From the NCBI GenBank assembly GCA_963716175.1, contig OY970296.1, positions 309,302 through 373,301 of the forward strand: DNA of 64,000 nucleotides. The letters run 5' to 3'. This document shows positions 1-64,000 of the stretch, piece after piece (position 1 is the first letter of the stretch; the number at the start of each line of letters is the position of its first letter). The position numbers and the translations under genes were made by a program. The notes below the pieces were generated by a model. That model was not told the origin of the DNA. It was given only the letters and a program-made list of their open reading frames with translations, and made no database searches. This DNA comes from an uncultured Armatimonadetes bacterium (GTDB lineage: Bacteria > Armatimonadota > Hebobacteria > Hebobacterales > Hebobacteraceae).

Positions 1-255
1 AGGGTGGCCTACTACCAGGTGCGGAACGCGTTTCTGTTCACAAAGCGGAACCGCTGGCACGAAGGGAGCTTGCGGCGCCTGCAGTCGATCTGCGGCATCC
101 TTCGCTGGCACGTTACGCCTCGCCGCCTCCTTCATCCGACTCGGTTTGTGGCCCTCGCGCTGGGCTTCATCGCCGGGCTCTACCTGCTGGCGCGCGCCGA
201 GTCCCTGGCCCCGCCCGGAGGAAAGTGCGGGGCCGCGCGCGTCCCGACTGGCTGA
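1..255 (+). CDS. Partial CDS (3' end, runs off window start), glycosyltransferase-like C-terminus
   Basis: The frame is open from base 1 to TGA 253-255. The tail AYYQVRNAFLFTKRNRW plus one hydrophobic helix resembles the YYxxRN region near the C-terminus of many family-2 glycosyltransferases. It sits at the head of a co-directional glycan cluster. Confidence 0.4.
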   Translation, partial: RVAYYQVRNAFLFTKRNRWHEGSLRRLQSICGILRWHVTPRRLLHPTRFVALALGFIAGLYLLARAESLAPPGGKCGAARVPTG

Positions 256-270
256 GACTGAGGTTCGACC

Positions 271-1714
271 ATGGAATCACTGCCAAGCCAAACTGACAGC
301 CCGGTGGCGATCGGCGCACTTTCGCCGGAGAGGAGCCGCGCTCTGCTCCGGGTCGCCGCGCCTATCGGGCTCGGGATAACCTTCGGCGTCATTCTCCTGC
401 TGGCGGACTGGCGCGCGGTAACGGTGGTCCTCCTGGCCCTGGCCCTTTGTGGGATGGCTTTTCGCTATCCCTTTGCTGGCGTGCTAGTCTACCTCACTGT
501 TGCCATCACCAGCCCAGAGGAAATGGGGCTCAGCCCGGTCGTCTTCCGGCTCCAGCTAGTGTTTGCCCTGGTCTGTCTGGCGGCCGTCACACTACCCGGG
601 CTGCTGGCGGGCCAGCGCCAGAAATGGCACTGGTCCGGAACGGATAGGGCCCTCGCTGCTCTGTTCACGGCGGCCTGCCTTTCTGTTCCATTGGCTGCCT
701 CCAGGCTATTTGCGCTCACCGCCTGCTGGGAGATAGCGAAGGTTCTCTTCGCCTATTGGCTGGTGCGGCAGACAGCCACCTCGTACCGGCGGGTGCGCGC
801 CATCGTGTGGACCATACTGGGCGGTACTTCGTTCATTGGGCTGCTCTCCCTCTGGGGGTGGTCCATGGGCAAGGTGTTCGTGGGGGAGGCTGGGGTCGTC
901 AGGCTGCAGGGGCTGACCCCCTCGGCTGGCAACCCCAATACCCTCGCCAATACGCTGATAGCCAGCTTCCCGCTGATGGTGCTGCTTGCGGCGGCCGAGC
1001 CCAGACGGCGCGTGAAGCTCATCCTGCTGGCAACGGCCGGGGCTACTCTGCTGGCCGCTGTGCTCACCGGCGCGCGCGCGGCGATGGTGAGTCTAGTGCT
1101 GGTCGTGTTCCTGCTGGTGCTGGCATCCAGGAGGAAGGCCGTCGCCGTGGTCGTGCTGACCGGCCTGCTTGGCGTGTTGTGGTTCAAGCTTCCGCCCGAT
1201 CTGAGGGAGCGCTACCTGACCCTGAGGACCTACCGGAACGAAGTCACCTACCAGATGCGGGCAGAGAACGTTGCCTCCGGTTTCCGGATGCTGCTCGACC
1301 ATCCGCTCACCGGCGTAGGCCTCTCCTGCTTCGCCACGGCGCGGGTCGAGCAGTACAACAAGAGCTGGGTCAGCCCCCACGATGTGTACGCCCAGGTGGC
1401 CTCGGGAGATGGGCCTGTTCGGCGTCATTGCCTTCGCGTTCTTCCTGTGGTCGGTTGTGAGGACCTGCCGGGCTGCTCGCAAGCTGTTGCCCCGCGCTGA
1501 ACTCGATGCCGCGGACCGGCGCTGGCTTGACCGGCTCTGCACTGCCATCATGATCATGCTGGCGGCCCTCATGGTCCAGGGCCTGGCCGGACAGAATCTT
1601 GGCCGCTGGCACTGGTACCTGGGGGCGGCCCTGGCAACGAACTGCCTTCAGATCGTCTCTGGCCTCGTCAGGACCCCGTCTGCCGAGATGGCCAGAGCCA
1701 GCGGGCAGGACTGA
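271..1714 (+). pseudogene. O-antigen ligase/polymerase-type (Wzy/WaaL-like) polytopic membrane protein, frame broken at GGG 1404-1406
   Basis: ORF 271..1500 is strongly polytopic and reaches ...SPHDVYAQVAS. The expected continuation EMGLFGVIAFAFFLW plus further helices lies in the +1 frame (ORF 1382..1714). Removing one G at 1404-1406 joins them into about 480 aa. Confidence 0.6.
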
Positions 1715-1727
1715 GGGAGGCCGGTCG

Positions 1728-2915
1728 GTGGCGGCATTGGCCACAACTATCCTGTACCTGCTCGCTGCCGGCCTGCTGCTGGCGGTCCTGCATCTGTGGG
1801 CGCTGGCCCTGGTGGGACTGCTGCCGACAAAGAGAAGGACGACGCCGGGCACATGCGAGCCGAAGTTCATCATCGTGGTGCCCGCGCACAACGAGGAGAA
1901 GGATTTGCCAGGGCTGCTGGCGAGCCTGAGCCGCCTCGATTACCCGCTCGATCGCTACCAAGTCTGGGTTGTCGCGGACAACTGCACTGACAGCACCGTG
2001 CTGATCGCGCACGAGGCCGGCGCCTACTGCATCGAGCGCGCGGATCCAGCTCGCCTGGGCAAGGGCTATGCGCTCCAGGCGGCCTTCACCCACGCAATCG
2101 CCTGCGACGCGGACGCGGTGGCGGTAATCGACGCAGACACCACGGCTTCCCCCAGCCTGCTGAGGGAGTTCGCTCGCCGCATGAAGGCGGGGCCGGCAGC
2201 GCTCCAGGCCTCCTACCGGATGTCCGCAAAACCAGGCCCGTGGTCAGTCTGGCTGTCCGTCGAGAACCTGCTGGAAGAGCGCCTCTTCTACGGAGCGAGA
2301 GAGCGCCTGGGCTGCCCCACCTTGCTGCGAGGCAACGGCATGTGCTTCTCTCTGGAGGCGCTGCGGCTGGTGCCCTTCCGCTGTTTCTCGATCACAGAGG
2401 ACGTCGAGTACACGGTGGAACTGCTGAGAGCCGGCGTGCAGCCCCGCTTCGTGCCGGAGGCATCTGTGCTCTCGGAGTCTCCAGCCACCTTGGGCCAGAT
2501 CGCCCAACAGCGCGGGCGCTGGAGCGCCGGGCATTTCCAGCTTGCCTTGCGCGAGGCCCCCGGACTCCTCTTCCTCGGGCTGACCCGCAGGGATTTGGGC
2601 ATCTGCGAGTTCGCGGCGGCAATGCTCATCACCAGCAAGAGCGCCCTGGCCGGGCTCGCCGGCATCGGACTGGCCGGCGCCGGCCTCCTCCACTGGGGCC
2701 TTGGCCTGAGTCCAGGTCCGTTCTGGTGTTTTGCCACGGTCCTGGCGTTGATCTCGGCCTACTTCCTGACTGGGCTGGTGCTCTATCGTCCCTCAGCGCG
2801 TCAGGCGCTGGGACTGGCAGGCCTCCCCCTGCTGCTGGCATACCGGCTAGCGATACATGCGCGGGCCGCGCTCTCTTATCGCAGCGCCGGCTGGGTGAGG
2901 ACTGCCCGAAGCTAG
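1728..2915 (+). CDS. Family-2 glycosyltransferase with N- and C-terminal transmembrane helices
   Basis: Translation has FIIVVPAHNEE, DYPLDRYQVWVVADNCTDST, VIDADT and QQRGRWSAG (QxxRW-like). There are hydrophobic helices at both ends. GTG 1728 has GGAGG 7 nt upstream and lies 14 nt after the previous stop; the ORF track's longer start at 1599 overlaps the previous gene. Confidence 0.8.
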   Translation: MAALATTILYLLAAGLLLAVLHLWALALVGLLPTKRRTTPGTCEPKFIIVVPAHNEEKDLPGLLASLSRLDYPLDRYQVWVVADNCTDSTVLIAHEAGAYCIERADPARLGKGYALQAAFTHAIACDADAVAVIDADTTASPSLLREFARRMKAGPAALQASYRMSAKPGPWSVWLSVENLLEERLFYGARERLGCPTLLRGNGMCFSLEALRLVPFRCFSITEDVEYTVELLRAGVQPRFVPEASVLSESPATLGQIAQQRGRWSAGHFQLALREAPGLLFLGLTRRDLGICEFAAAMLITSKSALAGLAGIGLAGAGLLHWGLGLSPGPFWCFATVLALISAYFLTGLVLYRPSARQALGLAGLPLLLAYRLAIHARAALSYRSAGWVRTARS

Positions 2916-2944
2916 TGTAGCGCGCGAGCAGAGGTCATTCATTG

Positions 2945-4183
2945 ATGCCGACCACGGTTCTGCACCTGATCGCCAGCAACTTCCTCGGCGGACCCGAGCG
3001 ACAGATCCTTGGGCATGCCGACGCGGTCTCCCCCGCGCGGATACGCTGCCTCGTTGGTGGTTTCGTGGATGCGGGCCGCCCAAACGAACTGCTTGCGCAG
3101 GCGTCCGCGCGAGGTCACCGCACCTTCGCACTGGAAGCTCGCCGTCCCTGGTCCGCGGGGCAGGTAACGGACTTACAGCGGTATCTCCAGGACCAGCGGG
3201 TCCAGATCCTCTGCGCGCATGGCTACCGTGCGATTGCCGTTGGCCTGATCGCAGGCAGGCGAGCCGGCATCCCGGTATTGGCGTTCCCCAGAGGGTGGAC
3301 CGCGGAGAATCTGAAGGTCCGCCTCTTCCAGCTCATAATGGGCTATCTCCTGCGTTACGCGGATGCCGTGGTAGCGGTCTCTGAGGCGCAGGCCAGATAC
3401 ATCGAGTCGAGGTTCGGCGTGCGCCCCGCCAGAGTCTTTGCAGTCCACAACGCCGTTGACGCCGAGGCTTTCCCCAACGAACGGCACGGCAGCGATGACC
3501 TCCGTGCGGAGTTCGGGATACCGCCTGGCGCGCCGGTAGTCGTGTCCGCCGGACGATTGAGCCCGGAGAAGGGACATCGCCATCTGGTCGCTGCCGCGAG
3601 CGAAGCGCTCGCAGTCTGTCCAGACGCAAGGTTCCTGCTGGTGGGTGAAGGGCCGGAGCGCGCGAGGCTCGAGAGTGAGGTATCCCGGCTCGGCTTGGGA
3701 CGCCGCGTGCTGCTTGTGGGATTCCGGAAGGACGTCGCCCGCTTCTTGCTCGCCGCCGACCTGGTTGTGCTGCCTTCCCTGACGGAGGGGCTGCCCAATG
3801 TTCTGCTCGAGGCGGCGGCCGCAGGTCGAGCACGCGTGGCGACGGCGGTGGGAGGGGTTCCGGAGGTGATAGAGCACGGTGTGTCAGGGCTGTTGGTGGC
3901 ACCAGCCGACCCGGCCGCGCTCGCCAACGCCATCGCTGCTTGCCTCAGAGACAGCGGGCTGCGCCGGAAGCTCGGAGAAGCGGCGCGGATAGCGGCACGA
4001 GAGCGCTTCCGGTTCGATCATCAAGCGGGCTGCCTGGAGGCGATTTACGCGCAGCTCCTGCATCCGCTGTCTTGCTGGCAGTCAGTGGGGCCGTTCGAGG
4101 TGGATGGGTCCTCCTCATCTCTGTCGCTGCCCGATGTCTCAAGCTCCTCAGCCCGTGGAGGCGACGGTGCGAGCGGCCACTAA
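2945..4183 (+). CDS. GT-B fold glycosyltransferase, family 4 (group 1)
   Basis: N-terminus LHLIASNFLGGPERQIL and C-terminal domain LPSLTEGLPNVLLEAAAAGRARVATAVGGVPEVIEHGVSGLLV are typical GT4 motifs. Confidence 0.85.
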   Translation: MPTTVLHLIASNFLGGPERQILGHADAVSPARIRCLVGGFVDAGRPNELLAQASARGHRTFALEARRPWSAGQVTDLQRYLQDQRVQILCAHGYRAIAVGLIAGRRAGIPVLAFPRGWTAENLKVRLFQLIMGYLLRYADAVVAVSEAQARYIESRFGVRPARVFAVHNAVDAEAFPNERHGSDDLRAEFGIPPGAPVVVSAGRLSPEKGHRHLVAAASEALAVCPDARFLLVGEGPERARLESEVSRLGLGRRVLLVGFRKDVARFLLAADLVVLPSLTEGLPNVLLEAAAAGRARVATAVGGVPEVIEHGVSGLLVAPADPAALANAIAACLRDSGLRRKLGEAARIAARERFRFDHQAGCLEAIYAQLLHPLSCWQSVGPFEVDGSSSSLSLPDVSSSSARGGDGASGH

Positions 4184-5804
4184 GCTCGACTGGTGGGATG
4201 GGCTATGCGTCGCGGCATTGGCGGCGTTCGGGACGCTGTATGCGCTCCGGTTTCTCAGCCCGGTGTTCCACCCTCATCCGAGCGAAGACGCGGCCATCCT
4301 GATGCGCTATTCGCAGCATCTCGCCCAGGGTCACGGCATCGTCTGGAATATCGGTGACAAGCCTGTGGACGGGGCCACGGACTTCCTTTTCATGGTCTTG
4401 ATAGCAGGGCTGGCCAGGCTCGGCGTAGCCGTCGAGAGCGGGGTTCGCCTGGCGACGCTGCTGTCGCACCTGGCAACCATCGTGCTCGTGTATCTTGCCA
4501 CCCGGAAGCTGCACGGCGCCAGCCGCTTCGCCGGCCTGGTCACGGCCGGCTACCTGGCCATAGGCCCAGCGCCACGCTACATCGGGTCGGGCTTCGGCAC
4601 GCCGTTCTTCGCGTTGTCCGTGTGTTCCACTTGGTGGCTGGCCAACTCGCTGGCCGGTGGAAGCGCCTCATTGGGCAGATCGCTGGCGTTCGCTTCCTCC
4701 GGACTGGTCATGGGCCTGATCAGGCCGGAAGGCGCGCTGCTGGCCATACTGATGCTGCTGGCCGTGATCTATCTCAGGGGGCTGAACCGGTCTCGACTCG
4801 CTCTGCTCTGTTTCGTCGGCACCTTCGCACTCGCGGGAGGGGCCTATTTCCTGTGGCGGTGGCACTATTTCGGGTATCCTCTGCCAAACCCTTACTACAA
4901 GAAAGGAGGAGGCCACCTCTATCCCGAGGGCCTGATGGATGCCGTCAGCAACACTATCCAGATGAGTCTGCCTTTTTCCCTGGCCTACTTGCTGGGCCTG
5001 CGCTCGCGTGAGCTGACGAAGCGGACGATCTTCTCGCTGATACCAGTGGTCGGCTTCACCGGGCTGTGGCTGTTGCTGTCCAACGAGATGAACTACCTCG
5101 GGCGCTTCCAGTATCCGATCGTGCCCGTCATCCTGATGTCGTGGCCCTCCCTGGTCCAGGGCCTCGGCTCGGAGTGGCGGCTGCCTCGGCTGCAAGAGCT
5201 GGCCCCTCGCAGCCGAGCAGTGGCGGCGCTACTGGTGGCGGTGATGTTGGCGGGCATCGGGCTGTACCAGAAGAGACGCTATGGCGGAGTCATCTATTTC
5301 TACGATGGGAGATGCGATGTCGCGCACATGCTGAGCGACTATGCCAGCAAGCAGTACACGATGGCCACAACGGAAGCCGGGCTTCTGCCCTTCTACTCCG
5401 GATGGCGTGACCTGGACACCTGGGGACTGAACGACCCGTGGATTGCCCGCAACGGCGGAGTGACCGAGGCCTATCTGGAGAGCCGTAAGCCCGAGGTCAT
5501 CATGTTCCACGCCCCCTTCTCTCCGCTGGTGCCTCCCAACGGCAGCAGCGCCTGGTTCCACATGGTGATGGTGCTGCATCGCTTCGCCCAGAAGCACGGA
5601 TACCGTCTCGCGGCAGCGTTCGGCGAGACGCCTTTCAGAACGCACTATTACTACGTCCGCCCCGACTTCCCCGAGAGCGAGGCGATCGTGAGCAGGATTC
5701 GGACGATGGACTACACCTGGTACGCCAACGGCAAGCAGGCGATCAACTACGCCACCGTCACTCCTGCTGCCGGCCGCAAGGTTATGGAAGCAGCCAGGCC
5801 GTGA
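4134..5804 (+). CDS. Large polytopic membrane protein, possible GT-C-type glycosyltransferase
   Basis: About 10 hydrophobic helices are followed by a soluble ~170 aa C-terminal domain. An early loop reads DAAILMRYSQHLAQGHGIVWN...DGATDF. It sits inside the glycan cluster. The start is uncertain (4104/4134/4155) and it overlaps the GT4 3' end. Confidence 0.45.
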   Translation: MSQAPQPVEATVRAATKLDWWDGLCVAALAAFGTLYALRFLSPVFHPHPSEDAAILMRYSQHLAQGHGIVWNIGDKPVDGATDFLFMVLIAGLARLGVAVESGVRLATLLSHLATIVLVYLATRKLHGASRFAGLVTAGYLAIGPAPRYIGSGFGTPFFALSVCSTWWLANSLAGGSASLGRSLAFASSGLVMGLIRPEGALLAILMLLAVIYLRGLNRSRLALLCFVGTFALAGGAYFLWRWHYFGYPLPNPYYKKGGGHLYPEGLMDAVSNTIQMSLPFSLAYLLGLRSRELTKRTIFSLIPVVGFTGLWLLLSNEMNYLGRFQYPIVPVILMSWPSLVQGLGSEWRLPRLQELAPRSRAVAALLVAVMLAGIGLYQKRRYGGVIYFYDGRCDVAHMLSDYASKQYTMATTEAGLLPFYSGWRDLDTWGLNDPWIARNGGVTEAYLESRKPEVIMFHAPFSPLVPPNGSSAWFHMVMVLHRFAQKHGYRLAAAFGETPFRTHYYYVRPDFPESEAIVSRIRTMDYTWYANGKQAINYATVTPAAGRKVMEAARP

Positions 5805-7573
5805 GCGCGCATGCACCCGACAACCCGCCCCCGGGCCGGCCCACCTTCTCGCTCGTTGTGCCAATGCGCAACGAGCAGGGCTACGTTGAGGAGACCCTGC
5901 GCTCGCTCTTGGCCCAGCAGTATCCTCGGGACGCTGTCGAGATCTTGGTCGTGGACGGCTGCTCGGACGATTCCAGCCGCGCTGTCGTGGCCCGCATGGC
6001 GCATGAGCATGCGAATCTCTGCCTGCTCACTAACCCGGGGCGCTTGCCGGCTGCTGGCCGCAATGTCGGCATCCGAGCCGCCCGCGGCCGGTTCATCGGC
6101 ATCGTGGACTGCCACTCCTTCGTGCGGCCTGACTTTCTCGCCACGGCCGAGCGGTTGTTTGAGGAGACCGGCGCGCACTGCCTAGGCCGGCCCGTGGAGC
6201 TGTTCATTCGGACTGATTCCTATCTCCAGCGCGTTATCGGGGCGGCGCGGACATCATGGTTGGGCCACAACCTGGTCTCGCCCCGCTACAGCTTGGCCCG
6301 CGGTGCTATCAGCCCGCTCAGCGTTGGCATCCTCTACTGCAAGGAGGTGTTCGATCGAGTCGGCCTCTTCAACGAGGAGTTCGGCGCCTGCGAGGATGTC
6401 GAGTTCAACTTCCGCCTGAGCCAGGCGGGTGTGAGCACATGGACCGACCCGGCGCTGCAGGTCTACTATCACCCCCGCGGGTCGCTGGGGGCGCTGTTCA
6501 GGCAGATGAGGCGCTACGGGTACTGGCGCTACCGGCTGCTGCGGGGGCAGCAGAGGGCTTTCCACATGTCACAGGCAGCCCCCGCGGCCGCCCTGGCGCT
6601 GGCGGCGTTGACCATGCTTCCTGCCGCCTTGGGGGTACTGCCGCCAGCAGTGCCGGGAGCCCTGGTCGCGGGCTATGCTGCCCTAGTGGCTCTGGCCTCG
6701 GTGCGCGCGAGTCTGGCCCGAGGGCTGAGATACCTGCCGCTGCTCCCGCTGGCCTACGCTACCATTCATCTTGGCGCCGCGGTTGGCTTCTGGTCGGGTG
6801 TCTTCTCGGAAATGGGTCACAGCATCAGGCAGGTCCTGGTGAGGGCGGCGCGCTGGCGCGGCAGCGCTGGTGGACCATCGTGGGAGGAGACGTATGCCTC
6901 GCAGCGGCGCGCCAACAGCGGCTTCCTGGCGAGAGGCCTGAGGATGCGAACGGCCGCGGCAATCCAAGCGCTGAGCCTGTGCGTCTCTCCTCGCCAGCAG
7001 TTCTCGCTCCTCGATGTAGGAAGCGCGGGCGGTGAAATGCTGCCATCTCTGCGACAGGCATTCCCAGGGATCATCCCTATCGGCCTCGACCGTTCCCGCG
7101 ATCTCCTGACCTCAAGAGTGGCGCCTGACCTGGCGGTCCAAGCCGATGCCATCATGTTACCTTTCAGAACCCACTCCTTCGATGCCTGCCTGCTGGCGTC
7201 CGTCCTCAAGCATGTCAGCAGGGCGGATCAGGCTCTGGCTGAGATCGCGCGAGTGGTGAGGCCGGGTGGCGCGGTGGTGATCATAGACCCGAGCGCCCTG
7301 GCCATCAGAGTCGGGTGTCTGACGGGCTATCTGCACCGTTCCTCGATCGCCCACCGGTTCACTCTCCGCGACCTGCGCCGGATGCTCGCCGGCGCTGACC
7401 TGGAGACCGTCGCCACGCGTTTCCTGGTTGTGCACACGCGGTGGCCATGGCTCGACTCAGCACTGAACCGAGCGGTCAAGGCGCTGGGGCTCTTTCTGTT
7501 CATCCCGACCTGGGTCGTCCTAGTGTGTAGGCCAAGAGCGGGCGCTCTGGAGGGCCGCCTGGCAGAGCGCTGA
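5801..7573 (+). CDS. Fusion: GT2 glycosyltransferase, membrane helices, class I SAM-dependent methyltransferase
   Basis: N-terminal part has FSLVVPMRNEQGYVEETLRSLLAQQYP...VVDGCSDDS (GT2). The middle has 3-4 helices. The C-terminal part has LLDVGSAGGEM...DAIMLPF...LASVLKHV...VVRPGGAVVIIDP (methyltransferase type 11 motifs). The GTG start overlaps the previous TGA (GTGA). Confidence 0.8.
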   Translation: MSAHAPDNPPPGRPTFSLVVPMRNEQGYVEETLRSLLAQQYPRDAVEILVVDGCSDDSSRAVVARMAHEHANLCLLTNPGRLPAAGRNVGIRAARGRFIGIVDCHSFVRPDFLATAERLFEETGAHCLGRPVELFIRTDSYLQRVIGAARTSWLGHNLVSPRYSLARGAISPLSVGILYCKEVFDRVGLFNEEFGACEDVEFNFRLSQAGVSTWTDPALQVYYHPRGSLGALFRQMRRYGYWRYRLLRGQQRAFHMSQAAPAAALALAALTMLPAALGVLPPAVPGALVAGYAALVALASVRASLARGLRYLPLLPLAYATIHLGAAVGFWSGVFSEMGHSIRQVLVRAARWRGSAGGPSWEETYASQRRANSGFLARGLRMRTAAAIQALSLCVSPRQQFSLLDVGSAGGEMLPSLRQAFPGIIPIGLDRSRDLLTSRVAPDLAVQADAIMLPFRTHSFDACLLASVLKHVSRADQALAEIARVVRPGGAVVIIDPSALAIRVGCLTGYLHRSSIAHRFTLRDLRRMLAGADLETVATRFLVVHTRWPWLDSALNRAVKALGLFLFIPTWVVLVCRPRAGALEGRLAER

Positions 7574-7627
7574 GCCTGGCCAGGCGGCGCCGAGGGGTCA
7601 TTGGCACGGTTCTTGCATAGGTCCAAG

Positions 7628-9886
7628 ATGCGCCCGCCGGGGGGCTTTGTCCACGGAGGGCCTGGGGTGCTGGGGTCAGAGCGTGGCGCGCATCATCCGA
7701 TTCGAGAGCAGCAGACAGTGCGAGCGCAGGACCAGACGGCGCAGCCGACAGCCACCGTTCCGGCCGCTCCCAAGGCTGAGCCGAATCAGCCGCTAGGAGC
7801 CCTCTGGGAGGATATCAGGTCGCTCGGGAAGCAGTCGCTGATCTACGGCGCCGGGCTGTGGGCGACGAGCGCCGCGGGGTTCGTGCTAGTCCCACTCTAC
7901 GTCCGCCGTCTCTCGCCTCACGACTACGGCCTGCTCGAGATCCTGAACCGGACCTCAAGCATCCTTTCCACCTTTGCTCTCGCCGGGATGGTGCTGGCAG
8001 TCCTCCGGTTCTACTACCTCTACGATCGGCCAGAAGAGCGGCGCCGCGTGATCAGCAGCGCCCTGGCGTTTTCCTTCCTTACTTCGTGCTTGATCCAGAG
8101 CGCCATCGTGGTGTTCTCCCACGATCTCAGCCGCCTGCTGCTGGGCTCGCCTGACTACGCCGCGCTGTGCGTGCTTGCCGGCTTCATCACGATTGCGGAC
8201 ATGCTCTCTCTTCTCCCTGGCACGCTGCTGCGAGTCCGGGAGCAAGTGCTGCTGTACACCGTTTTCTCGGTCGCCAAGTTCGCTCTCGCCATCACGCTCA
8301 ACATCTGGTTTGTCGTCGGGCTGGGCCGCGGGCTACCCGGAGTCATGGAGGCCAACTTGGCAGCCAGCGCCGCGGTCGGGCTGGCGGTTGCGGTCTACTG
8401 CCTGCGCGCGGTCGGGCTCCGAGTATCAGGCACGATGCTGAGAGCCATGCTGGCTTTCGGCCTGCCGGTTGCTGCGGCAGGGATCCCAGGCATTATCACC
8501 GAGAACCTCGATCGCTACCTGCTGCTCCATATGAGATCAGCCGCGGAGGTCGGCATCTACGCCCTGTCGGTCAGATTCGGGACGCTGCTATCCCTCCTTT
8601 TGTTTCAGCCCTTCGGCTTCATCTACTCGCAGTTCATGTTCAAGGTGGCAGATCGCCCGGACGCCAGCCGGATCTACGGCAAGGTGACTACCGTGGTCAC
8701 GGCGCTCGGGGTGTGGCTGACGGTGGCGCTTGCGACCTTCGCTCCCGACATCGTCTCCCTGGTCTCGCCGGGTAAGGCCTACGCCCTGTCCGGCGTGGTC
8801 GCTCCCGTCCTTCTCATAGGCTATCTCTTCTATGGGGTAAGCCCTCTGCTCGAGGTGGGGATCTACCTGCAAAGGAAGACTCTCTGGAAGCCAGCAATAG
8901 TTGCCGTCCAGGCGGTGGCATGCACCGTTCTCTTGTGGCAGTTCGTCCCCCGCTGGGGCGCAACCGGAGCAGCATGGGCACTGGTCGGCTCCGAGGCCGT
9001 TCTCTGCCTCTGCCTTTACCTGGTGGCACGGCGGCTGTTCCGGATCTCCTACGAATGGCCTCGCCTGGCCGCGCTGCTCGCGGTGCTGGTGGCAGCCATT
9101 GCGCTTGGCGCCAGGCTCGCCGGATCTCCCTCCCACCTTGGTTTCGTGAGCAGGCTGGGCTTGGTCGCTGGAGTGGCCCTCCTGGTGGGAGCCACTGCCG
9201 TGTTGAGACCCAGGGCAGGGATAGGTACGGCGCGCCTGTCCTCCTTTGCCTCGTGCCTGCCTAACCTGATCCCTAGCGGCGCCCGGCGTGCCGCCCGACT
9301 TGCCGCAGAGCCGTTGATACGAGGCGCCTGGCATCTGGACCCAGGGGTGCTGATAGTACGATATCACTCCATTTCGGATCCGTCGGACCCCGGCAACCCC
9401 ATCTCGCCTGGCATCTGCACCAGCCCTGCAGATTTCTATGAGCAGATGGCACTGCTCGCGGCCCAGGCGACGCCAGTCTCTCTTGACACGGTGCTCGACG
9501 CGTTCGACCGAGGAGTCAGGCTGCCTGCGCGTCCCGTGGTGGTGACCTTCGATGACGGTTACGCGGACAACTGCGAGATCGCTCTGCCGATTCTTCGGGA
9601 CCGTGGAATCCCCGCGGCTTTCTTGATCACGACCGGATGGACAGGTACGGATATCGAGCCCTGGTTCATCGCTATCAGGTCAGCTTTCTCGGCAACCCGC
9701 CGGCGGTCGTGGGCACCAGCGCCCTCAGACCGCGAGTACCCGCTTGACTGCGAAGACGGTCGGCGCGCCGCGCGGCGCGCCGCCGCACGCATCCTCGCGC
9801 GGCTAAGTCTCGCCGAGCAGGAAACGTGGCTGGGACAGCTTCGCCGCGAACTGGAGATCGACGCGCCGGCCAGGGGGCCCCCCTGA
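7628..9886 (+). CDS. Fusion: Wzx-like polysaccharide flippase (MOP superfamily) plus N-terminal half of a NodB polysaccharide deacetylase
   Basis: About 12-14 helices starting LGKQSLIYGAGLWATSAAGFVLVPLYVRRLSPHDYG are typical of polysaccharide biosynthesis flippases. They are followed by VLIVRYHSIS...PVVVTFDDGYADNCEIALPILRDRGIPAAFLITTGW (NodB motif 1). The ORF ends at TGA 9884-9886 straight after a G5C6 run. The start is uncertain (7601/7628). Confidence 0.7.
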   Translation: MRPPGGFVHGGPGVLGSERGAHHPIREQQTVRAQDQTAQPTATVPAAPKAEPNQPLGALWEDIRSLGKQSLIYGAGLWATSAAGFVLVPLYVRRLSPHDYGLLEILNRTSSILSTFALAGMVLAVLRFYYLYDRPEERRRVISSALAFSFLTSCLIQSAIVVFSHDLSRLLLGSPDYAALCVLAGFITIADMLSLLPGTLLRVREQVLLYTVFSVAKFALAITLNIWFVVGLGRGLPGVMEANLAASAAVGLAVAVYCLRAVGLRVSGTMLRAMLAFGLPVAAAGIPGIITENLDRYLLLHMRSAAEVGIYALSVRFGTLLSLLLFQPFGFIYSQFMFKVADRPDASRIYGKVTTVVTALGVWLTVALATFAPDIVSLVSPGKAYALSGVVAPVLLIGYLFYGVSPLLEVGIYLQRKTLWKPAIVAVQAVACTVLLWQFVPRWGATGAAWALVGSEAVLCLCLYLVARRLFRISYEWPRLAALLAVLVAAIALGARLAGSPSHLGFVSRLGLVAGVALLVGATAVLRPRAGIGTARLSSFASCLPNLIPSGARRAARLAAEPLIRGAWHLDPGVLIVRYHSISDPSDPGNPISPGICTSPADFYEQMALLAAQATPVSLDTVLDAFDRGVRLPARPVVVTFDDGYADNCEIALPILRDRGIPAAFLITTGWTGTDIEPWFIAIRSAFSATRRRSWAPAPSDREYPLDCEDGRRAARRAAARILARLSLAEQETWLGQLRRELEIDAPARGPP

Positions 9887-10272
9887 TGATGTCGTGGGAG
9901 CAAGTGGCCAAGGTCAGAGATGCGGGGATGACGATCGGAGCGCACAGCGTGAGCCATCCGAACCTGGCCTGGCTGCCGCCCGCGGCCCAAGAGGCTCAGA
10001 TGCGCGAGTCGAAGCTGGCGCTGAGCTCTCATCTCGGCATCCCAGTGCGACACTTCTCGTACCCCAGCCCGATAGATCCACCTTGTCTCAACCGCGACAG
10101 CATGGCAGCCGCGCGGCAGGTGGGCTTCGCCGCGGCGCTGAGCACGTTCGCGGGAATGGCCCGGCCAGGTTCCAATCGTTTCGCCCTGCCGAGGATGAAC
10201 CAGCCCGCCATGGCGGCGCGGACAGCGGGCTTCTCTGCTTGCTTCCTGCGTGCAGCTCTGAAGATGCCTTAG
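9886..10272 (+). CDS. C-terminal half of NodB polysaccharide deacetylase (separate ORF or split by indel)
   Basis: Translation MMSWEQVAKVRDAGMTIGAHSVSHPNLAWL...VRHFSYPS carries the HSxxH and YP motifs that complete the NodB domain begun in the previous ORF. ATG 9886 overlaps TGA 9884-9886 by 1 nt. Confidence 0.65.
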   Translation: MMSWEQVAKVRDAGMTIGAHSVSHPNLAWLPPAAQEAQMRESKLALSSHLGIPVRHFSYPSPIDPPCLNRDSMAAARQVGFAAALSTFAGMARPGSNRFALPRMNQPAMAARTAGFSACFLRAALKMP

Positions 10273-10357
10273 AGACTGAAGAAGCCTACCGGGCCAGGAG
10301 GATGAAGGCTTGGCACCTAGTTCGCCCGCGCCCACCGTGGGGGCAGGGCCATCGTCA

Positions 10358-12718
10358 ATGACAGCGCAGATCGAGCTGGTGCGCAGCTCGGACGGCCTGG
10401 CCTCGCTCCAGCCGGAGTGGGACGAACTCGCGTCGCGTAGCCCCGCCTATCCGTTCACGAGCCACGTCTGGCAGGGGACCTGGTGGCAGGCGTTCGGCAG
10501 GCCACCCCGGAGCCTTTACACTCTGGTGCTGAGGCGAGGTGGCCGGGTCCTTGGCATATTCCCGCTCATGCTGACCAGAGGCCGCCTGCGGGGGATTCCC
10601 CTGCGCATGCTGACATTTGCTCAGAGCGCCCAGGCACCCCGTGCCGATGTTCTCCTGCGGGAAGACGACCCCCAGGTGCTGACGGAGCTACTCGAGTACC
10701 TCAGCGCCGCGCCCGGCTGGGATTGCCTGGTGCTGCGGAAGATCCCCGCCAGCTCCCCCTCTCTGACCATGCTTCAGTCCAGCCTTCGGGATCAGGGCTA
10801 CTGCTACCACCTCCATCAGAGCCTTCGTTGCCCCTATGTGCGCATAGACGGGGACTGGGAGGGTTTCCTGCAGTCCCGATCCGTGAAATTCCGCAAGAGC
10901 TGTCGCAACAAGCTGAACCGCGTCCAGCGCAGCCATCGCATGGAGGTAGAGCACATCTGCGACTGGGCTCGCTTCACGTCGGTCTATGATGAGATCTGTG
11001 AAGTCTCGTCCCGCAGCCGGCTGGTCGCTCGCCAGGCCGCCCTGGCGAGTCGGCCTGAGCGGGTTGGGTTCTACCGCCGCCTCGCCCAGCAAGCGGCCTC
11101 TCGCGGCTGGCTCAGCGTCTGGACTCTGCGCTTCGACGGTCGCATGGTTGCCTACGAGTACCACCTCGCCGTCAATGGAGTGAACCACGGGCTGCTGGCC
11201 GCATTCGACGACGACTTCGAGGCGCTGTCTCCAGGTTCTGTGCTCGACTATCACGTAGTGCGACAGCTTTTCCTCGATGGGCGCGCGGGATACGATCAAG
11301 GCGGCTGGGAGGCTTTCTACAAACGAAGATGGACAGACCAGGCCCTGGAGCATGTGGACCTGATCGCGTTCCCACGGCGCTGCCGGGCGGCGTTGGCCAA
11401 CCGGTGGGAGTACGGCATCGTGACCTGGCTGAGGGAGCGTCGCAACCAGCTGAGGCCCTCCTCGGGGTCGGATCATGCAGCTCGGTGGCTGGCCATCCGG
11501 GAGAGCATATCCTGGGAGCCCTCTGAGGCCCCTCACCTGGAGCACGAGGATGAAGAAGGCGCGTGGGGCCCTGATCTGAACCCGTTCCACCTGGCCCGGG
11601 ATGGATGGCAGATGCTGCGCCGCGATCTGGCGCGGGACCTGAACTACTACCGTGTGCGGCCGACGAACCTGCTTCCCTTCCTGACTTACCGCTGCAGCTC
11701 GAGATGTCGCACCTGCAGCATGTGGCAGCGGCGGAGCGTGCTCCCAGAGCTCAGCCTCGCTCAGTGGCAGACGTTCCTCACCTCCCTTGCAGAGATACAG
11801 CCCAGATCACTGCGCCATGTAGAGTTCTTCGGGGGCGACGTGCTTCTGAGGCCCGATGTCTTGATGCCCCTGATCGAGCAGGCATCCGCCATCGGCCTGG
11901 ACACCGCCGTCCCCCTCAATGGCATCCTTCTGGACGAGCGCATGGCCGCCCAGCTTGTGGCCAGTGGGGTCCATACCGTCTACCTCAGCGTGGATGGAGT
12001 GGGCGAAGTGCATGACCGCGTCCGCGGCGTGCCTGGCAACTTCGCGCTTCTTAGGCGCGGCCTGGCAGCATTGCGCGCGGCCCGCGGAGATCGCCGTTCC
12101 CCAGAGATCGTCGCCATCTGCACCGTCTCGCGCCTCAACGCGGACAGCTTCGAGCAGGTGCTTCCCTTCGCGGCCGAAGCGGGATGCGACAGACTTCACT
12201 TTGAGTACGCGGGAGAATTCCCGGCCGAGGCCTGTGCGCGCTCGGTGCTCGACGGGCACCGGCCGGCCCCCTACTTCTCGAGTTCCAACGGCTCGGTGCT
12301 GGTGGAGGCGGCACAGGCCTATCGCATCAAGCGCGAGCTCTCGCTGATCCGGTCATCTCCTGCTCCCGGCAAGCTGTATGTCGCCACCACCAACATAGAC
12401 GTGCTTACTACGGAGCAGATGGTGCTGGGCCGCTTCGACGTACGCCAGTGCTATGTGGCCCGACTGATCGTCACCGTTGACCCCTTCGGGGGCGTGCTGG
12501 CCTGCCCGTTCTTCGACACCTACCTCCTGGGCAACATCCTCGAGCGACCACTCTCCGAGATCTGGAACGGACCGACGCACCGGCGGTTCCTGCAGGCACA
12601 GCGGCGGGGGGAATTCCCCATCTGCCGCCACTGCATCATGAGCGTGGAGCGGAATCCCACCTTCGGGCAGAGAGTCGTGAAGCGATACCTGGCATGGCGG
12701 AAACTGGCGCGCAGTTGA
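10358..12718 (+). CDS. Fusion: FemAB/CelD-like acyltransferase (GNAT-related) plus radical SAM enzyme with SPASM/twitch-like C-terminus
   Basis: N-terminal half has LQPEWDELASRSPAYPFTSHVWQGTWWQAFG...VLGIFPLML...KFRKSCRNKLNR (CelD/BioF2-like fold signatures). C-terminal half has FLTYRCSSRCRTCSMW (CX3CX2C at 11693-11716), FFGGDVLLRPD, and the terminal cysteines CPFF...ICRHC. ATG 10358 is preferred over the track start at 10310. Confidence 0.75.
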   Translation: MTAQIELVRSSDGLASLQPEWDELASRSPAYPFTSHVWQGTWWQAFGRPPRSLYTLVLRRGGRVLGIFPLMLTRGRLRGIPLRMLTFAQSAQAPRADVLLREDDPQVLTELLEYLSAAPGWDCLVLRKIPASSPSLTMLQSSLRDQGYCYHLHQSLRCPYVRIDGDWEGFLQSRSVKFRKSCRNKLNRVQRSHRMEVEHICDWARFTSVYDEICEVSSRSRLVARQAALASRPERVGFYRRLAQQAASRGWLSVWTLRFDGRMVAYEYHLAVNGVNHGLLAAFDDDFEALSPGSVLDYHVVRQLFLDGRAGYDQGGWEAFYKRRWTDQALEHVDLIAFPRRCRAALANRWEYGIVTWLRERRNQLRPSSGSDHAARWLAIRESISWEPSEAPHLEHEDEEGAWGPDLNPFHLARDGWQMLRRDLARDLNYYRVRPTNLLPFLTYRCSSRCRTCSMWQRRSVLPELSLAQWQTFLTSLAEIQPRSLRHVEFFGGDVLLRPDVLMPLIEQASAIGLDTAVPLNGILLDERMAAQLVASGVHTVYLSVDGVGEVHDRVRGVPGNFALLRRGLAALRAARGDRRSPEIVAICTVSRLNADSFEQVLPFAAEAGCDRLHFEYAGEFPAEACARSVLDGHRPAPYFSSSNGSVLVEAAQAYRIKRELSLIRSSPAPGKLYVATTNIDVLTTEQMVLGRFDVRQCYVARLIVTVDPFGGVLACPFFDTYLLGNILERPLSEIWNGPTHRRFLQAQRRGEFPICRHCIMSVERNPTFGQRVVKRYLAWRKLARS

Positions 12719-13389
12719 GCGGCCGGCCCCCGATCACGCGAATCAGGCGGGTGTGGCAGGAGGGAGGTCTGCCCGCTATCTACGGGTGCATTGCCGAACG
12801 GGTGCTGCGGCACAATTCGGCAATTTGGCACGAGCGCCAGCTGGTCGGCGAGCTGCCCGCAGCGAAGGCGAAGCTGCCCGTGAGCATCATCCGCGACGAC
12901 CTTCGAGGGACGCTGGAATGGCTGTACCGCAGACCGCACGATCCGCGTGAACTTGGTCTGGCTCTTGCTGAGGGCCATCTGTCTCCCCGCGCCGAACTCA
13001 ACGGCGCCTTGGTCGCCTATGTCAAGGCTGGCTGGGGTGCGGTCTGGGTCTCGGACTACCAGGGCTTTGTCAGTTTCCCACCCGAGGCCGCCTTCATCTA
13101 CGATACCTATGTAGAGCCAGCTCTCCGGCGCCAGGGAATCGGAAAAGCGATGGTCGCGGCCGTCATGAAGGAGCTGCAAGCGCGTGGGTTCGCGCGCGTG
13201 TTCTGCCACATCCCAGAATGGAATCGCGCCTCGCGCCATCTCTACGAGTCCGTCGGGTTCGTAGCACGAAGGAAGATCGTGTTCGCGCGGATTCTCGGGC
13301 TGCCTATCCTGTGGCCCCATCCGCGGATGCTGTGGCGGCACCCGCCTTCGTCTACGGAGCATCCGACATCAGGTCACAGCCGATCATGA
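12694..13389 (+). CDS. GNAT family N-acetyltransferase
   Basis: Translation has IYDTYVEPALRRQGIGKAMVAAVMKELQARGFARVFCHI...NRASRHLYESVGF (acetyl-CoA binding Q/RxxGxG/A motif). It overlaps the previous gene by 25 nt. Confidence 0.75.
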   Translation: MAETGAQLSGRPPITRIRRVWQEGGLPAIYGCIAERVLRHNSAIWHERQLVGELPAAKAKLPVSIIRDDLRGTLEWLYRRPHDPRELGLALAEGHLSPRAELNGALVAYVKAGWGAVWVSDYQGFVSFPPEAAFIYDTYVEPALRRQGIGKAMVAAVMKELQARGFARVFCHIPEWNRASRHLYESVGFVARRKIVFARILGLPILWPHPRMLWRHPPSSTEHPTSGHSRS

Positions 13390-13441
13390 GCGACAGGGTC
13401 CAGCAGAAGGCAGATGCGAGCCATTACAGGATTGCAGTGCC

Positions 13442-14566
13442 GTGACATACCGGCTCCTCGACTGGCTGGCTTGCCCTAGGAACTCCTGCTTCCCCCTCAA
13501 GATCACCGCCGCGATCGAGAGGCAGCTTCCCGCCTGTTCAGCCGGGAGAAGCCCCATCCGATGCGATGCCTACTGCGGCCGGCGACAAGCGCCAGTGGAT
13601 GATATCCCCGCGGAAGAATGCCTGGCCTGCGCAACTGTAGAGGTGGTGGAGGGTGAGATTCGGTGCGAGTGCTGCGGCGCGATCTCCACCTTGACTGACG
13701 GCATCCCGGACATGCTGCCTCCAGAGCTGGCCGCGGCAGCTAGACTGGGAGCAGCCGCATCTGCGCCGCGCGGCCTCAGGGACAAGGCCAGCGAGATGGC
13801 GGCAAGAGACCAGCAGGCGGCAAGCTACAATAGCAGGCGCAACCCATTCGATAGGGAAGCCGAACTGGGAGTGCTCCTGAGGTCACTCGATGTCCGGCCC
13901 AGAGACCGGATCCTCGACGGCGGGGCGGGAACCGGGTTTGTCACCCTTGCCTGCGTAGCGCGAAATGTAGAGCTGGCAGCGGTAGACTTCTCCCGGGAAT
14001 CGCTGAAGATGCTGCGGAGCGCCATCCCGTTGCCGCTACTCTCTCAGACCCATCTCGTGCAAGCGGACCTCACTAGGCTGCCCTTTCGCGACGGTATCTT
14101 CGACAAGGCGGTGCAGGCCCAGGTGCTGGAGCATCTGCCCACAGCAGAAGACCGAGATGCCGCCGTGTCTGAGACCAAGCGGGTGCTTACGCGGGGCGGC
14201 CGGTTCGTGCTCTCCGCCTACAACTTCTCCCTATGGAAGAAGCGGTCGGCCGCCAGGGGCGAAGTGCACTTCGCTCAGCGAGAAGGTTACCATGGCGGGC
14301 GGATCTACTACCGGAACTTCGAAGCCGCGGAGCTCCGCGCTCTGCTGTCGCAGCACTTCCAGGTCAGGAGCATCCGCGGTGTCATCAATGAGCTCCCGGA
14401 GGATCTTCAATACCGGCTGAGACCATTCGGGCTCTTGGTGGAAAGGGGATTGCAGATGACGGCGCTGTCTGTCCACCTGGGCCGTCTGCTCGTTGCCAGC
14501 TGTCGTCGCGAGGGCCAGCCGCCCACCCCAAATCAGGGCTCAAGCAGTCCTCGGCCGGCAGCGTGA
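13442..14566 (+). CDS. Trm112-like zinc-ribbon domain fused to class I SAM-dependent methyltransferase
   Basis: N-terminal part has LLDWLACPRNS...IRCECCGAISTLTDGIPDML (Trm112-type). It is followed by ILDGGAGTGF...VDFSRESL...LPFRDGIFDKAVQAQVLEHL...LTRGGRFVLSAYN. Confidence 0.75.
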   Translation: MTYRLLDWLACPRNSCFPLKITAAIERQLPACSAGRSPIRCDAYCGRRQAPVDDIPAEECLACATVEVVEGEIRCECCGAISTLTDGIPDMLPPELAAAARLGAAASAPRGLRDKASEMAARDQQAASYNSRRNPFDREAELGVLLRSLDVRPRDRILDGGAGTGFVTLACVARNVELAAVDFSRESLKMLRSAIPLPLLSQTHLVQADLTRLPFRDGIFDKAVQAQVLEHLPTAEDRDAAVSETKRVLTRGGRFVLSAYNFSLWKKRSAARGEVHFAQREGYHGGRIYYRNFEAAELRALLSQHFQVRSIRGVINELPEDLQYRLRPFGLLVERGLQMTALSVHLGRLLVASCRREGQPPTPNQGSSSPRPAA

Positions 14567-14597
14567 TCTGCTGACTGGCCCAGCGCAGCCTGCCCAC

Positions 14598-15818
14598 CTA
14601 GTCCACAGGCCCAAAGCTAGAGCGCAGTATCCGCAGCAGCTCCCTTACAGCCTTCCGCCTGAGGACAGAACGCGGGACGCATCTCGCCAGCCGACTTGCG
14701 ACCGAACGGCGCAGTCGCCCGTGCTCGGTTGCGGGGCCTGATGTGTCGCGGTAGCGATCTTCGGCTGTCCGCCGAGCAAGAGTAGCAGGCGAGACTCGCT
14801 GTGCCGCGCTCTGTTGCAGCAGCCGCGTCACCATCCCACCGAACTCCTCTATGCACAGTTGGCGCACTCGGGGCAATGTCACAGCGAGATGCCCCAAGCG
14901 CGTCCCGATGACCCCACCCGAGTTGCAGATGAAGTCCGGTAGCACCGGGATTCCTCTCGCCATAAGGGCAGCCTCGGCAGCATCAGCGCAGGGCGCGTTG
15001 GCAGCCGGGACCACAGCCCTAGCCCTAAGAGCCTTTGCCGTCGCCTCGTTCACCGAGCCCACCCGCGCGGCGGGCACGAGAATATCGAATGAGGCCTGGA
15101 ACAGATGCTCCTTGGGGACGCACTCCCAGTCGCCGGGCTGATTCACGAACGCGTCTCCATGCCGGCTCCTCGCTGCCAGCAGCGCCTCCAGATCGAGACC
15201 TGTTTCCTTGACGACCGCGCCTCGCACGGTAGAGGCGGCGGTGATCCGGCCGCCCCAGGCGCCTAGCTCACGCGCCAGGTGGATGCCAACCCGGCCCATG
15301 CCCTCGATGCCCACCGCGCAAGCCTCTGGGCCGAGGTCCAGCCACGCTGCGGCCGCTTTGACCGCTCCGAACACGGTCAGCGCCGTATAGTAGGAGCTAT
15401 CCGCGATGCCAGCGAACGGCACACCGGCTCCCTGGTAGATCGCCTCAATATCGCCGGGGCCGCAGTTGAGGTCGGTCCAGGGGTAGTAGATGCCGGCTCT
15501 CAGCAGGGGCGCGCAGTGCCTGCCAAAGGAGGCGAATATGGCTCTGCGCTGCTCCTGCGACACTTCCTCAGGCAGGACAACTCCCGCCTTTGCCCCACCT
15601 GATCGGCACTGCCAGAATGCGTACTTATACGTCATCACGCGGGCAAGCTGCTCCACCTCCGCGACAGTCACATCGGCGGCCGCCCGCACGCCACCCGTTG
15701 CGCTGCCGCGCCATACCGAGTGGACTACGACGAAACCGCGCATCCCCGTGTCGGCATCAGCGCACTGGACGGTGAGAAGTGGGTCTGGCGGAATCACCCC
15801 GTCCGCTCCTCTTGGCAA
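14598..15818 (-). CDS. Glu/Leu/Phe/Val dehydrogenase family protein
   Basis: Translation has GGVR...MTYKYAFWQCRSGGAKAGV (catalytic Lys region) and the Rossmann motif GIEGMGRVGIHLAREL. Length is 406 aa. Confidence 0.85.
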   Translation of the reverse strand: MPRGADGVIPPDPLLTVQCADADTGMRGFVVVHSVWRGSATGGVRAAADVTVAEVEQLARVMTYKYAFWQCRSGGAKAGVVLPEEVSQEQRRAIFASFGRHCAPLLRAGIYYPWTDLNCGPGDIEAIYQGAGVPFAGIADSSYYTALTVFGAVKAAAAWLDLGPEACAVGIEGMGRVGIHLARELGAWGGRITAASTVRGAVVKETGLDLEALLAARSRHGDAFVNQPGDWECVPKEHLFQASFDILVPAARVGSVNEATAKALRARAVVPAANAPCADAAEAALMARGIPVLPDFICNSGGVIGTRLGHLAVTLPRVRQLCIEEFGGMVTRLLQQSAAQRVSPATLARRTAEDRYRDTSGPATEHGRLRRSVASRLARCVPRSVLRRKAVRELLRILRSSFGPVD

Positions 15819-16144
15819 GTCCTCACGTTAGCAGTACCACCTGCGACTCCGGAATCGAACGACTCAAGGTAACCCGGCTCACCGAACTGGCCCTTCGCCT
15901 TCTGTGATACCATCCGGGCCCTGCTGGGTCAAGGGGACTACGCGATGCGCGCGAGGAGGGCCAGCTCCGCTCATCATGCCGATGCTAGGCAGCAGCCCGG
16001 TGCGGATCGAAGCGCGGTCAGCCACTTTCCGCCCAGACCAGCTCAAAACGCGTGGGCCAGACGCAGCCATCCTTCGCAGCCGAGGCGGCTCCAGTAGCCT
16101 TGGGCAAGGCGGCTACCTACCCCTCCTGCCACACCGGCCCCTGG

Positions 16145-17383
16145 CTACATAGACAGGTGGAAGGTGCGGGACAGGTACACCGCGAGCTGGTCTCGAGTGC
16201 AGGTATTCGCGGGGTAGTAGAGACCATCGGGATAGCCCGAGGTCACGCCCTTGGCCGCCACGTACTCCACGTGTTTGTAGCACCACGACCAGGTGTTGGT
16301 CGGCGTCACGTCTGCAAAGGTCGGGGTCTCGGGCGGGGTGTAGGTATTGAGCCCTTGTTCTCCCAACGGGCTGGCAAGGCATCGGGCCAAGAATACGGCC
16401 ATCTGGGCTCGATTCACCAGCGTAGTGGGATGGAACTTGCCGTCAGGATATCCGAGGATGATGCCGTACCCGTACTCGTACTCCACGTATTTGAAGGCCC
16501 AGTAGTCACTGGGCACGTCCGGGAAAGTCGCCCCACCAGATGCCTCCGGCACGTTCCGCTCGCCGTCTGCGATAGCGCGGGCGAGGTACACGGCTATCTG
16601 GTCGCGGGTAATGCCCTCCAGAGGCCGGTAGCTGCCCTCCGGGTATCCGAGCACCAGATCCGCCTTCAGGCAGCCCATGATCCCACCATAGGCCCAATAA
16701 TCCCGGGGCACGTCCGTGAATCCCGAGACCACGTAGCGCGGCTCGGTCTTGCTCCCGGTTCCCGCCGTGTTGCTGGCCCATAAGGTCACGGTGTACGCAC
16801 CCGGTCGGGTGTAGACATGGCCGGGATTCTGCTCTAGGCTTGTGCCTCCATCCCCGAAGTTCCACTCCCAAGAGGTCGGATTGCCGCTGCTCAGGTCAGT
16901 GAACGCGACTGTGAGCGGAGTCTGGCCGTCCGTGGGGTCCGCGCCAAAGGCGGCGTTCGGAGGTGATTCGGACACCGTGATGCACGCATCCCGCCAGATG
17001 GTGGCGGCCCCTGCCCCATTGTGAACGGTAAGCCCTACCGGGTAGGTGCCGCCCCGGGTGTAGACGTGGCTCGGGTTCTGCTCTACGCTCGTCTGCCCGT
17101 CCCCGAAGTCCCACAGCCAAGCTACCGGGCTGCCGTTGGATAGATCGGTGAAGTTGACTGTCAGCGGCACCATCCCGCTCGTCGGAGAGGCTGCGAAGTT
17201 AACCGTGAACGAGGACACCTGAAACTCCACCAGGTTCGACACCACGAGGTTGCCATCAGCGATAGCAACCGCCTGGTTGGTTATCACAGTGCCTGCGGGC
17301 GTGGACGCTGCCACTGGGGCAAGAGCAAGAAACACCAGCAGCAGCCCAAACACTGCAGCGGCAAGGCGAGAGCCCAGCCGCAT
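16145..17383 (-). CDS. Exported surface protein: 2 PKD domains plus 3 C-terminal SLH domains
   Basis: Signal peptide MRLGSRLAAAVFGLLLVFLALAPVAAS. Two PKD units (PLTVNFTDLS...WDFGDGQTS..NPSHVYTRGGTY). Three SLH units (FTDVPRDYWAYGGIM...GYPEGSYRP...ITRDQIAVYLARAI and so on). The track start at 17473 is probably too far upstream. Confidence 0.85.
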   Translation of the reverse strand: MRLGSRLAAAVFGLLLVFLALAPVAASTPAGTVITNQAVAIADGNLVVSNLVEFQVSSFTVNFAASPTSGMVPLTVNFTDLSNGSPVAWLWDFGDGQTSVEQNPSHVYTRGGTYPVGLTVHNGAGAATIWRDACITVSESPPNAAFGADPTDGQTPLTVAFTDLSSGNPTSWEWNFGDGGTSLEQNPGHVYTRPGAYTVTLWASNTAGTGSKTEPRYVVSGFTDVPRDYWAYGGIMGCLKADLVLGYPEGSYRPLEGITRDQIAVYLARAIADGERNVPEASGGATFPDVPSDYWAFKYVEYEYGYGIILGYPDGKFHPTTLVNRAQMAVFLARCLASPLGEQGLNTYTPPETPTFADVTPTNTWSWCYKHVEYVAAKGVTSGYPDGLYYPANTCTRDQLAVYLSRTFHLSM

Positions 17384-17910
17384 CCCACGTGTTCGATTCT
17401 CCCCTGTCGCCCGACACAGCAACACCGGCACAGCCTGTGTCGCTTTCCGCATCAGCTTACCCCGCATTCCCATCGCGCCCCCGAGCGAAAGCCGCGACCC
17501 GCTGCCCTTCGGCTCGCCGCCACCGCGACAAGAGCGACATCACACTGGCTCAGCAGCAAGGCGGCGAGTGCGCCGCACCTCCGCGTCTGCACCCGACCCT
17601 ATCGCGCACGCCGTCCGCCCCGAGCCACTTTGCAGTCTAGGCGCTGCTTCCAGAGTCGTCAACAGATAGGAGGTCGCACGCCTACCAGACAGGCCGTGGC
17701 TCGGTCACGCTCCGTAACCGCAAATCCCGGCTCGCGCACGCAGGTAGCACCACGGATCCGGCTCCCGTCCCCGGCCGGCGACCACTACCTCATGTATACC
17801 ACGCTGGCACCGGCAGGTCAAACGTGGGTCGCCTCTAGCTGCGACCCGGAGGGCTGGACTCCTCGGGATTACGCCAGTCTGCGGCCACTCCCACGTGTGG
17901 CGGCGAAACT

Positions 17911-17942
17911 GCGGAGGCGCAGCAGAGCCGCTGCGCCTCCGC
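17911..17942 (-). terminator. Hairpin terminator downstream of the large PKD/SLH gene
   Basis: Perfect 13-bp GC-rich stem gcggaggcgcagc/gctgcgcctccgc with a 6-nt loop, 28 nt past the stop. On the minus strand it is followed by AGUUUCG. Confidence 0.6.
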
Positions 17943-17969
17943 GCTAACGCCCGTTGCCTTCGAATCGCT

Positions 17970-20681
17970 CTACAGCGGCAGCTGAAACGCTCTAACCAGA
18001 TAGACTGCCACCTGATCGCGGCTCAGGGTATCCCCCGGGTGGTATCGTCCATCCGCATAGCCGAATGCGACGCGCTGCGACACCAGATACTCCACGTGTT
18101 TGTAGCACCAGGACCACCAGTTGGTCAGCGTCACATCGCGGAAGGTCGGCCTCGCCGGCGGCACGTAGCTCTTCAGCCCCTCCTCACCGGTCGGACTGAC
18201 GAGAGACCGAGCGAAGAACACCGCCGCTTCCCCACGGTTGACCTGCCCGTTCGGCCGGTACGTGCGGTTGGGGTAGCCCAGTATGATGTTGGCGCCCTTG
18301 ATGTACTCGATGTACCGGTAGGCCCAGTAATCGGGCGATACGTCGGAGAACGATGGCCGACTGGGGCCGGCTGGCACGTTGGCATCGCCACCTGTCAGAG
18401 CCCGGGCGAGATAGACGGCCATCTGGTCGCGAGTCACCTTCCAGGTAGGGCGGAATCTGCCATCGAGATATCCCGCGATGATGCCCGCTCTCACACAGGC
18501 CAGGATCTCCCTGTAGGCCCAGTAGCTGGGTGGCGTATCGGAGAATGCCACCACCACAAAGGCGACCTTCGTCTGGGTTACGGATCCGGTCTCGGTGGTC
18601 ACCGTAAGGGAAACTGTGTAACCCCCTCCGGTCCGGTAGACGTGGACTGGGTTCTCCTCCTCGCTGGTCTGGCCATCCCCAAACTCCCAGTGCCACGATG
18701 CCGACGGCGCGGCGGAACTCATCCCCATCGCAGAGGCGGGACTGGCGACAGTGGATTCGTCCGTGAAGGTCACTGTCAGCGGGGGTGATCCGCTGGTCGG
18801 ACTCGCCGTGAAATCCACGATCGGAGCCGGAGCCGCCGATACGCTGATGCATCCAGCCCAAGTGAGCGTGTCGGAGCCGCTTGCATTGGAGGCGGTCAGG
18901 CTCACCGTGTAGGTCCCCGCGCTGGCGTAGACATGGCTCGGGTTCTGTGCCGTCGAAGTGGCCCCATCGCCGAAGTCCCACCGCCACGACGTGGGCTGGC
19001 CTGCGGACTGGTCTGTGAAGCTCACCGTCAGCGGCGGCACCCCACTCGCGGGAGAAGCGCTGAACCCAGCCACTGGAGCGGCCACGGAGACCGAAATGTA
19101 GCTGGCCTTGGTCGCGGTGTTCGACCCGCCGGCATTGGAGGCGGTCAGGCTCACCGTGTAGGTCCCCGCGCTGGCGTAGACATGGCTCGGGTTCTGTGCC
19201 GTGGAAGTAGCGCCATCGCCAAAGTCCCATCGCCACGCACTGGGCTGGCCTGTGGACTGGTCTGTGAAGCTCACTGTCAGCGGTGGCACCCCACTCGTGG
19301 GAGACGCGCTGAACCCAGCCACCGGAGCGGCCACGGAGACCGAAATGTAGCTGGCCTTGGTCGCGGTGTTCGACCCGCCGGCATTGGAGGCGGTCAGGCT
19401 CACCGTGTAGGTCCCCGCGCCGGCGTAGACGTGGCTCGGGTTCTGTGCCGTGGAAGTAGCGCCATCGCCAAAGTCCCATCGCCACGCACTGGGCTGGCCT
19501 GTGGACTGGTCTGTGAAGCTCACCGTCAGCGGCGCCACCCCACTCGTGGGAGACGCGCTGAACCCAGCCACCGGAGCGGCCACGGAGACCGAAATGTAGC
19601 CGGCCTTGGTCGCGGTGTTCGACCCGCCGGCATTGGAGGCGGTCAGGCTCACCGTGTAGGTCCCCGCGCTGGCGTAGACATGGCTCGGGTTCTGTGCCGT
19701 GGAAGTAGCGCCATCGCCAAAGTCCCATCGCCACGCACTGGGCTGGCCTGTGGACTGGTCTGTGAAGCTCACTGTCAGCGGTGGCACCCCACTCGTGGGA
19801 GACGCGCTGAACCCAGCCACCGGAGCGGCCACGGAGACCGAAATGTAGCTGGCCTTGGTCGCGGTGTTCGACCCGCCGGCATTGGAGGCGGTCAGGCTCA
19901 CCGTGTAGGTCCCCGCGCCGGCGTAGACGTGGCTCGGGTTCTGTGCCGTGGAAGTAGCGCCATCGCCAAAGTCCCATCGCCACGCACTGGGCTGGCCTGT
20001 GGACTGGTCTGTGAAGCTCACCGTCAGCGGCGCCACCCCACTCGTGGGAGACGCGCTGAACCCAGCCACCGGAGGCGATACTGCAACTGTCTGGTAACTG
20101 GCGCTAGCCGACAGTGCAGGGTCGAAGCCTGAGGTGACAGTCAGAGTCTCGGCATCAGCACCCGCGGCTCCCGCGGGGATGATCACGGCCACCAGACACG
20201 CTAGCTGCGTCCCGGCCGGCAATGAACCCGTGTCTGTGATCACCGTCATCTCGCTTGGCTCATGCAGGCCGTCTGCATTGTCATCGCGATAGACGGTGAC
20301 AGAGAACCCACCCGCGGAGACCGCTCTCAGCTGGAAGGTGTCTGTGCCATTGCCCGTGTTGGTGACCCTGGTGGCGTAGTAGACGGCCTGTCCCGGGGCG
20401 CCCGTGGCTGTCGCGACCGCTGGTGCCACATCAACCCCTGCCACCTGTGCGACTGTGAACTGCACCGGATTCGACGAGACCGTGCCACCCCCATAGCTAC
20501 CGCTAGCAGCATTAATCACGACCGTATCTGCTGGAGTGGCGGCGAGAACCGGGGCTGTTGATGAGAGCAGTAGAACTAAGAGAAGCGCCGCCCAGAAGCT
20601 GGCACGACGCAGCCTGCGATTAGTAGTTGCACTCCCGGTCTGCCGCCTTGGTCCGAGATACGCCCACCCTGTTCCTCCCAT
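17970..20681 (-). CDS. Large exported surface (S-layer-like) protein: N-terminal beta-sandwich domain, 6 PKD domains, 3 SLH domains
   Basis: Signal peptide RRLRRASFWAALLLVLLLSSTAPVLAA. Five 83-aa PKD units (FSASPTSGV.PLTVSFTDQSTGQPSAWRWDFGDGATSTAQNPSHVYA.AGTYTVSLTASNAGGSNT) plus one divergent unit. Three SLH units (FSDTPPSYWAY..., FSDVSPDYWAY..., FRDVTLTNWWSW...). Confidence 0.9.
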   Translation of the reverse strand: MGGTGWAYLGPRRQTGSATTNRRLRRASFWAALLLVLLLSSTAPVLAATPADTVVINAASGSYGGGTVSSNPVQFTVAQVAGVDVAPAVATATGAPGQAVYYATRVTNTGNGTDTFQLRAVSAGGFSVTVYRDDNADGLHEPSEMTVITDTGSLPAGTQLACLVAVIIPAGAAGADAETLTVTSGFDPALSASASYQTVAVSPPVAGFSASPTSGVAPLTVSFTDQSTGQPSAWRWDFGDGATSTAQNPSHVYAGAGTYTVSLTASNAGGSNTATKASYISVSVAAPVAGFSASPTSGVPPLTVSFTDQSTGQPSAWRWDFGDGATSTAQNPSHVYASAGTYTVSLTASNAGGSNTATKAGYISVSVAAPVAGFSASPTSGVAPLTVSFTDQSTGQPSAWRWDFGDGATSTAQNPSHVYAGAGTYTVSLTASNAGGSNTATKASYISVSVAAPVAGFSASPTSGVPPLTVSFTDQSTGQPSAWRWDFGDGATSTAQNPSHVYASAGTYTVSLTASNAGGSNTATKASYISVSVAAPVAGFSASPASGVPPLTVSFTDQSAGQPTSWRWDFGDGATSTAQNPSHVYASAGTYTVSLTASNASGSDTLTWAGCISVSAAPAPIVDFTASPTSGSPPLTVTFTDESTVASPASAMGMSSAAPSASWHWEFGDGQTSEEENPVHVYRTGGGYTVSLTVTTETGSVTQTKVAFVVVAFSDTPPSYWAYREILACVRAGIIAGYLDGRFRPTWKVTRDQMAVYLARALTGGDANVPAGPSRPSFSDVSPDYWAYRYIEYIKGANIILGYPNRTYRPNGQVNRGEAAVFFARSLVSPTGEEGLKSYVPPARPTFRDVTLTNWWSWCYKHVEYLVSQRVAFGYADGRYHPGDTLSRDQVAVYLVRAFQLPL
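18832..20076 (-). repeat. In-frame tandem repeat, 5 x 249 bp, with a 498-bp higher-order unit
   Basis: The string gccacggagaccgaaatgtag recurs at 19081, 19330, 19579 and 19828 (period exactly 249). By eye, units 19081 and 19579 differ at a single base, and units 19330 and 19828 are identical until the last few bases. Unit 18832-19080 is more diverged. Confidence 0.9.
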
Positions 20682-21128
20682 GTCCGCGCCCTACCTTTCC
20701 AACCGCGTTCGAGCGCAACGGCGGACTGGAGGCCATGCGCCCAGCCGCAACCCCTGAACGACGGACACACTCCCCCAGCGACGGGCGAGAGTTCCGGTGA
20801 CCGTGGGCGGTCCCCGGGCTCGTCCCTTCGAACCCCAGCCGACGTTCGGCTGGGCTATTGGGCCGCCGAGTGCTCCCAGGGTTTATTCCACAGTAGCGAG
20901 GCCTGCCTGAGCACCCATGCAGATCCAGGCAGGGAGCCCCTGCGATCTCCCGTAAGCGTCGCGCACTGCGGGAACCGCGCCGAGGCGGCGGCTCTGCCGC
21001 TCTGCTAGCGTTGCGTGGGCGTGTACACAGCAGCGAGCGGGGGGATCGCGGGGCTAGTGGGGTAGGCGCACCAGGAACAGCTCAGACCACTCTGGCACGC
21101 TGGCCAACGCGCATCTTCAGCTTCTAAT

Positions 21129-21161
21129 GGCGTTCGCACAAAGAAGTAATGTGCGAACGCC
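21129..21161. other. Perfect 12-bp inverted repeat with AT-rich 9-nt loop in a long intergenic region
   Basis: ggcgttcgcaca-aagaagtaa-tgtgcgaacgcc. No U-tract follows on either strand. Confidence 0.6.
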
Positions 21162-21186
21162 GCTCTGGGCCCGTCTGAGCAGTTGC

Positions 21187-21224
21187 CTGAGCTTCGCCCC
21201 CTTACTTCCTTGAGCGAAGCTCAG
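21187..21224. other. Perfect 11-bp inverted repeat with 16-nt loop
   Basis: ctgagcttcgc-ccccttacttccttga-gcgaagctcag. On the minus strand the loop reads UCAAGGAAGUAAGGGG (GGA-rich). Confidence 0.6.
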
Positions 21225-21501
21225 TAGGATAGCGGCGTAGCTACAGTGCAGCATGAGATGAAGCAGCATTCCTGCTCCTGACCGGCGGAGTGCGCAACGG
21301 ACAAACGGGCCGGGGAGACAGCAGACGGTCAGGAATGGGGTGCGCGAGACGGTGACCTACGGCTACAACCATGTGGGTCTGATCAGCAGGTTGGCTGCTC
21401 GGGACAGGAGCAGATGGTTCACCTGCATTCCTGGCCGGCTCGAAACACAGCCTGGGCAAGCCTACGGCGTTTTCAGGGCGACCCGACCGCGGCAGACGTC
21501 T

Positions 21502-23793
21502 TCACTCGAACTCCAGCCGCACTGGCTGGTTGCAGTCCACCTCTAACGTTGCCAGCGCGCCTCGTCGCGCCACCGGGACCGATCGCTCGCCCTGCCAGGA
21601 TCCTCTGATCTTCCGGTCGCCAACGTGCACGCTAACTCGAGATCTGACGCCGGGCGCACTTTGCACAGTGAAGGAGAGCGTCTGGCCCTGATAGCTTTCC
21701 CCCGCGAACCCGTCCGAGAGCGTCGCCCACAGCACTTGCGGTCGGCCCCTCGCCGAGGTCAGGAATAGCCAGGCCGGCTCATGGGGCCGCTGGCTGAGGT
21801 CGAAGTGATGCAGCCGCCTGCCCTCGACAGGCTGGTCGCTCGCTAGTTCGTCCCTGTCCGGCCGGTAGACCAAGTACCTCTTCTCTGCCCGCAGTCCAAG
21901 TTGCCGCGGGTTAGTGATCTCCAGACGCCCTCTCGTTACCTGCGCGGCAAGATTCGCGACCACGATCAGAGTACCCTTCTCGTTACGACACCAGTAGGCG
22001 TACCAGTCGCGGACCGGCCAGCGAAGGCCTACCTCCCGCTGCCAGGCCCCCGGGAAACGAGCCCGAGAGAGGCCGAAGAAGCGCAGCAAATCCGCGTACT
22101 GCATGAGCAGGCCGTCGGGCCGGGGACCATAGGGCACCGGGCCTCCCCCTCTCGGACCCTTCCCGTGGGCAATCACCATGGGGCTCTGGCAGCGCAGCCA
22201 GAAGCTGACCGAGCGCAGGCTCAGTTCGCGGATCGGACTCGTGAGCAGGAGCGCGTTGCACCCCAAGCGACGAGAGTTCAGATGGCCCCGCACCAGTTCA
22301 GCTGGCGTCTCCTCGATATTCGCCCATTCCCCAGGCAATCGTATGTCCACTAGGTTGTTAATGAGCGCGCCTGCAAACAGGTTGGTGTTGGACAGGATGA
22401 ACTTCCCCGCGCCCCTCGCCTTGACGGCCTTGTACGCATGCCAGGCCATCTCCCTCAGCCCCGGCAGAGTGAACCGCGGGTACTTGAGGCCGCAGCCATG
22501 CCGGGTGTTCCGACAGGCCATCTTCCCCACCCAGAAATCAATGTAGAGGCCATCGAAATCGAACCGCTCCAGGACGGTGTCCATCTCCCGCTTCCAGTGC
22601 TCTCTCCACCCCGCCGCCCCATAGCACATCAGGTTCGTGAGATGGCGGTACTCGGCCGCCGGCTCGATCTGCCAATCCTGCCCATGGGCTTGAAAGGCCG
22701 GGAGCGGGTGGTCCATGTCTGTGAACGTGAGGTAGGGGATGACCCGAATGCCATGCCGGTGACAGGCCGCGATCACCCGGCGCATCTCCCTGGGCTTGTC
22801 CGGGTGGGAGTAGTCGCCCGAGCGCCAGTGGGCGCAGCCGATGAGGAGGTTGATCCCACGGCGCGCCAGACCCGCGATCTCTTCATCTGTCGGGTAGACG
22901 AACGAGGGATCTATCTGGTGCGGGCCCATCCAGTGTACCCGCAGATCGGCCAGGGCAGGATCGTAACGTTTCGCTGGAACCGGTGCCAGGTAGAACCGGC
23001 TGGTACGCCGCCAGCGCCTGTGCAGCGGCGTATAGAGGTTGCGCAGCGAGTAATAGGTCCATCGCACCAAACCGCCCTCGGCTTCGAGCACGAAGTTCTG
23101 GCCCGGCGTGCCCAGGGGATCTGCTGCCGGCTCGGAGTCGGTCCACCCGTGCGACAGGTTCTCCCCATCGTCCACGGTCAGGTCCAGCCCCGACTGATCG
23201 TTCCCTAGCTGAACCCAGGGCAGGAACCGTGCGCCGTGCAGTTCCTGCTTCCCTTTTCTCGCGGCAGGCAGTATCCGCGTGGCCCACCCGCCGGTGCTCT
23301 CGGCGTTGGCCAGGTCCTCGATATGCGAGTAGAAGCTGACCAGCTCGCGCCTCAACGCAGCCGCCGAGAACACCAGCCAGCGCAGCCCGCCCCGCCCCGT
23401 GCCCCGGTTCTCCACCTCAACTCGCATGACGCCATCGCAGTCAATGATGTATGTCAGATGGTAAGCAAGTGGAAAGGCGCTCCCCTCGGAGAGATACCTC
23501 CCGCTCGCCTGAAGCACGATCTGCTCCGGACTGCGCTTTACCACCCGCAACTGTGCCTGCGTTTCGCGCGCCGCCTCCCATCTCCGCCGCCGCGGGTCTA
23601 CCTCCGGCGACACCCAAAGATCGGGCAGGGGCCTGCGCCCGGCCAACCACTCCTGCCCCAGCACCCGCACGGACTTGAGCAGCCCATTGCTCCGGGCAAA
23701 CAGGTAGCGGAAAGTCGTACCCGACACCGCGATGCCGTCTCGCGTCTCCGAGATGCTGAGAGGAAGGAAGGTATGAGCGATCAGGTCGGCCAT
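21502..23793 (-). CDS. Hypothetical glycoside-hydrolase-like protein (mutarotase-like N-terminal domain plus TIM-barrel-like core)
   Basis: 763-aa ORF with no signal peptide. The N-terminal region resembles beta-galactosidase small-domain folds (LPDLWVSPEVDP). The core GINLLIGCAHW...IRVIPYLTFTDM...FDGLYIDFW looks like a GH-type (beta/alpha)8 barrel. The family is not recognised with certainty. Confidence 0.45.
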   Translation of the reverse strand: MADLIAHTFLPLSISETRDGIAVSGTTFRYLFARSNGLLKSVRVLGQEWLAGRRPLPDLWVSPEVDPRRRRWEAARETQAQLRVVKRSPEQIVLQASGRYLSEGSAFPLAYHLTYIIDCDGVMRVEVENRGTGRGGLRWLVFSAAALRRELVSFYSHIEDLANAESTGGWATRILPAARKGKQELHGARFLPWVQLGNDQSGLDLTVDDGENLSHGWTDSEPAADPLGTPGQNFVLEAEGGLVRWTYYSLRNLYTPLHRRWRRTSRFYLAPVPAKRYDPALADLRVHWMGPHQIDPSFVYPTDEEIAGLARRGINLLIGCAHWRSGDYSHPDKPREMRRVIAACHRHGIRVIPYLTFTDMDHPLPAFQAHGQDWQIEPAAEYRHLTNLMCYGAAGWREHWKREMDTVLERFDFDGLYIDFWVGKMACRNTRHGCGLKYPRFTLPGLREMAWHAYKAVKARGAGKFILSNTNLFAGALINNLVDIRLPGEWANIEETPAELVRGHLNSRRLGCNALLLTSPIRELSLRSVSFWLRCQSPMVIAHGKGPRGGGPVPYGPRPDGLLMQYADLLRFFGLSRARFPGAWQREVGLRWPVRDWYAYWCRNEKGTLIVVANLAAQVTRGRLEITNPRQLGLRAEKRYLVYRPDRDELASDQPVEGRRLHHFDLSQRPHEPAWLFLTSARGRPQVLWATLSDGFAGESYQGQTLSFTVQSAPGVRSRVSVHVGDRKIRGSWQGERSVPVARRGALATLEVDCNQPVRLEFE

Positions 23794-24173
23794 CGCGTTC
23801 TCCTTACCAGGTGAGCTTGCTGATCACAGCCCGCGGCCTACTTGGGCATATCTGTCAGCCAATCCTTCAGGCGCTACTCGCTGGGCGCGATCTCTGATCC
23901 CGGCCGAGCCCCACTGCCCTCAGACTGGAGCAAAGGGTCTGGCTCCATCGCCCAGGCAGGCCTGACGTGACTCCCTTGAGCAGTGTGGGCTACGCTCGTC
24001 GCGTGGGAGCGATATGCCACGCGGCGTTATGCACGCAAAGCATTCAGCGAAGAGGGGATTTCCTCGGACCGCGGAACCGAGGGCGCGAGGAGCGCAGCGC
24101 AACATCCGGTCGCCGCGCCAAGTATTCCCGAGTCTATGCCAACGGGCTCCTCGAGCGGGGGAAAGGAGAGGCC

Positions 24174-25196
24174 GTGAGCAAGCCGGAGTGCTACCGCACC
24201 ACCTACGAGGATATTGGCGAGATGCTCTCCCGCGTGCGCAGGGGCGAGGTGAGGCAGATAGGCCAGTCGGCGGGCGGCCGCGCCCTCTGGGCCGTCTGCT
24301 ACGGAGAGAAAGAGCCCATCGCCCATTCCGCGAACCTCTCCTCGGCCCTCGCCGCGGGCAAGCCCGAGGCTTTCTTCGGCGCGAGAAGGCGCGAGAGGCA
24401 GGTCCTCGTGATCACCGCGGCCGTGCACGGCGGCGAGATGGAGGGGATCGCGGCCACCCTGAACTTGGTGGAGGTGCTGGAGACTGGCCGCGACCTGAAG
24501 GGCGAGAAGTGGCCAGGGCTGGCCGCAGCCGATGAGCTGCGGCTGGTCATCGTGCCCTGCCTGAACCCCGACGGCAGAGCCCGGGTGCCGGCCGATGATC
24601 CTACCATCTGGACGGAAGATGAGGTCGAGAAGTACCGCCACGGCCTGAACGCCGATGGCAGCCGGATCGGCTGGCCGGAATGCAAAGTGCCGCACCCGCG
24701 CGATCCGGCCGCGGACGGGTTCCTGGGAGCCTACTTCAACGACGCCGGGGTCAACCCGCTGCACGGCGTCTTCCTCCCGACCGAAGTGGCGCCCGAGACC
24801 CATGCCGCCATGGCGTTAGCTGTGGACGAGAAGCCGGACTGCGTACTCGACCTGCACTCGTGCGGCGCCGGTCCGTTTTTCATCGTTGGTGACGAGGCCC
24901 TGCCGGAGAGATTCGCGCGCCGGCAGTTCTACCTGGATGGCTTCTTCAGGCAGCTCCTGCGGGAGCGACTGGGCATCCACCGCAGCTGGACCACAGAGGG
25001 GCGCGAGGGCGCGCTGACCCTGGACGGCGCCTATTATCACCTGTGCCACGCCCTACCCCTGGTCTTCGAGAGCGCTGACGGCACCGACGCCGATCGCCCC
25101 TTCACCCACGAGCAGATCGTGGACATGCAGCTCGTCGCGGTCGAAACTCTGCTGACGGTTGGCGCGCGAGAGGGGTTCAAACCCCATGAACCCTGA
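24174..25196 (+). CDS. M14-like zinc carboxypeptidase superfamily protein
   Basis: Translation has VITAAVHGGEMEGIAATLNLV (HxxE zinc motif), VIVPCLNPDGR and VLDLHS (third His ligand). GTG 24174 has AGGAG 5 nt upstream; the longer track ORF from 23967 looks non-coding. Confidence 0.6.
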   Translation: MSKPECYRTTYEDIGEMLSRVRRGEVRQIGQSAGGRALWAVCYGEKEPIAHSANLSSALAAGKPEAFFGARRRERQVLVITAAVHGGEMEGIAATLNLVEVLETGRDLKGEKWPGLAAADELRLVIVPCLNPDGRARVPADDPTIWTEDEVEKYRHGLNADGSRIGWPECKVPHPRDPAADGFLGAYFNDAGVNPLHGVFLPTEVAPETHAAMALAVDEKPDCVLDLHSCGAGPFFIVGDEALPERFARRQFYLDGFFRQLLRERLGIHRSWTTEGREGALTLDGAYYHLCHALPLVFESADGTDADRPFTHEQIVDMQLVAVETLLTVGAREGFKPHEP

Positions 25197-25231
25197 GCCA
25201 GAGCGAAAGCGAGAAAGGACGGGACACTGGC

Positions 25232-26269
25232 ATGCTGAATCGCCGATGGTGGAGGCTGGCCGCGGCAAGCGCGGTGGTGGTTGGCTACGCCACCGTCTGG
25301 TGCAATCGGCCTGCGAGGGCTGAGATGCAATCCCCCACACTCCCCCAGGGCTGCGGCCTCTCGGCCCGCTATCCCGGCGATGCGGGCATTGCCCGAGATC
25401 CGGCCGTACTGCTGGCAGAGGATTTCGAGAAAGGTGACCTGGAGGCGCTCGCGAAGCGGTGGGAGAGTGTGAGCAACGAGGGGGGAAAGGTGCTCGCCCT
25501 CAGCCGCGATGTGCCTCCGGCGAGCGCGGGCGAGCACTCACTCCAGATGACGGCCACCCTTGGCGAGAACACCGGCGGCCATCTCTACACCAAGCTTCCG
25601 CGGGGCGTGGATCAGGTGTTCGCTCGCTTCTACGTGAAGTTCCCTCAGAACGCGCAGTACCTCCATCACTTCGTCCACCTGGGTGGCTACAATCCCTCCA
25701 CCCGCTGGCCGCAGGGAGGCGCCGGGGAACGGCCGCGGGGCGATGACCGCGTGACGGTCGGCATCGAGCCGGCCGGAGACTACGGCCACCACGCCCCTCC
25801 TGGAGTCTGGAACTTCTACTGCTACTGGCCGGAGATGAAGATATCGGCCGATGGGCGCTACTGGGGCAACGGCCTGCGGCCTGCCGAGGATGCTCAGGCG
25901 CCGCGAGATCGCTGGCAATGCGTTGAGGTGATGATGAAGCTCAACTCAGCGCCCGATGCCCACGATGGAGAGCTAGCGCTGTGGGTGGATGGCGAACTCA
26001 AGGGCCACTTCGCCAAAGGCGCGCGGCGCGGCGACTGGTCGGGAATGGGCTTCCAGCTCGTGGACGCCGGCGGCACGCCATTCGAGGGGTTTCGCTGGCG
26101 CACCAGCGACGATCTCAAGATCAACTTCTTCTGGCTCTTGCACTACGTGACAGAGGGCTCCTATCGCATGAACCAGGTGGGCAGGCCCAGCCGCCTCAAC
26201 CAGGTCTGGTTCGACGATATCGTGGTGGCCGCGGAGTACATCGGTCCGATCAAGCCGCAGCGCCAGTGA
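25232..26269 (+). CDS. Exported hypothetical protein, predicted beta-jelly-roll (LamG/concanavalin-like; possible polysaccharide lyase or hydrolase)
   Basis: It has an N-terminal signal-like helix (WWRLAAASAVVVGYATVW). The sequence is beta-rich, with ARFYVKFPQNAQYLHHFVHLGG...ELALWVDGELKGHF, typical of jelly-roll proteins. There is no firm family call. Confidence 0.35.
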   Translation: MLNRRWWRLAAASAVVVGYATVWCNRPARAEMQSPTLPQGCGLSARYPGDAGIARDPAVLLAEDFEKGDLEALAKRWESVSNEGGKVLALSRDVPPASAGEHSLQMTATLGENTGGHLYTKLPRGVDQVFARFYVKFPQNAQYLHHFVHLGGYNPSTRWPQGGAGERPRGDDRVTVGIEPAGDYGHHAPPGVWNFYCYWPEMKISADGRYWGNGLRPAEDAQAPRDRWQCVEVMMKLNSAPDAHDGELALWVDGELKGHFAKGARRGDWSGMGFQLVDAGGTPFEGFRWRTSDDLKINFFWLLHYVTEGSYRMNQVGRPSRLNQVWFDDIVVAAEYIGPIKPQRQ

Positions 26270-26351
26270 GCGGGAATTCGGCCGCTGTGGGGTGAGGCGC
26301 CGGGGCCAGTTAGATCTCAGGGAATGCTCAGGGTTACGGAGTGGCAGGTAC

Positions 26352-27350
26352 ATGAGAGAGATACGAGTCGCAAGCATCCAGCCAATCGGGCAGCCGAAGA
26401 TGAACGTCTTCGGGGGCGAACGTGACCGCGATCTTGGTCGCCAGAAGATCGAGGAGAACCTGGACATGGCCTGCCGACTGCTGGCGCAAGTCGGCGAGGC
26501 GGGCTGCGATATCGTCGCCTATCCCGAGGATGTCCAGGGCATCGCTCACTACGGCTACTACTACGCCGAGCCGGATCTCTTTGCCGATTATGTTGAGCGC
26601 ATCCCCGGACCAGCTACCAACCGCATCTCGGAGGTGGCGAGGAAGTATCGCATGCACGTGGTGTTCGGCACCTATGAGCGGATCGGTGACGCCATCTACA
26701 ACACCGCGGTGCTGATGGGGCGCGACGGGGAGATCATCGGTAGGTACCATAAGGTGCAACTGCCGGATGTCGAGCGCTGGAGCGTGACGCCCGGCCACTC
26801 CTTCCCGGTCTTCGAGACGGAGTTTGGGACGGTGGGGATGATGATCTGCTACGACATCAACTTCCCCGAAGTCCCGCGCTGTCTCGCCCTCAACGGCGCG
26901 GAGCTGCTGTTCTGCCCGACGATGGGCTATAGCATGCCGGGCCAGTGCGAGGAGAACGGGCTGATGCGGGTGCGCATGCGGGCAATTGACAACTTCGTGC
27001 CGGTTGTAGTGGCCACCTGTGAGAGAGATTCGGTGATCGTGGACAGCGACGGTACCGTGCTTGCCATGGCGCGGCCCGGGAAAGAGGACATCATCTTCGC
27101 GACCATTGACCTGGATGCCACGCCAATGGACCACAGCCAGTGGGAGCTCATCACGGGCGTTGCCGACCTCAAGGCGCGCCTCTTCCAAGAGAGACGTCCG
27201 GAGGTCTTCGCGCCCATCGCCGACCCGCGTCCGCCAGCCCTGGGGCGGTACCAGGACAAGCCGCTGAAGTCAACGCCGGACCAACGCCAACAGGTCTTCG
27301 CTGAACTATATCGCCGCTGGTCCGGCCGGGAGTGGCAGCGCCCGGTGTAG
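26352..27350 (+). CDS. Carbon-nitrogen hydrolase (nitrilase superfamily)
   Basis: Glu-Lys-Cys triad context: CDIVAYPE, YHKVQLP, GMMICYDINFPEVPRCLALNGAELLFCPT. ATG 26352 (MREIRVASIQ) is the likely start. Confidence 0.85.
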   Translation: MREIRVASIQPIGQPKMNVFGGERDRDLGRQKIEENLDMACRLLAQVGEAGCDIVAYPEDVQGIAHYGYYYAEPDLFADYVERIPGPATNRISEVARKYRMHVVFGTYERIGDAIYNTAVLMGRDGEIIGRYHKVQLPDVERWSVTPGHSFPVFETEFGTVGMMICYDINFPEVPRCLALNGAELLFCPTMGYSMPGQCEENGLMRVRMRAIDNFVPVVVATCERDSVIVDSDGTVLAMARPGKEDIIFATIDLDATPMDHSQWELITGVADLKARLFQERRPEVFAPIADPRPPALGRYQDKPLKSTPDQRQQVFAELYRRWSGREWQRPV

Positions 27351-27393
27351 CTGCCCGCTAGCCTTCCGGTAGGTTGCGGATCTGCAATACTGG

Positions 27394-29388
27394 TCAGACT
27401 GCTGGCACGGCCGCGCGATACAAGGCCCACATCACACCGTTGATCAGGTCACCACTCACCAAGCCGACGGCCAGCGGAACTGTCTGGCGGTACAGGCGAA
27501 GGCCGCCATAGCGAGTCGCCAGCGTTTTCGCCAGCCAGCCGACGAGGAACGGCATGTAGAACCACTGCATTCCCCAGGAGTGGGCCGCCAGGAATCCCAC
27601 CGGGTGCAGGGGCCACCACCAGAAGCGCAGCCGCAGAAGGCCCAGCGAGATGGCGATGGCGGCACCCGCCGCCATGCCGGCCAGGCCTCTGGCATCGAGC
27701 TGGGAGGGCGTGCTGATGGCGGCGAAGATGTGCCCGGCCCCCCACGCTATCTGCGACCCAAGCCAACTGGTGTCTGCCGCGCGTAGACCGTAGAAGCCGT
27801 AATGGTAGATGCCCGTCAGTGTGACATACACACCAAGGACCATTGACAGCACCAGCCCGGCGGCCATGGCCAAGGTCAGCCGCCTGGTGGGAATCCGGGC
27901 GGAGTCTGCGATCTTCATCCCTTCGAGAACATTGCCGCTGATCACCTGCGCGGTCGAGCCAGCTCCCGGAAAGTATGTCCATCTCAGCGACATGATGGCG
28001 ATGACCTCTTGGGGTCGGAAGATGGCGTTCCCAGTCGCGTCGAGCATGTCGTCTATGAAGAGCGGAAACAGCAGCAAGCCCAAGCCAGTCTCCGCCCGCA
28101 GCCAGGTCCACATCAGGTAGAACATGAGGATGAGCGTCACCAGCATCGTGCCCACCCAAAGGCGCGCACCGATCATGGCGCAGAAGTAGACCATCCACGC
28201 GCAGGAGAGAGCGAGCGCGATGAGAGACCAACGATAGGGCAAGGGCTCGTCTGCATCTTCCAAGCCGCTTGCGCGACTGAACGCGATGCGCAGCGCCCGC
28301 CCCAGGTGCCGGCGCGCCCGCCAGGCCGCCCATAGGGAGAGGGCGAAGATCGCGCCGAATCCCTGGAAGGCGAAGGCCGGGAAGGTGGTGTCGCCCAGCC
28401 ATCCTTCCGGGCTGCGCGGGGGCGCGCCCGCGGCGATGGCGATGAAGGCCAGCGCGATCCGCAGGAACCAGAAGACCCAGCAAGAGAAGGATAGCTCCTT
28501 CGGGATGAGATAGGCTACCGCGATCAACCATGGCCAGAGCACCAGATCCATTTCTCCGAAAGCTGCCATAGGTCCAGTTGTCTGCGGGGTTATCAACGCC
28601 ACCGGCCCGAGCGGGATGGCGGGCAAGGACGGAAGGCAGCTTGCCAGGCGGTTCCAGGATCTGACCCCAAACGAGATGAGAAAGCCGAGCCAGAACACGC
28701 GGGAGGTGGTTAGCAACCCGCGGCGTTCCTCGCCTGAACCACCTTCAGTCACCAGCTCCAGAGGAATCTGTGCAAGGGGAAAGCTCAAGCGCTCGTAGGT
28801 GATCCACTGCCGCTGGATGATCAGCGCGAGGCAGCTCGACGCCACCGCCAGCGCCAGCAAGAATGAGCACCAGGCCGCTAGCGGTGCCAGCCACAGCGAC
28901 CACGGGACTGAGGCATGCCCTACGAAGAAGCTCTCCACCGCATCCCGCTCGGTGGGGCTCAACCACGTCGGCACCAGGTTCAGGAACGTGCCTGCCCACT
29001 CCGGGTGAACGCTGGCCGCGTACTGGATGTAGATCGCATGCGGCAGCATGTATGCAAGTATCCCGTAGGAGACCATCGGCGCGCCAGCCAACACGATGAT
29101 GAAGATGGCGAGGAGCTCACGGCGACTGAGCCTGAGCCAGCGGCCGATGGGAAGCCAACTGGCGATGGCGGTCAGGAAGAAGAGCACCGCGAAGGGAGCC
29201 GGCGCGGGGACCCCTGCGTTGAAGTCCTCGGCCGAGCTGTGGAGGAGGTCGGTGTAGAAGCCACCGTAGGCCAGCAGAACGAGGGCGAGGGAGGAGAGCG
29301 CCACCACGCGCCAGTTCGCGTCTCCCGGTCCGGCCAACCGCAGCTCCGCTTGCGCGGGTATGCTGCGGCCTTTCAGAACTGCTCCCAA
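27394..29388 (-). CDS. Large polytopic membrane protein of unknown function (paralog of 47984..49957)
   Basis: 664 aa with about 14 or more helices. It shares blocks with the second copy: RLSFPLAQIPLEL vs KLAFPMTVLPVQL, and the C-terminus WWWPLHPVGF...TRYGGLRLYRQTVPLAVGLVSGD vs YVWWPLHPVAF...LRYGGLRAHRTALPVFLGLLVGD. Its start overlaps the nitroreductase 3' end by 16 nt. Confidence 0.6.
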   Translation of the reverse strand: MGAVLKGRSIPAQAELRLAGPGDANWRVVALSSLALVLLAYGGFYTDLLHSSAEDFNAGVPAPAPFAVLFFLTAIASWLPIGRWLRLSRRELLAIFIIVLAGAPMVSYGILAYMLPHAIYIQYAASVHPEWAGTFLNLVPTWLSPTERDAVESFFVGHASVPWSLWLAPLAAWCSFLLALAVASSCLALIIQRQWITYERLSFPLAQIPLELVTEGGSGEERRGLLTTSRVFWLGFLISFGVRSWNRLASCLPSLPAIPLGPVALITPQTTGPMAAFGEMDLVLWPWLIAVAYLIPKELSFSCWVFWFLRIALAFIAIAAGAPPRSPEGWLGDTTFPAFAFQGFGAIFALSLWAAWRARRHLGRALRIAFSRASGLEDADEPLPYRWSLIALALSCAWMVYFCAMIGARLWVGTMLVTLILMFYLMWTWLRAETGLGLLLFPLFIDDMLDATGNAIFRPQEVIAIMSLRWTYFPGAGSTAQVISGNVLEGMKIADSARIPTRRLTLAMAAGLVLSMVLGVYVTLTGIYHYGFYGLRAADTSWLGSQIAWGAGHIFAAISTPSQLDARGLAGMAAGAAIAISLGLLRLRFWWWPLHPVGFLAAHSWGMQWFYMPFLVGWLAKTLATRYGGLRLYRQTVPLAVGLVSGDLINGVMWALYRAAVPAV

Positions 29389-29867
29389 TGCAGCGCCTCG
29401 CCCACGGAGCGCTTCTGCTTGCGGCCCGGACGATCGGCCGGGTAGCCCAGAGGTAGCAGGCTGACCAGGTGGTGGCCATCCGGAGCTCCCAGCATCTCCC
29501 GGACCTTATCCGCATAGCCCTTCTTGTCGCCCGCCACCCAGCAGGCTCCCAGCCCCAGCGCGGCCGCTGCGATCAGGATGTTCTCAGTGGCCGCACAACC
29601 GTCTTCCAGGTAGTACTTGGTGTCCTTGCAGAACACCGCGATACAGGCGGGAGCGTCGGCGATGAACTTGCCATAGTCGGTGGTATCAGCGATGCCCTTC
29701 TTCATGCCCTGGTTCGTTATCACCACGAACTCCCAAGGCTCCTTTCCCATCGCGGTAGGAGCCAGCCGGCCGCAGTCCACCAGCTGCTCGAGCAGCTCAC
29801 GGTCCACCGGGTCGGGACGATACCTGCGCACACTTCTGCGCTGCCTGATCGCCTCTAGCGCGTCCAT
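29373..29867 (-). CDS. Nitroreductase family protein
   Basis: Translation has AIRQRRSVRRYRPDPVDRELLEQLVDCGRLAPTAMGKEPWEFVVI. Length of 164 aa is typical. Confidence 0.85.
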   Translation of the reverse strand: MDALEAIRQRRSVRRYRPDPVDRELLEQLVDCGRLAPTAMGKEPWEFVVITNQGMKKGIADTTDYGKFIADAPACIAVFCKDTKYYLEDGCAATENILIAAAALGLGACWVAGDKKGYADKVREMLGAPDGHHLVSLLPLGYPADRPGRKQKRSVGEALHWEQF

Positions 29868-29882
29868 CGCACCCTCCGCAGC

Positions 29883-31208
29883 TCACCGCGCGTCGTCGCG
29901 GTGCTCCTTGATGAAGCGAGCACGCATGTCGCCAAGCCACGGCTCCACATAGCGCCGGTTGAGGTCTATCTCGGCGACGGCTATCGCGCCCTTGCTCTCG
30001 TTCTCTTTGGAGGCTGCGGCCAGCACCTTCCCTTCCGGGTCTATGATCCAGCTCGGCACATCATAGCCGCAGCTCACGAGGAAGACGTGATTCTCGATGG
30101 CCCGAGCCTTCATCAGCGTCTCATTCCCGCCCCAGATCGGGAGGAAGATGACCTCCGCGCCCTTCAGGGCCATGCGCTGGGCCGGCTCGACGTACTGCAC
30201 ATCCCAGCAGATCATCATGCCCACTTTGCCGAAGTCGGTCTCGAAGACTGCGCAGTCCTCACCAGGTGTGACTCCGCCCTCGATCTCCTCCCGCGGGACG
30301 TAGAACTTGCGATACTTCCCCACCAGCCGGCCTTGCCGGTCAAGCAGGATAGCTGTGTTGTAGACTCCCTTTCCATCGCGCTCGTTGTAGCAGGCCACCA
30401 GGTAGCAGTTGTGCCTTCTCGCCAGCTCGCCTAGGCGCTGCGAGGTGGGCCCAGGGATGGGCTCCGCCACCGCGGCATAGGTCAGCTCCGTGCCCACCAT
30501 CGTCATGCCTTCTGGCAGGCAGATGATGTCCGGCTTGCGCTGGGCGGCCTTGTCTATCCAGGTGCAGAACTCCTCGACGTTCTCCTGCGCGGACTTGCTC
30601 CCCTCCGGGCGGTGGTAGATAGTCGCCACCCTCACCTGGCGGGGCCCGGGCGGATCAACCTGGCCCAGGCTCACATCATCCCACCAGACTGTGCCGCCAG
30701 GGCTCCACCCAAAGAGCAAGTCGAGCCGGACGCCAGTTGCCTCTTCCGGTGCCGGGGCCAGCGCCCACACATGCTTCCAGCTATCCCCGGCGTCTTCGAT
30801 GTGATAGACATAGTCTGGCTGTCCGGCCCGCTCGCCGTTCTGCTTCTGCCAGTCCAGCCGGGCCACTACCGTCCGGCGTTCCTCGGTCGCCTCTCTGGCG
30901 CGGTAGTAAGCGTCGAATCGGTACCAGGCGCCTGCTGCGATGCCGCCAACCGTAACCCGCCACCCGCCATACTCGATAGCCTCCCCACACTCGATTCGCA
31001 GCGACCCGTCGCGCCCGCCGCGAGAGACCTGGGCATCCACGGTGCAGTTGGGGCGGATTTCTTCGCGCGCGGCGTATGGCTGCCATGGGCATCCCGCTTC
31101 CGAGAATGCCTTGTGACTGAGCAAGACCTTCCTCACGTCATCCCCCGATGCTCGCACACCGAGTGCAAACATGACCCATACTAGCAGCAGACAGACTTGG
31201 CGTCTCAT
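29883..31208 (-). CDS. Exported carbon-nitrogen hydrolase with N-terminal beta-sandwich (CBM-like) domain
   Basis: Signal peptide MRRQVCLLLVWVMFALGVRASG. A ~190-aa beta-rich domain follows. The C-terminal CN-hydrolase part has PDIICLPEGMT, YRKFYVP, GMMICWDVQYVEPAQRMALKGAEVIFLPIWG. Confidence 0.8.
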   Translation of the reverse strand: MRRQVCLLLVWVMFALGVRASGDDVRKVLLSHKAFSEAGCPWQPYAAREEIRPNCTVDAQVSRGGRDGSLRIECGEAIEYGGWRVTVGGIAAGAWYRFDAYYRAREATEERRTVVARLDWQKQNGERAGQPDYVYHIEDAGDSWKHVWALAPAPEEATGVRLDLLFGWSPGGTVWWDDVSLGQVDPPGPRQVRVATIYHRPEGSKSAQENVEEFCTWIDKAAQRKPDIICLPEGMTMVGTELTYAAVAEPIPGPTSQRLGELARRHNCYLVACYNERDGKGVYNTAILLDRQGRLVGKYRKFYVPREEIEGGVTPGEDCAVFETDFGKVGMMICWDVQYVEPAQRMALKGAEVIFLPIWGGNETLMKARAIENHVFLVSCGYDVPSWIIDPEGKVLAAASKENESKGAIAVAEIDLNRRYVEPWLGDMRARFIKEHRDDAR

Positions 31209-31613
31209 TGCAGATCACCTGCCACAGATCATCGTGCTGTCCAGGAGTTCCTCTGGTTCCCAGCGCCCTGCCACTGGCTACGGCCGTTCAGGGACTGTCG
31301 GCCCGCCGGGCGGGAGCTTCGAGCTTGCTCCCGCTGGCTCCTTCACATATCATCTGTATCCACCGCGCGGTGCCGTGGGACGATCAGCGCGGAAGCGGCG
31401 CCCGAAGGCGCCGCACTCCGGCTTCAGATGGTACAGGAGCAGGTCCGGCGGCCCGGCCCTAGATTGCCCTCAGGCCGGCGTCAGCCGGCCCTGACAAGGG
31501 CACGTTGTACCAGCAGGCGCGGCCAGGTCAAGAGCTGGCCGGAGTGGGCGTGGGGCCGGGACTGACCACCCCTCTGCCCTACGCGATTCGATGAGGGCAC
31601 CTTCGCTCAGGTC

Positions 31614-31622
31614 TGCTATAAT
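31614..31622 (+). promoter_or_regulatory. Candidate extended -10 promoter element (TGcTATAAT)
   Basis: A perfect TATAAT at 31617-31622 is preceded by TG at 31614-31615, about 100 nt upstream of the pseudopilin-like gene. There is no good -35. Promoter rules for this lineage are unknown. Confidence 0.35.
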
Positions 31623-31639
31623 GGCGCTGATGCCCAGCG

Positions 31640-31651
31640 GGAAGGAGGAGT
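31640..31651 (+). promoter_or_regulatory. Conserved purine (SD-like) box, copy A: GGAAGGAGGAGT
   Basis: It lies 78 nt upstream of ATG 31718. The same box occurs at an equivalent distance before the other three paralogs. Confidence 0.5.
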
Positions 31652-31717
31652 GCAGGATCTTCCGGGGAAGTGCCGGGAGCGCAGTTGTGAATATCGAGTC
31701 GAGGAGGCGGATTGGTC

Positions 31718-32770
31718 ATGAGGAGAACCCGACGCTGCGGATTCACGCTGATCGAGCTGCTGGTAGTGATCGCGATTATTGCGATTCTGGCCGCAATGCT
31801 GTTCCCGGTGTTCGCGCGGGCGCGGGAGTCGGCCCGCAAGATTCAGTGCCTGTCGAATGTGAAGAACATCGCGATGGCCTTCCAGATGTACCTGGCGGAC
31901 TACGATAGGCTTCCGCCGAGGGACCATACGCAGAAGTTCCAGCAGTGGCTCGCCACTGGGGCCGCCAACTTCTGTGAGGACTGCGACCAGGGGGGATCGT
32001 ATAGCTGCTGGATCCCGACTCGGTCCAATCCCTATCTGCGATGGCCTGTGCTCTTGGACGAGTACGTGAGGAACCGGGACGTATGGAGGTGCCCCAGCGC
32101 CCGCTTTGTGAACGGCGCCACCTGGATCGTCCCGGGGCCGGATTTTGTCGGGAGTATGATGCGCCACGAAGGAGAATCCTGGGGCGCGGTGGGCGGCGAT
32201 GACTTCTTCGGCGGCGGTCCGTGCGAGATGGCCTGGCCCACGGGATGGGGAGGCAGTGTCACCGATTCCTTCGTGCAGGGAGAAGCCAGAGTGACGGCCG
32301 GTTCCGTGTCGAAGGCCGAGAGGGGCTTCGAGCAGAACGTCGGCACCACCGAAACCACCAACCAGGAGTTGAAGTTGGCTCAGATTGATGACCCCTCCTG
32401 GTTCGTCATGTGTGGGGACGCGGGTGGCTCCTCCGACCCGGGCAACATCGCTAATCCCGCAACCCTGGCCTGGCCGGAGATCTGTATGGTGGGCGGTGGT
32501 GAGGGCTGCGGCAATGACTGGGAGAATGACTCCAGTTCCACCTGGGGATTGGATTATCGCCTCCAGCTCACCTGGTGGTCCGACCCGAACCTGAGGAAGC
32601 AGTACACCCGTCACCTCGGCGGCAGCAACATCGGCTTTGCTGACGGCCACGCAGCCTGGATGTCCGCGGACCAGATATGGCACGACTCCCCGGGCGGCAA
32701 TTCCTACACGGGGATATACGAGCCTAACCGGGGCCACCTGCGCGGCATGGGTTGCCTGTGCGAGTACTGA
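31718..32770 (+). CDS. Prepilin-type N-terminal cleavage/methylation domain protein, DUF1559 (H-x9-DG) family
   Basis: Translation has [54 protein letters not shown] (G|FTLIE prepilin motif) and the C-terminal [17 protein letters not shown]. Confidence 0.9.
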
Positions 32771-32808
32771 GTTCCGGCGGTACTCAGGCAATAGCACCTT
32801 GAGCGACG

Positions 32809-32835
32809 GCGGAGCCCGCCTCAGGCGGGCTCCGC
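32809..32835 (+). terminator. Hairpin terminator
   Basis: gcggagcccgcc-tca-ggcgggctccgc (12-bp stem) followed by ttcta, 39 nt after the stop. Confidence 0.6.
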
Positions 32836-33224
32836 TTCTACCGTCAGACCATCCCGCTGGCCATTGGCTGTGTGGTAGGCGATCTCCTGAACAGCGGCCT
32901 CTGGGCGTTCACCGCGGTCGCCACGCGAGGGAGGGTGTGAGCGTCCGGGTCCCGCAATCGTGCCGCCGGGAGGGGCACACGCGCCATCGCCATACCCCGC
33001 GCCTGATCTGCCGACGACTCCGCCGCGGATTCGCCGACGCCATCCCCCACCCCAGCCGCACCCCCCTGGTGGCTCTGTGCCGGCTGCCAGGCCCTTCTTC
33101 CCTCGAAGGCGTCTCGCTGTTGACAGGAGGACTGCGCGGGGAGCAGAGGGAATCACCCAAAGAGGGTGGGCAATCCAGAAGGTAGGCTGCGCGGGGGAGC
33201 CAAGTAAAGAGCAACGCGTTGGGG

Positions 33225-33236
33225 GGAAGGAGGTGA
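33225..33236 (+). promoter_or_regulatory. Conserved purine box, copy B: GGAAGGAGGTGA
   Basis: It lies 76 nt upstream of ATG 33301. Confidence 0.5.
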
Positions 33237-33300
33237 TGTGGAACTGCCCTGGTGCGTGCTGGAATCGCGAGCCTCATTCAGCTTCCTTGGGAGGTAAGTG

Positions 33301-34323
33301 ATGATGGCAGGGCGCAAGGGTTTCACCCTCATCGAGTTGTTGGTGGTGATCGCGATCATCGCGATCCTGGCTGCCATGCTGTTCCCCGTCTTTGCGCGTG
33401 CGCGCGAGTCAGCGCGCAAGATCCAATGCCTCTCCAATGTGAAGAACATCGCCACCGCAGTCCAGATGTACTTCGCAGACTACGACAAGCTGGTGCCGGA
33501 GGAGCACCGCCAGGAGGTGCTCGACGGCATCCAGGAGCATTGCGGCGGCGAGGGTTGGAACGGCATCCAGACCCAGGCCAACCCTTACCTGCGCTGGCCG
33601 GTGGTCTTCGATGAGTACGTGAAGAACCGGGATGTCTGGCGCTGCCCGAGCGCAACGATCTCCAAGAAGTTCGGGATCGTGAACCCTCGGGGAGGCGACT
33701 GGTGGGCAGTTGTGAAGGCGAATCAGGACGCCTGGGGCTGCTATGCCATGGGCCCGTGCGACAGCCCGTTTCCAGCAGGCTGGGGCGGAACCGTGACGGA
33801 CTCCTTCGCTCAGCAGATGTGCGCGGTGGAGACCAACGCGGCCACCATCGCGGAGGGCGCGTTCGTCCAGACCGTCGCCACCATTGACTGGTACGAGTTG
33901 AAAAGCAGCGAGATCGGCGATGCCGCCAAGTTCGTGGTCTGCGGCGATGGCGGCATGCAGAACGCCATCTGGTCGGCGCAACTGCTCGCCTACCCGGAGA
34001 TCTGCAAGCTCGCCTGCCCCGCCTGCTGGTATCCGGACTGCGCGGGCTCCTGCGTCAACTGGGAGAACTGCTCCTGGAGTCAGAGCTGCGGCGCGGGCGA
34101 CATCAGGTTCCTCACTGATCTTGAGTACCGCAAGAAGAACGCCCGGCCGAGGCATCTGGGCGGCAGCAACATCGGCTTCGCCGACGGACACGCTGCGTGG
34201 ATGCCATCCGAGTCCATTCTCAACAATAGCGTTGACTGGGGCGGCTATCGGGGCGATGATCCAAACCGGGACTATGCGATCACCGGCGGCGTCGGCTACT
34301 GCGGCCGGCCGACGCTGAAGTAG
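33301..34323 (+). CDS. Prepilin-type N-terminal cleavage/methylation domain protein, DUF1559 family
   Basis: Translation has [53 protein letters not shown] and [17 protein letters not shown]. Possible starts are GTG 33298 or ATG 33301/33304. Confidence 0.9.
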
Positions 34324-34347
34324 CCACCCCCTCTCACGGAACGACAG

Positions 34348-34374
34348 GCGGAGCGCCCCCAGTGGGCGCTCCGC
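34348..34374 (+). terminator. Hairpin terminator
   Basis: gcggagcgccc-ccagt-gggcgctccgc (11-bp stem), 25 nt after the stop. Confidence 0.6.
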
Positions 34375-34984
34375 TCCCTCATCTGGTCGCCGCCCGGCCC
34401 CAGGAGACCCACCTTCTCGGCCGGCGCGTACGGCCATTTCCGCCTTCTCCAGGGATTAGCGCGCCCGCGGCGTACACCAGCAGGGGGAATGGACTTATGA
34501 GCGGCAGCGAACTCGACCCGGACAATGGCGCGGCTCCCGCGCCAGCCGCGCCACAACAGGCGCAGGCCGGCCAAGGACCTGATCTCGCGCTCCCGCGGCA
34601 TGCGGCTCCACCGCCGCGGCATTCCCCTGGCGGTAGGGGCGATCCTGGGAGACATAGTAGCGCAGGCTCCCAGCCTGCCCCTAATGTGGTGACCATGGTC
34701 TGGGCCCCGACCGGCCTGGCAATGGGACATAGCATGTGTTCAGCTTTCTGGAGCTGAGGAGGACGCTGGGATGAAGACGGACGCGATGGTGCTCGTCAAA
34801 CCCGGCCTGGTGGAAGTGACACATTCTGACTGGCCGTCGGACACGAGTGCACCGCCCGTCATCACCCTGTCGCGGATTCGGAAACACACGCTGGGAGGAG
34901 ATCCCGACTGCTTCCGACTCCGCCAACGGGCGGTCCGACGACCCCGATGGGCGCAGGGTAGTGGTCTAGCTGGGGAGGAGCGGA

Positions 34985-37900
34985 ATGGATAGGCGTCCGG
35001 CAGGCAACATGTCGCGGCGGGATTTCCTGCGCCAGGTTGTGGCGGGGGCAGCGGCCGCGGCAGGATCGGGAGCCACGTGGGCTGCCGACGGAGCGGGAGC
35101 GCGATCAGGACCACCTGTTTCCCAAGACCAGTCAGCAGTGCCACTGCCCGAGGGAGTGAAGGCGGTGTGGGACCTGAGCAAGGCGTATCAGGAGGCGACG
35201 CCCACACGGGCTCGCATCTGCATCAATGGCCTCTGGCAGTGGCAGCCGGCCGCGGAGAGCGCAGACCAAGTCCCCGCCAGCAGCTGGGGCTACTTCAAGG
35301 TTCCCGGGTGCTGGCCCGGGATCGCCGACTACATGCAGGTGGAGTGCCAGACGGTCTATGCGCACCCGGACTGGCAGGACAAGGACCTGCGCGAGATTTC
35401 GGCGGCCTGGTACCAGCGGGAGATCACGATCCCGAGCGACTGGGGCGGGCGCCGCGTTACGCTGTACGCGGAGTACCTGAACTCCTATGCGGTGGTCTAC
35501 GTTGACGGGACCAGGGCAGGCGAGATCCGGTTCCCGGCGGGTGAAGTTGACCTCACCTCAGTCTGCCAGCCGGGCCGCAAGTATGTTCTCAGCATGCTCG
35601 TTCTCGCGCTGCCACTCAAAGGAGTCATGCTCTCCTACAGTGACACGGCGTCGGCGAGGCAAGTGCAGGGCTCAGTCGAGCGGCGTGGGCTGTGTGGAGA
35701 CGTCTACCTGGTCAGCACGCCGGCAGGCGCGCTCATCACAGAGGTGAAGCTTGACACATCAGTGCGCCGCTGGGAGATCACCATCGGGGCTGGGCTAGAC
35801 GGCTTGGCGGCAGACACAGCATACGTCCTGCGCGCTCAGATCACGGAGGATGGCCGCCAGGCGCGCGAGTTCACCAGCAGACGATTCGGCGCCAGCGACC
35901 TCAAGGACGGACACATCACTTTTGCTGAGAACTACAAGCCGGATAAGCTCTGGGATACCCACACTCCTGAGAACGCCTACCAGCTCAGCCTCGCGCTCCT
36001 CGATGCCGAGGGCAGGACTCTGGACACTGCCCTGCCGGTGCGCTTCGGGTTCCGCGAGTTCTGGATCAATGGCCGGGACTTCTACCTGAATGGCACGCGC
36101 ATCTTCCTCTCCGCCGTCCCGTTGGAGAATGCCGCGGTGGGGGCGATGGCGGCCAGCTATCAGGGCGCCCGTGAGAGCATGGAGCGGCTCAAGACGTTCG
36201 GGACCAACTTTGTCTACACGCACAACTACGGCTGCGAGCCGGGGTCGCACCTCAGCTTCGCGGAGATCCTGAGGGCCGCAGACGACGTAGGGATGCTGGT
36301 GGCCTTCTCCCAGCCTCACTTCGGCCACTATGACTGGGAGGCGTCGGACGCAGACCAGAGCAACGGCTACGCGCGCCACGCGGAATTCTACGTGCGCGTG
36401 GCGCAGAACCACCCCTCGGTGGTGGCATACGCCATGAGCCACAACGCGACCGGCTACAACGAGGACATGAACCCGGACATGATAGATGGAGTCCAGGATG
36501 CCAGGGAAGAGTGGGGGCGCAGGAACTCCCTGCTCGCCCTGCGGGCCGAAGCCATCGTGAAGGGAATGGACCCCAGCCGGATTGTGTATCACCACTCGTC
36601 GGGCAACCTCGGCTCGATGCACACGATGAACTTCTACCCGAACTTCGTTCCCATCCAGGAGCTGTCCGACTGGTACGAGCACTGGGCCCGCCTCGGCGTG
36701 AAGCCGGCCTTCATGTGCGAGTACGGCGCGCCGTTCACCTGGGACTGGGCGATGTACCGTGGGTGGTACCGGGGCGAGCGAACTTTCGGGAGTGCCGAAG
36801 TGCCGTGGGAGTTCTGTCTTGCCGAGTGGGATGCGCAGTTCCTGGGCGACCGGGCCTTCCGGATGACCGAGATGGAGAAGACGAACCTGCGCTGGGAGGC
36901 CAAGCAGTTCCGGGAGGGTAAGCTCTGGCACCGGTGGGACTACCCCTACGAACTGGGATCAGCGCTCTTCGACGACCGGCATGTGGTGAGTGCCAGCTAC
37001 ATCACGGACAACTGGCGCGCCTACCGCACCTGGGGGGTGTCGGCGAGCTCGCCCTGGGAGTACCAGCCCTTCTGGAGGCTGCGGGAGGGCGTTGACCGGA
37101 GCCGAAGGGAACTCGCGGTGGACTGGGAGCACCTGCAGCATCCGGGCTTCAGCGCGGACTACATTGACCGGCAGTTCGAGGTCATAGACCAGGCCTTCGA
37201 TCGGTCAGACTGGATCCCGGCGGCCGACGCGGAGGCCTTGATCCGCAACAACATGCCGCTGCTGGCTTACCTCGCAGGCAAGCAGGCCCGCTTCACGAGC
37301 AAGGACCACGACTTCTGGCCAGGCGAAGGGGCCGAGAAGCAGCTCATTATCATCAACAACTCACGCCAGACGGTGACCTGCGACTGGGAGTGGTCACTTG
37401 GCCTGCCGCAGCCCGCCGTCGGCCGTGGGAAGGTCACCGTACCGACCGGGGAGCAGAAACGCCTCCCCATCCGGGTACAGCTGCCGGCTGCGCTGCCGAC
37501 CGGCACATACCAGCTCACCGCCACCGCCAAGTTCGGCAACGGCGGCATTCAGGCGGATGCCTTCGCCATCCACGTCATGCCGCGCGTCGGAGGCGTGAGG
37601 CTGCAGTGCCAGACCGCACTCTTCGATCCCAGAGGTGAGACCGAGAAGCTGTTGGGAGGCATGGGCGTGCGGTGCCAGCCAGTGGCTGCCGGCGCCGATC
37701 TTTCGCCATATGACGTGCTCGTGATCGGCAAGGGAGCGCTGGCAGCAGATGGGCCCGGGCCAGACCTCAGTCGGGTGCGTCAGGGGCTCAAGGTGATCGT
37801 ATTCGAGCAGACGTCGGAGGGCCTTGAGAAACGGCTCGGCTTCCGGGTGACGGAGTACGGGCTGAGACAGGTCTTCGCGCGCGTGCCAGACCATCCTGCC

Positions 37901-38965
37901 CTGTCGGGGATCGCGGCCGAGAACCTGTGCGACTGGTGCGGCGAGGCAACCCTCGTGCTGCCGCGCCTGAACTATGAGACGAACCCCGACGTGTTCAACG
38001 GCGCGCCTACGGTGAAATGGTGCGGGATTGAGGTGACGCGGGCGTGGCGCTGTGGATGCAGGGGCAATGTCGCTTCGGTCCTCATCGAGAAGCCCGCGCG
38101 AGGCAACTTCCTCCCGCTGGTTGACGGCGGGTTCGGCTTGCAGTACAGCCCGCTGTTGGAGTACCGCGAAGGCAAAGGGATGATCCTCTTCTGTCAGATG
38201 GATGTGACGGGGCGCACCGAAAGCGATCCCGCGGCCGAGACGCTAACCCGGAACCTCCTCCAGTATGCAGCCGCCTGGAAGCCCTCCCCGAATCGGAACG
38301 CGCTCTACGTCGGCGCCCCCGCCGGGCAGGAATACTTCGAGGCCGCCGGCATTCCCCTCAGCTCCTACAAGAGGGCCGAACTGTCAGCGGACCAGGTGCT
38401 GATCGTGGGGCCAGGTGGCGAGCCGCAGCTCGCAAGGGAGGCGGATCAGATCCGCTCCTGGCTCAAGTCCGGCGGGCACCTCTTGGCAATCGGACTCGAT
38501 GAAGCTGGCGCGAATGCCTTCCTCCCTTCACGAGTCAGCATGAAGAGAGAGGAGCATATCTGCGCCTGGTTCGAGCCCTTCGGCATCGGCTCTCCGTTCG
38601 TGGGCGTGGCACCGGCGGATGTCGTGAACCGCGACCCGCGAGAGCTTCCCCTAGTGTCGGCGGGTGCTTCGGTGGTGGGTGACGGCGTCCTCGCCAAGGT
38701 CGAGGGCGCCAACGTAGTCTTCTGCCAACTCGTGCCCTGGGAGTTCGCGCCTCAGAAGCAGATGAACCTCAAGCGCACCTACCGCCGGGCGAGCTTCCTG
38801 GTAGCGCGCTTGCTGGGCAACATGGGGGTGGCCGGCACTACTCCCCTTCTCGGTCGCTTCCGCGAACCGCTGACCGCATCCGACCCGGGCAAACGCTGGC
38901 TGGAGGGCCTCTACCTCGACCAGCCCGAGGAATGGGACGACCCGTATCGGTTCTTCCGCTGGTAG
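34985..38965 (+). CDS. Very large Tat-exported glycoside hydrolase family 2-like protein with extra C-terminal domains
   Basis: Twin-arginine signal MSRRDFLRQVVAGAAAAAGSGATWA. GH2-like sugar-binding and barrel junction (WYQREITIP..., GFREFWINGRDFYLNGTRIFLSAVP). Length is 1326 aa. Domains beyond ~aa 700 are unassigned. Confidence 0.55.
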   Translation: MDRRPAGNMSRRDFLRQVVAGAAAAAGSGATWAADGAGARSGPPVSQDQSAVPLPEGVKAVWDLSKAYQEATPTRARICINGLWQWQPAAESADQVPASSWGYFKVPGCWPGIADYMQVECQTVYAHPDWQDKDLREISAAWYQREITIPSDWGGRRVTLYAEYLNSYAVVYVDGTRAGEIRFPAGEVDLTSVCQPGRKYVLSMLVLALPLKGVMLSYSDTASARQVQGSVERRGLCGDVYLVSTPAGALITEVKLDTSVRRWEITIGAGLDGLAADTAYVLRAQITEDGRQAREFTSRRFGASDLKDGHITFAENYKPDKLWDTHTPENAYQLSLALLDAEGRTLDTALPVRFGFREFWINGRDFYLNGTRIFLSAVPLENAAVGAMAASYQGARESMERLKTFGTNFVYTHNYGCEPGSHLSFAEILRAADDVGMLVAFSQPHFGHYDWEASDADQSNGYARHAEFYVRVAQNHPSVVAYAMSHNATGYNEDMNPDMIDGVQDAREEWGRRNSLLALRAEAIVKGMDPSRIVYHHSSGNLGSMHTMNFYPNFVPIQELSDWYEHWARLGVKPAFMCEYGAPFTWDWAMYRGWYRGERTFGSAEVPWEFCLAEWDAQFLGDRAFRMTEMEKTNLRWEAKQFREGKLWHRWDYPYELGSALFDDRHVVSASYITDNWRAYRTWGVSASSPWEYQPFWRLREGVDRSRRELAVDWEHLQHPGFSADYIDRQFEVIDQAFDRSDWIPAADAEALIRNNMPLLAYLAGKQARFTSKDHDFWPGEGAEKQLIIINNSRQTVTCDWEWSLGLPQPAVGRGKVTVPTGEQKRLPIRVQLPAALPTGTYQLTATAKFGNGGIQADAFAIHVMPRVGGVRLQCQTALFDPRGETEKLLGGMGVRCQPVAAGADLSPYDVLVIGKGALAADGPGPDLSRVRQGLKVIVFEQTSEGLEKRLGFRVTEYGLRQVFARVPDHPALSGIAAENLCDWCGEATLVLPRLNYETNPDVFNGAPTVKWCGIEVTRAWRCGCRGNVASVLIEKPARGNFLPLVDGGFGLQYSPLLEYREGKGMILFCQMDVTGRTESDPAAETLTRNLLQYAAAWKPSPNRNALYVGAPAGQEYFEAAGIPLSSYKRAELSADQVLIVGPGGEPQLAREADQIRSWLKSGGHLLAIGLDEAGANAFLPSRVSMKREEHICAWFEPFGIGSPFVGVAPADVVNRDPRELPLVSAGASVVGDGVLAKVEGANVVFCQLVPWEFAPQKQMNLKRTYRRASFLVARLLGNMGVAGTTPLLGRFREPLTASDPGKRWLEGLYLDQPEEWDDPYRFFRW

Positions 38966-39143
38966 CGGGTGGCGTCGCCACGGGGTGCAACATGCTGGCG
39001 ATCCCGGCCTCGGGTCTGTGTCCTGCCCAATGCGTCCCGCCGGCCGCAGATCCACGAACGCCGCTCGCGTTCTGCTCACAATAGCGTCGCGTGGCGGTAT
39101 CTCCACAACACCCAGAGGGCGAAGCGGCACATCGGAGCAAACG

Positions 39144-39171
39144 AACGGAGCGCCCGAGGGCGCTCCGTTCA
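39144..39171. terminator. Bidirectional hairpin between convergent genes
   Basis: gaacggagcgccc/gggcgctccgttc arms (up to 13 bp). It lies between the GH2-like stop (38965) and the minus-strand pseudopilin-like stop (39268). Confidence 0.55.
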
Positions 39172-39267
39172 CTCACCTTCATCTAAGACGGACATCTCCT
39201 GCGCAAAGGCCGGAGGCCCTGAGTGGCCCCGCAGCGCCCAGCATGCTTCGCTGTCGTACGCTGCCTG

Positions 39268-40266
39268 CTACCAGTGCTCCCCAGGTATATAGTCAGGCAC
39301 GTGCTGGGCGCCCATGGGTGGGAGTTGGCTGGGGTCGGCGTTGGCCGCGGCGAGTATCGCGTTCGCGTTCCACCAGGCGGCGTGGCCGTCAACGAACCCG
39401 AGGTTGTTGCCGCCCATGTGCCGCGTGTACTTGCTGCGCCACGAGGGGTCGCCCCAGAACTTGTCTATGTCGTGCTTGTCTACACCGCAGACTATAGTCT
39501 CGGAACAGTTCACCCAGTCTCCGCCGCAGTTGTCGGGACGCTCTACAACGCTGCCCCAGGTAATGCGACAGGCCTCCGGATAGGCAACCTGCTCGATGCG
39601 ATCGAAGTACCTGTGCAAGCCCCGCTCGGCCACGATCAGGGTCTTGGCCGGATCATCAACTTGGGAGAGCTTCTTCTCCACTTCGCCGTAGACCGCGTGC
39701 GTGTCGCCGTAGTCCATCTCGACCGCGCCCTGCTCCGGGGTCGCGCCGTCGGGAGGGCAGCCGTCCACCAAAGCCATGTTGTCGGTAACGGTGCCGCCCC
39801 AGCCCGAGGGCCAACTCTCAGCGCAGACGCAGGTGGGCCAGTTGTCCTTCAGCTCCTGGAACCAGTTCGCTTGTCCGTACACCCGCTCTGCACAGGCTAC
39901 GCTGCGCGCGCTCGGACATCTCCAAACGTCGCGGTTCTTCACGTACTCGTCCAGGATGACCGGCCATCTCAGATAGGGATTCGCCCCAGTCGGGTAAGTG
40001 CAGCAGCCAGGGGTCACATCGCAGCCGTTGTCGGCGAAGAACTGCACCACAGCCGGGTCATGTTCCCTCGGCGGGTACCTGTCATAGTCCACGAAATACA
40101 TCTGAAATGCCATGGCGATGTTCTTGACATTCGACAGGCATTGGATCTTGCGGGCCGATTCCCGCGCCCGTGCGAACACCGGGAACAGCATTGCGGCGAG
40201 GATCGCGATGATCGCGATCACCACCAGCAGCTCGATCAGAGTGAAACCTCTATTCTTTCGAACCAT
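39268..40266 (-). CDS. Prepilin-type N-terminal cleavage/methylation domain protein, DUF1559 family
   Basis: Translation has [57 protein letters not shown] and HMGGNNLGFVDGHAAWW. Confidence 0.9.
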   Translation of the reverse strand: MVRKNRGFTLIELLVVIAIIAILAAMLFPVFARARESARKIQCLSNVKNIAMAFQMYFVDYDRYPPREHDPAVVQFFADNGCDVTPGCCTYPTGANPYLRWPVILDEYVKNRDVWRCPSARSVACAERVYGQANWFQELKDNWPTCVCAESWPSGWGGTVTDNMALVDGCPPDGATPEQGAVEMDYGDTHAVYGEVEKKLSQVDDPAKTLIVAERGLHRYFDRIEQVAYPEACRITWGSVVERPDNCGGDWVNCSETIVCGVDKHDIDKFWGDPSWRSKYTRHMGGNNLGFVDGHAAWWNANAILAAANADPSQLPPMGAQHVPDYIPGEHW

Positions 40267-40332
40267 CTAAGCTATGCCTCCTCGCGGATGATCCACGGTA
40301 TGCCGCTCCAGAGACCCCGCCGCCTTCTGCCG

Positions 40333-40344
40333 TCACCTCCTTTC
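40333..40344 (-). promoter_or_regulatory. Conserved purine box, copy C: GAAAGGAGGTGA (minus strand)
   Basis: It lies 78 nt upstream of the ATG at 40266. Confidence 0.5.
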
Positions 40345-40594
40345 GTGCACCGCGCATCAGCTCCAGGGCCACCAGAACCGATCCCCTTCGACGGCGCCAT
40401 CGCAGCGGAGAGTTGAACTCGACTGAGAAAAACCGAGCCGGCCTATCTGCTCGATCGGAGCGCGATCTCGGCACAACACCAAACGCACGCGAGCCCGCCG
40501 CGTGCCTCGGAAGAGGATACCATCGCGAGAGGCCAACGTCAACGGCCAAGTCTACGCGGGGCCTGCGCTCAGACTGCGAAGGACACGGCAGGCA

Positions 40595-42403
40595 TCACCT
40601 CGCCTGGGCAGCGCCGATCCTCGCATGTGCCCGCGTCAGCGCCTCCACCAGGTAATCCCAGGGCTGCCCGCCAGCGCGGACGAGGCCCCGGTTGGCTTGT
40701 CGGCGCTCGTCGTCAATGTCGCTCCAGATGAACCAGTGCGCCCCCACCACGAACGGCATGTTGTAGAAGTCGAGCGTCACGCGCGCCGCTTGGCGGGCCC
40801 GCTCCGACTGGTTCCCGACCACCTCGTTCCATGACCAGTCGAGCTTCTCGGGGTTATCGTAGAGGCCCGAGTCCAGGGCTGGAATAGACCACTCGCCCAC
40901 GATAATCGGGCGCCCGGTCTTCTCATGCACGGTGCGGTAGATCAGCTTCTCCACATCGCTGAGGCCGGCGCGCTGATTGGCGGGGTAGAGATTCACCGCG
41001 ATCGCGTCGTACCGCGAGTAGAGATCGAGGTGATCCATCCAGGCACCAATGTCGTCAAGCATGAAACGGTTAGAGATCACCAGGTGGTCGGGATCCTCTC
41101 CCCGGATAACCCGAAGCGTGATGTCAATATACCGCGTCACGATCTCGCGCTCGAAAACTCTGAAGTCTTCATACATCCGCCCTGTCCGCTTTGTCGGCTC
41201 CGGCCTGCCTGCAATCAAGGCATCGAAAGAGGCGAACCCGGTTCCCCACGCCTCGTTCACAGCGGCAGCGTCGCTGTACCTACCCTCGAGGAATCCGCGG
41301 AACGCGTGCGAGCAGTGTTCCGAGTAGACATGCCGGTACAGCTCAGTGTGGCATACTTCGTTATCGGCGAAGTAGCCAATGAACCACGATCTGCCTCGTA
41401 CTATGTTGGCAATCTCGCGCACTCGCCCTCGGTACACTTCCTCAAAACGTGGATCGAACGGGTCGGGAAAGGCGTGCCCCTCCCCGGTAGTGTCATTGCC
41501 TGCGTCCACCAGCGCGTCGCATTGCCCCGACCAACTACCGGTCTCCAGCGTGGCAAAGATCGCGAAGGGCTTCTCTCCGCCGGCGGCCAGCGCATCATTG
41601 ATCGGCCCCCAGCGGCGGATGTTCGTCCAACCGGCAAGGGAGTTGAACCCCGCCGATCGCAGGAAGGCCGCCGCCTCGCGTCCTCGCGTCATCCAGTCAG
41701 TCTCGCGGAATAGCCAGGGCCCGTCAGTCCCTATCGAGTAGAAGCCTTCGCCCTCCGGCGTGATCAACCACCACACGCCACCTCTCTCCTCCAGATGGTA
41801 AAAGCCTGTCTTCTGGCAACGGTCGGGCGGGGCTGGCCGCGTCACCGGGCCTGGATCAGCAGGCAGCTCCAGCTCCGGGGCGCGAGGAGACATGGTCAAC
41901 CCCGTGAACAAGGCCTTCCCTTCTGTCTTCCCCGCCAGCCCCAGGCCAGGAGACACTGAATCGGCGCCGGTCGGCGCGGATCGAAATGCAAACTCGAAAG
42001 GCGTCCAGTCCTTCGCGGGTGCGAGGCCCAGATACTTGGTGGCGATCCGCCGCTTGCCTGCGCGGAACTCGATGTACACGGTAGCACCATAGATGGGCAG
42101 ATCTTCCGTGCGGTAATAGCCCCGCAGCACACCAGTAGTGAATGGCAGGGGCTCGGCGTACTGGAATCGGGTGCTGTAGCGGCCGCGCCGCCAAGGGCCC
42201 ACCACCAGGCATGGGCCTCGGTTCGCATCGCGCTCGATCGCGAGCGTTGCCGCTTCGTCTGCTGTCACGCCTGCTGGAGGGAAGACCTTTTTCTGCCACC
42301 CGCTGTCTGAGATCGGCAGCCGCATATCACTCTCCGCCGAAGCCAGAGCGAGAACTACGCATGACGAACCGAGAATGACAGCCAGTAGCCACGGTCCCGG
42401 CAT
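40595..42403 (-). CDS. Exported glycoside hydrolase-like protein (clan GH-A barrel, GH42/GH50-like)
   Basis: Signal peptide MPGPWLLAVILGSSCVVLALASA. An N-terminal beta domain is followed by barrel-like blocks GFNSLAGWTN, WFIGYFADNE (acid/base-like NE) and PIIVGEWSIP (nucleophile-like E). The family assignment is tentative. Confidence 0.45.
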   Translation of the reverse strand: MPGPWLLAVILGSSCVVLALASAESDMRLPISDSGWQKKVFPPAGVTADEAATLAIERDANRGPCLVVGPWRRGRYSTRFQYAEPLPFTTGVLRGYYRTEDLPIYGATVYIEFRAGKRRIATKYLGLAPAKDWTPFEFAFRSAPTGADSVSPGLGLAGKTEGKALFTGLTMSPRAPELELPADPGPVTRPAPPDRCQKTGFYHLEERGGVWWLITPEGEGFYSIGTDGPWLFRETDWMTRGREAAAFLRSAGFNSLAGWTNIRRWGPINDALAAGGEKPFAIFATLETGSWSGQCDALVDAGNDTTGEGHAFPDPFDPRFEEVYRGRVREIANIVRGRSWFIGYFADNEVCHTELYRHVYSEHCSHAFRGFLEGRYSDAAAVNEAWGTGFASFDALIAGRPEPTKRTGRMYEDFRVFEREIVTRYIDITLRVIRGEDPDHLVISNRFMLDDIGAWMDHLDLYSRYDAIAVNLYPANQRAGLSDVEKLIYRTVHEKTGRPIIVGEWSIPALDSGLYDNPEKLDWSWNEVVGNQSERARQAARVTLDFYNMPFVVGAHWFIWSDIDDERRQANRGLVRAGGQPWDYLVEALTRAHARIGAAQAR

Positions 42404-42639
42404 TTCCGCCTCCGAGCCATCCGCTCCGAGGTATCCCTCGGAGTCACTCTGCCAACCTTTGCCCCGACGGCAACCCTACTCCTTCCCGCACCAGCATCAC
42501 GTCGGCGGCTCCGCTCCGCATGTTCATCCCTTCTTCATGCAATGCACCGCCCGGACGCGGACCCGAGCCCGGCGAATCCGGCCGAGGTCCAGGTGACGAT
42601 GCCATTTGCCAAGCACCGGCCCCAGTGGCACAGCCCCCG

Positions 42640-43962
42640 TCAGGCGGCCAACTCCTTCAGCAGTTGCACCGCGGCTTCCAGCATCTTCGTGCCCGTCCCG
42701 CGGGGTATTACCGAGGTGTAAACCTCATACGATCCCTGCTCGAACGCGGTATCGCTGGGCACATAGCCGACCGTACCGTTCGACAGCTCGCCAACGAGAG
42801 TGCGGCTGAAGGGCGATTCCTTCTTGATCCCCAGCCCGATCTCGACGAAGATCTCGCCAGGCAGGGATGCCAGCCCCACTTCCCCGATGCGCATCGCCTG
42901 CATCGGCGCGGGGCGCTCCCGCGGCGTGTTCACCAGGTCGAGCACCCGGGTCGCCTTCAGCCACGCCGGATCCGCGCTGGTGGCCTGCCGGGCCTGGTGC
43001 TGGGAATCGGGTTGCGCCAGTCGTTCCTTGGCCGCGGCGATCTGGGCCTCGCTGACTTCCTCCCGCCTGATGGTCAGCGTGGCGTTGGCTGCACCGAGGA
43101 CTGCCGATGGCTCGTATCGGTGGATGTTGTTCCAGGCCTGGAAGGCCACCCCGGCCACCACGTTCGCCACTCGGTCCACCTGGTAGTGCGAGTAGGGGTA
43201 CTCTCGCTCGGGCCCAAACACGTCAATGTTGTTGACATCGCCGCAGCACCCGTTGAGCATGATCCCCACGAGCTCGCGCCCAGCCAGGCGTTGGATGGTT
43301 CGGTCGAACGCACCGAAGTAGTCGGCGCTGATGGTCTCGTGACCGCTAGGGCCGGGCCCGACGTAATGCAAGGCATAGTTGGCCAGCAGCGCGATGGGAT
43401 GCCTCTGCTCGTCGAGAAACACGAGCACGCCCACTTCCGGGTCGGTGGGCCCGGCCGGCCTCACCACCTCCGGCCGGCGGCCCGGGTTGGTGATGACCGT
43501 TGCGTCCTGCATGAAGTAGCGCCGGTTGAAAACCTCACCCGGGCAGCTGCCCGATGCGTGCCCGACCAGCGCCGGACGCAGCCGGTTCTGCGCCAGCTTG
43601 ACGCTGCTCGCAACCCGGTCCGGCAACTGGGCCATGAACTCTTCCTCGCGCGGCACTTCGTAGCCGCGCTCCGTCGCCGGGCCGAAGTGGGTGTGGGTCG
43701 CGGCCACGAGAATATGGCTGCTCGGAATCCCGGTCAGCTCCTGAGCCCGTGCCCTCGCTCTATCCACATCCTCCTTCGGCAGGCCAATGACATCGCAGAC
43801 GACGATGGCCAGCGAGGAATCACTCGATTCGAGCACGATGGACTTGGCATAGAGGTCATCGCGAATATCATCCGCAATTCGGTCGTGATAGTAGCCCGAG
43901 ATATGACACCCCAGCGGCGGAGTCATCACCATCCGCGCTGCGCCGGCTCGTAGCGCGCTCAC
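42640..43962 (-). CDS. Neutral/alkaline ceramidase-like N-terminal domain family protein (function unknown)
   Basis: Translation has LRAGAARMVMTPPLGCHISGYYHDRIADDIRDDLYAKSIVLESSDSSLAIVVCDVIGL...LVAATHTHFGPA, the pattern seen in bacterial homologs of that family. Confidence 0.45.
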   Translation of the reverse strand: MSALRAGAARMVMTPPLGCHISGYYHDRIADDIRDDLYAKSIVLESSDSSLAIVVCDVIGLPKEDVDRARARAQELTGIPSSHILVAATHTHFGPATERGYEVPREEEFMAQLPDRVASSVKLAQNRLRPALVGHASGSCPGEVFNRRYFMQDATVITNPGRRPEVVRPAGPTDPEVGVLVFLDEQRHPIALLANYALHYVGPGPSGHETISADYFGAFDRTIQRLAGRELVGIMLNGCCGDVNNIDVFGPEREYPYSHYQVDRVANVVAGVAFQAWNNIHRYEPSAVLGAANATLTIRREEVSEAQIAAAKERLAQPDSQHQARQATSADPAWLKATRVLDLVNTPRERPAPMQAMRIGEVGLASLPGEIFVEIGLGIKKESPFSRTLVGELSNGTVGYVPSDTAFEQGSYEVYTSVIPRGTGTKMLEAAVQLLKELAA

Positions 43963-44284
43963 CTATCGCTCCTCTCGCATCTTCAATGTCATTTCTCCCA
44001 GGTTCTCGCCGGGGCCGTCGCTCCCTTTCTCGTGGGTGACTTCCCCGCTCAAGTGGCAAGCGCACACGGGGCTGGTCAACGGGGTGATGCACGGCTCCAG
44101 CAGCCATGAGGGAAGGCAGGCCATGAGGATTCTGCTTGCTCCGATGGCGCTTTCGGCCGCGGGGTGCACTGCTTCCTGCGGCCGCCTCCGTCCTGCGCAG
44201 AGGCGATCGCCTGCGGTCGCAGCCCCTACCAGAAGACGCCCGGGCGCCAGAGCCTAATCGGCCTGGCGCCCGGTCTGGGTGTGT

Positions 44285-45091
44285 CTAGATCTTGGGGGGC
44301 TTGACGCTGTAGCCGTGCTTGGCGAAGATGGCTTTGCCTTTGGCCGAGGTGACGAAGTTGATGAACTCCTGGGCCTCCTCGCGCTGCTTGGAGTAGACTG
44401 CCACCGCGGCCGGCACGTTCCGCACTCTCAGCAGCTTCGCCGGGATCTTCACGAGGTCTATCTTGTCCGGCGCCCAGGACTTGAAGGAGTCCCAGCCGAT
44501 GATGGCGTCCACCTCGCCCAGCTCGACGAGCTGCTCCGTCTGCTCGCAGCTCCCCGCGTAGGTGATGACGTTCTTCGTCACTTGCTCCTCAAGGCCAGCT
44601 CCCTTGAGGACCTCCACCGCGACATCGCCGAGGCACACGGCTCCGGCCCTTGCCAGGCCCACCTTGAGCCCCGGGCGCGCCAGATCGGCGAGCGACTTGA
44701 TGCTCTTGGGATTGCCGTGCTGAATGCAGATCGTAGGCACCAGGTAGGCCACGATCTTACGCGTCGCCGGCACCACCACCTTCTGCTTCTCAGCCTTATC
44801 CATGAAGTCGTCGGAACCGGGCATGTAGATGTCGCCCGTCTCCTCGAGCTTCATCTGGTTCAGCAGGGTGCCGCTGCCGCCGAAGGTCATATCCACGGTG
44901 ATGTTGGGGTGCATCTTCTCGAAGACCGCCTTGGCTTCCAAGGCCGGAGGCTTGCTCGCCGAGCCGATGAAGGCGGTGAGCCGAACCTGCCTGGCGGCCG
45001 GCTTCCCCAAGCTCGCAAGCATCGAGAATCCGAGCGTGAGCGCGAGCACCGCGAACGTAAGCATTGTTCGACCGATGAGACGCATCTCCAT
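44285..45091 (-). CDS. Periplasmic substrate-binding protein, molybdate/tungstate (ModA/WtpA)-like
   Basis: Signal helix, then LTAFIGSASKPPALEAKAVFEKMHPNITVDMTFGGSGTLLNQM...GDIYMPGSDDFM...GEVDAIIGWDS, resembling oxyanion-binding PBPs. No permease or ATPase gene is adjacent. Confidence 0.55.
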   Translation of the reverse strand: MEMRLIGRTMLTFAVLALTLGFSMLASLGKPAARQVRLTAFIGSASKPPALEAKAVFEKMHPNITVDMTFGGSGTLLNQMKLEETGDIYMPGSDDFMDKAEKQKVVVPATRKIVAYLVPTICIQHGNPKSIKSLADLARPGLKVGLARAGAVCLGDVAVEVLKGAGLEEQVTKNVITYAGSCEQTEQLVELGEVDAIIGWDSFKSWAPDKIDLVKIPAKLLRVRNVPAAVAVYSKQREEAQEFINFVTSAKGKAIFAKHGYSVKPPKI

Positions 45092-45119
45092 CCTCCTGTA
45101 AGACGTGAGATCGCGAGAC

Positions 45120-46550
45120 TCAGAATTTCAGCTGCATCTGCGCGTAGACCGCGTTTCCGTCCCACTTGGTGAGCTCGGAGAACTTCGGGCCGACATTCCG
45201 CAGCTCCCAGACCAGGGTGAGCCGGGTAGCCTTGTCCAGGTCGTACCAGTAGCCCAGGCTCCAGCGCTTGAAGAGGTCGTCCGGCTTGGCCCGGTTCTCG
45301 TCGAACTGATCGTACTTCACGAAGAGCAGATTAGGCTTGCTGGGGGTAACCGGGTGGCCAAGCTGCCAGTAGTAACCGCGCATATCCTTGCCCTTGTCGT
45401 TGCCGGTGACCCATTCGCTCAGGAATTGCGTCTCGCCCCAGTGGTAACGGGCGCTAACTCCATCGCGGTCTTGGCGGGTGACCGCCGCGCCCTCGCCGTT
45501 GGTGCCCGTGTACCCCGAGAGCGCCACGGAGCCGTTCTTCAGCGGGAAGTCTACTCGACCCAGGAGGTTGGACTTGTTGTTATTGTCCACCGCATCAATG
45601 TTCGTCCCATTGACCAGGGCGACATCGAACATGGGCGAGGTGGGCTTGCGCCGGTAGTTCACGAAGGCGCCGATGTCTCTCTGGTCCGGAAAGAGGCGAT
45701 CCATCCAGAATGATCGTTCCCCGGTCCACAAGTTGGGTACAGACTCCTCCAGCTCGTAGCCCCAGGGCAGAATCGCCTGGCCCATGCGGAACCTTGATTC
45801 CGGGCTGAGCTTGTAGTCAATGTACGCGGTGCGCAGCTGCGCTTTGCTGCCGGGGCCCTTTCCCTGCTCCTTGGAATCGAACTGCATCTCAACCCGGTAG
45901 GAGGCCTTCTCGCTCACCGGCCCCCGCACGTTCACGCGCACCCGGCGCACCTGGAACTCGCGCCGCCCATCGGTGGCATTATCGTCCCGGTAGCGCAGTT
46001 GCATGTAGCCGTCAATCTGGTGCGCCTTGCGCTCCACCTCCACCTTGGCGAGCCGTGTCTGCACGTCTTTCATCGCTGCCGCCAAGTCATCCACGCGCAC
46101 CCCCATTGCGACCAACTCAGAGTGAAACTCATCCAGCAGCTTCTCCACCCGCGCGATGTTCTCAGGGCTCAGGCCCTGCGGCGATGGCGCCTCTCCTGCC
46201 GGGCTGCCTGCCACGGGCGGCGCCTCAGCAGTCGTGGCCGCCGTCTCCGCCCGCGCGGTCTGCAACAAGGTCTGCCCCTGCTGTTGACAGGCCTTACCTA
46301 GACCCTCGACTGCGCGCAGTGTCAGTGCCGCCGCCTCAAAGCGGCTCAGGCGGTCTGTCCACGTGCTCAACGGCGCTGCCGGGTGACCGCTGAGCAATCC
46401 TGCCTGCGCTAGCCTGTCCAGCTCAGCGTACTGCCAGTCACCTGCGCCTATCGTCTCCGTGCCTCCCCAGGCAGCGACAACGCAGGCCAGCACCAGAACC
46501 GTGGCCGCCAGCAGCGCGAAGCTGTGCCTCCCTCGCCATCCGACCTCCAT
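45120..46550 (-). CDS. Outer-membrane porin with N-terminal SLH-like domain and coiled coil (OmpM/Slp-type architecture)
   Basis: Signal peptide. SLH-like segment GDWQYAELDRLAQAGLLSG...LSRFEAAALTLRAVEGL. Coiled coil IARVEKLLDEFHSELVAMGVRVDDLAAAMKDVQTRLAKVEVE. Alternating beta-strand region ending ...AVYAQMQLKF (C-terminal Phe). ATG 46550 has GGAGG 5 nt upstream. Confidence 0.6.
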   Translation of the reverse strand: MEVGWRGRHSFALLAATVLVLACVVAAWGGTETIGAGDWQYAELDRLAQAGLLSGHPAAPLSTWTDRLSRFEAAALTLRAVEGLGKACQQQGQTLLQTARAETAATTAEAPPVAGSPAGEAPSPQGLSPENIARVEKLLDEFHSELVAMGVRVDDLAAAMKDVQTRLAKVEVERKAHQIDGYMQLRYRDDNATDGRREFQVRRVRVNVRGPVSEKASYRVEMQFDSKEQGKGPGSKAQLRTAYIDYKLSPESRFRMGQAILPWGYELEESVPNLWTGERSFWMDRLFPDQRDIGAFVNYRRKPTSPMFDVALVNGTNIDAVDNNNKSNLLGRVDFPLKNGSVALSGYTGTNGEGAAVTRQDRDGVSARYHWGETQFLSEWVTGNDKGKDMRGYYWQLGHPVTPSKPNLLFVKYDQFDENRAKPDDLFKRWSLGYWYDLDKATRLTLVWELRNVGPKFSELTKWDGNAVYAQMQLKF

Positions 46551-46555
46551 CCTTG

Positions 46556-46586
46556 CCTCCTCTCCAACCGTCGGTTGCACGGGAGG
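46556..46586 (-). promoter_or_regulatory. SD-sequestering hairpin in the porin/ModA-like leader
   Basis: The minus-strand RNA reads CCUCC-CGUG-CAACC-GAC-GGUUG-GAGA-GGAGG-caagg-AUG. The outer stem pairs an anti-SD with the SD of the porin gene. Confidence 0.45.
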
Positions 46587-46968
46587 ATACTACGACTCAT
46601 CTGTGTCACTCCCAACAAGGACTGCGCACATATCCGTGAACGCGGTCCGGTGCTATCTTCTGGGCGAGATCATCTACTCGTCAGGCTAGGGGCTTGCCAG
46701 AGGCACGTCTCGGCTTGCGGAGCTATGAACGAATAGAGTCAAGTCGAGGTTGCTCGCGGCGGCCTGGCGCTTGCTGGCGCGTTGGGGCGGCCACGAAGGC
46801 GCCGGGAGCGGCACCCATCGCGTAACGGATGGGCCATCCGAGGCGCCGAGGGTGGCGGCCAAGAGGATGTCGCAGTGTGCTGATCGAACCGCACCCGGAA
46901 CTGCACCGAGGCCTGACTGGCGCAGCCGTGGCAGAGGGGGCAGACCGGGAACCACAGAGGAAGATGAG

Positions 46969-47910
46969 ATGCCGAACCGCGACGACGTGGCTGAGCTGAC
47001 TGGGAAGGTGAAGCGGGCGGCGATGGAAGAGGGCGCGGCCCTGGTGGGGGTGGCTCCGGTGGAACGGTTCGATCCCATGCCACCGCGCTACGACGCCCCG
47101 CCGAAGGGAAGTCACCCGCGCGATTTCCTGCCGGAGGCGCGGTCAGTCGTCTCCATTGCCATGCCCATCCTGAACCCGGTGCTCGATGCGCCGGCCGCGC
47201 TGGCGGACCGTGAGATGGAGATGATCCCGCCCCACGCGAAGTACGAGTACCTGGAACTGCTCTACGATCGGGTTGGCCACTCCCTTCACGACGTGAAGCT
47301 CGAGCTTATCGCCCAAGCTGTCGGGCAACTGCTGATGAGGCAAGGCTACGACAGCATGATCTTCCCGACCGCAGGGCTGCACCCGCACCTCCAGGGCATG
47401 AGCGACGTGGAAATCTGGGAGACTCATCCGGACCACGCGCCCTTCCAGTATACCTTCGGCCCGTTCTCTCACCGCCACGCGGCCACGCGAGCGGGGCTCG
47501 GCGAGTTCGGCTATAACAACCTTGTGCTCACCAGAGAGTTCGGCGCCCGGCAGCGCCTCAACTCGATCATCACCGACGCCGAGCTGAAGCCTGATCCACT
47601 GATCACCGATCCCATCTGCCTCCGCGACAGCTGCAAGCTGTGCCTGAAGGCTTGCATCGCCCAGGCCATCACCATGCGAGACGATCCGGAGGTGCGTGAC
47701 TATCGTTCAGTTGAGAGCGATGATCACCGTCGCATCTTCGTAGACACGCCCGCAAAGACGGACCCCAAGCTGTGCCGCCGCCGCAGGGACGGCATTCCCG
47801 ACTCGCCGGTTCGGGGCGACTGCATCCGGATCTGCCCGCTGCCCCGGGAACCCCGACATCTGCCGAAGCGACTGCGAGCGATGGTGGAGGAATGGAGGGC
47901 AGGCCGCTGA
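46969..47910 (+). CDS. QueG/reductive-dehalogenase-related 4Fe-4S protein
   Basis: Translation has SHRHAATRAGLGEFGYNNLVLTREFGARQRLNSIITDAELKPD (QueG-like block) and the cysteine clusters CLRDSCKLCLKAC and CRRRRD...GDCIRICP. ATG 46969 has GAGGAAG upstream; the longer track ORF from 46750 is unlikely. Confidence 0.55.
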   Translation: MPNRDDVAELTGKVKRAAMEEGAALVGVAPVERFDPMPPRYDAPPKGSHPRDFLPEARSVVSIAMPILNPVLDAPAALADREMEMIPPHAKYEYLELLYDRVGHSLHDVKLELIAQAVGQLLMRQGYDSMIFPTAGLHPHLQGMSDVEIWETHPDHAPFQYTFGPFSHRHAATRAGLGEFGYNNLVLTREFGARQRLNSIITDAELKPDPLITDPICLRDSCKLCLKACIAQAITMRDDPEVRDYRSVESDDHRRIFVDTPAKTDPKLCRRRRDGIPDSPVRGDCIRICPLPREPRHLPKRLRAMVEEWRAGR

Positions 47911-47983
47911 CCCGGTCGCGATGCCAACCCCGGAGGTCCGCTCAGGCGTGAGCCGGCCACCCCGCGGTCCGGCCTGGGCTGCC

Positions 47984-49957
47984 CTATGCCCGCCTACCCA
48001 GCACCGCGAAGACCAGCTCGCGCAGGAGCGCGGTGGTGGCATCACCGACCAACAGACCCAGGAACACAGGCAGCGCGGTGCGGTGTGCCCGCAGGCCGCC
48101 GTAGCGGAGCAACAGCGACTTGATCAGCCAGGTGAGGAAGAGCGCCGGCACAATCCCTGCGATGGTGTTCGACATGGCGATGGGAAAAGCCACCGGGTGC
48201 AGCGGCCACCAGACGTATCGCAGCTTCAGGTAGTAGAGCAGCGATGTCACTGCGGCGGAAAACAACATTGCCAGCGACCCGCTGAGATCCGGGTGTGTGG
48301 GGTTCTCGAGCTGGGAGCGAAGCTCATCGGTGGCCCACCCACCAATGAGCAGGTTGTAGACGTGGGTGTCCCCCGAAGTCATCCCCAGGTGGTAGCCTAC
48401 GCGGAGGGTGGCCCAAAAGTAGGCGAGCAGCGCCAGCACTGGCACCACCGCCATGGCTGCGGCGAGCCGCCGCCGCTCCATCCGACCTCCCTCTGCCATC
48501 TTCAGCCCCTCGAGCTGCACAGGCATCGGGTGGTTGCGCTGCTCCAGGAGCAGCGGCCGCAGCATGTAGAACATGCCCATGGTGCGCGGCCCGAGGGCGC
48601 CCGTGCCCGCCACCGTAGGCAGGACCCAGCTCGGCATCGCCCCGTAGAGCTGGTGGCTCGGCGCGCCGAGCTGCGCGCGCACCCGGCACATGATCATCAC
48701 CATCAGGAAGTAGTGCCCAAGGAAGATCGCGGTCACCCAGGCGGCCAGGCCGCCGCGCTGCAGCAGCCACCACAGCACCGCCAGCCCTGCCAGCCCGCCC
48801 AGCACCGCGGTGCGGTAGCTGAGCGCCTCCTCCCGGTCCTCGCACAGCGGCGACCGCAGCCCGGCCGCTCTCCGCAGCACCTGCACCAGAAAGCGCCGGT
48901 CCAGCCATAGCACCACCAGTGCCAGCGCGATGAAGCCACCCGCGGTCTGCTGCTCGCCATAGGGGAATCCCGACCACTTGTTGACACACCATCCGAGCTG
49001 GCCCGACACCACGTACTCCGCAGCCCACACCCAGCCGAACACGAACAGGGAGAACGCAAGGTCCAGCGGGATCAGGTAAGTCAGCCCCAGGTACCATGGC
49101 GCCCACGATAGGTCGTAGAATCGCAGGAAACTCCAGGGAGGGTTGTTCTCCACCAAGGTGGCGAAGTTCCAGCTCATCGGCACTCGTGGCAGGCTAGGTA
49201 CCAGCCCGACCAAGGTGTTCCAGACCGCGATGCCGGCCGCCGCCCCCGCGCCAAGCCAGAACAGCTTGCTTCCGAACAGGGCATAGCGGTCGTCGGCGAG
49301 CTGGACGGGCAGCACGGTCATGGGAAATGCGAGCTTCTCTTGGTCGGCCCACCGGCGGCGCAGGATGGAGTTCATGCACAAGCCCACCCACATGATGGCC
49401 GCCACCAGGCAAGTCCACCACAGCGCCGGTGTTGCCCAGGCCTTCAGAATCCGCGCCGCGTACGGGCTCGTGTTCCCGTAGTAGAACCCCTCCAACACCT
49501 CCCGATCTTGCACCGTCAGCCAGCTTGGCAGATTGGGCCACACGATCTCCTGCCAGCGGTTCTGAGCGGTGGCGAACCAGAAGGGATAGGTCATGTAGAT
49601 GTAGGTGGAGCCGCCTATGTCCCACAGGCTGCACGTCAGGCCCGTGCCGAGCGCCAGCATTAGGTAGATGGTGAGCAGCTCCCCCGCAGAGAACGCCCAC
49701 TGCGGCCTCCGGTGCTGAAACCAGCGGTTCAGCAGTGCGCCCAGAAAGAGCGCGCCGACGGTATTGATGAACAGCGAGTCATCTCCGGTTATCCCCGCCC
49801 ACAGCCACAGCCCCCGCACCAGGAACAGCACGTTGAGGGGGGTAAGCGCGAGGCCGAGCACAACCGCGCGGGCGGTGACGCCTCCGCGCCGGGTGGCCGG
49901 CGCGACTGCAATCACTTCCCTGTCGGCCGCGCTCATATCAGGCGGAATGGCACCCAC
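47984..49957 (-). CDS. Large polytopic membrane protein of unknown function (paralog of 27394..29388)
   Basis: 657 aa with the same helix layout and conserved blocks as the first copy (see that feature). Confidence 0.6.
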   Translation of the reverse strand: MGAIPPDMSAADREVIAVAPATRRGGVTARAVVLGLALTPLNVLFLVRGLWLWAGITGDDSLFINTVGALFLGALLNRWFQHRRPQWAFSAGELLTIYLMLALGTGLTCSLWDIGGSTYIYMTYPFWFATAQNRWQEIVWPNLPSWLTVQDREVLEGFYYGNTSPYAARILKAWATPALWWTCLVAAIMWVGLCMNSILRRRWADQEKLAFPMTVLPVQLADDRYALFGSKLFWLGAGAAAGIAVWNTLVGLVPSLPRVPMSWNFATLVENNPPWSFLRFYDLSWAPWYLGLTYLIPLDLAFSLFVFGWVWAAEYVVSGQLGWCVNKWSGFPYGEQQTAGGFIALALVVLWLDRRFLVQVLRRAAGLRSPLCEDREEALSYRTAVLGGLAGLAVLWWLLQRGGLAAWVTAIFLGHYFLMVMIMCRVRAQLGAPSHQLYGAMPSWVLPTVAGTGALGPRTMGMFYMLRPLLLEQRNHPMPVQLEGLKMAEGGRMERRRLAAAMAVVPVLALLAYFWATLRVGYHLGMTSGDTHVYNLLIGGWATDELRSQLENPTHPDLSGSLAMLFSAAVTSLLYYLKLRYVWWPLHPVAFPIAMSNTIAGIVPALFLTWLIKSLLLRYGGLRAHRTALPVFLGLLVGDATTALLRELVFAVLGRRA

Positions 49958-50486
49958 TCGGAGGAACGGCTATCTGAGCCATCACAACGATCTCCTCCCG
50001 CGGAGCTTCGAAAAGGTGCTCGTGGCAAAGACACCTAGGTCAGGAGGAGACGGACCACAATCCAGATTGAACCTGATGCTCACAGGTGGTCTTCGGGGAT
50101 GCGGAGTCTCGGTCCTGCCAGCGGACAGCTTCGCGAGCTGGGAGAGGTGAGCAGCGACCGGGGCACGCTCAGGTTGAGACTGGAGCAGGTAGCTGCTCCG
50201 CTCGCCGCCTGTGTCCGTCGGCGAGCGATGGGGGGCATCTGGGCAGCGCCTCCGGCCCCCGCTTTCGGGCCGAGGGGCAGAACTGCGGTACAGCGTCCTT
50301 CCTGCACTGCACACCGGATGATGACGTGACGCTGACCGTCCATGCTCGCCCCTATGCGCGCCACACCGCGATTGCCCGCAGGGAGGCGATTCGGCGGTGC
50401 CGAACGGTCTCGCAGATCGGCGCCATTGCGAGGCTCCGACAACGTAACCGGCGGCTAGGGCGAGCAGCGGATCCCGAGGACCAGGG

Positions 50487-50741
50487 ATCTGCTACCTCTT
50501 CGTAGATCTGCTGAACTGGCGAAAGGCCGCGTTCCCGCTCGTGGTAGTTGGCAGCAATGCTCTCGTCGCCTATATGTCCGGACCGTTCATTGACTTCGAC
50601 GGCATCGCGGGCAGCTTCGTGGGTGGCCTCGAGCTCGTGACTCCGTTCTGGTACCCACTGATCTTCACCGGCGCGGGCTTCCTGGCGCATTGGCTCGTGC
50701 TGCTGTGGATGTACCGCACCAGGACGTTCGTGAAGCTATGA
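50487..50741 (+). pseudogene. 3' fragment of a DUF5009/HGSNAT-like membrane acyltransferase gene
   Basis: The frame is open from 50448. ICYLFVDLLNWRKAAFPLVVVGSNALVAYM...WLVLLWMYRTRTFVKL matches only the last ~85 aa of such ~370-aa proteins. No upstream coding continuation is present. Confidence 0.4.
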
Positions 50742-51821
50742 AGCTGAGCCGAGCAGGTCGCTCAGCTCGAAGGGTTCGGGGCGAGGGCAGCCGCTCTCCA
50801 GGCGGAGGTGGCGTTCCTGTTCCGAGGCCTCGTGGATGGCGTGCATGATGTCGAGCACGTGGTACATCAGCTCACCGCTGGCGCGAGGCGAACGGCCTGC
50901 GTGGATCGCTTGCGCCAATTCGGCCACGCCCAGCCCGCGGCCCCAGGCGGGAAAACCTTTGGGCAGCGACACCTGCTGCACCTCGTCGTCGCCCTGCTGC
51001 AAGGTGACCGTGCCGGTGTACGCGTTCGGGTCGTTGGTGACGAGCACGCCCTCGCTGCCAAGGATCTCCAGCCGCGGATGGTAGCCCGGCACCTCGCAGG
51101 TGGTGGTGATGGCGCCGACGCAGCCGCTCGCGAAGTCAAGCACGCCGGAGATGTTACCGGGGCGCGTGACGGAGTAAGTCTTGCCGTGATCGGGGGAATC
51201 CGCCGGGTAGCGCTTCTCTCGGAAAGGGGTCTGAGCGGAGCCCGTGACGCGCCGCACCGGGCCCAGCAGCGAGACCAGCGCGGTCAGGTAGTACGGGCCC
51301 ATGTCGAACATCGGGCCTGTGAAGATGTTGTAGTAGCGCTCCGAGCCGTGGCCGGCGGCGAGCAGTGCCTGGCCGGTGATGGGCGTGCCGATGGCGCCAT
51401 CATCAATCAGCCGTCGGCAGGCCTGCAGGCCGGCGCCAAGAAAGGTGTCGGCCGCGCCCGCGAGCAGCAGGCCGCGGCGCCGCGCGGCCTCGACGATCTC
51501 TTTCCCCAGCTCGCGGTTCACGGTAAGCGGCTTCTCCGAGAAGACGTGCTTGCCCGTCTCGAATGCGGCCATGGTCACCTCATAGTGCTGCGCGGGCATG
51601 GTGAGGTTGACCACGATCTCGATCTCCGGGTCGGCCATCAGCTCCTCGGTAGTGCACACTCTGGGCACACCGAACTGGGCGGCGCGCTGCTGGGCGCGTT
51701 CGGGGATGAGGTCGGAACAGGCGGTCACCTGCACTAGGTCGGAGAGCATGCCCGTGAGGTGCTCGAGGTAGCTGCCGCTGATCTCGCCGCAGCCGACGAT
51801 GCCGGTCTTGACTGCCTTCAC
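50736..51821 (-). CDS. Gfo/Idh/MocA family oxidoreductase
   Basis: Translation has VKAVKTGIVGCGEISGSYLEHL (Rossmann N-terminus), HVFSEKPL and a typical C-terminal domain. GTG 51821 has GGGAGGG 6 nt upstream. Confidence 0.85.
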   Translation of the reverse strand: MKAVKTGIVGCGEISGSYLEHLTGMLSDLVQVTACSDLIPERAQQRAAQFGVPRVCTTEELMADPEIEIVVNLTMPAQHYEVTMAAFETGKHVFSEKPLTVNRELGKEIVEAARRRGLLLAGAADTFLGAGLQACRRLIDDGAIGTPITGQALLAAGHGSERYYNIFTGPMFDMGPYYLTALVSLLGPVRRVTGSAQTPFREKRYPADSPDHGKTYSVTRPGNISGVLDFASGCVGAITTTCEVPGYHPRLEILGSEGVLVTNDPNAYTGTVTLQQGDDEVQQVSLPKGFPAWGRGLGVAELAQAIHAGRSPRASGELMYHVLDIMHAIHEASEQERHLRLESGCPRPEPFELSDLLGSAS

Positions 51822-51954
51822 AGCTATCCCTCCCGAGAGGACATAAGCGGCAGGTTCCATTCGAGGCCGCGGCTCCCTGCACACCTGACCAAACCCATCC
51901 CACCTCCCCGGGCAGGTCTCACGGCCTTCCCGCCAGCAGGCTGATCCGGGAGGA

Positions 51955-53484
51955 TCACTCCAGGTAGCCTAGCGCCTCGAGCTCGCGCCGGGTCTGGGGA
52001 GGTAGCTTGCTCTGCGGCACCTCCGACACGGGGGTGGCGGCCGCAGTCGGTGAGATGAACTGTGCCAGCGGGCGGGCCTGCGTGTGCGCGAAGGCCCGAA
52101 AGGCCGCGATCATCCTCGCGGCTCTATCTGCGTGCTCGGCGGCGACGCTGTGCGCTTGTGCCGGGTCGCTCCGCAGGTCGTACAACGCCCGCAGCTTCCC
52201 GCCGCGATAGAGGATGAGGGACCACGACTGGTCTCTCACCAGGTAGCTCGGCCAAGGCTCCGCGCAGGTGGCGAAGACATAGTCGCGCAGTCTGCTCCTC
52301 TTCCCGTTGAGTAGCGAGAGCAGAGAACTGCCCTGAATCCTGCCGCGCGGGTGAGGTATCTGATAGAGATCGAGGACCGTGGGCAGCAGGTCCACGGTCT
52401 GCGTCAGCGCAGCCACATCGCCGACGAGTCGCTGTCGGCCTGGCAACCTAATCAGCAGGGGAATATGCACGAACTCGTCGTAGACCGCGTGCGAATGATA
52501 GATGTACCCGTGTTCCCCGAACGCCTCGCCGTGGTCGGAAGTGACGATCAGAAGCGTGTTGTCGAGAAGATCGCGCGCCCGGAGCAGTCGCACCACTTCG
52601 CCCACACCCCAGTCGGCCCACCGCAGATTGGCATCATATAGGTTTTGCCATTGCTGAGGCGGGAGCGCCTTCATCCTGCCGTAGGACGGCCGTGTTTCAG
52701 GGAACTCGAAGTGCCCGTACCGCACGCCGCGCGGCGGTGAATCTGCAAACAGCGCCTTCAGCTCGTCGGGAGCATCGTAGGGATTGTGAGGGGGAAGGAA
52801 GTGGAGATAAGCGAAGAACCGGGACTGCCGCTCCCCGGACAGCCACCTGCCGAATACCTGGGTCAGTCCCTCCGGCGTTCGCCAGATATCTCCCTCGGGT
52901 AGCCCGATTCGCTCCTTCTTGGCCGAACCGAGGGCGGACGGGCTTACGAACACGCGCTCGAAGTCGCCCCCAATGCCCACCGCGGGAGCCGCCACCGCAT
53001 TGGAGCTGAAGAAAGCGGTGTGAAACCCCGCCCCCTTCAGCAGCTCCTCCAGCGTGCGGATCGCCGCATCCATCGTCTTGCGCCCGACGATGCAGTGCGT
53101 GTCGGGGTAGAGGCCGGTCAACAGCGACGCCGTGGACGGCTTTGTAGAGGGGTATGGTGAGAAGTGGTTTCTGAAGACCACGGATTCCTTGGCCAGCTCG
53201 TCCATGTTCGGGGTGGTCTCGCGTGGATAGCCGTAACCACCAACGTGGTCGGCCCTGGCGGCGTCAATGACACAGACTACGAGGTTAGCCGACCGCGCTC
53301 CGGCCAGGAGCTGATCCAATACCGGCTCGCCAACGGCGAGCGGGCCAAGCTGCGCTGACGCGGCTGAAACCCCTCCCCCTGGCTTGGCTGAGCGCAGCCT
53401 CACACGGCCCACCACCGCGAGCAGGGCAAGGAGGAGCACCACCGGCACCGCGAGTTTCACCATCCGGGAGCGGGGACGTCGCAT
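51955..53484 (-). CDS. Sulfatase-like (alkaline phosphatase superfamily) exported enzyme with Thr at the nucleophile position
   Basis: Translation has VVCVIDAARADHVGGYGY..TTPNMDELAKESVVFRNHF.PYPSTKPSTASLLTGLYP. The canonical C/S-x-P-S-R is replaced by T-K-P-S-T. IVTSDHGEAFGEHG follows later. Confidence 0.75.
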   Translation of the reverse strand: MRRPRSRMVKLAVPVVLLLALLAVVGRVRLRSAKPGGGVSAASAQLGPLAVGEPVLDQLLAGARSANLVVCVIDAARADHVGGYGYPRETTPNMDELAKESVVFRNHFSPYPSTKPSTASLLTGLYPDTHCIVGRKTMDAAIRTLEELLKGAGFHTAFFSSNAVAAPAVGIGGDFERVFVSPSALGSAKKERIGLPEGDIWRTPEGLTQVFGRWLSGERQSRFFAYLHFLPPHNPYDAPDELKALFADSPPRGVRYGHFEFPETRPSYGRMKALPPQQWQNLYDANLRWADWGVGEVVRLLRARDLLDNTLLIVTSDHGEAFGEHGYIYHSHAVYDEFVHIPLLIRLPGRQRLVGDVAALTQTVDLLPTVLDLYQIPHPRGRIQGSSLLSLLNGKRSRLRDYVFATCAEPWPSYLVRDQSWSLILYRGGKLRALYDLRSDPAQAHSVAAEHADRAARMIAAFRAFAHTQARPLAQFISPTAAATPVSEVPQSKLPPQTRRELEALGYLE

Positions 53485-53803
53485 GCTTGCTCAGGACTCC
53501 TCTGGCAGCCTTGCTGGGGCGAGCCCGGACGCGCGGACGCAAATCCAGCGCAGCAATGTGATTACTTCGACCCGCAGCCCGCGATCACCTCCAGGCAGCA
53601 CCGATCCGGCAGCGGGTCCGGCAGGTGTCGCGGCCAGACCGGCAGTATAGTAGGGACATCCCCAGCCGTTGGCGCTAGGAGATATGGTGAGGCCCGCGAT
53701 GACGCTGCGTTGTGCGATGGCTCTTGCATTGCTGATCGCGCTGGCTGCTTACCGCGAGCCGCTGGGCACCGCTGGGCAGTCGCCCCCCACGAAGGAGAAC
53801 ACG

Positions 53804-55489
53804 ATGACTCAGGTCGAGAAGTACGATCCATCATTCTGGGTGTTCGGCTACGGACACCCCGAGCATCTGCAGCTCATCAAGGACCTGGGGTTTATGGGCG
53901 TAGGATTTTGGGCTGCTGACCGCGATGGCGAACGCATCAAGTACTACTTCGATTCGCCGACGCTGCGGCGGTTCGACTGGGCCACGCGGTCCCAGGAGCG
54001 GCCCAACCTCAGCGAATACGCGGCGCAGGCGCACGCCGCCGGCCTGAAAGTGATGGCCAATATGGAGGGTGTAAACCCCTACCACTGGGAGGCCGGTCGG
54101 AAGAACTGGACGCCCGAGATCATCGGCAGCGTGATGGCCGACTTGCACAACGACGGCGCCGACCGCTGGTTCACAGAGTGCGCTGCAGGCTGGCCCTCGT
54201 TGTTCTTTGCGCTGGCCGACACCGGCCGGAAGATCGGCATGGAGTACCAGGAGGGAGACGACCCCTCCTACCTCTACTACTCTGACTCTGAGACCGGGCA
54301 GCAGGGCTTCACTGACGTGTACCGTCGCGGCCATATGGTCAGCATGTACCACTACCAGTACCGGCGTGACGAGATCGGCAAACAGGCAAGCCTCGCGCAG
54401 GAAGGATCCCTGGCCTACGGTTTCGCCCGTGACTGGGGCCTGCCGACGGTCATGGTCTACCCGGTCGGGCACAACTGGGGCGAGCTGCCGGAGTACTGGG
54501 AGGGAATTCTCAAGCCCAGCATCGCCATCCGCGCCCTCCAGTTCCGGGTCCGCGACATCATGCTCATCGGCCTCGATGACGAGAAGGCGCGGCTGGTAGA
54601 TATCGCTGGCGTGAAGCAGTGGGTTTCCCACCTGGTGGAGAGGAACGCGCAAGAGAAGAGACCGGTGCTGAACGTCGTCGCCCATCTGAGGAGGGGCGAG
54701 GGCGAGCACTGGCGCGACTTCGCCAGCTCCGGCGATGCGATCACCAGTGGGGCCTTCCATGCGGGATGGAACGTGGTGGCGAGCACGGAGCCGCTGGCCG
54801 CTGCGGACGCCTACTACGTCTACACCGCGGGCAACGACGCGCAGGGGACGCTCGACCTCACGGCCGAGATCGCCAAGCTGTTTGAGGGCAGCAAGCCGGT
54901 CTTCCTTCAGATCGGGTCCGACATCCCCAGCGGAGGCGACTTGACACCCAACTGGCGCCGGGCTCTGGCTGCCTGCGGCGTGAAGCCGGAGGCGACGTTC
55001 AGCTATGATGACATGCCGGCAAGCGGGACCTACAAGGGCGCTCCCTTCACCTACACCGGCATCTTCACCGCTTACGAGGTGACAGAGCGGCGGCATGGGA
55101 CGCTGATCCCGCGCTCGGCGGTGACCGGGAGCATCGCCGCGGAGGGCGACGGCGTCCCGCTCATCATCAGCGCTGGGAACAAGCACCTGATCCCTGCGAA
55201 CTGCATCCGGTGGCAGGTCATGTATCCGATCAGCGATTTGCTGGCGGGATGCGGAGTGCGCGCTTCCTCGGACGTATGGGGGATTGCGGGAGAGCAGGTA
55301 ACAGTGCTCTTGGCGACGCACGACACCGAGCTTGATATGGTCATCCCGGGACTGGCGAAGGGCGCCAAGATCCGGGTCACGCAGTGGGACAGGCTCCACC
55401 AGATCACATATCAGGACACCGTCACCTACACTGGCTCATACCACAGGAGCATGAAGCAGTTCGATTCGATTGTCTTGGAGGCGCTCTGA
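53804..55489 (+). CDS. Hypothetical protein (possibly glycoside-hydrolase-like barrel)
   Basis: Long ORF with GC3-rich codons. ATG 53804 has GAAGGAG 6 nt upstream. An alternative start at 53699 would add a signal-like helix. No recognisable catalytic motif. Confidence 0.45.
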   Translation: MTQVEKYDPSFWVFGYGHPEHLQLIKDLGFMGVGFWAADRDGERIKYYFDSPTLRRFDWATRSQERPNLSEYAAQAHAAGLKVMANMEGVNPYHWEAGRKNWTPEIIGSVMADLHNDGADRWFTECAAGWPSLFFALADTGRKIGMEYQEGDDPSYLYYSDSETGQQGFTDVYRRGHMVSMYHYQYRRDEIGKQASLAQEGSLAYGFARDWGLPTVMVYPVGHNWGELPEYWEGILKPSIAIRALQFRVRDIMLIGLDDEKARLVDIAGVKQWVSHLVERNAQEKRPVLNVVAHLRRGEGEHWRDFASSGDAITSGAFHAGWNVVASTEPLAAADAYYVYTAGNDAQGTLDLTAEIAKLFEGSKPVFLQIGSDIPSGGDLTPNWRRALAACGVKPEATFSYDDMPASGTYKGAPFTYTGIFTAYEVTERRHGTLIPRSAVTGSIAAEGDGVPLIISAGNKHLIPANCIRWQVMYPISDLLAGCGVRASSDVWGIAGEQVTVLLATHDTELDMVIPGLAKGAKIRVTQWDRLHQITYQDTVTYTGSYHRSMKQFDSIVLEAL

Positions 55490-55655
55490 GCTGCGGCCTG
55501 CGACGATCCAGAGGTCAGGCCGTGGCCTGTGACGATCTGCTGGCCATCCCCGGTACAGGGAACGAGCTTACCTGCAACTCAGAGGAGTGCCCGAGGACCC
55601 CCGGTTATCTGCGCGCGCGAATGGCGGCCCAAAAAGGAGGAACGGGAGGAAACCG

Positions 55656-56810
55656 ATGAGCGCTCAGAAGATGTTGGTCAGTGCTGTAGTTGTGCTGCTG
55701 GCTGTGGCCGGATCAGGGTTCGCACAGGGCGGCGGGCGCATGGGCCGCGGCGGTCGCGGCGGCTTCGGTCCGGGCAGCGGCGGTGGCCCCGGCGGGCCCT
55801 TCGACCCGGCACAGATGCGTCAGGCCTTGATGGCAGCAGGCGCGACCGAGGCCGACCTGGCGGCTATCGAGAGCTACCGCACGGCCCAGCGTAGCGCCAT
55901 GGATCCGCTGATGCAGGCGATGCTAGGCCTACAGGAAGCAGCAGGAAAGAGCGCCACGAACGAGCAGGCGACGCAGGCTGTGAGTAAGTACGAGGCGCTG
56001 AAGGCGAGCACGCTGACGCAACTGGCGAAGGCCGACGAAGGTCTCAGAGCGCAGCTTCGGCTATCGGCCAGGCCGAAGCTGCATGCTGCCTTGCTGGGGA
56101 TGGGCGTGCTCGATGACGGCCTGAGAGGGTTCGGAGGCATGAGAGGCGGCCGGCCGGGCCCGCCAGGTGGATTTGGCGGACGCGGGGGCCGCATGGGTGG
56201 CCCTGGTATGAACCGGGGGGCTTCACCTTCCTTTGACAGCCAAACGCTCCCGAACACAGACGCGGAGAAGACGATCCTGGCCGTGATCCAGGACCTGGAG
56301 GCGGGCCCACGGATGGAGAACGTCCCGCCCGAGGACGGCAGGCTGCTGCGGGTTCTGACGGAGGCAATCGGAGCCAAGCACGCGGTCGAGATCGGCACTT
56401 CCAACGGGTACTCGGCCCTCTGGCTCTCCCTGGCGCTACGGGACACGGGCGGGAAGCTGACCACGCATGAGATAGACCCCGAGCGCGCCGCTCTGGCCCG
56501 GGAGAACTTCGAGCGCGCTGGCGTTGGCGACATCGTCACCGTCGTTGAGGGCGATGCTCACGAGACGGTGACGAGGATCAAGGAGCCGGTTGACTTGCTG
56601 TTCCTTGATGCCGACAAGGAAGGCTACCTTGATTACCTGAACAAGCTTCTGCCGGTGGTGCGTCGCGGTGGGCTGGTGGTGGCCCATAACATGAACCCGG
56701 CGCAGGCAGATCCGCGGTACGTTGCTGCCATCACCGAGAACCCAGCGCTAGAGACGATCTTCCTGCACATGGAGGGAATGGGTGTCGGCGTGACTCTCAA
56801 GAAGGACTGA
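55656..56810 (+). CDS. Exported protein: signal peptide, RGG/Gly-rich segments flanking a helical region, C-terminal class I O-methyltransferase (family 3/COMT-like)
   Basis: Signal peptide MSAQKMLVSAVVVLLAVAGSGFAQ. Gly-rich segments GGGRMGRGGRGGFGPGSGGGPGG and GFGGMRGGRPGPPGGFGGRGGRMGGPG. Methyltransferase part VEIGTSNGYSALWLSLAL...LFLDADKEGYLDYL...GGLVVAHN. Confidence 0.7.
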   Translation: MSAQKMLVSAVVVLLAVAGSGFAQGGGRMGRGGRGGFGPGSGGGPGGPFDPAQMRQALMAAGATEADLAAIESYRTAQRSAMDPLMQAMLGLQEAAGKSATNEQATQAVSKYEALKASTLTQLAKADEGLRAQLRLSARPKLHAALLGMGVLDDGLRGFGGMRGGRPGPPGGFGGRGGRMGGPGMNRGASPSFDSQTLPNTDAEKTILAVIQDLEAGPRMENVPPEDGRLLRVLTEAIGAKHAVEIGTSNGYSALWLSLALRDTGGKLTTHEIDPERAALARENFERAGVGDIVTVVEGDAHETVTRIKEPVDLLFLDADKEGYLDYLNKLLPVVRRGGLVVAHNMNPAQADPRYVAAITENPALETIFLHMEGMGVGVTLKKD

Positions 56811-56867
56811 GGATCGGCCGCAGCGCACCGGGCGGGCAACCGTGCCCACCGCTATCTGGTGTCCACA

Positions 56868-57710
56868 CTACGTCGGCGGGTGCTCTTCCCCCGGAATCCC
56901 CACCGCATCCGCGGGGCACTGCCGGCAGAGCCGGAACTGCTTGATGATGCGCTCGCACTGCAAGCGTGTCTCGCGCAGTTCATGGCAAGATGGAGGTGCG
57001 AGATGCCTGAACCTCCCCAGTGGGATGAGCGGGGTGATGTTCTGTATGTGGGCACCGAGTCTGCTGACCACCCCGGCCACCTTCTCCAGATGTCCGCCGT
57101 CGTTCAGCCCTGGAAGGAGGATGCTGTTAACCTTGATCGCGAATCCCAATGCGGCTGCCTTTTCCAGCCCGGCGAGTTGGCTCTCCAGCAGGGCCTTCGC
57201 TCCTTCCAGGCCCGTTAGCCTCTTGCCACCATGCTCGACGTAGGCATAGATCCTTTCGCCGATCGTGGGGTCAACGGTGTTCATCGTAACCGTCAGTGTC
57301 CGCACCCCCAGATCCCACAACTGTTCTGAGCGCTCGCACAGCAGCAATCCATTGGTGCTCACGCACAGCATCAAGGCAGGATAGCGGGCGCTGACCAGCT
57401 GCAGTGTCTCGAAGGTGCTGGATTGGCAGAGAGGCTCCCCTGGCCCCGCAATCCCGACCACTGCCAGGCTGGCATCATGCGCCAGGTACTGGTCTAGTCG
57501 TCGCAGCGCCTCCTCCGGGGTCAGGACCCTGTCGGCTACAGCGGGACGGTAGCTGTGGTAGGTCTTCCCCCCGATCTCCCGCTCGCAGTAGTTACAGCCG
57601 AGGTTGCAGTCCGGGGCCACAGGCAGATGCATCCTGCCATACCGGAAGTGAGCCGAAGGCGAGTAGCAGGGGTGCTTGTCCAGATTCACCACGGCAGCGC
57701 TTCTCGTCAT
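56868..57710 (-). CDS. NifB-like radical SAM protein (core domain only)
   Basis: Translation has KHPCYSPSAHFRYGRMHLPVAPDCNLGCNYCEREIGG...VVGIAGPGEPL...VSTNGLLL...TVTMNTVDP, closely following the NifB radical-SAM domain pattern. It is 280 aa with no NifX-like extension. Confidence 0.85.
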   Translation of the reverse strand: MTRSAAVVNLDKHPCYSPSAHFRYGRMHLPVAPDCNLGCNYCEREIGGKTYHSYRPAVADRVLTPEEALRRLDQYLAHDASLAVVGIAGPGEPLCQSSTFETLQLVSARYPALMLCVSTNGLLLCERSEQLWDLGVRTLTVTMNTVDPTIGERIYAYVEHGGKRLTGLEGAKALLESQLAGLEKAAALGFAIKVNSILLPGLNDGGHLEKVAGVVSRLGAHIQNITPLIPLGRFRHLAPPSCHELRETRLQCERIIKQFRLCRQCPADAVGIPGEEHPPT

Positions 57711-57752
57711 CTGCCGGCCTCGTCGTAGGCCTCTCTCATTGCCGGTAAGTGC

Positions 57753-58610
57753 TCAACCGGGTAGACCATCGGTGTGCGCATAGACTGACTGGTAGAGCAC
57801 CTCCAGGTCAGACCACTCCATGGGGGTTGGGATGACGCGGATTTCATTGTCCAGCACCGCGTCTGCAAGCCGGCGGAAGTTCCCCGCGGCGAAGGAGTCA
57901 GGCAGGGCCTCCATCACCGTCTTCCCGTGGACCTCGCACATCTGGATATCCTGGCTGCGAGGGATAGAGCAGACCAGAGTGCATCCCAACTTGGAGGCGA
58001 AGTGCTCCAGCAAGCGGTTCTCGTAAGCTTCCTCCCCGCGGTGATTGCAGATGATGCCGGCCAACCGGGACGGACTGTGCTGGGCAAGGCGAGCAATCCC
58101 TCGCGCGATGTTGTTCGCCGCGTAGAGGCTCATGAATTCCCCGGTGCAGACCAGGTAGATCTCGCGAGCGTACCCCATCCGAATCGGCTGAGCAAAGCCG
58201 CCGCACACCACATCCCCTAGCACGTCGTAGAGCACCACGTCCAACTGGTAACGGTCAAACGCACCTTTGTCCTTGAGGTAGGAGATAGCAGTGAGCACCC
58301 CTCGCCCCGCGCATCCGATGCCAGGCTCCGGGCCACCGGACTCCACGCACTTGACGCCCTGGTACCCCTCGAACACAACTCCTTCCAGAGGGACTGTCTC
58401 CGCGTCTTTTCCGGCCGCCAGCTGGTCGCGCATCCGGTCCAGGACGGAAGGGATCATCCGGCCGCCGGTGAGATTGCGGGTCGAGTCTCGCTTTGGGTCG
58501 CACCCGATCTGCATCACCTTGCATCCGCGCTCGGCGAAGGCGACGGAGAGGTTTGCGGTGATGGTGCTCTTCCCAATGCCGCCTTTCCCATAGATCGCGA
58601 TCTGTCTCAT
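57753..58610 (-). CDS. NifH-like ATP-dependent reductase (nitrogenase iron protein family)
   Basis: Translation has MRQIAIYGKGGIGKSTITANL, MQIGCDPKRDSTR, EPGIGCAGRGVLTAI, YDVLGDVVCGGFAQPIR and EFMSLYAANNIARGI. The ATG lies 2 nt after the upstream stop (TGAGGATG). The 71-codon 5' extension in the track overlaps the upstream gene. Confidence 0.9.
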   Translation of the reverse strand: MRQIAIYGKGGIGKSTITANLSVAFAERGCKVMQIGCDPKRDSTRNLTGGRMIPSVLDRMRDQLAAGKDAETVPLEGVVFEGYQGVKCVESGGPEPGIGCAGRGVLTAISYLKDKGAFDRYQLDVVLYDVLGDVVCGGFAQPIRMGYAREIYLVCTGEFMSLYAANNIARGIARLAQHSPSRLAGIICNHRGEEAYENRLLEHFASKLGCTLVCSIPRSQDIQMCEVHGKTVMEALPDSFAAGNFRRLADAVLDNEIRVIPTPMEWSDLEVLYQSVYAHTDGLPG

Positions 58611-58612
58611 CC

Positions 58613-59941
58613 TCACCACTTGGATCGGTACCTCTTTTCGCGGGAGCGCCACCGCTGTTGGTGGTCGTTCTCTAGGATCTCCAGCAGATGCAGCAGACCC
58701 TCGTACCCGAAGTAGGGCCGGTCGGTCATATAGAAGCGATCCGTCGGGGAGATGACGTTGAAAGAGAACGGAATGCCCAGCTCTTGAGCGAGGTGGTGTT
58801 CGACCATGCTGCCAAACACGCATGCAGGCTTGCTCTCCCTCAGGCCTTGCTTGACGTCGTAGGCGTCCGCGTCGAGGGTCACGGGAGTGGCAAGCGTGAG
58901 CTCTTCGAGCTCACGCTTGAGAATGGAACGGGCGGTCTCATCGGACGATCTCAGGAAGATCGAACAGGGTATCGCCTCCAGGTCCTCCATGATCAGCCGG
59001 ACTAGCGGGATGCCAACAGTCGCGTCCGCTACGATCGCGGCCTCCACCCGGTGGAAGAAAGCAATCCCGGGACCGCGCAACCGGATGGCGCAGATGACCT
59101 GCTCGTGGCCTTCCTCAATCAGCTCCTGCGCCGTCTGCTCCGCGCCAAATCGCTGGCCCAGGGCCTCCAGCCATCTTCTCGTGTTCGACAGCCCAATGGG
59201 GAGCGGTATCTGCCGGCAGACCGGCTCGATGTCGTATCGTTCGGCAAGCTTGTCGGCGATCCCCCCGCCGGCATCATGGCTCAGCAGGAGACTGGTCTCG
59301 GCCGACGGAGTGCGGGCGATCCCCTCCATGTCCTGCAGATGGGTCAAGACGCTGACTACGGTGACTCCCATTTCAGCGAGCACCCCTCGCACCCAGGCCA
59401 GATCGGCATGCCACGTCGGATTCGCGCTGGCATGAGGGGCAATCAGCGTGACTGAGTTCTTAACCTTTCCCCCGCTATCGCGCGCAGCGAAGTCCAGCAG
59501 CTTTCCCAGCGCCAGGTCAATCCCCTGGTATTCGTCTCCCCGAAAGCCCGCGCACTCGATCGGCAGGATCTGCGCGCTGGACTCCGGAGCCATCAGCTCT
59601 GCGACTGCGGCGATGTCGTCGCCGACGACCTCCGGCCCGCAAGCGGAGAGGATGAACAGATAGGGCATGCCATAGGCCTCAGCGTCTCGGATGGTCTCCT
59701 TGAGCCGCTCCTCTCCCCCGTACACGATCTCCTTCTCGCAGAGCTTCGAAGAAACGACATGGGCCTCGGAGAAGTCCACATGCTGGCTGGCGAGCGCGTT
59801 GCCGATGAGGCCGTGGCAGCCTTGGGGACAGTGCAGGACAATGCAGGCGTCTCGGATCCCAGCCACCGTCTTGGCCGCTCCTGCGAAAGCGCACCGGAGG
59901 TAGGGGTCCAGGCAGCTCCGCTCTGTGGGGTTCTCTGGCAT
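58613..59941 (-). CDS. Nitrogenase NifK/NifN-family (beta-type) component-1-like subunit
   Basis: 442 aa. Cys17 (RCAFAGA), Cys42 (VLHCPQGC) and Cys101 (ILSACGPEVVGDD) are spaced 25/59, as in the NifK P-cluster ligands. Confidence 0.8.
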   Translation of the reverse strand: MPENPTERSCLDPYLRCAFAGAAKTVAGIRDACIVLHCPQGCHGLIGNALASQHVDFSEAHVVSSKLCEKEIVYGGEERLKETIRDAEAYGMPYLFILSACGPEVVGDDIAAVAELMAPESSAQILPIECAGFRGDEYQGIDLALGKLLDFAARDSGGKVKNSVTLIAPHASANPTWHADLAWVRGVLAEMGVTVVSVLTHLQDMEGIARTPSAETSLLLSHDAGGGIADKLAERYDIEPVCRQIPLPIGLSNTRRWLEALGQRFGAEQTAQELIEEGHEQVICAIRLRGPGIAFFHRVEAAIVADATVGIPLVRLIMEDLEAIPCSIFLRSSDETARSILKRELEELTLATPVTLDADAYDVKQGLRESKPACVFGSMVEHHLAQELGIPFSFNVISPTDRFYMTDRPYFGYEGLLHLLEILENDHQQRWRSREKRYRSKW

Positions 59942-59976
59942 GGGCCTTCTCTGGATCCGGGAGATCGGTCAGCTCG

Positions 59977-61641
59977 CTACCACAGGTCCCCGTGCACTGC
60001 GATGCCGTACATTGCCTGCCGCATCAAGCCAGAGCGAGGCCGATCGGCGTGCTTTATCGCCGAGGCGGCGCGGCGAGCGATGTTCTGTACGCCAGTGAAG
60101 CCGAAGTGAGGGAAGGCGATCTCGGTGTCCAGGTTGACCACCGGGACGCCGGGGAACCGCAACGGGCTGCCGAAGTAGACGAAATCGTCCGCTCCGCCGA
60201 TGAAAGCCTCCAGCTCGTCCTGCGTCTGCTTGGAGACTTCGTAGCTGCCCATCTCAAAGGCGCCTTTAGTGAGCACGACTTCCGGATTCTCTCCACTGTC
60301 GAGCAAGAACCGAACCGCCGCCTTCCGCTCCCGCAGGGTATACGGGTGCATGTTGAAGATCACGGCTTGCATGCCGAATTCGGCCGCCATCCGGGCGAGC
60401 GCGATGGACCGCATGGGCCCGGTCTCTATCAAGGCCGTCCGACCTTGGAGCAAGGACCTAGCCTCCCTCAAGTCGGGCTCGATGCGCTCGGCCTCACGAG
60501 CTGTGAACTCGCGCGCCTGATCGTCCAGGCCCAAGGGCTCGGCAATCTTGCGAACCCAGTCCATGGTGGCTCCCATCCCGTAGGGGAGCCCGGATTCGCA
60601 GAAGGGAATCCCAAACCGCTCCTTCATGAGCAAGCCGATGCGCCTGCCCCAATCGAAGCACCAGGACGTGTTCAACGCCGCGCAGGGAGCACGTCTGACC
60701 TGTTCCAGGGTACAACCACCCGCCACTACACTGTGCAGCTTGGCCCCGAACTGGGAGAGGATGAGCTGCAGCTCCTCGATGTCCTCCCGGATCTCCGTGT
60801 ATGGGGGGCCCGCTCGCGCGCCGACGATGTTCACGCTGTGCGGAATGGTCTCTGTGGGAGGCTCCATCAGATCCACAATGACGCGGAAGGCCTGCTCGTG
60901 CCCACTTCGGAAGTCGCCCCCAAATCCCTCGCTGCGGATGGTCGTGATCTCCGCCTTCACCTGCCCCCGCATCTGCCGGGCGATCCCCTCGACGTCATCC
61001 CCAGTGATTCCGGGGCAGCAAGTGCTCATCACCACGATGAGATCCGGGCAGTACTTCTGGTCCACCTCCAAGATGGCCCGGGCGAGCTTGCCTTCGCCGC
61101 CAAAAACGACGTGACTCTCGTTCAGTGCAGTGCATACCGTGGGTTCGTAGGGCCGGCCGCGGTATTGACAGCCTGCGACCCTAAGGCCCCGAATGGAGTA
61201 GGTGCACCCGCGCGGGCCGTGCACGATCGGCACCACGTTGTTGATCCCGCTGATCACTGTAGCCGCGGTCTGGAACTTGCAGGGGGGCGCGTGAGAGGCC
61301 TGTAGCTGGGAGGAGAGCTCGCCGGCCTCCACCCTTCGCAGGTACTCATCCAGCCTGCCCTGAAACACGATGTAATCCGTTTCCGCCACGTCACTGATAC
61401 TAGACCCTTTGGACCTGCGAAGCAAGGACTGATTCCGCCCGCGCTGCCAACCCGCGGTCTCCCGCCCATGCCCGCACGGTGCTAGACGCCCATTGCTGTA
61501 ACCACGGCAAGCAACGCATCCGCATCTGCCCCAGAGCCACGTCGCCTTGACAGAAGTCCTGCCACCGGCTACCCTTGGCCCGTCTGGTCGAGGCAAGTCA
61601 GGCGGGAGTGGGAAGGTGGCTGCCGCATTGGCTGTGCTCAT
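59977..61641 (-). CDS. Nitrogenase NifD/NifE-family (alpha-type) component-1-like subunit
   Basis: Cys121 (PPCKF), Cys146 (VHGPRGC), Cys208 (MSTCCPGITGDD) and Cys328 (SWCFDWGRRIGLLMKERFGIPF). The true start may be internal (e.g. GTG ~61389), because the first ~90 codons look atypical. Confidence 0.8.
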   Translation of the reverse strand: MSTANAAATFPLPPDLPRPDGPRVAGGRTSVKATWLWGRCGCVACRGYSNGRLAPCGHGRETAGWQRGRNQSLLRRSKGSSISDVAETDYIVFQGRLDEYLRRVEAGELSSQLQASHAPPCKFQTAATVISGINNVVPIVHGPRGCTYSIRGLRVAGCQYRGRPYEPTVCTALNESHVVFGGEGKLARAILEVDQKYCPDLIVVMSTCCPGITGDDVEGIARQMRGQVKAEITTIRSEGFGGDFRSGHEQAFRVIVDLMEPPTETIPHSVNIVGARAGPPYTEIREDIEELQLILSQFGAKLHSVVAGGCTLEQVRRAPCAALNTSWCFDWGRRIGLLMKERFGIPFCESGLPYGMGATMDWVRKIAEPLGLDDQAREFTAREAERIEPDLREARSLLQGRTALIETGPMRSIALARMAAEFGMQAVIFNMHPYTLRERKAAVRFLLDSGENPEVVLTKGAFEMGSYEVSKQTQDELEAFIGGADDFVYFGSPLRFPGVPVVNLDTEIAFPHFGFTGVQNIARRAASAIKHADRPRSGLMRQAMYGIAVHGDLW

Positions 61642-61766
61642 GCTTCTTGCACCGGTCTCCTCAGCAGTGTCGAGGCGCGCCTTCCTGGCGCGCCTTTTCT
61701 AGTGGCCCTGCGCAGAGAACAGACCGCGGCTGCGTTGCTCCATACAGCCGGGTACGCATGGACGAG

Positions 61767-61778
61767 GAAAGGAGGTGA
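61767..61778 (+). promoter_or_regulatory. Conserved purine box, copy D: GAAAGGAGGTGA
   Basis: It lies 74 nt upstream of ATG 61841. Confidence 0.5.
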
Positions 61779-61840
61779 AGCGAAGCCCTGTGTCGCGTGA
61801 CATGTCGTAGCTGCAAGCAAGAGAGGAGGTCTGAGAGACC

Positions 61841-62875
61841 ATGGTCCGGAGAAGGCGTGGCTTCACCTTGATCGAGCTGTTGGTTGTGATCGCAATCATT
61901 GCGATCCTCGCGGCGATGCTCTTCCCGGTTTTCGCCCGGGCGCGCGAGTCGGCCCGCAAGATCCAGTGCCTCTCGAATGTCAAAAACGTCGCGATGGCGG
62001 TCCAGATGTACCTCGCAGACTGGGACCGCTACATGGTGCTGGAGCACCGCGCTGAGGTGCTCGCCTACTACGACGCGAAGAACCCCGACGGCGGGTACAG
62101 CAGCAGCTATCACTGCGCGCACGGCACCTACTTCGCCAACCCCTACCTGAGGATGCCGGTGCTGCTGGACGAGTACATCAGGAACCGGGATGTCTGGCGG
62201 TGCCCAAGCGCGAAGTTCGAGCAGGGCGCAATTTCGATTAATGGCTGGCCGGACTGGTTCGCCTGGCGGCTGAAGTACGACGGCCAGGTGTGTCACACCA
62301 ATACCTGCTGCCCCCAGTACCCAAACGGCTGGGGAGGCACCGTCACCGACTCAGGGGCCCAGCAGATGGTGGCAAGCGGCATCGGGGGGACTAAGGATAC
62401 CGCGCTTGGGGCTTTCGCCATGAGCCTCACCATCAACCGCGGGGACTATGAGGCCAAGGAGTCGCAGATTAGCGATCCGTCCACGCATGGAGTGGTCGCC
62501 GATGGCGGGAACGTCACGGATGAGCTGGCGGAGGCAACCGCGGCCTACCCCGACGTCTGCCTGCTGGACTGCGGCAACTCGGTGTGCAGTTGGGTGGATT
62601 GGGAGAACTGCAGCGAGAACGCGAGCTGCGGCTTGTACAACCGGGCGCCCACGAGCGGGGTCTTGCTGAGCGACCTCCAGATGCGAAAGTCCTACGCGCG
62701 TCACTTGGGTGGAACCAATGTCGGCTTCTGGGACGGGCACGCCGCCTGGATCAGCTCGGAGGCCTTGATAGACGCCGTCGAGGCGGGCCAGCTCCAAGGC
62801 TTCGACGTGTCCTGGGGCCCGCGCTCCTACTGCGGCTTCGCCGAGGAGTACCCGGGAGTGCCGACACTGCGATAA
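61841..62875 (+). CDS. Prepilin-type N-terminal cleavage/methylation domain protein, DUF1559 family
   Basis: Translation has [54 protein letters not shown] and [17 protein letters not shown]. Confidence 0.9.
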
Positions 62876-62896
62876 GGGACCGAGCCTCCTGAACAA

Positions 62897-62933
62897 TGCG
62901 CACGATCTGCGGACGGAGCGGGACGGCAGCGCT
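62897..62933 (+). terminator. Hairpin terminator
   Basis: ctgcggacggagcg-ggacggcag-cgctccgtccgcag (14-bp stem), 22 nt after the stop. Confidence 0.6.
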
Positions 62934-63182
62934 CCGTCCGCAGCGCTATCTGGTTGCGCGGCAGGAGGGCTGCCGGCTGCTACCGAAGACCCGGCCCCAG
63001 GCTAGACGCGTTATCCGCGGAAGGCAATTGATGGGTGTCTGGCTGTGATGCTCGTAGTGGCCGCCGCCACCATCGCCGCCGTCAACCGCACACGCGTCCC
63101 GGCTGCGGCCGGCCGCAAAGCCAAGGGATGATAGTGGAGGCGCTAGGATGAGCTACTCGCGGCTTCCGGTTGGGATTGCGCG

Positions 63183-64000
63183 GTGAGCGGGCCCGCGTGC
63201 GCAGGGGAGAGTGCGGGACGGGGGGCCTCGGTATGGGTCTCCTCCCCGTGGCAGCACGTGCTCAAGACAGCAAAGCCGGGCCCGACCCAGTCGGTTCGCC
63301 TAAGCGCTGCGCGCAATGAGTACGAGCCGGCGCGAGTGGTCATCACGGCAGGCGGCACCTCCCTGCGCGACGTTAATGCCGCTGCCAGTCCTCTGGTCGG
63401 CCCCGGTGGAGGGCAGATCGCGGCTTCCAATATCTGCTTCTACCGCGAGCATTACATCAACATCCACAAGCCTAGCCCCCGCTCCACCGCCGCGCCTGGG
63501 TGGTACCCGGACCCACTGATCCCGTTCCTTGATCCGGTCACCGGCCGCCCCATCGCTGAGGCCCGGTACCGTGGCGCGCCCTTTGATGTGGAGGCCCGGT
63601 GCAGCCAGGGCATATGGGTTGACCTCTACGTGCCGCGCAACACATCAGCAGGCGAATATGAGGGTGCGATTACCATCACCTGCTCAGGGCACGCGATCGC
63701 CCGCGTGCCGCTGTCGCTGACCGTCTTCGATTTCACTCTCCCGGACACGTTCGCGTTGAGGTCGAACTTCGGCTCTCTAGGAGGCAGCCTCGCGGAGCGC
63801 CTCGGGATGGACCGGGACTCTGATGAGTTCGCGCAGGTCGAGGTCCTGTACTGCGATACCCTCCTCGCTCACCGCTGCATTCCCAGCGGCCTGGGACGTA
63901 TCTGGCCGGATTGGAGCCCTGAGAAGGGCCTCGACGATGCGAGCAGTGTTGAGCGCCTGCGCAGCATGGTCCGGGAGCGGCATGTCAACTCACTGATGGT
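63183..64000 (+). CDS. Partial CDS (5' part, runs off window end), DUF4091/GH123-like protein
   Basis: This frame is not in the ORF track because it has no stop. It is open from TAG 63144-63146 to the window end. WVSSPWQHVLK...VRLSAARNEYEPARVVITAGG..LRDVNAAASPL...FYREHYINI...GEYEGAITIT...PLSLTVFDFTLPD is the typical N-terminal pattern of DUF4091 proteins. The start (GTG 63183 or TTG 63177) is uncertain. Confidence 0.5.
   Translation, partial: MSGPACAGESAGRGASVWVSSPWQHVLKTAKPGPTQSVRLSAARNEYEPARVVITAGGTSLRDVNAAASPLVGPGGGQIAASNICFYREHYINIHKPSPRSTAAPGWYPDPLIPFLDPVTGRPIAEARYRGAPFDVEARCSQGIWVDLYVPRNTSAGEYEGAITITCSGHAIARVPLSLTVFDFTLPDTFALRSNFGSLGGSLAERLGMDRDSDEFAQVEVLYCDTLLAHRCIPSGLGRIWPDWSPEKGLDDASSVERLRSMVRERHVNSLM

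Follow-up and report, generated by a model that had tools for sequence, protein, structure and literature searches.

Gene content of the locus

The window, by which we mean the whole stretch of 64,000 nt analysed here, comes from a genome assembled as a single contig of 4.56 Mb and rated 91% complete. On its plus strand, a reading frame stays open from position 10310 (TTG) or 10358 (ATG) to 12718, with the stop codon at 12716–12718, and the apparent product measures 802 aa from the TTG and 786 aa from the ATG. The first-pass annotation of this stretch described a continuous single ORF joining a FemAB/CelD-like acyltransferase domain to a radical SAM/SPASM-like enzyme. For the letters of the window this was borne out: no internal stop was found, and both domain calls were right. 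A domain-architecture search for PF13480, PF04055 and SPASM matched all three above the curated Pfam cut-offs, with PF13480 (Acetyltransf_6) at residues 177–323 (profile positions 2–143 of 143; 81.9 bits, gathering threshold 22 bits), PF04055 (Radical_SAM) at residues 442–583 (46.9 bits, cut-off 29.5) and PF13186 (SPASM) at residues 698–759 (43.3 bits). The motifs quoted in the annotation were all found in place, the CX3CX2C exactly at 11693–11716, as were the extra C-terminal cysteines (the Cys of CPFF at 12503 and CRHC at 12623–12634).

The setting in a glycan cluster, which had also been claimed, agrees with the Pfam content of the plus-strand genes on both sides of the ORF. Their order is Wzy-like, GT2, GT4, GT2-methyltransferase, Wzx-NodB, the apparent ORF, GNAT and methyltransferase, and an exosortase gene is located 22 kb before the window start in the same genome. 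With one base restored between 11564 and 11565, a correction that we regard as very probably right (see below), the gene models in and near the locus would be as follows; L043 denotes an independent metagenome contig.

7601..10272, + strand: Wzx-type flippase fused to NodB polysaccharide deacetylase (PF01522), frame broken at the G5C6 run 9873–9883
10358..about 11565, + strand: FemAB/CelD-like transferase gene of the duplicated-GNAT type (PF13480), product of about 402 aa ending ...EHEDEEGA; the start may be TTG 10310
11550..12718, + strand: radical SAM gene with a C-terminal SPASM/twitch-type domain (PF04055 and PF13186), product of about 389 aa, MKKARRGPDLNPF...WRKLARS
11564..11565, + strand: site of the one-base difference, T-A-GGGG in L043 and T-GGGG in the window, beside the G4 run 11565–11568 (blastn)
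11693..11716, + strand: CX3CX2C, site of the radical SAM [4Fe-4S] cluster (Cys446, Cys450 and Cys453 of the 786-aa reading)
12449..12634, + strand: four invariant C-terminal cysteines, C698-X12-G-X4-C716 ... C756-X2-C759
12694..13389, + strand: GNAT N-acetyltransferase gene (PF00583), its first 25 nt shared with the end of the radical SAM gene

Family placement of the two halves

The C-terminal half belongs to the radical SAM superfamily, as PF04055 scored above its cut-off and the CX3CX2C is conserved. Seven cysteines are invariant in an alignment of 12 family members, namely those of the CX3CX2C (C49, C53 and C56) and four in the C-terminal part (C301, C319, C359 and C362), arranged as CX12GX4C ... 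CX2C. The seven-cysteine pattern of a two-cluster SPASM domain (CX9-15GX4C ... CX2CX5CX3C ... C) is incomplete, with four of its cysteines present. The C-terminal domain thus fits a twitch-like half-SPASM, with cysteines that would be enough for one auxiliary Fe-S cluster.

None of the named radical SAM equivalogs (PqqE, MftC, NirJ, AhbC/D, BlsE, anSME-type and others) was matched at family level, the best scores being 74–83 bits against NCBIfam cut-offs of 265–650. In the PDB, weak sequence matches were obtained to SkfB, BlsE and PqqE, and to BtrN for the C-terminal stretch. The SPASM maturases PqqE, MftC, SkfB and NirJ/AhbD gave the best NCBIfam and PDB matches, and the PF13186 profile was passed; however, the scores are 4- to 10-fold under the equivalog cut-offs, the SPASM cysteines are reduced to four out of seven, no precursor peptide gene was seen, and the neighbours are glycan enzymes. 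BtrN (PDB 4M7T) and the cytosylglucuronate decarboxylase BlsE (PDB 7VOB) are alike to the enzyme of the window in the CX3CX2C, the four further cysteines and the carbohydrate context, but the matches are weak (E-values of 1e-3 to 1e-6), and the score against TIGR04466 (BlsE) is far below the family cut-offs.

For the N-terminal half, the search against NCBIfam at E ≤ 1e-5 returned only a 24.5-bit match to BspF, with TIGR03019 absent and no equivalog found, and among solved structures none was related to it by sequence. TIGR03019 and TIGR03006 model a FemAB-family protein and a polysaccharide deacetylase that are paired in EPS loci of the PEP-CTERM/exosortase kind. The window resembles this arrangement in that its EPS-type cluster has a PF13480-type gene beside that for a NodB deacetylase, and the genuinely fused relatives described below likewise adjoin exosortase EpsH, NodB-DUF3473 or PEP-CTERM genes. 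We know of no radical SAM and GNAT partners in the described FemAB/deacetylase pair of such loci.

Orthologues encoded by two separate genes

In an exhaustive, profile-free search, the nearest relative of each half was found to be a stand-alone protein (P0008, P0018 and P0010). The FemAB-like half shares 61% identity with P0008 (394 aa, on contig L035) and 59% with P0018, and the radical SAM half 51% with P0010 (390 aa); the N-terminus of the latter half is homologous to those of the stand-alone orthologues P0158 and P0010. A word-indexed protein search returned no full-length relative and had a stand-alone radical SAM protein as its best match; the fused homologues and the closest orthologues came from the exhaustive search. 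Among the genomes of 40 relatives, no orthologue, fused or otherwise, was detected: matches of approximately 30% identity covered one half only, spanning residues ~5–345 or ~440–765 and never both.

The 15-kb contig L035 is fully syntenic with positions 1–17,500 of the window. It carries a 394-aa FemAB-like gene, a gap of 42 nt, a 382-aa radical SAM gene and then the GNAT gene, preceded by an intact 825-aa Wzx-NodB gene and followed, on the other strand, by genes for glutamate dehydrogenase and a PKD/SLH protein. Two separate genes, 19 nt apart, are also present in L036. In L034, the FemAB-like gene stops with GAT GAA TAA, and its GAT GAA contains an ATG whose offset equals that in the window; read from this ATG, L034 gives MNKGRS and the window MKKARG.

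The same orthologues bear on the acidic inter-domain linker that had been proposed. The tails of FemAB-like orthologues align with this stretch in the fusion frame, P0018 reading RYLAVRERFSWGGSEESSYGRDSDE and then a stop where the window reads RWLAIRESISWEPSEAPHLEHEDEE; EHEDEE is accordingly the natural C-terminal tail of a FemAB-like protein, just as P0018 ends in ...GRDSDE*. Likewise, PDLNPFHLARDGWQMLRR, which directly follows the G run, is the natural N-terminus of a radical SAM protein, the L035 orthologue starting with M-PELSPAVLAREAWHILRR. The apparent fusion thus contains no linker: the tail of the first protein is followed directly by the N-terminus of the second.

The junction and a one-base difference

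A scan of metagenome contigs yielded a sequence that covers the junction, L043, an independent JGI metagenome contig (Ga0315280_10038187) of 4,435 nt. Blastn produced one alignment with the window, covering positions 11091–15524 over 4,435 nt at 98.3% identity, with 75 mismatches and a single gap. This sole gap is an extra A in L043, placed between T11564 and G11565 of the window, the junction letters being GGCGCGTAGGGGCCC in L043 and GGCGCGTGGGGCCC in the window. Without the A, the junction reads GCGTGGGGCC, and with it GCGTAGGGGCC. The FemAB-like ORF of L043 terminates with ...EHEDEEGA* at a TAG (GCG TAG), and a separate second ORF, MKKARRGPDLNPFHLARDGWQ...WRKLARS, holds the radical SAM and SPASM domains. 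The two halves, which in a genuine fusion would share one frame in an independent assembly, are thus parted in L043 by a TAG and a separate ATG. A stop or indel in the linker, leaving two ordinary adjacent genes, was what the first-pass annotation itself had named as incompatible with a single gene, and two adjacent genes are the state of L043 and of the closer orthologues.

When the A is restored in the window, the ORF resolves into two genes with 17 nt in common, whose products of 402 and 389 aa match the stand-alone orthologues in length. Without the A there is no TAG stop and ATG 11550 falls in the frame of the upstream gene, which creates the apparent fusion. This ATG is retained in the window and is preceded by an SD-like GGAGCACGAGG; the series GGAGCACGAGG-ATG(11550)-AAG-AAG-GCG-CGT meets the G4 run 11565–11568 one frame on from the fusion frame. 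A GC3 frame plot over the linker region has frames 0 and 2 both high at 11555–11585.

Two other placements of an indel were considered and ruled out. One, at the G4 run 11464–11467, would give a TGA stop at 11524 and an ATG start at 11612, and was rejected as the fusion-frame sequence downstream of it, RWLAIRESISWEPSE..., is homologous to the tails of P0008 and P0018. The other assumed that the G4 at 11565–11568 was in truth a G5 run called one base short; L043 places the missing base as an A before the run. The start codon and overlap layout predicted from this G-run guess nonetheless agreed with those found in L043.

Frame breaks in the assembly and the origin of the apparent fusion

Other genes of this genome are interrupted in a comparable way. 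The NodB domain 1.7 kb upstream is split, with PF01522 positions 4–46 in one frame and 47–122 in the next, meeting at the G5C6 run 9873–9883. The single-copy ftsZ is encoded in two abutting stretches in different frames (profile positions 9–85 and 83–331). A survey by tblastn, with 308 ORFs from 398 kb of two genomes of the same family (G010 and G014) as queries, revealed 23 distinct frame breaks, sites at which a reference protein carries on in a different frame of this genome. The aligned conserved coding DNA came to about 291 kb, which makes about one break per 12 kb. The genes with such breaks include carB (four times), obg (at a G7 run) and an mraY-containing gene. As a living cell could not carry all of them, we consider these frame breaks to be uncorrected indel errors. 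The unusual multi-domain ORFs and split genes of this assembly are therefore not to be interpreted before its indels have been polished.

From the comparison of sequences, we conclude that the 786/802-aa ORF is very probably an artefact of one missing A in an indel-rich assembly, and that the locus most likely consists of two overlapping genes. The artefact is favoured because indel errors are frequent in this assembly and occur in essential genes, whereas real frameshifts are comparatively rare in a working genome; it is further supported by the two-gene state of L043, L034, L035 and L036 and by the second gene having kept its own ATG.

It should be noted that some observations point away from an artefact. 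What is missing is an A that borders the G4 run, and the run itself has not changed in length. The surveyed frame breaks are mostly of the opposite sign, 19 having an extra base and four a missing one, although ftsZ and NodB each lack a base. L043 differs from the window at 1.7% of sites and hence represents another strain, so that a genuine indel difference between the two is possible. Finally, fused forms are viable in other phyla, and a real fusion would not be lethal.

The alternative is a real but very young fusion: this strain would have lost a single base and thereby the TAG inside the 17-nt overlap, so that both activities came to lie on one polypeptide, much as happened independently in other phyla. 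This appears to us improbable, albeit worth keeping in mind. The frame of the window does read through without a stop and the junction leaves both domains complete, yet the start codon and SD-like stretch of the second gene are intact. L043 is from a different strain (75 mismatches), and as the two enzymes are genuinely fused in P0011, P0012, P0013 and L037, the product could function; but frame-breaking indels also occur in the essential single-copy ftsZ, obg and carB, so that most of them must be errors, such errors are far more numerous than plausible real frameshifts, and a confirmed frame break, that of NodB, is located close by in the same cluster. A bifunctional enzyme that is established and typical of the lineage, its domains joined by an acidic linker, as originally read from the open frame and the three Pfam domains in one ORF, is hardly credible, since there is no spare linker (the stretch is a stand-alone C-terminal tail followed by a stand-alone N-terminus), two genes are present in the 98.3%-identical L043 and in orthologues of 50–62% identity, and a fused orthologue occurs in 0 of 40 relatives' genomes. 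Of that proposal, the single polypeptide finds no support in L043 and the closer orthologues; the functional coupling of the two enzymes gains support from conserved adjacency and true fusions elsewhere.

A conserved triad and true fusions in other phyla

Whatever the state of the junction, the two enzymes and the GNAT that follows them form a recurrent unit. The triad of FemAB-like, twitch-like radical SAM and GNAT genes, adjacent, co-directional and in that order, was found in at least 10 loci (the window, L035, L043, L037, L038, L039, L041, L047, L048 and L049). The survey of orthologue neighbourhoods revealed that adjacency of the FemAB-like and radical SAM genes is conserved across several phyla; they are separate neighbours in L038 (a Zixibacteria MAG), L039 (a Desulfuromonadales MAG) and the metagenome contigs L045 and L046. 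A PF00583 GNAT gene follows the radical SAM gene in five of six further loci tested, and in P0009 the GNAT is fused into the protein, which comprises FemAB-like, GNAT, radical SAM/SPASM and GNAT parts.

True single ORFs with all three Pfam domains were found in L037 (a Gemmatimonadota MAG), P0011, P0012 and P0013; P0014 combines PF13480 and PF04055 in one ORF, with SPASM under the search threshold. The L037 ORF, P0011, P0012 and P0013, together with the four-domain P0009, are uncharacterised proteins collinear with the reading of the window at 31–37% identity; they share its three domains, and the same GNAT gene comes next. They differ in having real linkers of ~40–70 residues and in belonging to other phyla, whereas the nearest relatives of the window are all of the two-gene type. 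Conserved adjacency and true fusions are good genomic evidence, and they support the view that the FemAB-like and radical SAM enzymes are functionally coupled in one pathway.

The pairing appears to be undescribed in the searchable literature: we found no description of FemAB-like and radical SAM enzymes paired in an exopolysaccharide context, and PF13480 led only to an unrelated Brucella effector. The first-pass annotation did not recognise the architecture either. The architecture is not unique to the window, given the fusions in P0011–P0014 and L037.

A possible tailoring pathway

NodB deacetylases free sugar amines, and FemAB-type duplicated-GNAT enzymes pass aminoacyl or acyl groups to amines. 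Among radical SAM enzymes with one auxiliary cluster, BtrN and BlsE act on sugar-like substrates by oxidation or decarboxylation, and epimerisation is known from related enzymes. Following these precedents, the upstream NodB deacetylase is the likely supplier of a free sugar amine and would act first, on a sugar of the repeat unit. The FemAB-like enzyme would then load this amine with either an acyl group or an aminoacyl group donated by aminoacyl-tRNA. The radical SAM enzyme would next remove a hydrogen atom, either from the newly attached group or from the sugar itself, with epimerisation or oxidation as the most plausible outcome. Lastly, the GNAT might N-acetylate the new free amine. C-methylation, which had been listed among the possible reactions, is unlikely because Pfam detected no cobalamin-binding or methyltransferase domain in the enzyme. 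We infer the chemistry of this whole pathway from enzyme families, the observations being domain content, gene order, synteny, the two-gene relatives and the fusions elsewhere.

It is conceivable, and we put it forward tentatively, that the triad constitutes a so far undescribed tailoring pathway that spans phyla and belongs to EPS loci, those of the exosortase type among them. Its Rosetta-stone fusions come with two, three or four domains, and its product may be a radical-modified N-acetyl-aminoacyl group, such as an epimerised or oxidised one, on a NodB-freed amino sugar. To our knowledge, radical SAM chemistry on bacterial surface polysaccharides has been little explored, and few of the enzymes that add amino-acid substituents to amino sugars have been identified. 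Being conserved, and within a little-explored chemistry, the triad is a reasonable target for biochemistry, best pursued in an organism with a reliable sequence. The lasting interest lies in the conserved triad and the true fusions elsewhere rather than in the fusion of the window; if the A were truly absent at 11564/65, this strain would in addition harbour a newly arisen natural fusion of the enzymes for the first two steps.

The glycan loci that carry the triad often have a link to exosortase genes. P0013 is encoded in a low-GC exosortase EPS locus, in which genes for Wzz, a kinase, a priming transferase, NodB-DUF3473, EpsH and a free FemAB-like protein precede the fusion, and those for GNAT, DUF362 and glycosyltransferases follow it. 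The P0012 fusion gene is followed by those for GNAT and a PEP-CTERM protein, and exosortase or DUF3485 genes are located upstream in L047 and L039. In L040, L041 and L047, a second FemAB-like paralogue sits between the FemAB-like and radical SAM genes.

Frame breaks in the window and elsewhere in the genome

The gene encoding a Wzx flippase joined to a NodB deacetylase is interrupted in the window, and the NodB Pfam profile is divided there, with positions 4-46 read in one frame and 47-122 in another. As the syntenic orthologue on contig L035 is one unbroken gene of 825 aa, the Wzx-NodB fusion itself is real, and the break in the window gene is an indel of the missing-base type. Further breaks were found in conserved genes of the same genome; across the genome, conserved coding DNA has approximately 1 frame break in every 12 kb.

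Frame breaks and their positions (C1, the single contig of the genome)
Window 9873-9886: Wzx-flippase/NodB-deacetylase gene, break at a G5C6 run, Pfam profile split between frames
C1:3587603-3588564 (outside the window): ftsZ, sole copy, divided between two frames, break at approx. 3587824-3587833
Near C1:3777645-3779217 (outside the window): carB, four breaks
Near C1:3478926-3478938 (outside the window): obg, frame broken at a G7 run
Near C1:3941683-3941696 (outside the window): mraY-containing gene, broken

Over window positions 11091-15524, in the comparison with the independent metagenome contig L043, the FemAB-like tail (471 nt) is free of mismatches, and the following four genes have 1.2-2.7%. 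Synonymous and non-synonymous differences across this span were almost equal in number (39:35), a share of amino-acid changes that is unusually high for close strains. Possible sources of this pattern are substitution errors, a consensus built from mixed strains, and recombination.

Relatives of the FemAB-like protein

The gene call of the stand-alone orthologue P0018 (59% identity) begins only at residue ~128, with 325 nt of its contig still lying 5' (L034:1-325); its N-terminal part may be missing or in a different frame. Tandem pairs of FemAB-like paralogues precede the radical SAM gene on the 5' side in several loci (L048:5859-10001, L040, L041 and L047), one paralogue in L048 being fused and the other free, and the two may correspond to two successive transfers. 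P0009 (1183 aa, from the representative library) holds the whole triad of FemAB-like transferase, radical SAM enzyme and GNAT in a single polypeptide, with the GNAT duplicated (FemAB-like, GNAT, radical SAM/SPASM, GNAT).

Gene neighbourhood

Two further genes concern the surroundings of the triad.
Window 13442-14566: methyltransferase whose N-terminal region is Cys-rich (zinc-ribbon-like), flanked by GNAT and glutamate dehydrogenase genes
C1:286230-286982: exosortase (PF09721, 230 bits), 22 kb before the window start

The order GNAT, methyltransferase, glutamate dehydrogenase is common to the window and L043; the syntenic L035 has no methyltransferase between the GNAT and glutamate dehydrogenase genes. 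Since the exosortase gene lies close upstream of the glycan cluster of the window, this cluster may be part of a larger exosortase/PEP-CTERM EPS region.

Follow-up and report, generated by a model that had tools for sequence, protein, structure and literature searches.

What does a lone cluster of four nitrogenase-like genes encode, when it stands amid the gene context of a polysaccharide degrader? The 64-kb stretch of DNA analysed here (the window) raises this question, since it carries D-like, K-like, H-like and NifB-like genes. Only four non-chlorophyll NFL lineages (Nfa, Cfb, Mar and Isr) have an assigned function, and a 2026 review names the uncharacterised NFL lineages as the field's main challenge. 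A preliminary description of the window left a choice between a Mar-like enzyme and an uncharacterised minimal nitrogenase-family enzyme; the results below speak for the latter and against membership of the Mar group. With a probability of roughly 0.6, the four genes would make up a single operon, and the enzyme that it encodes would be a self-sufficient reductase driven by ATP, a member of the nitrogenase superfamily that carries an [Fe8S9C]-type cluster made by NifB and belongs to a distinct, uncharacterised D-K-H(-B) clade.

A compact four-gene locus

The window module is a compact unit of 4.5 kb in which four intact minus-strand genes follow each other with gaps of 35, 2 and 42 nt. This packing, noted earlier, was reproduced, as were the coordinates of the genes for the K-like (beta-type) subunit (58613–59941, 442 aa), the H-like Fe protein or ATP-dependent reductase (57753–58610; 285 aa, starting MRQIAIYGKGG) and the NifB-like radical-SAM core (56868–57710, 280 aa). 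The start first given for the D-like gene, an ATG at 61641 that opens the mechanically called 554-aa ORF, did not hold up. Most likely this alpha-type subunit of the catalytic component starts with the GTG at 61389 and comprises 470 aa (59977–61389, minus strand): the public gene model has the same length, 30 of 30 aligned D relatives share a start at this position, and the Oxidored_nitro Pfam domain opens only at residue 121 of the longer ORF. Between the D-like gene and the divergently oriented pseudopilin gene lies an intergenic region (61390–61840) that is presumed to contain the operon promoter. A scan of positions 56400–62000 for sigma-70 consensus sequences and terminators gave no signal above chance. 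Between the window and its close relative L002, dN/dS amounts to 0.10–0.17 for all four genes, which are thus under purifying selection and not decaying.

Searches of the whole 64 kb with phmmer detect neither a further D/K pair nor another NifH or NifB outside the module, which extends the earlier remark that no nifEN-type pair lies nearby. According to Pfam, the neighbours previously described as methyltransferase and pseudopilin-like encode an O-methyltransferase whose N-terminal region is Gly-rich and a pseudopilin of the DUF1559/N_methyl type. Sulfur genes, such as metY, metC or those for sulfonate transport, are missing from the window, as are tetrapyrrole genes from the vicinity of the module. 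A ModA-type molybdate binder is encoded about 11.7 kb from the module, beyond the 5 kb weighed in the preliminary description.

Candidate cluster ligands of the four proteins

Both catalytic subunits match the Pfam family Oxidored_nitro (D-like, 1.4e-78; K-like, 4e-73) and fall short of the curated models. The D-like protein lies under every NCBIfam cut-off, its top model being nifE at 177 bits (cut-off 505); nifD gives 132.6 (653.6), VNFD 85.6 (823) and ANFD 75 (874), and archaeal NifD structures (9P1X, 9SPZ) are among its best solved matches at 132–160 bits. The K-like protein scores 19.6 bits with nifN (cut-off 327) and 48 with nifK (427), and its best solved relative, MarK (9D9U_C), reaches a mere 84 bits. 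Scores of the D/K products with CfbD (40 against 268), BchB (112 against 490), BchN (49 against 420) and BchZ (56 against 529) and the presence of all six cysteines at P-cluster positions place the pair outside the Bch/Chl/Cfb enzymes.

Three of these cysteines reside in the D-like subunit, where, in an alignment of 30 D sequences with Av NifD and a curated VnfD, C37, C62 and C125 align with NifD Cys62, Cys88 and Cys154 and are invariant in the 30 D sequences. The K-like subunit supplies the other three: C17, C42 and C101, which align with NifK Cys70, Cys95 and Cys153, show no variation among 68 sequences; the same holds for the additional C10 and C68, while C242 is retained in 97% of them. 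Further invariant cysteines of the D-like subunit are C74, C86, C226 and C244, the last equivalent to NifD Cys275. Neither known histidine ligand of the cofactor is present. The His442 column holds D, A, S or T, variable across the clade, and at the position of Mar His429 the Mar segment 'PDILLARHGG' aligns to '(I/V)Y.G.P.R(Q/F)P'. An invariant histidine, H348, does occur at the cofactor pocket, in an N-x-H-P motif; in the alignment it falls into the alpha-Glu380/Phe381/His383 segment. In place of Gln191 the whole clade has an invariant arginine (Arg161), the His195 position varies (H, Y or F), and the Val70 position is an invariant valine. A conventional Mo, V or Fe nitrogenase is ruled out by this substitution of Gln191, the missing His442 and scores far under the nifD, VNFD, ANFD and nifK cut-offs. 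The N-terminal region in which maturases bear a Cys48/NifE-Cys25 residue (PMC8890362) contains no cysteine in the D-like protein.

The H-like protein matches Pfam Fer4_NifH at 3.3e-98 and solved NifH at 3.4e-83, and it misses the equivalog cut-offs of nifH (351.5 against 394.35) and CfbC (350.7 against 402). Its P-loop, switch I, switch II and both cluster cysteines (C100 and C136) are invariant in 58 sequences. The NifB-like protein, a Radical_SAM family member in Pfam, likewise stays below the NCBIfam nifB cut-off (271 against 343.65) and matches the solved minimal NifB 6Y1X at 1.9e-82 and another solved NifB, 7BI7, at 1.2e-73. It has the CX3CX2C radical-SAM motif, the HPC, the K2 histidine and the C-terminal C...CxxC ligands of NifB, and HPC15, H28, C35/C39/C42, C116, C252, C262 and C265 do not vary among 20 module-linked NifB-like proteins. 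The motifs quoted in the preliminary description (GKGGIGKST, CDPKRDSTR, GCAGRGV, DVLGDVVCGGFA and HPCY...CNLGCNYC) were all found in the sequence, and its account of a 280-aa product limited to the radical-SAM core is correct, a NifX domain being absent. The cysteine directly after CX3CX2C, which we take to be a ligand of the K1 cluster, is replaced by Gly-Gly in the NifB-like proteins of the window and L002 only, the Chloroflexota versions keeping it. Because this presumed ligand is missing, the product of the window protein may differ from the canonical L-cluster.

A separate clade in bacteria and methanogens

A neighbour-joining tree of D sequences with bootstrap, built from 48 taxa and leaving out reference NfaD, IsrD and published IV-D/IV-E sequences, unites the D-like proteins with 100% bootstrap, or 98% once two sisters at about 40% identity are added. 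The clade stands apart from curated NifE/NifEN (100%), from NifD plus VnfD (92%) and from a Mar-type group (100%) for which the 9FMG_A fragment, at 47% identity, serves as anchor. The family is compact: in an exhaustive D search the representative of the main cluster scores 529 bits and the sisters about 400, and all that follows scores at most 223.

The clade is large, and abundant in genomes from anoxic peat, sediment, groundwater and digesters. Its bacterial carriers, anaerobes of soil and sediment, are Chloroflexota and an Armatimonadota-like lineage, its archaeal carriers methanogens, and the order D-K-H is kept in all those fetched loci that extend far enough to reveal it. Of the 15 loci labelled bacterial, 14 have NifB behind H, as against one of the 33 labelled archaeal. 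Methanogens are reported to hold an essential NifB elsewhere in the genome (PMC13474568), and the module would thus seem to depend on the NifB product wherever it is present. This pattern, in cis in one domain and in trans in the other, within a clade that spans bacteria and methanogens, constitutes independent genomic evidence for carbide-cluster chemistry beyond nitrogenase and Mar. At none of about 80 loci is there another D/K pair within 10 kb, no locus examined has PII/nifI, nifV, nifEN or nifX nearby, and sulfur-assimilation genes (metY, metC, sulfonate transport) do not recur beside the module. Archaeal loci often have a TPMT-type thiol/chalcogen methyltransferase behind H, and their context consists of exporters and this methyltransferase, not of nitrogen metabolism.

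The preliminary description had singled out Mar as the non-diazotrophic relative with a NifB homolog. This view is outdated, as Nfa consists of NfaBHDK (PMC13474568) and many Group IV systems have co-located NifB homologues (PMC13474568, PMC9447857); carrying NifB is therefore less exceptional than was assumed. Pi et al. (2022; PMC9447857) grouped genomes with a 'four-nif-gene set (nifHDKB)' as Group IV, a category that the window fits exactly, with H, D, K and B and neither E nor N. Their category is a gene count and not a clade, mixing Nfa, Mar and uncharacterised lineages, and their paper offers no description of the D-K-H-B clade or of that clade's ligand pattern and division between bacteria and methanogens. 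Thus, while the 'Group IV nifHDKB' category is already known, the ligand set, gene order and distribution of this clade appear to be undescribed.

Proposed mechanism and competing explanations

We infer from sequence how such an enzyme would be assembled and would operate. The NifB-like radical-SAM enzyme would join two [4Fe-4S] units and a carbide to give an [Fe8S9C] L-type cluster, which the D subunit would take up directly, with no EN scaffold in between. There it would be anchored by Cys244, the counterpart of NifD Cys275, and by a second ligand that is neither the His442 of nitrogenase nor the His429 of Mar, His348 being the best candidate. The H dimer, bearing a [4Fe-4S] cluster and MgATP, would hand single electrons to a bridging cluster of the P-cluster type, to which D and K would contribute three cysteines each, and from there to the active-site cluster. 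The small substrate reduced there is probably not N2 and probably not a Mar thioether. Mo-nitrogenases that lack NifEN (Roseiflexus nifHBDK; Methanocaldococcus infernus, PDB 9SPZ) also have a minimal gene set with NifB, and their cofactor is believed to be built on the DK protein itself. Those enzymes, however, are Group III and possess a true NifD with His442, Gln191 and His195, whereas the window D-like protein lacks these residues and scores 133 bits with nifD against a cut-off of 654.

NifB, NifEN and NifH constitute the minimal set for FeMo-co synthesis in vitro, and NifN has a single bridging-cluster cysteine, with a [4Fe-4S] cluster in place of the P-cluster. The D-K pair might accordingly be a scaffold of the NifEN or VnfEN kind that, with H and B, makes the carbide cluster for another enzyme, either a nitrogenase encoded elsewhere in the genome or a client of L-clusters in methanogens, which employ L-type clusters outside nitrogenase (PMC13474568). 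Such a role is in keeping with nifE as top model of the D-like protein and with the lack of a histidine at the His442 position, as in NifE. It persists as a minority rival because of a sister pair about 40% identical: P0124 and its partner directly follow VnfH-VnfD-VnfG-VnfK of curated-threshold quality and precede AnfO (locus L085), where vnfEN normally stands. This placement favours a scaffold role for at least the P0124 lineage, which among the D relatives is the only one that adjoins nitrogenase structural genes; the module itself has none within 10 kb across about 80 loci, and the bacterial NifB is dedicated to it. The protein features, too, speak against a scaffold. The curated NifE/NifEN anchors cluster apart, contrary to the branching of D/K inside NifE/NifN that the preliminary description had named as refuting its reading; the 177 bits with nifE are no higher than the 180 of a Mar-type protein; the K-like subunit keeps three bridging-cluster cysteines to the one of NifN, whose model it matches at 19.6 bits; and the D-like protein has neither a NifE Cys25-type residue nor a conserved NifE-type asparagine in the His442 column. 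We regard a scaffold role for the window module as unlikely.

Still less probable is a Mar-type enzyme that cleaves C-S bonds of volatile organosulfur compounds for sulfur acquisition. MarBHDK (Group IV-C; PDB 9FMG, 9D9U) has the identical parts list, the six P-cluster cysteines and the Cys270/Cys275-type anchor, a dedicated NifB homologue without NifX domain, and no EN scaffold, homocitrate synthase or His442. MarK is the top solved match of the K-like protein, and the archaeal TPMT-type methyltransferase could act on a thiol product. The Mar sequences nevertheless form their separate 100% group, at 110–130 bits (110 for the Mar representative), and the D-like protein lacks the Arg428-His429 motif of Loop I, on which Mar activity depends (PMC13474568). 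The window order is D-K-H-B, that of Mar B-H-D-K, the extra invariant cysteines (D C74/C86/C226, K C10/C68/C242) distinguish the clade, and sulfur-metabolism genes neither recur nor occur in the window. The least probable of these readings, which we consider very doubtful, is a minimal enzyme that reduces N2 without homocitrate, by analogy with the proposed Nfa systems of Group IV-A. Nfa is implicated in N2 fixation despite missing His442 (PMC13474568, PMC9447857), and NfaBHDK of Endomicrobium proavitum and Heliophilum fasciatum is similarly a stand-alone four-gene set with NifB, P-cluster cysteines, a Cys275-type ligand and extra D-subunit cysteines near the P-cluster ligands; the invariant valine at the gatekeeper Val70 position and the distant ModA-type gene would also suit N2 reduction. 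Against this stand the invariant arginine at Gln191, the unconserved His195 position, the lack of His442, the lack of PII/nifI, nifV, nifEN and nifX near any locus and the archaeal neighbours outside nitrogen metabolism. Nfa moreover is reported with the Mar-type histidine that is absent here and differs in gene order and in the spacing of its ligand cysteines (53/78/146/257 in NfaD, 37/62/125/244 here).

Within the preferred reading of a self-sufficient reductase, we advance more tentatively, as a possibility well short of even odds, that D-K-H(-B) is a separate catalytic lineage whose carbide cluster would be bound by the Cys275-type cysteine and a third, previously unseen ligand position, His348 in the alpha-380/381 pocket, perhaps aided by the extra invariant cysteines, and whose reaction would be new to the family. 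Ancestral reconstruction has inferred the ligand set of the common ancestor of nitrogenase and Mar, which the clade's set, a Cys275-type cysteine with neither known histidine, resembles (PMC12552129); the clade could therefore reveal how such clusters were first bound. The small size of the four-gene window unit suits heterologous expression and substrate screening. As for the substrate, the arrangement of an ABC-2 exporter, D-K-H and a TPMT-type methyltransferase in methanogens hints at a product that is methylated and exported; the compound reduced might, for instance, be a small one that is toxic or contains a chalcogen.

Operon architecture and phylogenetic position

The nitrogenase-like operon occupies positions 56868-61389 of the minus strand, and all four of its genes are intact. 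The first two products (D and K) match Pfam Oxidored_nitro, the third (H) Fer4_NifH and the fourth (B) Radical_SAM, and B also matches solved minimal NifB structures at 1.9e-82; together with the gaps of 35, 2 and 42 nt between the genes, these matches agree with the preliminary description of closely packed D-, K-, H- and NifB-like genes. The ATG proposed there as the start of the D-like gene, at 61641, is replaced by a GTG at 61389 (470 aa), most likely the true start given the public gene model and all aligned relatives. A phmmer search recovered no further D/K, H or B homologues in the 64-kb window, in keeping with the earlier report that no second D/K pair lies near the operon. Relative to L002, the locus of a close relative, dN/dS is 0.10-0.17 for all four genes, values that are approximate with dS near saturation; the module is therefore maintained by selection. 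Its G+C content (~63%) is the same as that of its surroundings, and a consensus scan for promoters and terminators across 56400-62000 returned nothing above chance. Long open reading frames antisense to D, K and H (up to 437 aa; for example 59992-61305, plus strand) arise from the 63-65% G+C and were rejected as genes, as they overlap conserved coding frames.

None of the four products reaches the curated NCBIfam cut-offs. D scores best against nifE (177 vs a cut-off of 505), K against BchB (112 vs 490; nifN gives 19.6 vs 327), H against nifH (351.5 vs 394) and B against nifB (271 vs 344). A profile of the D-K-H(-B) clade that holds the D protein scores 160 bits against the solved archaeal NifD 9P1X and 154 bits against both clostridial NifD and a NifEN fusion; MarD, from methylthio-alkane reductase (Mar, MarBHDK), is somewhat more distant at 130 bits. 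Among these structures 9P1X and 9SPZ are methanogen nitrogenases, and 9FMG/9D9U is R. rubrum MarDK. Comparison of folds (AF2 model, pTM 0.81; Foldseek against the PDB) places NifD, MarD, NifE, VnfD and BchB all at TM 0.6-0.66 and does not discriminate among them.

An exhaustive search for D relatives across 1.84 billion cluster representatives reveals a compact family, with one representative at 52% identity (529 bits), two sisters, P0123 and P0124, at ~40% (~400 bits), and all else at or below 33% identity and 223 bits; the nearest matches outside the family likewise fall below every curated model. In a neighbour-joining tree of D sequences (48 taxa, 100 bootstraps), the family is recovered at 100%, joined by the two sisters at 98% and by an unnamed 18-member group at 86%. 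Separate from the family stand the curated NifE/NifEN anchors (100%), NifD with a curated VnfD from locus L085 (92%), and Mar-type sequences anchored by the 9FMG fragment (100%). The D protein is therefore not nested in NifE, NifD or Mar, and the branching inside NifE that would have undone the earlier reading is not observed in this tree. Scores below all curated cut-offs and a D protein in its own 100% clade bear out the earlier suggestion of an uncharacterised nitrogenase-family enzyme. Identity with the 'Methanosarcina-like' or 'Group VII' nitrogenases was also ruled out, since the gene clusters there run nifH-nifI1-nifI2-nifD-nifK and His442 is present.

Scanning a single genome for each species yielded 112 relatives, the closest in a peat Armatimonadota MAG (81% identity) and the remainder (49-53%) in Dehalococcoidia, Anaerolineae, Methanoregulaceae, Methanolinea, Methanosarcina, Methanothrix and Bathyarchaeia MAGs. 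Wherever a locus is long enough, the order is D-K-H on a single strand. One Anaerolineae MAG (L023 and L024) and one Methanoregulaceae MAG (L050 and L060) hold separate D-K(-H) copies on different contigs; some genomes may carry paralogous copies. On an ENA metagenome scaffold, L085:3793-14686 (the same in L086) contains a V-nitrogenase cluster in which VnfH and VnfD exceed curated cut-offs and VnfG and a VnfK-like gene are also present. A non-canonical pair takes up its 'EN' slot: P0124 (508 aa) and a partner of 445 aa that keeps three P-cluster cysteines. An ABC importer and AnfO come next. The pair shares 40% identity with the window's clade and reaches only ~145 bits against nifE. In the unnamed neighbour group, L087:2459-7288 encodes a 588-aa protein of two fused NifH-like domains, then a single Oxidored_nitro protein, P0128, and a UbiD-family decarboxylase, a different and likewise uncharacterised nitrogenase-like arrangement.

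Cluster ligands and linkage to NifB

Alignments comprised 30 D, 68 K, 58 H and 20 B sequences, with curated VnfD and A. vinelandii NifD as rulers; the latter passed at 12/12 landmark positions and aligned cleanly with curated VnfD. In D, cysteines are invariant at NifD positions 62, 88, 154 and 275, as are Val at position 70 and three further cysteines (C74, C86 and C226). The Gln191 position is an invariant Arg, the His195 position is H, Y or F, and the His442 column varies among D, A, S and T. In K, cysteines are invariant at the three NifK P-cluster positions and at C10 and C68, with C242 kept in 97%, and the nucleotide and cluster motifs of NifH are all present in H. The D segment matching Loop-I of Mar ('PDILLARHGG') contains no His and reads '(I/V)Y.G.P.R(Q/F)P' in the clade; nearly all Group IV systems are reported to keep the Arg-His of Mar (PMC13474568).

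An N-x-H-P motif (His348), invariant in D and also found in both sisters and the 18-member neighbour group, corresponds in the alignment to NifD alpha-380-383, a segment lining the cofactor pocket. Profile alignment to Cp NifD and the anchored alignment rule out a by-eye equation of His348 with nitrogenase His442. MarD His375 lies within hydrogen-bonding distance of the belt sulfide S2B (PMC13474568) and, judging from the numbering offset, would fall in about the N-x-H-P region.

Where a locus extends at least 2.5 kb past H, H is followed by a NifB-like gene in 14 of 15 bacterial-labelled loci vs 1 of 33 archaeal-labelled loci, and methanogens are reported to carry, at another place in the genome, a nifB that is apparently essential (PMC13474568). 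Read most simply, the module depends on NifB's product in every host and supplies a NifB of its own only to hosts that lack one. The aligned module-linked NifB-like proteins (n=20) keep all placeable cluster ligands, bar the Cys just past the CX3CX2C motif, which we take to be the K1 cluster ligand of NifB. This Cys is present in the Chloroflexota versions and in solved NifB ('DC', 6Y1X) and is replaced by Gly-Gly in the window's protein and in L002 ('CEREIGGKTYH'). The change lies at 57561-57572 on the minus strand (residues ~47-50), in a gene under purifying selection; the Gly-Gly lineage may hold a K1-type cluster in another way, or its product may differ.

Proposed function and competing readings

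Judging from sequence, D-K-H-B is probably (at about 0.6) a catalytic nitrogenase-like reductase with a NifB-derived cluster. We infer its cluster types, electron path and substrate class as follows. An H2 dimer with MgATP would supply a P-cluster-type bridging cluster (3+3 Cys) with electrons, which would pass on to a NifB-derived [Fe8S9C]-type cluster held by Cys244 and one more ligand, with His348 as the candidate. As in Mar (PMC13474568; PMC12552129), no EN scaffold would take part in assembling the cofactor. N2 is an unlikely substrate because His442, Gln191, a conserved His195 and the nifV/EN/X/I context are all missing.

Should D-K instead serve as a scaffold or maturase for the cofactor, the module would resemble NifB, EN and H, the known minimal set for cofactor synthesis, and the sister P0124 and its partner do sit in a vnfEN slot, after a curated-threshold VnfH-D-G-K cluster and before AnfO. 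The three invariant beta-subunit cysteines, the missing maturase-type residues, the separation of D from curated NifE and the lack of a client nitrogenase near ~80 loci all argue against such a role, which we consider unlikely. No locus has a second D/K pair within 10 kb of the module. A C-S reductase of the Mar type, an option put forward by the preliminary description, has an identical parts list but falls in a separate 100% bootstrap group, and both the Loop-I His and the sulfur context are missing here; we rate it as more doubtful than a scaffold. Still more improbable is N2 reduction like that of Nfa (NfaBHDK, Group IV-A), for although His442-less N2 fixation has a precedent and Val is kept at position 70, Arg stands in place of Gln191, the residue at the His195 position varies and nitrogen-regulatory genes are missing.

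Gene context provides a lead to the substrate of a catalytic reductase. NifB is the sole recurring neighbour of the module in bacterial loci. In several methanogen loci, for example L083 (~7000-14500), L039, L053 and L071, an ABC ATPase (DrrA-like) and an ABC-2 permease upstream, D, K and H, and a TPMT/TehB-type SAM methyltransferase downstream are contiguous on one strand; the same exporter and methyltransferase genes flank D-K-H in L048, a further archaeal MAG locus, and genes for a metallo-beta-lactamase-fold protein and an MFS transporter are also found repeatedly in the vicinity. This context hints that a small molecule may be reduced, then methylated and exported, a lead and not a finding, and offers no pointer to nitrogen, tetrapyrrole or sulfur-assimilation metabolism. 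The convergent O-methyltransferase beside the window's NifB-like gene was rejected as a module partner, being Methyltransf_3 and not TPMT-type as in archaea, and is treated as a coincidental neighbour.

Nfa and Mar are established cases of a NifB homologue encoded beside nitrogenase-like genes, and the same has been noted in many Group IV systems (PMC13474568), so that the earlier premise of Mar as the only such case is outdated, and genomes with a 'four-nif-gene set nifHDKB' have already been counted (PMC9447857); the kind is therefore already known. The system is less exceptional than the preliminary description held, because NifB-linked nitrogenase-like enzymes are now a recognised category; it is nonetheless real and self-contained, is maintained by selection and belongs to an uncharacterised lineage. 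We found no description of a clade with D-K-H(-B) order, both known His ligands missing, extra Cys and members in bacteria and methanogens, although it may correspond to group IV-D or IV-E (North et al. 2020), labels used inconsistently between papers. A September 2026 preprint on nitrogenase-like enzyme expansion was set aside, as it concerns R. palustris Mar paralogues. The operon is a good compact target for a new nitrogenase-like function and possibly a new mode of carbide-cluster binding.

Surroundings of the operon

The window encodes SLH/PKD surface proteins, DUF1559 pseudopilins, a sulfatase, GH2/GH42/GH123-like hydrolases and polysaccharide-synthesis genes; this content, the G+C match and the nearest MAG suggest an Armatimonadota-like heterotroph as host. 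At 16148-20690 (minus strand), two surface proteins combine several PKD repeats with SLH domains at the C-terminus; they suggest an S-layer-anchored cell surface, which helps to place the host. A ModA-type molybdate-binding protein (TIGR01256, 87 bits vs 62.5) is encoded directly downstream of a Porin_O_P-family porin (44288-46589, minus strand), 11.7 kb from the operon, and adjacent modB/modC are absent. Paralogous large DUF6785+DUF6784 proteins lie at 27397-29505 and 47987-49969, both on the minus strand, while in the close relative a member of this family (L002:4977-6962) adjoins the D-like gene on its upstream side, in the same orientation; the position of the four-gene module among shared neighbours has therefore shifted.

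Between the sulfatase and methyltransferase genes, the protein of 606 aa predicted at 53669-55489 (plus strand) has neither a Pfam nor an NCBIfam match. A 393-aa protein (46729-47907, plus strand) gives nothing in Pfam at 1e-5 and weak, sub-threshold matches to epoxyqueuosine reductase QueG and reductive dehalogenase Fe-S domains. Within the polysaccharide-biosynthesis cluster (glycosyltransferases, flippase-like Polysacc_synt), a stop-to-stop open reading frame of 812 aa (10280-12715, plus strand) combines GNAT (Acetyltransf_6), radical-SAM and SPASM domains.

Follow-up and report, generated by a model that had tools for sequence, protein, structure and literature searches.

Before 2025, nitrogenase was believed to be the only enzyme with a P-cluster and a carbide-containing Fe8S9C cluster. 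Methylthio-alkane reductase (MAR) disproved this uniqueness. MAR is an example of the Group IV nitrogenase-like (NFL) enzymes, whose published hallmark is a set of six P-cluster cysteines and an equivalent of NifD Cys275, combined with the absence of His442 (PMC13474568, PMC12552129). With these same seven cysteines MAR binds a P-cluster, demonstrated in MarDK by cryo-EM, and an Fe8S9C cluster (PMC12552129; PMC13474568). Nitrogenase and MAR acquired their distal histidines separately, His442 on Loop II in the former and His429 on Loop I in the latter. The Arg428-His429 pair of MAR is essential by mutagenesis (PMC13474568).

In the maturase NifEN, weak ligation by Gln419 of NifE leaves the L-cluster free to move (PMC13031127). 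Support of N2 fixation in the absence of the canonical residues has been reported for Group IV-A Nfa enzymes (PMC13474568). DPOR, COR, CfbD, and the Group VI enzymes lack both NifB and Cys275, and the B subunit of DPOR contributes an Asp (PMC13474568). An earlier note on the DNA analyzed here had described BchB as using "one Cys plus Asp," which needs correction on this point.

The same note had found six P-cluster cysteines, a Cys275 equivalent, and apparently no His442 equivalent in a D-like and K-like pair, and had set the combination apart from plain NifEN scaffolds and DPOR-type enzymes as though it belonged to no known class. The pattern is real, but it is the published Group IV hallmark. 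What is not described in the papers found is a clade without either known histidine ligand. The absence of MAR's alternative Loop I ligand, His429, is the more informative result, not the loss of His442.

The locus and its cysteine ligands

Four genes on the minus strand, for D-like, K-like, H-like, and NifB-like proteins, follow one another in the window, the 64,000-nt stretch of DNA that was analyzed (Table 1). Gaps of 33 nt (D-K), 2 nt (K-H), and 40 nt (H-B) separate them, and they probably form one operon, a judgment made jointly with the whole explanation favored below. The window has no nifE, nifN, or nifV, and none of D, K, H, and B occurs in it twice. The maximal D-like ORF spans 59977 to 61641. 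The true start is almost certainly the GTG at 61389, not the start of this ORF, because the N-termini of 20 relatives all begin at that point. Residues of D are numbered here on the resulting 470-aa protein; the maximal-ORF numbering of the earlier note is higher by 84.

Table 1. Genes and residues of the locus, with positions in the window
Feature	Position	Strand	Evidence or conservation
D-like (alpha-type) subunit, 470 aa, GTG start	59977..61389	-	Pfam Oxidored_nitro 1.4e-78
K-like (beta-type) subunit, 442 aa	58613..59941	-	Pfam Oxidored_nitro 4e-73; best solved relative MarK 9d9u_C, 83.8 bits
H-like Fe protein, 285 aa, ATG at 58610	57753..58610	-	Fer4_NifH 7e-98
NifB-like radical SAM protein, 280 aa, SAM domain only	56868..57710	-	TIGR01290 nifB 271 bits, 1.6e-80
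D Cys37 (earlier Cys121) = NifD Cys62, P-cluster ligand position	61279..61281	-	alignments; 81/82 relatives
D Cys62 (earlier 146) = NifD Cys88	61204..61206	-	alignments; 82/82 relatives
D Cys124 (earlier 208) = NifD Cys154, then Cys125	61018..61020	-	Cys124 82/82; Cys125 80/82
D Cys244 (earlier 328) = NifD Cys275 / MarD Cys270 / NifE Cys250, proximal cofactor ligand position	60658..60660	-	82/82
D His348 (N-x-H-P-Y-T), aligns with MarD His375	60346..60348	-	82/82
D Ser408-Pro409-Leu410-Arg411 = NifD Ser423-Gly424-Ile425-Lys426, stretch of MAR Loop I Arg428-His429	60157..60168	-	Arg411 82/82
D Asp421 (earlier 505) at NifD His442 position, flanked by Leu420	60127..60129	-	MAFFT alignments
K Cys17 = NifK Cys70 = MarK Cys32	59891..59893	-	68/68 relatives
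K Cys42 = NifK Cys95 = MarK Cys56	59816..59818	-	68/68 relatives
K Cys101 = NifK Cys153 = MarK Cys121	59639..59641	-	68/68 relatives

Both D and K match PF00148, with a fold like that of NifD/NifK, and lie next to a gene for a NifH-family ATPase, as component 1 of the nitrogenase superfamily (Oxidored_nitro fold, alpha2beta2 with Fe protein) does. The H-like protein scores 350 bits against both nifH (cut-off 394) and CfbC (cut-off 402) in NCBIfam. Its translation contains a Walker A motif (GKGGIGKS), switch I (CDPKRDSTR), CAGRG with the Cys97 and Arg100 equivalents, and DVVCGGF with the Cys132 equivalent. The NifB-like protein falls below the TIGR01290 cut-off of 343.65 bits. It carries HPC, H-L-P-V-A-P-x-C-N-x-x-C-N-Y-C, AGPGEP, C-x-STNG, TVTMN, and C-x9-C-x2-C-PADAVG motifs. 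In this sub-clade it lacks a cysteine normally present after the radical-SAM motif, so its product may be other than the canonical L-cluster.

The cysteine spacings given in the earlier note were reproduced on the ORF translations. In maximal-ORF numbering, D has cysteines 121, 146 (HGPRGC), 208 (STCCPGITGDD), and 328 (SWCFDWG...), spaced 25/62/120; K has 17, 42 (HCPQGC), and 101 (SACGPEVVGDD), spaced 25/59. The A. vinelandii spacings that it gave for comparison, 26/66/121 in NifD and 25/58 in NifK, are correct, since the reference AvNifD and AvNifK sequences are 100% identical to PDB 10zm_C and 10zm_D. The distance from Cys328 to the G of GIPF is 16 residues, as it had counted, and is the same from NifD Cys275 to G291 of GIPW.

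Alignments by phmmer, profile, and MAFFT agree in placing the cysteines of D on NifD C62/C88/C154/C275 and those of K on the NifK P-cluster sites, and the K cysteines align with the experimentally defined MarK ligands C32/C56/C121. The seven residues are nearly invariant, being kept in at least 81/82 D relatives and in 68/68 K relatives. Further conserved cysteines are specific to the family (D Cys74, 86, 125 [80/82], and 226; K Cys10 and 68). The set of six fits a P-type cluster of the 8Fe kind between the D and K subunits, as proposed earlier from the sequence. Three interface cysteines in the K-like subunit would imply an 8Fe rather than a 4Fe cluster, and MarDK, with the same six, has a P-cluster.

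Histidines and other residues of the cofactor pocket

The earlier hand alignment had put Leu/Asp at the position of His442, and the present alignments place Leu420 and Asp421 there. Across 82 relatives this position is never His (T71, S5, A2, G2, D1; Thr or Ser in 76/82). Only three histidines of D are invariant in this set, H33, H57, and H348. A conserved His was looked for within residues 405-440 of the 82 relatives and none was found, so the loss of a conserved His442 equivalent is independent of alignment details. With the Cys275 equivalent kept, the pocket appears to be anchored by cysteine and to have a distal ligand other than that of Mo-nitrogenase, as the earlier note had argued.

We then asked about the MAR ligand. 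Alignments of MarD with D by phmmer and profile end near residue 346-431, and the C-terminal comparison was therefore made with a Mar-like proxy, MAFFT, and hhalign. In the profile-profile alignment, the Arg428-His429 pair of MAR lands on a gap and Ser408. The Mar-429 position holds N/S/T or is variable, with no His. By these alignments, D has an equivalent of neither nitrogenase His442 nor MAR His429, and it lacks the Arg428-His429 pair reported as conserved in Group IV NFL sets. The invariant His348 was considered as the primary distal ligand and rejected: its counterpart by alignment is MarD His375, a residue beside belt sulfide S2B. In hhalign it pairs with His361 of the Mar proxy P0262, whose numbering plus 14 gives MarD numbering.

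Elsewhere in the pocket, the Val70, Gly356, and Arg359 equivalents are invariant in the D family. The NifD Gln191 and Lys426 positions are both invariant Arg (Arg161 at 191 in 82/82). The His195 position is His164 in this protein, while His occurs in 5/82 of the family, this protein included, and Tyr or Phe in 77/82. At positions 229 and 380/381 the alignment differs between two MAFFT runs.

Family, distribution, and gene order

The D and K subunits belong to a separate, well-supported clade of NFL enzymes in bacteria and methanogens. In the tree, where the Mar clade is marked by proxy P0262 only (47% identical to a MarD fragment, with a constant +14 offset), the family is a clade with 99% SH-aLRT, apart from the Mar-like and NifD/NifE clades. 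A 50%-identity library gives 399 bits for the family and 223 bits for the next match. Carriers are Armatimonadota, Chloroflexota (Dehalococcoidia and Anaerolineae), and methanogens (Methanoregula and Methanothrix), from wetland and sediment. The organism analyzed here lives in such habitats, where DMS occurs. Direct observation covers the homology of D/K, where its ligands lie and how far they are conserved, the synteny of the locus, and the separation of the clade. A literature search found no description of this clade, and the supplementary data of the two key papers include no matching taxa.

Among 85 loci, the D-K-H order holds in every one that is long enough, and in the bacterial loci of the clade the NifB gene adjoins H. 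In 12 archaeal loci a TehB-like methyltransferase follows H. The loci examined have no recurrent neighbor gene, sulfur-metabolism genes included, that hints at a substrate. A link to molybdate or tungstate transport was rejected: a Tup-like ABC system lies upstream in just a single Dehalococcoidia locus, and no other locus has a counterpart of the window's ModA-like gene. The ABC ATPases that recur near archaeal loci are unrelated ABC-2 types.

Curated models do not place the proteins. Every NCBIfam nif, vnf, anf, bch, and cfb model scores D below its cut-off (best nifE, 177 bits against 505; nifD, 133 against 654), and the nifK model gives K 48 bits against 427. NCBIfam holds no curated Mar or Nfl model, and NFL representatives likewise match only nif and bch models below cut-off. 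An AF2 monomer model of D has pLDDT 81, with pocket loops 30-35, 73-92, and 156-160 below 50. Foldseek with this model returns MarD (9fmg_A) as the top match at TM 0.69; as MarD, NifD, VnfD, and NifE all lie at TM 0.63-0.69, this ranking is non-discriminating.

By Group IV criteria, D/K has the six P-cluster cysteines, the Cys275/Cys270 equivalent, no His442, and a NifB/MarB-type gene. It shares with the Group IV-A Nfa, IV-D, and IV-E enzymes predicted P-type and L-type clusters, the lack of a known substrate, and an associated B gene. The published IV-A/IV-D/IV-E sets were drawn from Clostridia, Negativicutes, Bacilli, Fibrobacteria, Bacteroidia, Alphaproteobacteria, and Elusimicrobia, not from the Armatimonadota, Chloroflexota, and methanogens of this family, and are said to conserve Arg428-His429. 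By these descriptions, the family probably lies outside them.

A proposed reductase and the alternatives

We favor as probable that D/K is an ATP-driven two-component NFL reductase that houses a P-cluster together with an Fe8S9C-type cofactor made by NifB, and that the distal end of this cofactor is held weakly or unconventionally. The cluster identities and electron path are inferred by comparison with the solved MAR, nitrogenase, and NifEN structures. The H dimer, with a [4Fe-4S] cluster on its Cys97/Cys132 equivalents, would hydrolyze ATP and pass electrons to an [8Fe-7S] P-type cluster (step 1). D Cys37/62/124 and K Cys17/42/101 would bind this cluster where the two subunits meet. Electrons would then move to a NifB-derived [Fe8S9C] (L-cluster-type) cofactor, probably all-iron, buried in D (step 2). 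D Cys244 would anchor one end of the cofactor, and His348, Val45, Arg327, and Arg161 would line its waist. The far end would meet no histidine, with Asp421 at the His442 position (Thr or Ser in most relatives) and Ser/Asn/Thr at the MAR His429 position. Ligation there may therefore be weak, like that by Gln419 in NifEN, or of a third, unknown kind. As for the substrate, we guess at a small molecule of anoxic wetland or sediment habitats, which would be reduced or cleaved reductively.

One alternative is that D/K is a cryptic, Nfa-like true nitrogenase, reducing N2 despite the loss of His442 by means of a cofactor that is unusual or free of homocitrate. It shares with A. vinelandii NifDK the equivalents of Cys62/88/154/275, Val70, Gly356, and Arg359 in D, those of Cys70/95/153 in K, and a predicted dependence on an Fe protein and NifB; in this protein, His164 also occupies the His195 position. 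The C. pasteurianum and methanogen NifDK forms match best, and the D profile gives methanogen and clostridial NifD 160 and 153 bits versus 128 for MarD. We nevertheless consider this unlikely, given Asp in place of His442, Arg for Gln191 and Lys426, Pro for Gly357 and Gly424, Trp for Ser278, and the Tyr/Phe that prevails at 195. Identity to A. vinelandii is 26% for D and 21% for K, K has no N-terminal extension, nifENV are absent from the window, an NrpR operator lies upstream of 0/48 archaeal loci, and the nifD, vnfD, and anfD models all score far below cut-off. It is similarly improbable that D/K is a scaffold that takes the cluster from NifB and hands it on, as NifEN does (PDB 9ONK, 3PDI). 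Both have a Cys250-type proximal ligand and no strong distal one, and D has its best NCBIfam match in NifE and its best phmmer PDB match in a NifEN fusion. However, K keeps three interface cysteines where NifN has one and reaches 19.6 bits with the nifN model, the NifE I-N-Q-E-R-H loop is missing, and across 85 loci the module comes by itself, with a dedicated Fe protein but without a neighboring DK pair to receive a cluster. Val45, Arg161, Arg327, His348, and Arg411 are invariant, which points to an active site that is fixed.

We give little credence to D/K as a methylthio-alkane reductase or other organosulfur-cleaving Group IV enzyme (Mar/Isr type) for sulfur acquisition, although MarBHDK (Group IV-C NFL; R. 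rubrum, PDB 9FMG/9D9U) is close in many respects. Both have an H plus DK layout with a dedicated NifB-like gene, the same seven cysteines, and no His442, NifEN, or homocitrate genes; MarD and MarK are the best structural and solved matches for D and K, His348 aligns with His375, and the habitats would offer DMS. In contrast, this family lacks the Loop I pair, has D-F-R-S-G-H-E where the S2B-facing helix of MAR reads H-W-S-T-G-F-D, and keeps the Val70 and Arg359 equivalents absent from MAR. It forms a separate clade with ~18% structure-based identity, and its genes run DKHB, not BHDK, without recurrent sulfur-metabolism neighbors. Very unlikely, finally, is a D that has no complex cofactor and whose pocket takes an organic substrate such as a tetrapyrrole, to which the interface cluster passes electrons directly, in the manner of DPOR or CfbCD. 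The lack of an identifiable distal ligand, the poorly predicted pocket loops, and the archaeal methyltransferase gene are consistent with this. DPOR, COR, CfbCD, and Group VI enzymes have at most four interface ligands (Asp in BchB), no Cys275, and no NifB, and this locus differs on all counts. The earlier judgment that it is of neither NifEN nor DPOR type therefore stands.

Beyond the favored reductase, it is possible, and we hold this tentatively, that the family is an extant case in which an Fe8S9C-type cofactor is held in a third manner. The far end would have a hydroxyl or carboxylate ligand or no protein ligand, without Loop II His442 or Loop I His429, and the extra cysteines might provide ligands or an additional cluster. 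Such an enzyme would catalyze a reduction not yet known, in methanogens and in anaerobic bacteria, and might be similar to the ancestor with different ligation that ancestral reconstruction has suggested (PMC12552129, PMC13031127).

For annotation, "Nitrogenase component 1" with nifH and nifB in such genomes should not be taken as a sign of diazotrophy. A third widespread clade with P-cluster ligands, the proximal cysteine, and NifB, and without a histidine at either site, would be a natural test case for how a scaffold tunes its clusters. It would also bear on the form of the common ancestor before N2 fixation. The presence of the clade in abundant wetland and sediment anaerobes suggests an unrecognized ATP-driven reduction of environmental relevance.

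Gene cluster and family assignment

ORF calling resolved four closely packed minus-strand genes between 56868 and 61389, encoding NifD-, NifK-, NifH- and NifB-like proteins (D, K, H and B). The best NCBIfam models across the cluster are nifE, nifD, bchB, cfbD, nifH and nifB, all scoring far under their curated cut-offs. D reaches 177 bits against nifE (cut-off 505), H 350 against nifH (394) and B 271 against nifB (344), and the K scores are 112 bits for BchB and only 19.6 for nifN. Together with the Pfam matches, these scores place the cluster within the nitrogenase superfamily and outside every curated family.

Features of the cluster and associated sites in the window
Feature	Position	Strand	Description
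D-like gene	59977..61389	-	Pfam Oxidored_nitro, 1.4e-78
K-like gene	58613..59941	-	Pfam Oxidored_nitro, 4e-73
H-like gene	57753..58610	-	Pfam Fer4_NifH; ATG 2 nt past K stop
Radical SAM (NifB-like) gene	56868..57710	-	Pfam Radical_SAM; 280 aa
84 codons 5' of D GTG	61390-61641		Arg/Gly/Pro/Cys-rich
Third P-cluster ligand of D	61018-61023		S-T-C-C-P-G
K Cys38	59828-59830		H-C-P-Q-G-C
X25 contig match	61011-61161		151 nt, 99% identical to D
ModA-like binding protein	44285-45091	-	87 bits; passes TIGR01256 curated cut-off (62.5)

The maximal D ORF spans 554 aa. In 20 of 20 relatives the start aligns to the GTG at 61389, with the N-terminus M-x-x-D-x-I-V-F-Q-G, which rules out the maximal ORF as the gene. 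D is therefore 470 aa, and residue numbers in the earlier note equal D numbering plus 84. The codons ahead of this GTG have no counterpart among relatives and are thus most likely non-coding.

The H translation contains a Walker A motif, the two switch regions and equivalents of Cys97, Arg100 and Cys132. B carries the HPC, radical-SAM, AGPGEP, C-x-STNG and TxTxN motifs and a C-terminal C-x9-C-x2-C. After the radical-SAM CNxxCNYC (residues 42-55), B and a 64%-identical relative (L002) read E-R-E-I-G-G-K-T-Y-H. This sub-clade lacks the cysteine usual at that point, a K1-cluster ligand in NifB; Chloroflexota homologues have it (E-R-x-x-C or the canonical K-Y-D-C). A histidine three residues on might replace it.

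Cluster ligands and the cofactor pocket

The earlier note had described six P-cluster cysteines plus a Cys275 equivalent, with no His442. Its motifs and spacings match the ORF translations exactly, and proper alignments superpose all of the listed cysteines on nitrogenase ligands. References were A. vinelandii NifD and NifK, checked residue by residue against PDB chains 10zm_C and 10zm_D. D Cys37/62/124/244 correspond to NifD Cys62/88/154/275 by four agreeing methods: phmmer against PDB, the family profile against PDB, L-INS-i with diverse superfamily members, and the 82-member family alignment. K Cys17/42/101 align with NifK Cys70/95/153 and also with MarK Cys32/56/121 (chain 9d9u_C), which ligate the P-cluster of methylthio-alkane reductase (MAR) by cryo-EM (PMC13474568). 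In the 82 D and 68 K sequences, drawn from 85 related loci, the seven cysteines are invariant, save one Gly at D Cys37; this conservation is far above chance.

Further cysteines are invariant and have no nitrogenase counterpart (D Cys74, 86, 125 and 226; K Cys10 and 68). In an AF2 model, D Cys226 and Cys244 each lie just beyond the C-terminal end of adjacent strands in one Rossmann-like domain; this placement may bring Cys226 close to where the pocket has its proximal end. At the third D ligand most family members read S-C-C-C-S-G, three cysteines running. The second Cys of the window's C-C pair there is kept in 80/82, and NifD has Pro155. K Cys38, four residues ahead of the ligand Cys42, occupies the position of MarK Cys52, which takes over as ligand when MAR is oxidised. 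Of 68 relatives, 67 have Ser or Ala here, so Cys38 is peculiar to the window's K.

At the distal end, Asp421 aligns with NifD His442 and Leu420 just precedes it, as the note's Leu/Asp reading had it. The family has Thr (71), Ser (5), Ala (2), Gly (2) or Asp (1) at this position. Only His33, His57 and His348 are invariant among D histidines in the 82 sequences, so the 442 loop contains no conserved His wherever gaps fall, and the claimed absence of a His442 equivalent holds. Two alignments (diverse-superfamily L-INS-i versus 82-member) disagree at positions 229 and 380/381; placing His348-Pro349 at NifD 380-381 matches hhalign and predicted secondary structure.

Cofactor-pocket residues, from the 82-sequence family alignment unless stated
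NifD	Window D	Family
G69	Thr44	mostly Tyr/Gln
V70	Val45	Val 82/82
R96	gap (82-member); Arg70 (L-INS-i)	Val/Tyr (82-member), uncertain
Q191	Arg161	82/82
H195	His164	Tyr 71, Phe 6, His 5
C275	Cys244	82/82
S278	Trp247	82/82
G356	Gly324	82/82
G357	Pro325	82/82
R359	Arg327	82/82
K426	Arg411	82/82
E440	Asn419	82/82
H442	Asp421	Thr/Ser in 76

Comparison with methylthio-alkane reductase

Most Group IV nitrogenase-like (NFL) sequences are known for just this signature, six P-cluster cysteines and a Cys275 equivalent without His442 (PMC13474568). The pattern is thus real yet has precedent: the note's interpretation, a P-type cluster and a Cys-anchored pocket with a different distal ligand, was right in substance, and the class was already known. 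The informative test is the presence or absence of a Mar-type ligand. Work from 2025 showed that MAR has a P-cluster and an [Fe8S9C] cluster, the latter held by Cys270 and a different histidine, His429 (PMC12552129). On the MarD-specific Loop I, His429 adjoins Arg428, which replaces NifD Gly424 (PMC12552129).

As a stand-in for MarD we used P0262, a library representative 47% identical to a MarD fragment. Its Cys256, His361, Arg414 and His415 correspond to MarD Cys270, His375, Arg428 and His429, with MarD numbering 14 higher throughout. With MAFFT, its A-R-H falls on NifD S423-G424-I425, and window D reads G407-S408-P409-L410-R411 across NifD G422-K426. Profile-profile alignment of the 82-member family with ten Mar-like sequences put the Mar Arg on a gap and the Mar His on Ser408, a position that is N, S or T in the family. 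By both alignments, through this proxy, the Arg428-His429 pair with its ligand is absent from the D family. Invariant His348 (N-x-H-P-Y-T) pairs with P0262 His361 in the profile-profile alignment, and hence with MarD His375, whose distance to belt sulfide S2B in the MAR structure is 3.9-4.7 Å (PMC12552129). This correspondence makes a waist-lining role for His348 more likely than that of the missing terminal ligand.

Distribution, context and proposed function

Close relatives (80-84% identity) come from metagenomes. Among named genomes the nearest, at 81%, is a peat MAG of the Armatimonadota, which makes this phylum the probable origin of the window. The family is abundant at 49-53% identity in Dehalococcoidia and Anaerolineae, and also in Methanoregula, Methanolinea, Methanothrix, Methanosarcina and Bathyarchaeia MAGs. 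D-K-H order is kept at every sufficiently long locus; a NifB-like gene follows H in bacterial loci but not in methanogens. The family stands out in the 50%-identity representative library, where hits of 529, 403 and 399 bits are followed by one of 223. A quick ML tree of 127 sequences, with SH-aLRT as its only support measure, unites the family and two 40%-identical representatives in one clade with 99% support. Its sister clade comprises 18 of the 50%-identity representatives, which share the H-P motif (e.g. P0128, P0129, P0132, P0134, P0146, P0151). There, an inserted 442 loop contains the conserved [ST]-x-H-x-R-R, which may be a further way of providing the distal ligand. Both clades stand apart from the Mar-like clade and NifD/NifE.

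Published Group IV sets cover Clostridia, Negativicutes, Bacilli, Fibrobacteria, Bacteroidia, Alphaproteobacteria and Elusimicrobia (PMC13753814). We found no description of the family's clade in the literature searched or the supplements of two papers; large surveys have probably lumped it into an undifferentiated 'Group IV' with archaeal NifDK (PMC9447857).

Neighbouring genes gave no substrate clue. Across the related loci, general recurrence is limited to D, K, H and B. The sole recurrent non-nif neighbour, in archaeal loci, is a 210-aa SAM-dependent methyltransferase directly after H in 12 methanogen/Bathyarchaeia loci (61-93% identity; L055:10639-11271, others including L038, L041, L061, L078 and L085), with weak TehB, UbiG and MduS-type matches. 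A Tup-type transporter occurs near DKH once, as a TupABC-like set upstream in Dehalococcoidia locus L014. None of the 85 loci has a homologue of the window's ModA-like protein near DKH. NrpR operators (GGAA-N6-TTCC) are missing upstream of D in all 48 archaeal loci, which argues weakly against nitrogen-regulated diazotrophy. Archaeal loci L034, L055, L064 and L085 share a conserved leader, GAGA(A/G)TGTGTGAATC, in the last ~30 nt before the start of D; a TATA-like, A/T-rich box lies ~40 nt upstream. The window stretch was found in wetland and sediment metagenomes. One contig at depth 2 in soil metatranscriptome X25 hints at transcription or at carried-over DNA, too little for an expression claim.

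The system is most simply read as having a MAR-like electron path, in which electrons would pass from the H [4Fe-4S] cluster to the P-cluster and on to the cofactor. The latter would be a NifB-derived Fe8S9C cluster, probably all-iron, anchored on D Cys244 and held weakly or unconventionally at its far end. That an L-cluster can occupy the homologous pocket when Cys250 and a weak Gln419 are its only ligands is shown by the 'inward' state of NifEN (PMC13031127). The original observation is confirmed. What is new is a distinct cross-domain NFL clade without either known distal histidine, and this clade is amenable to experiment.
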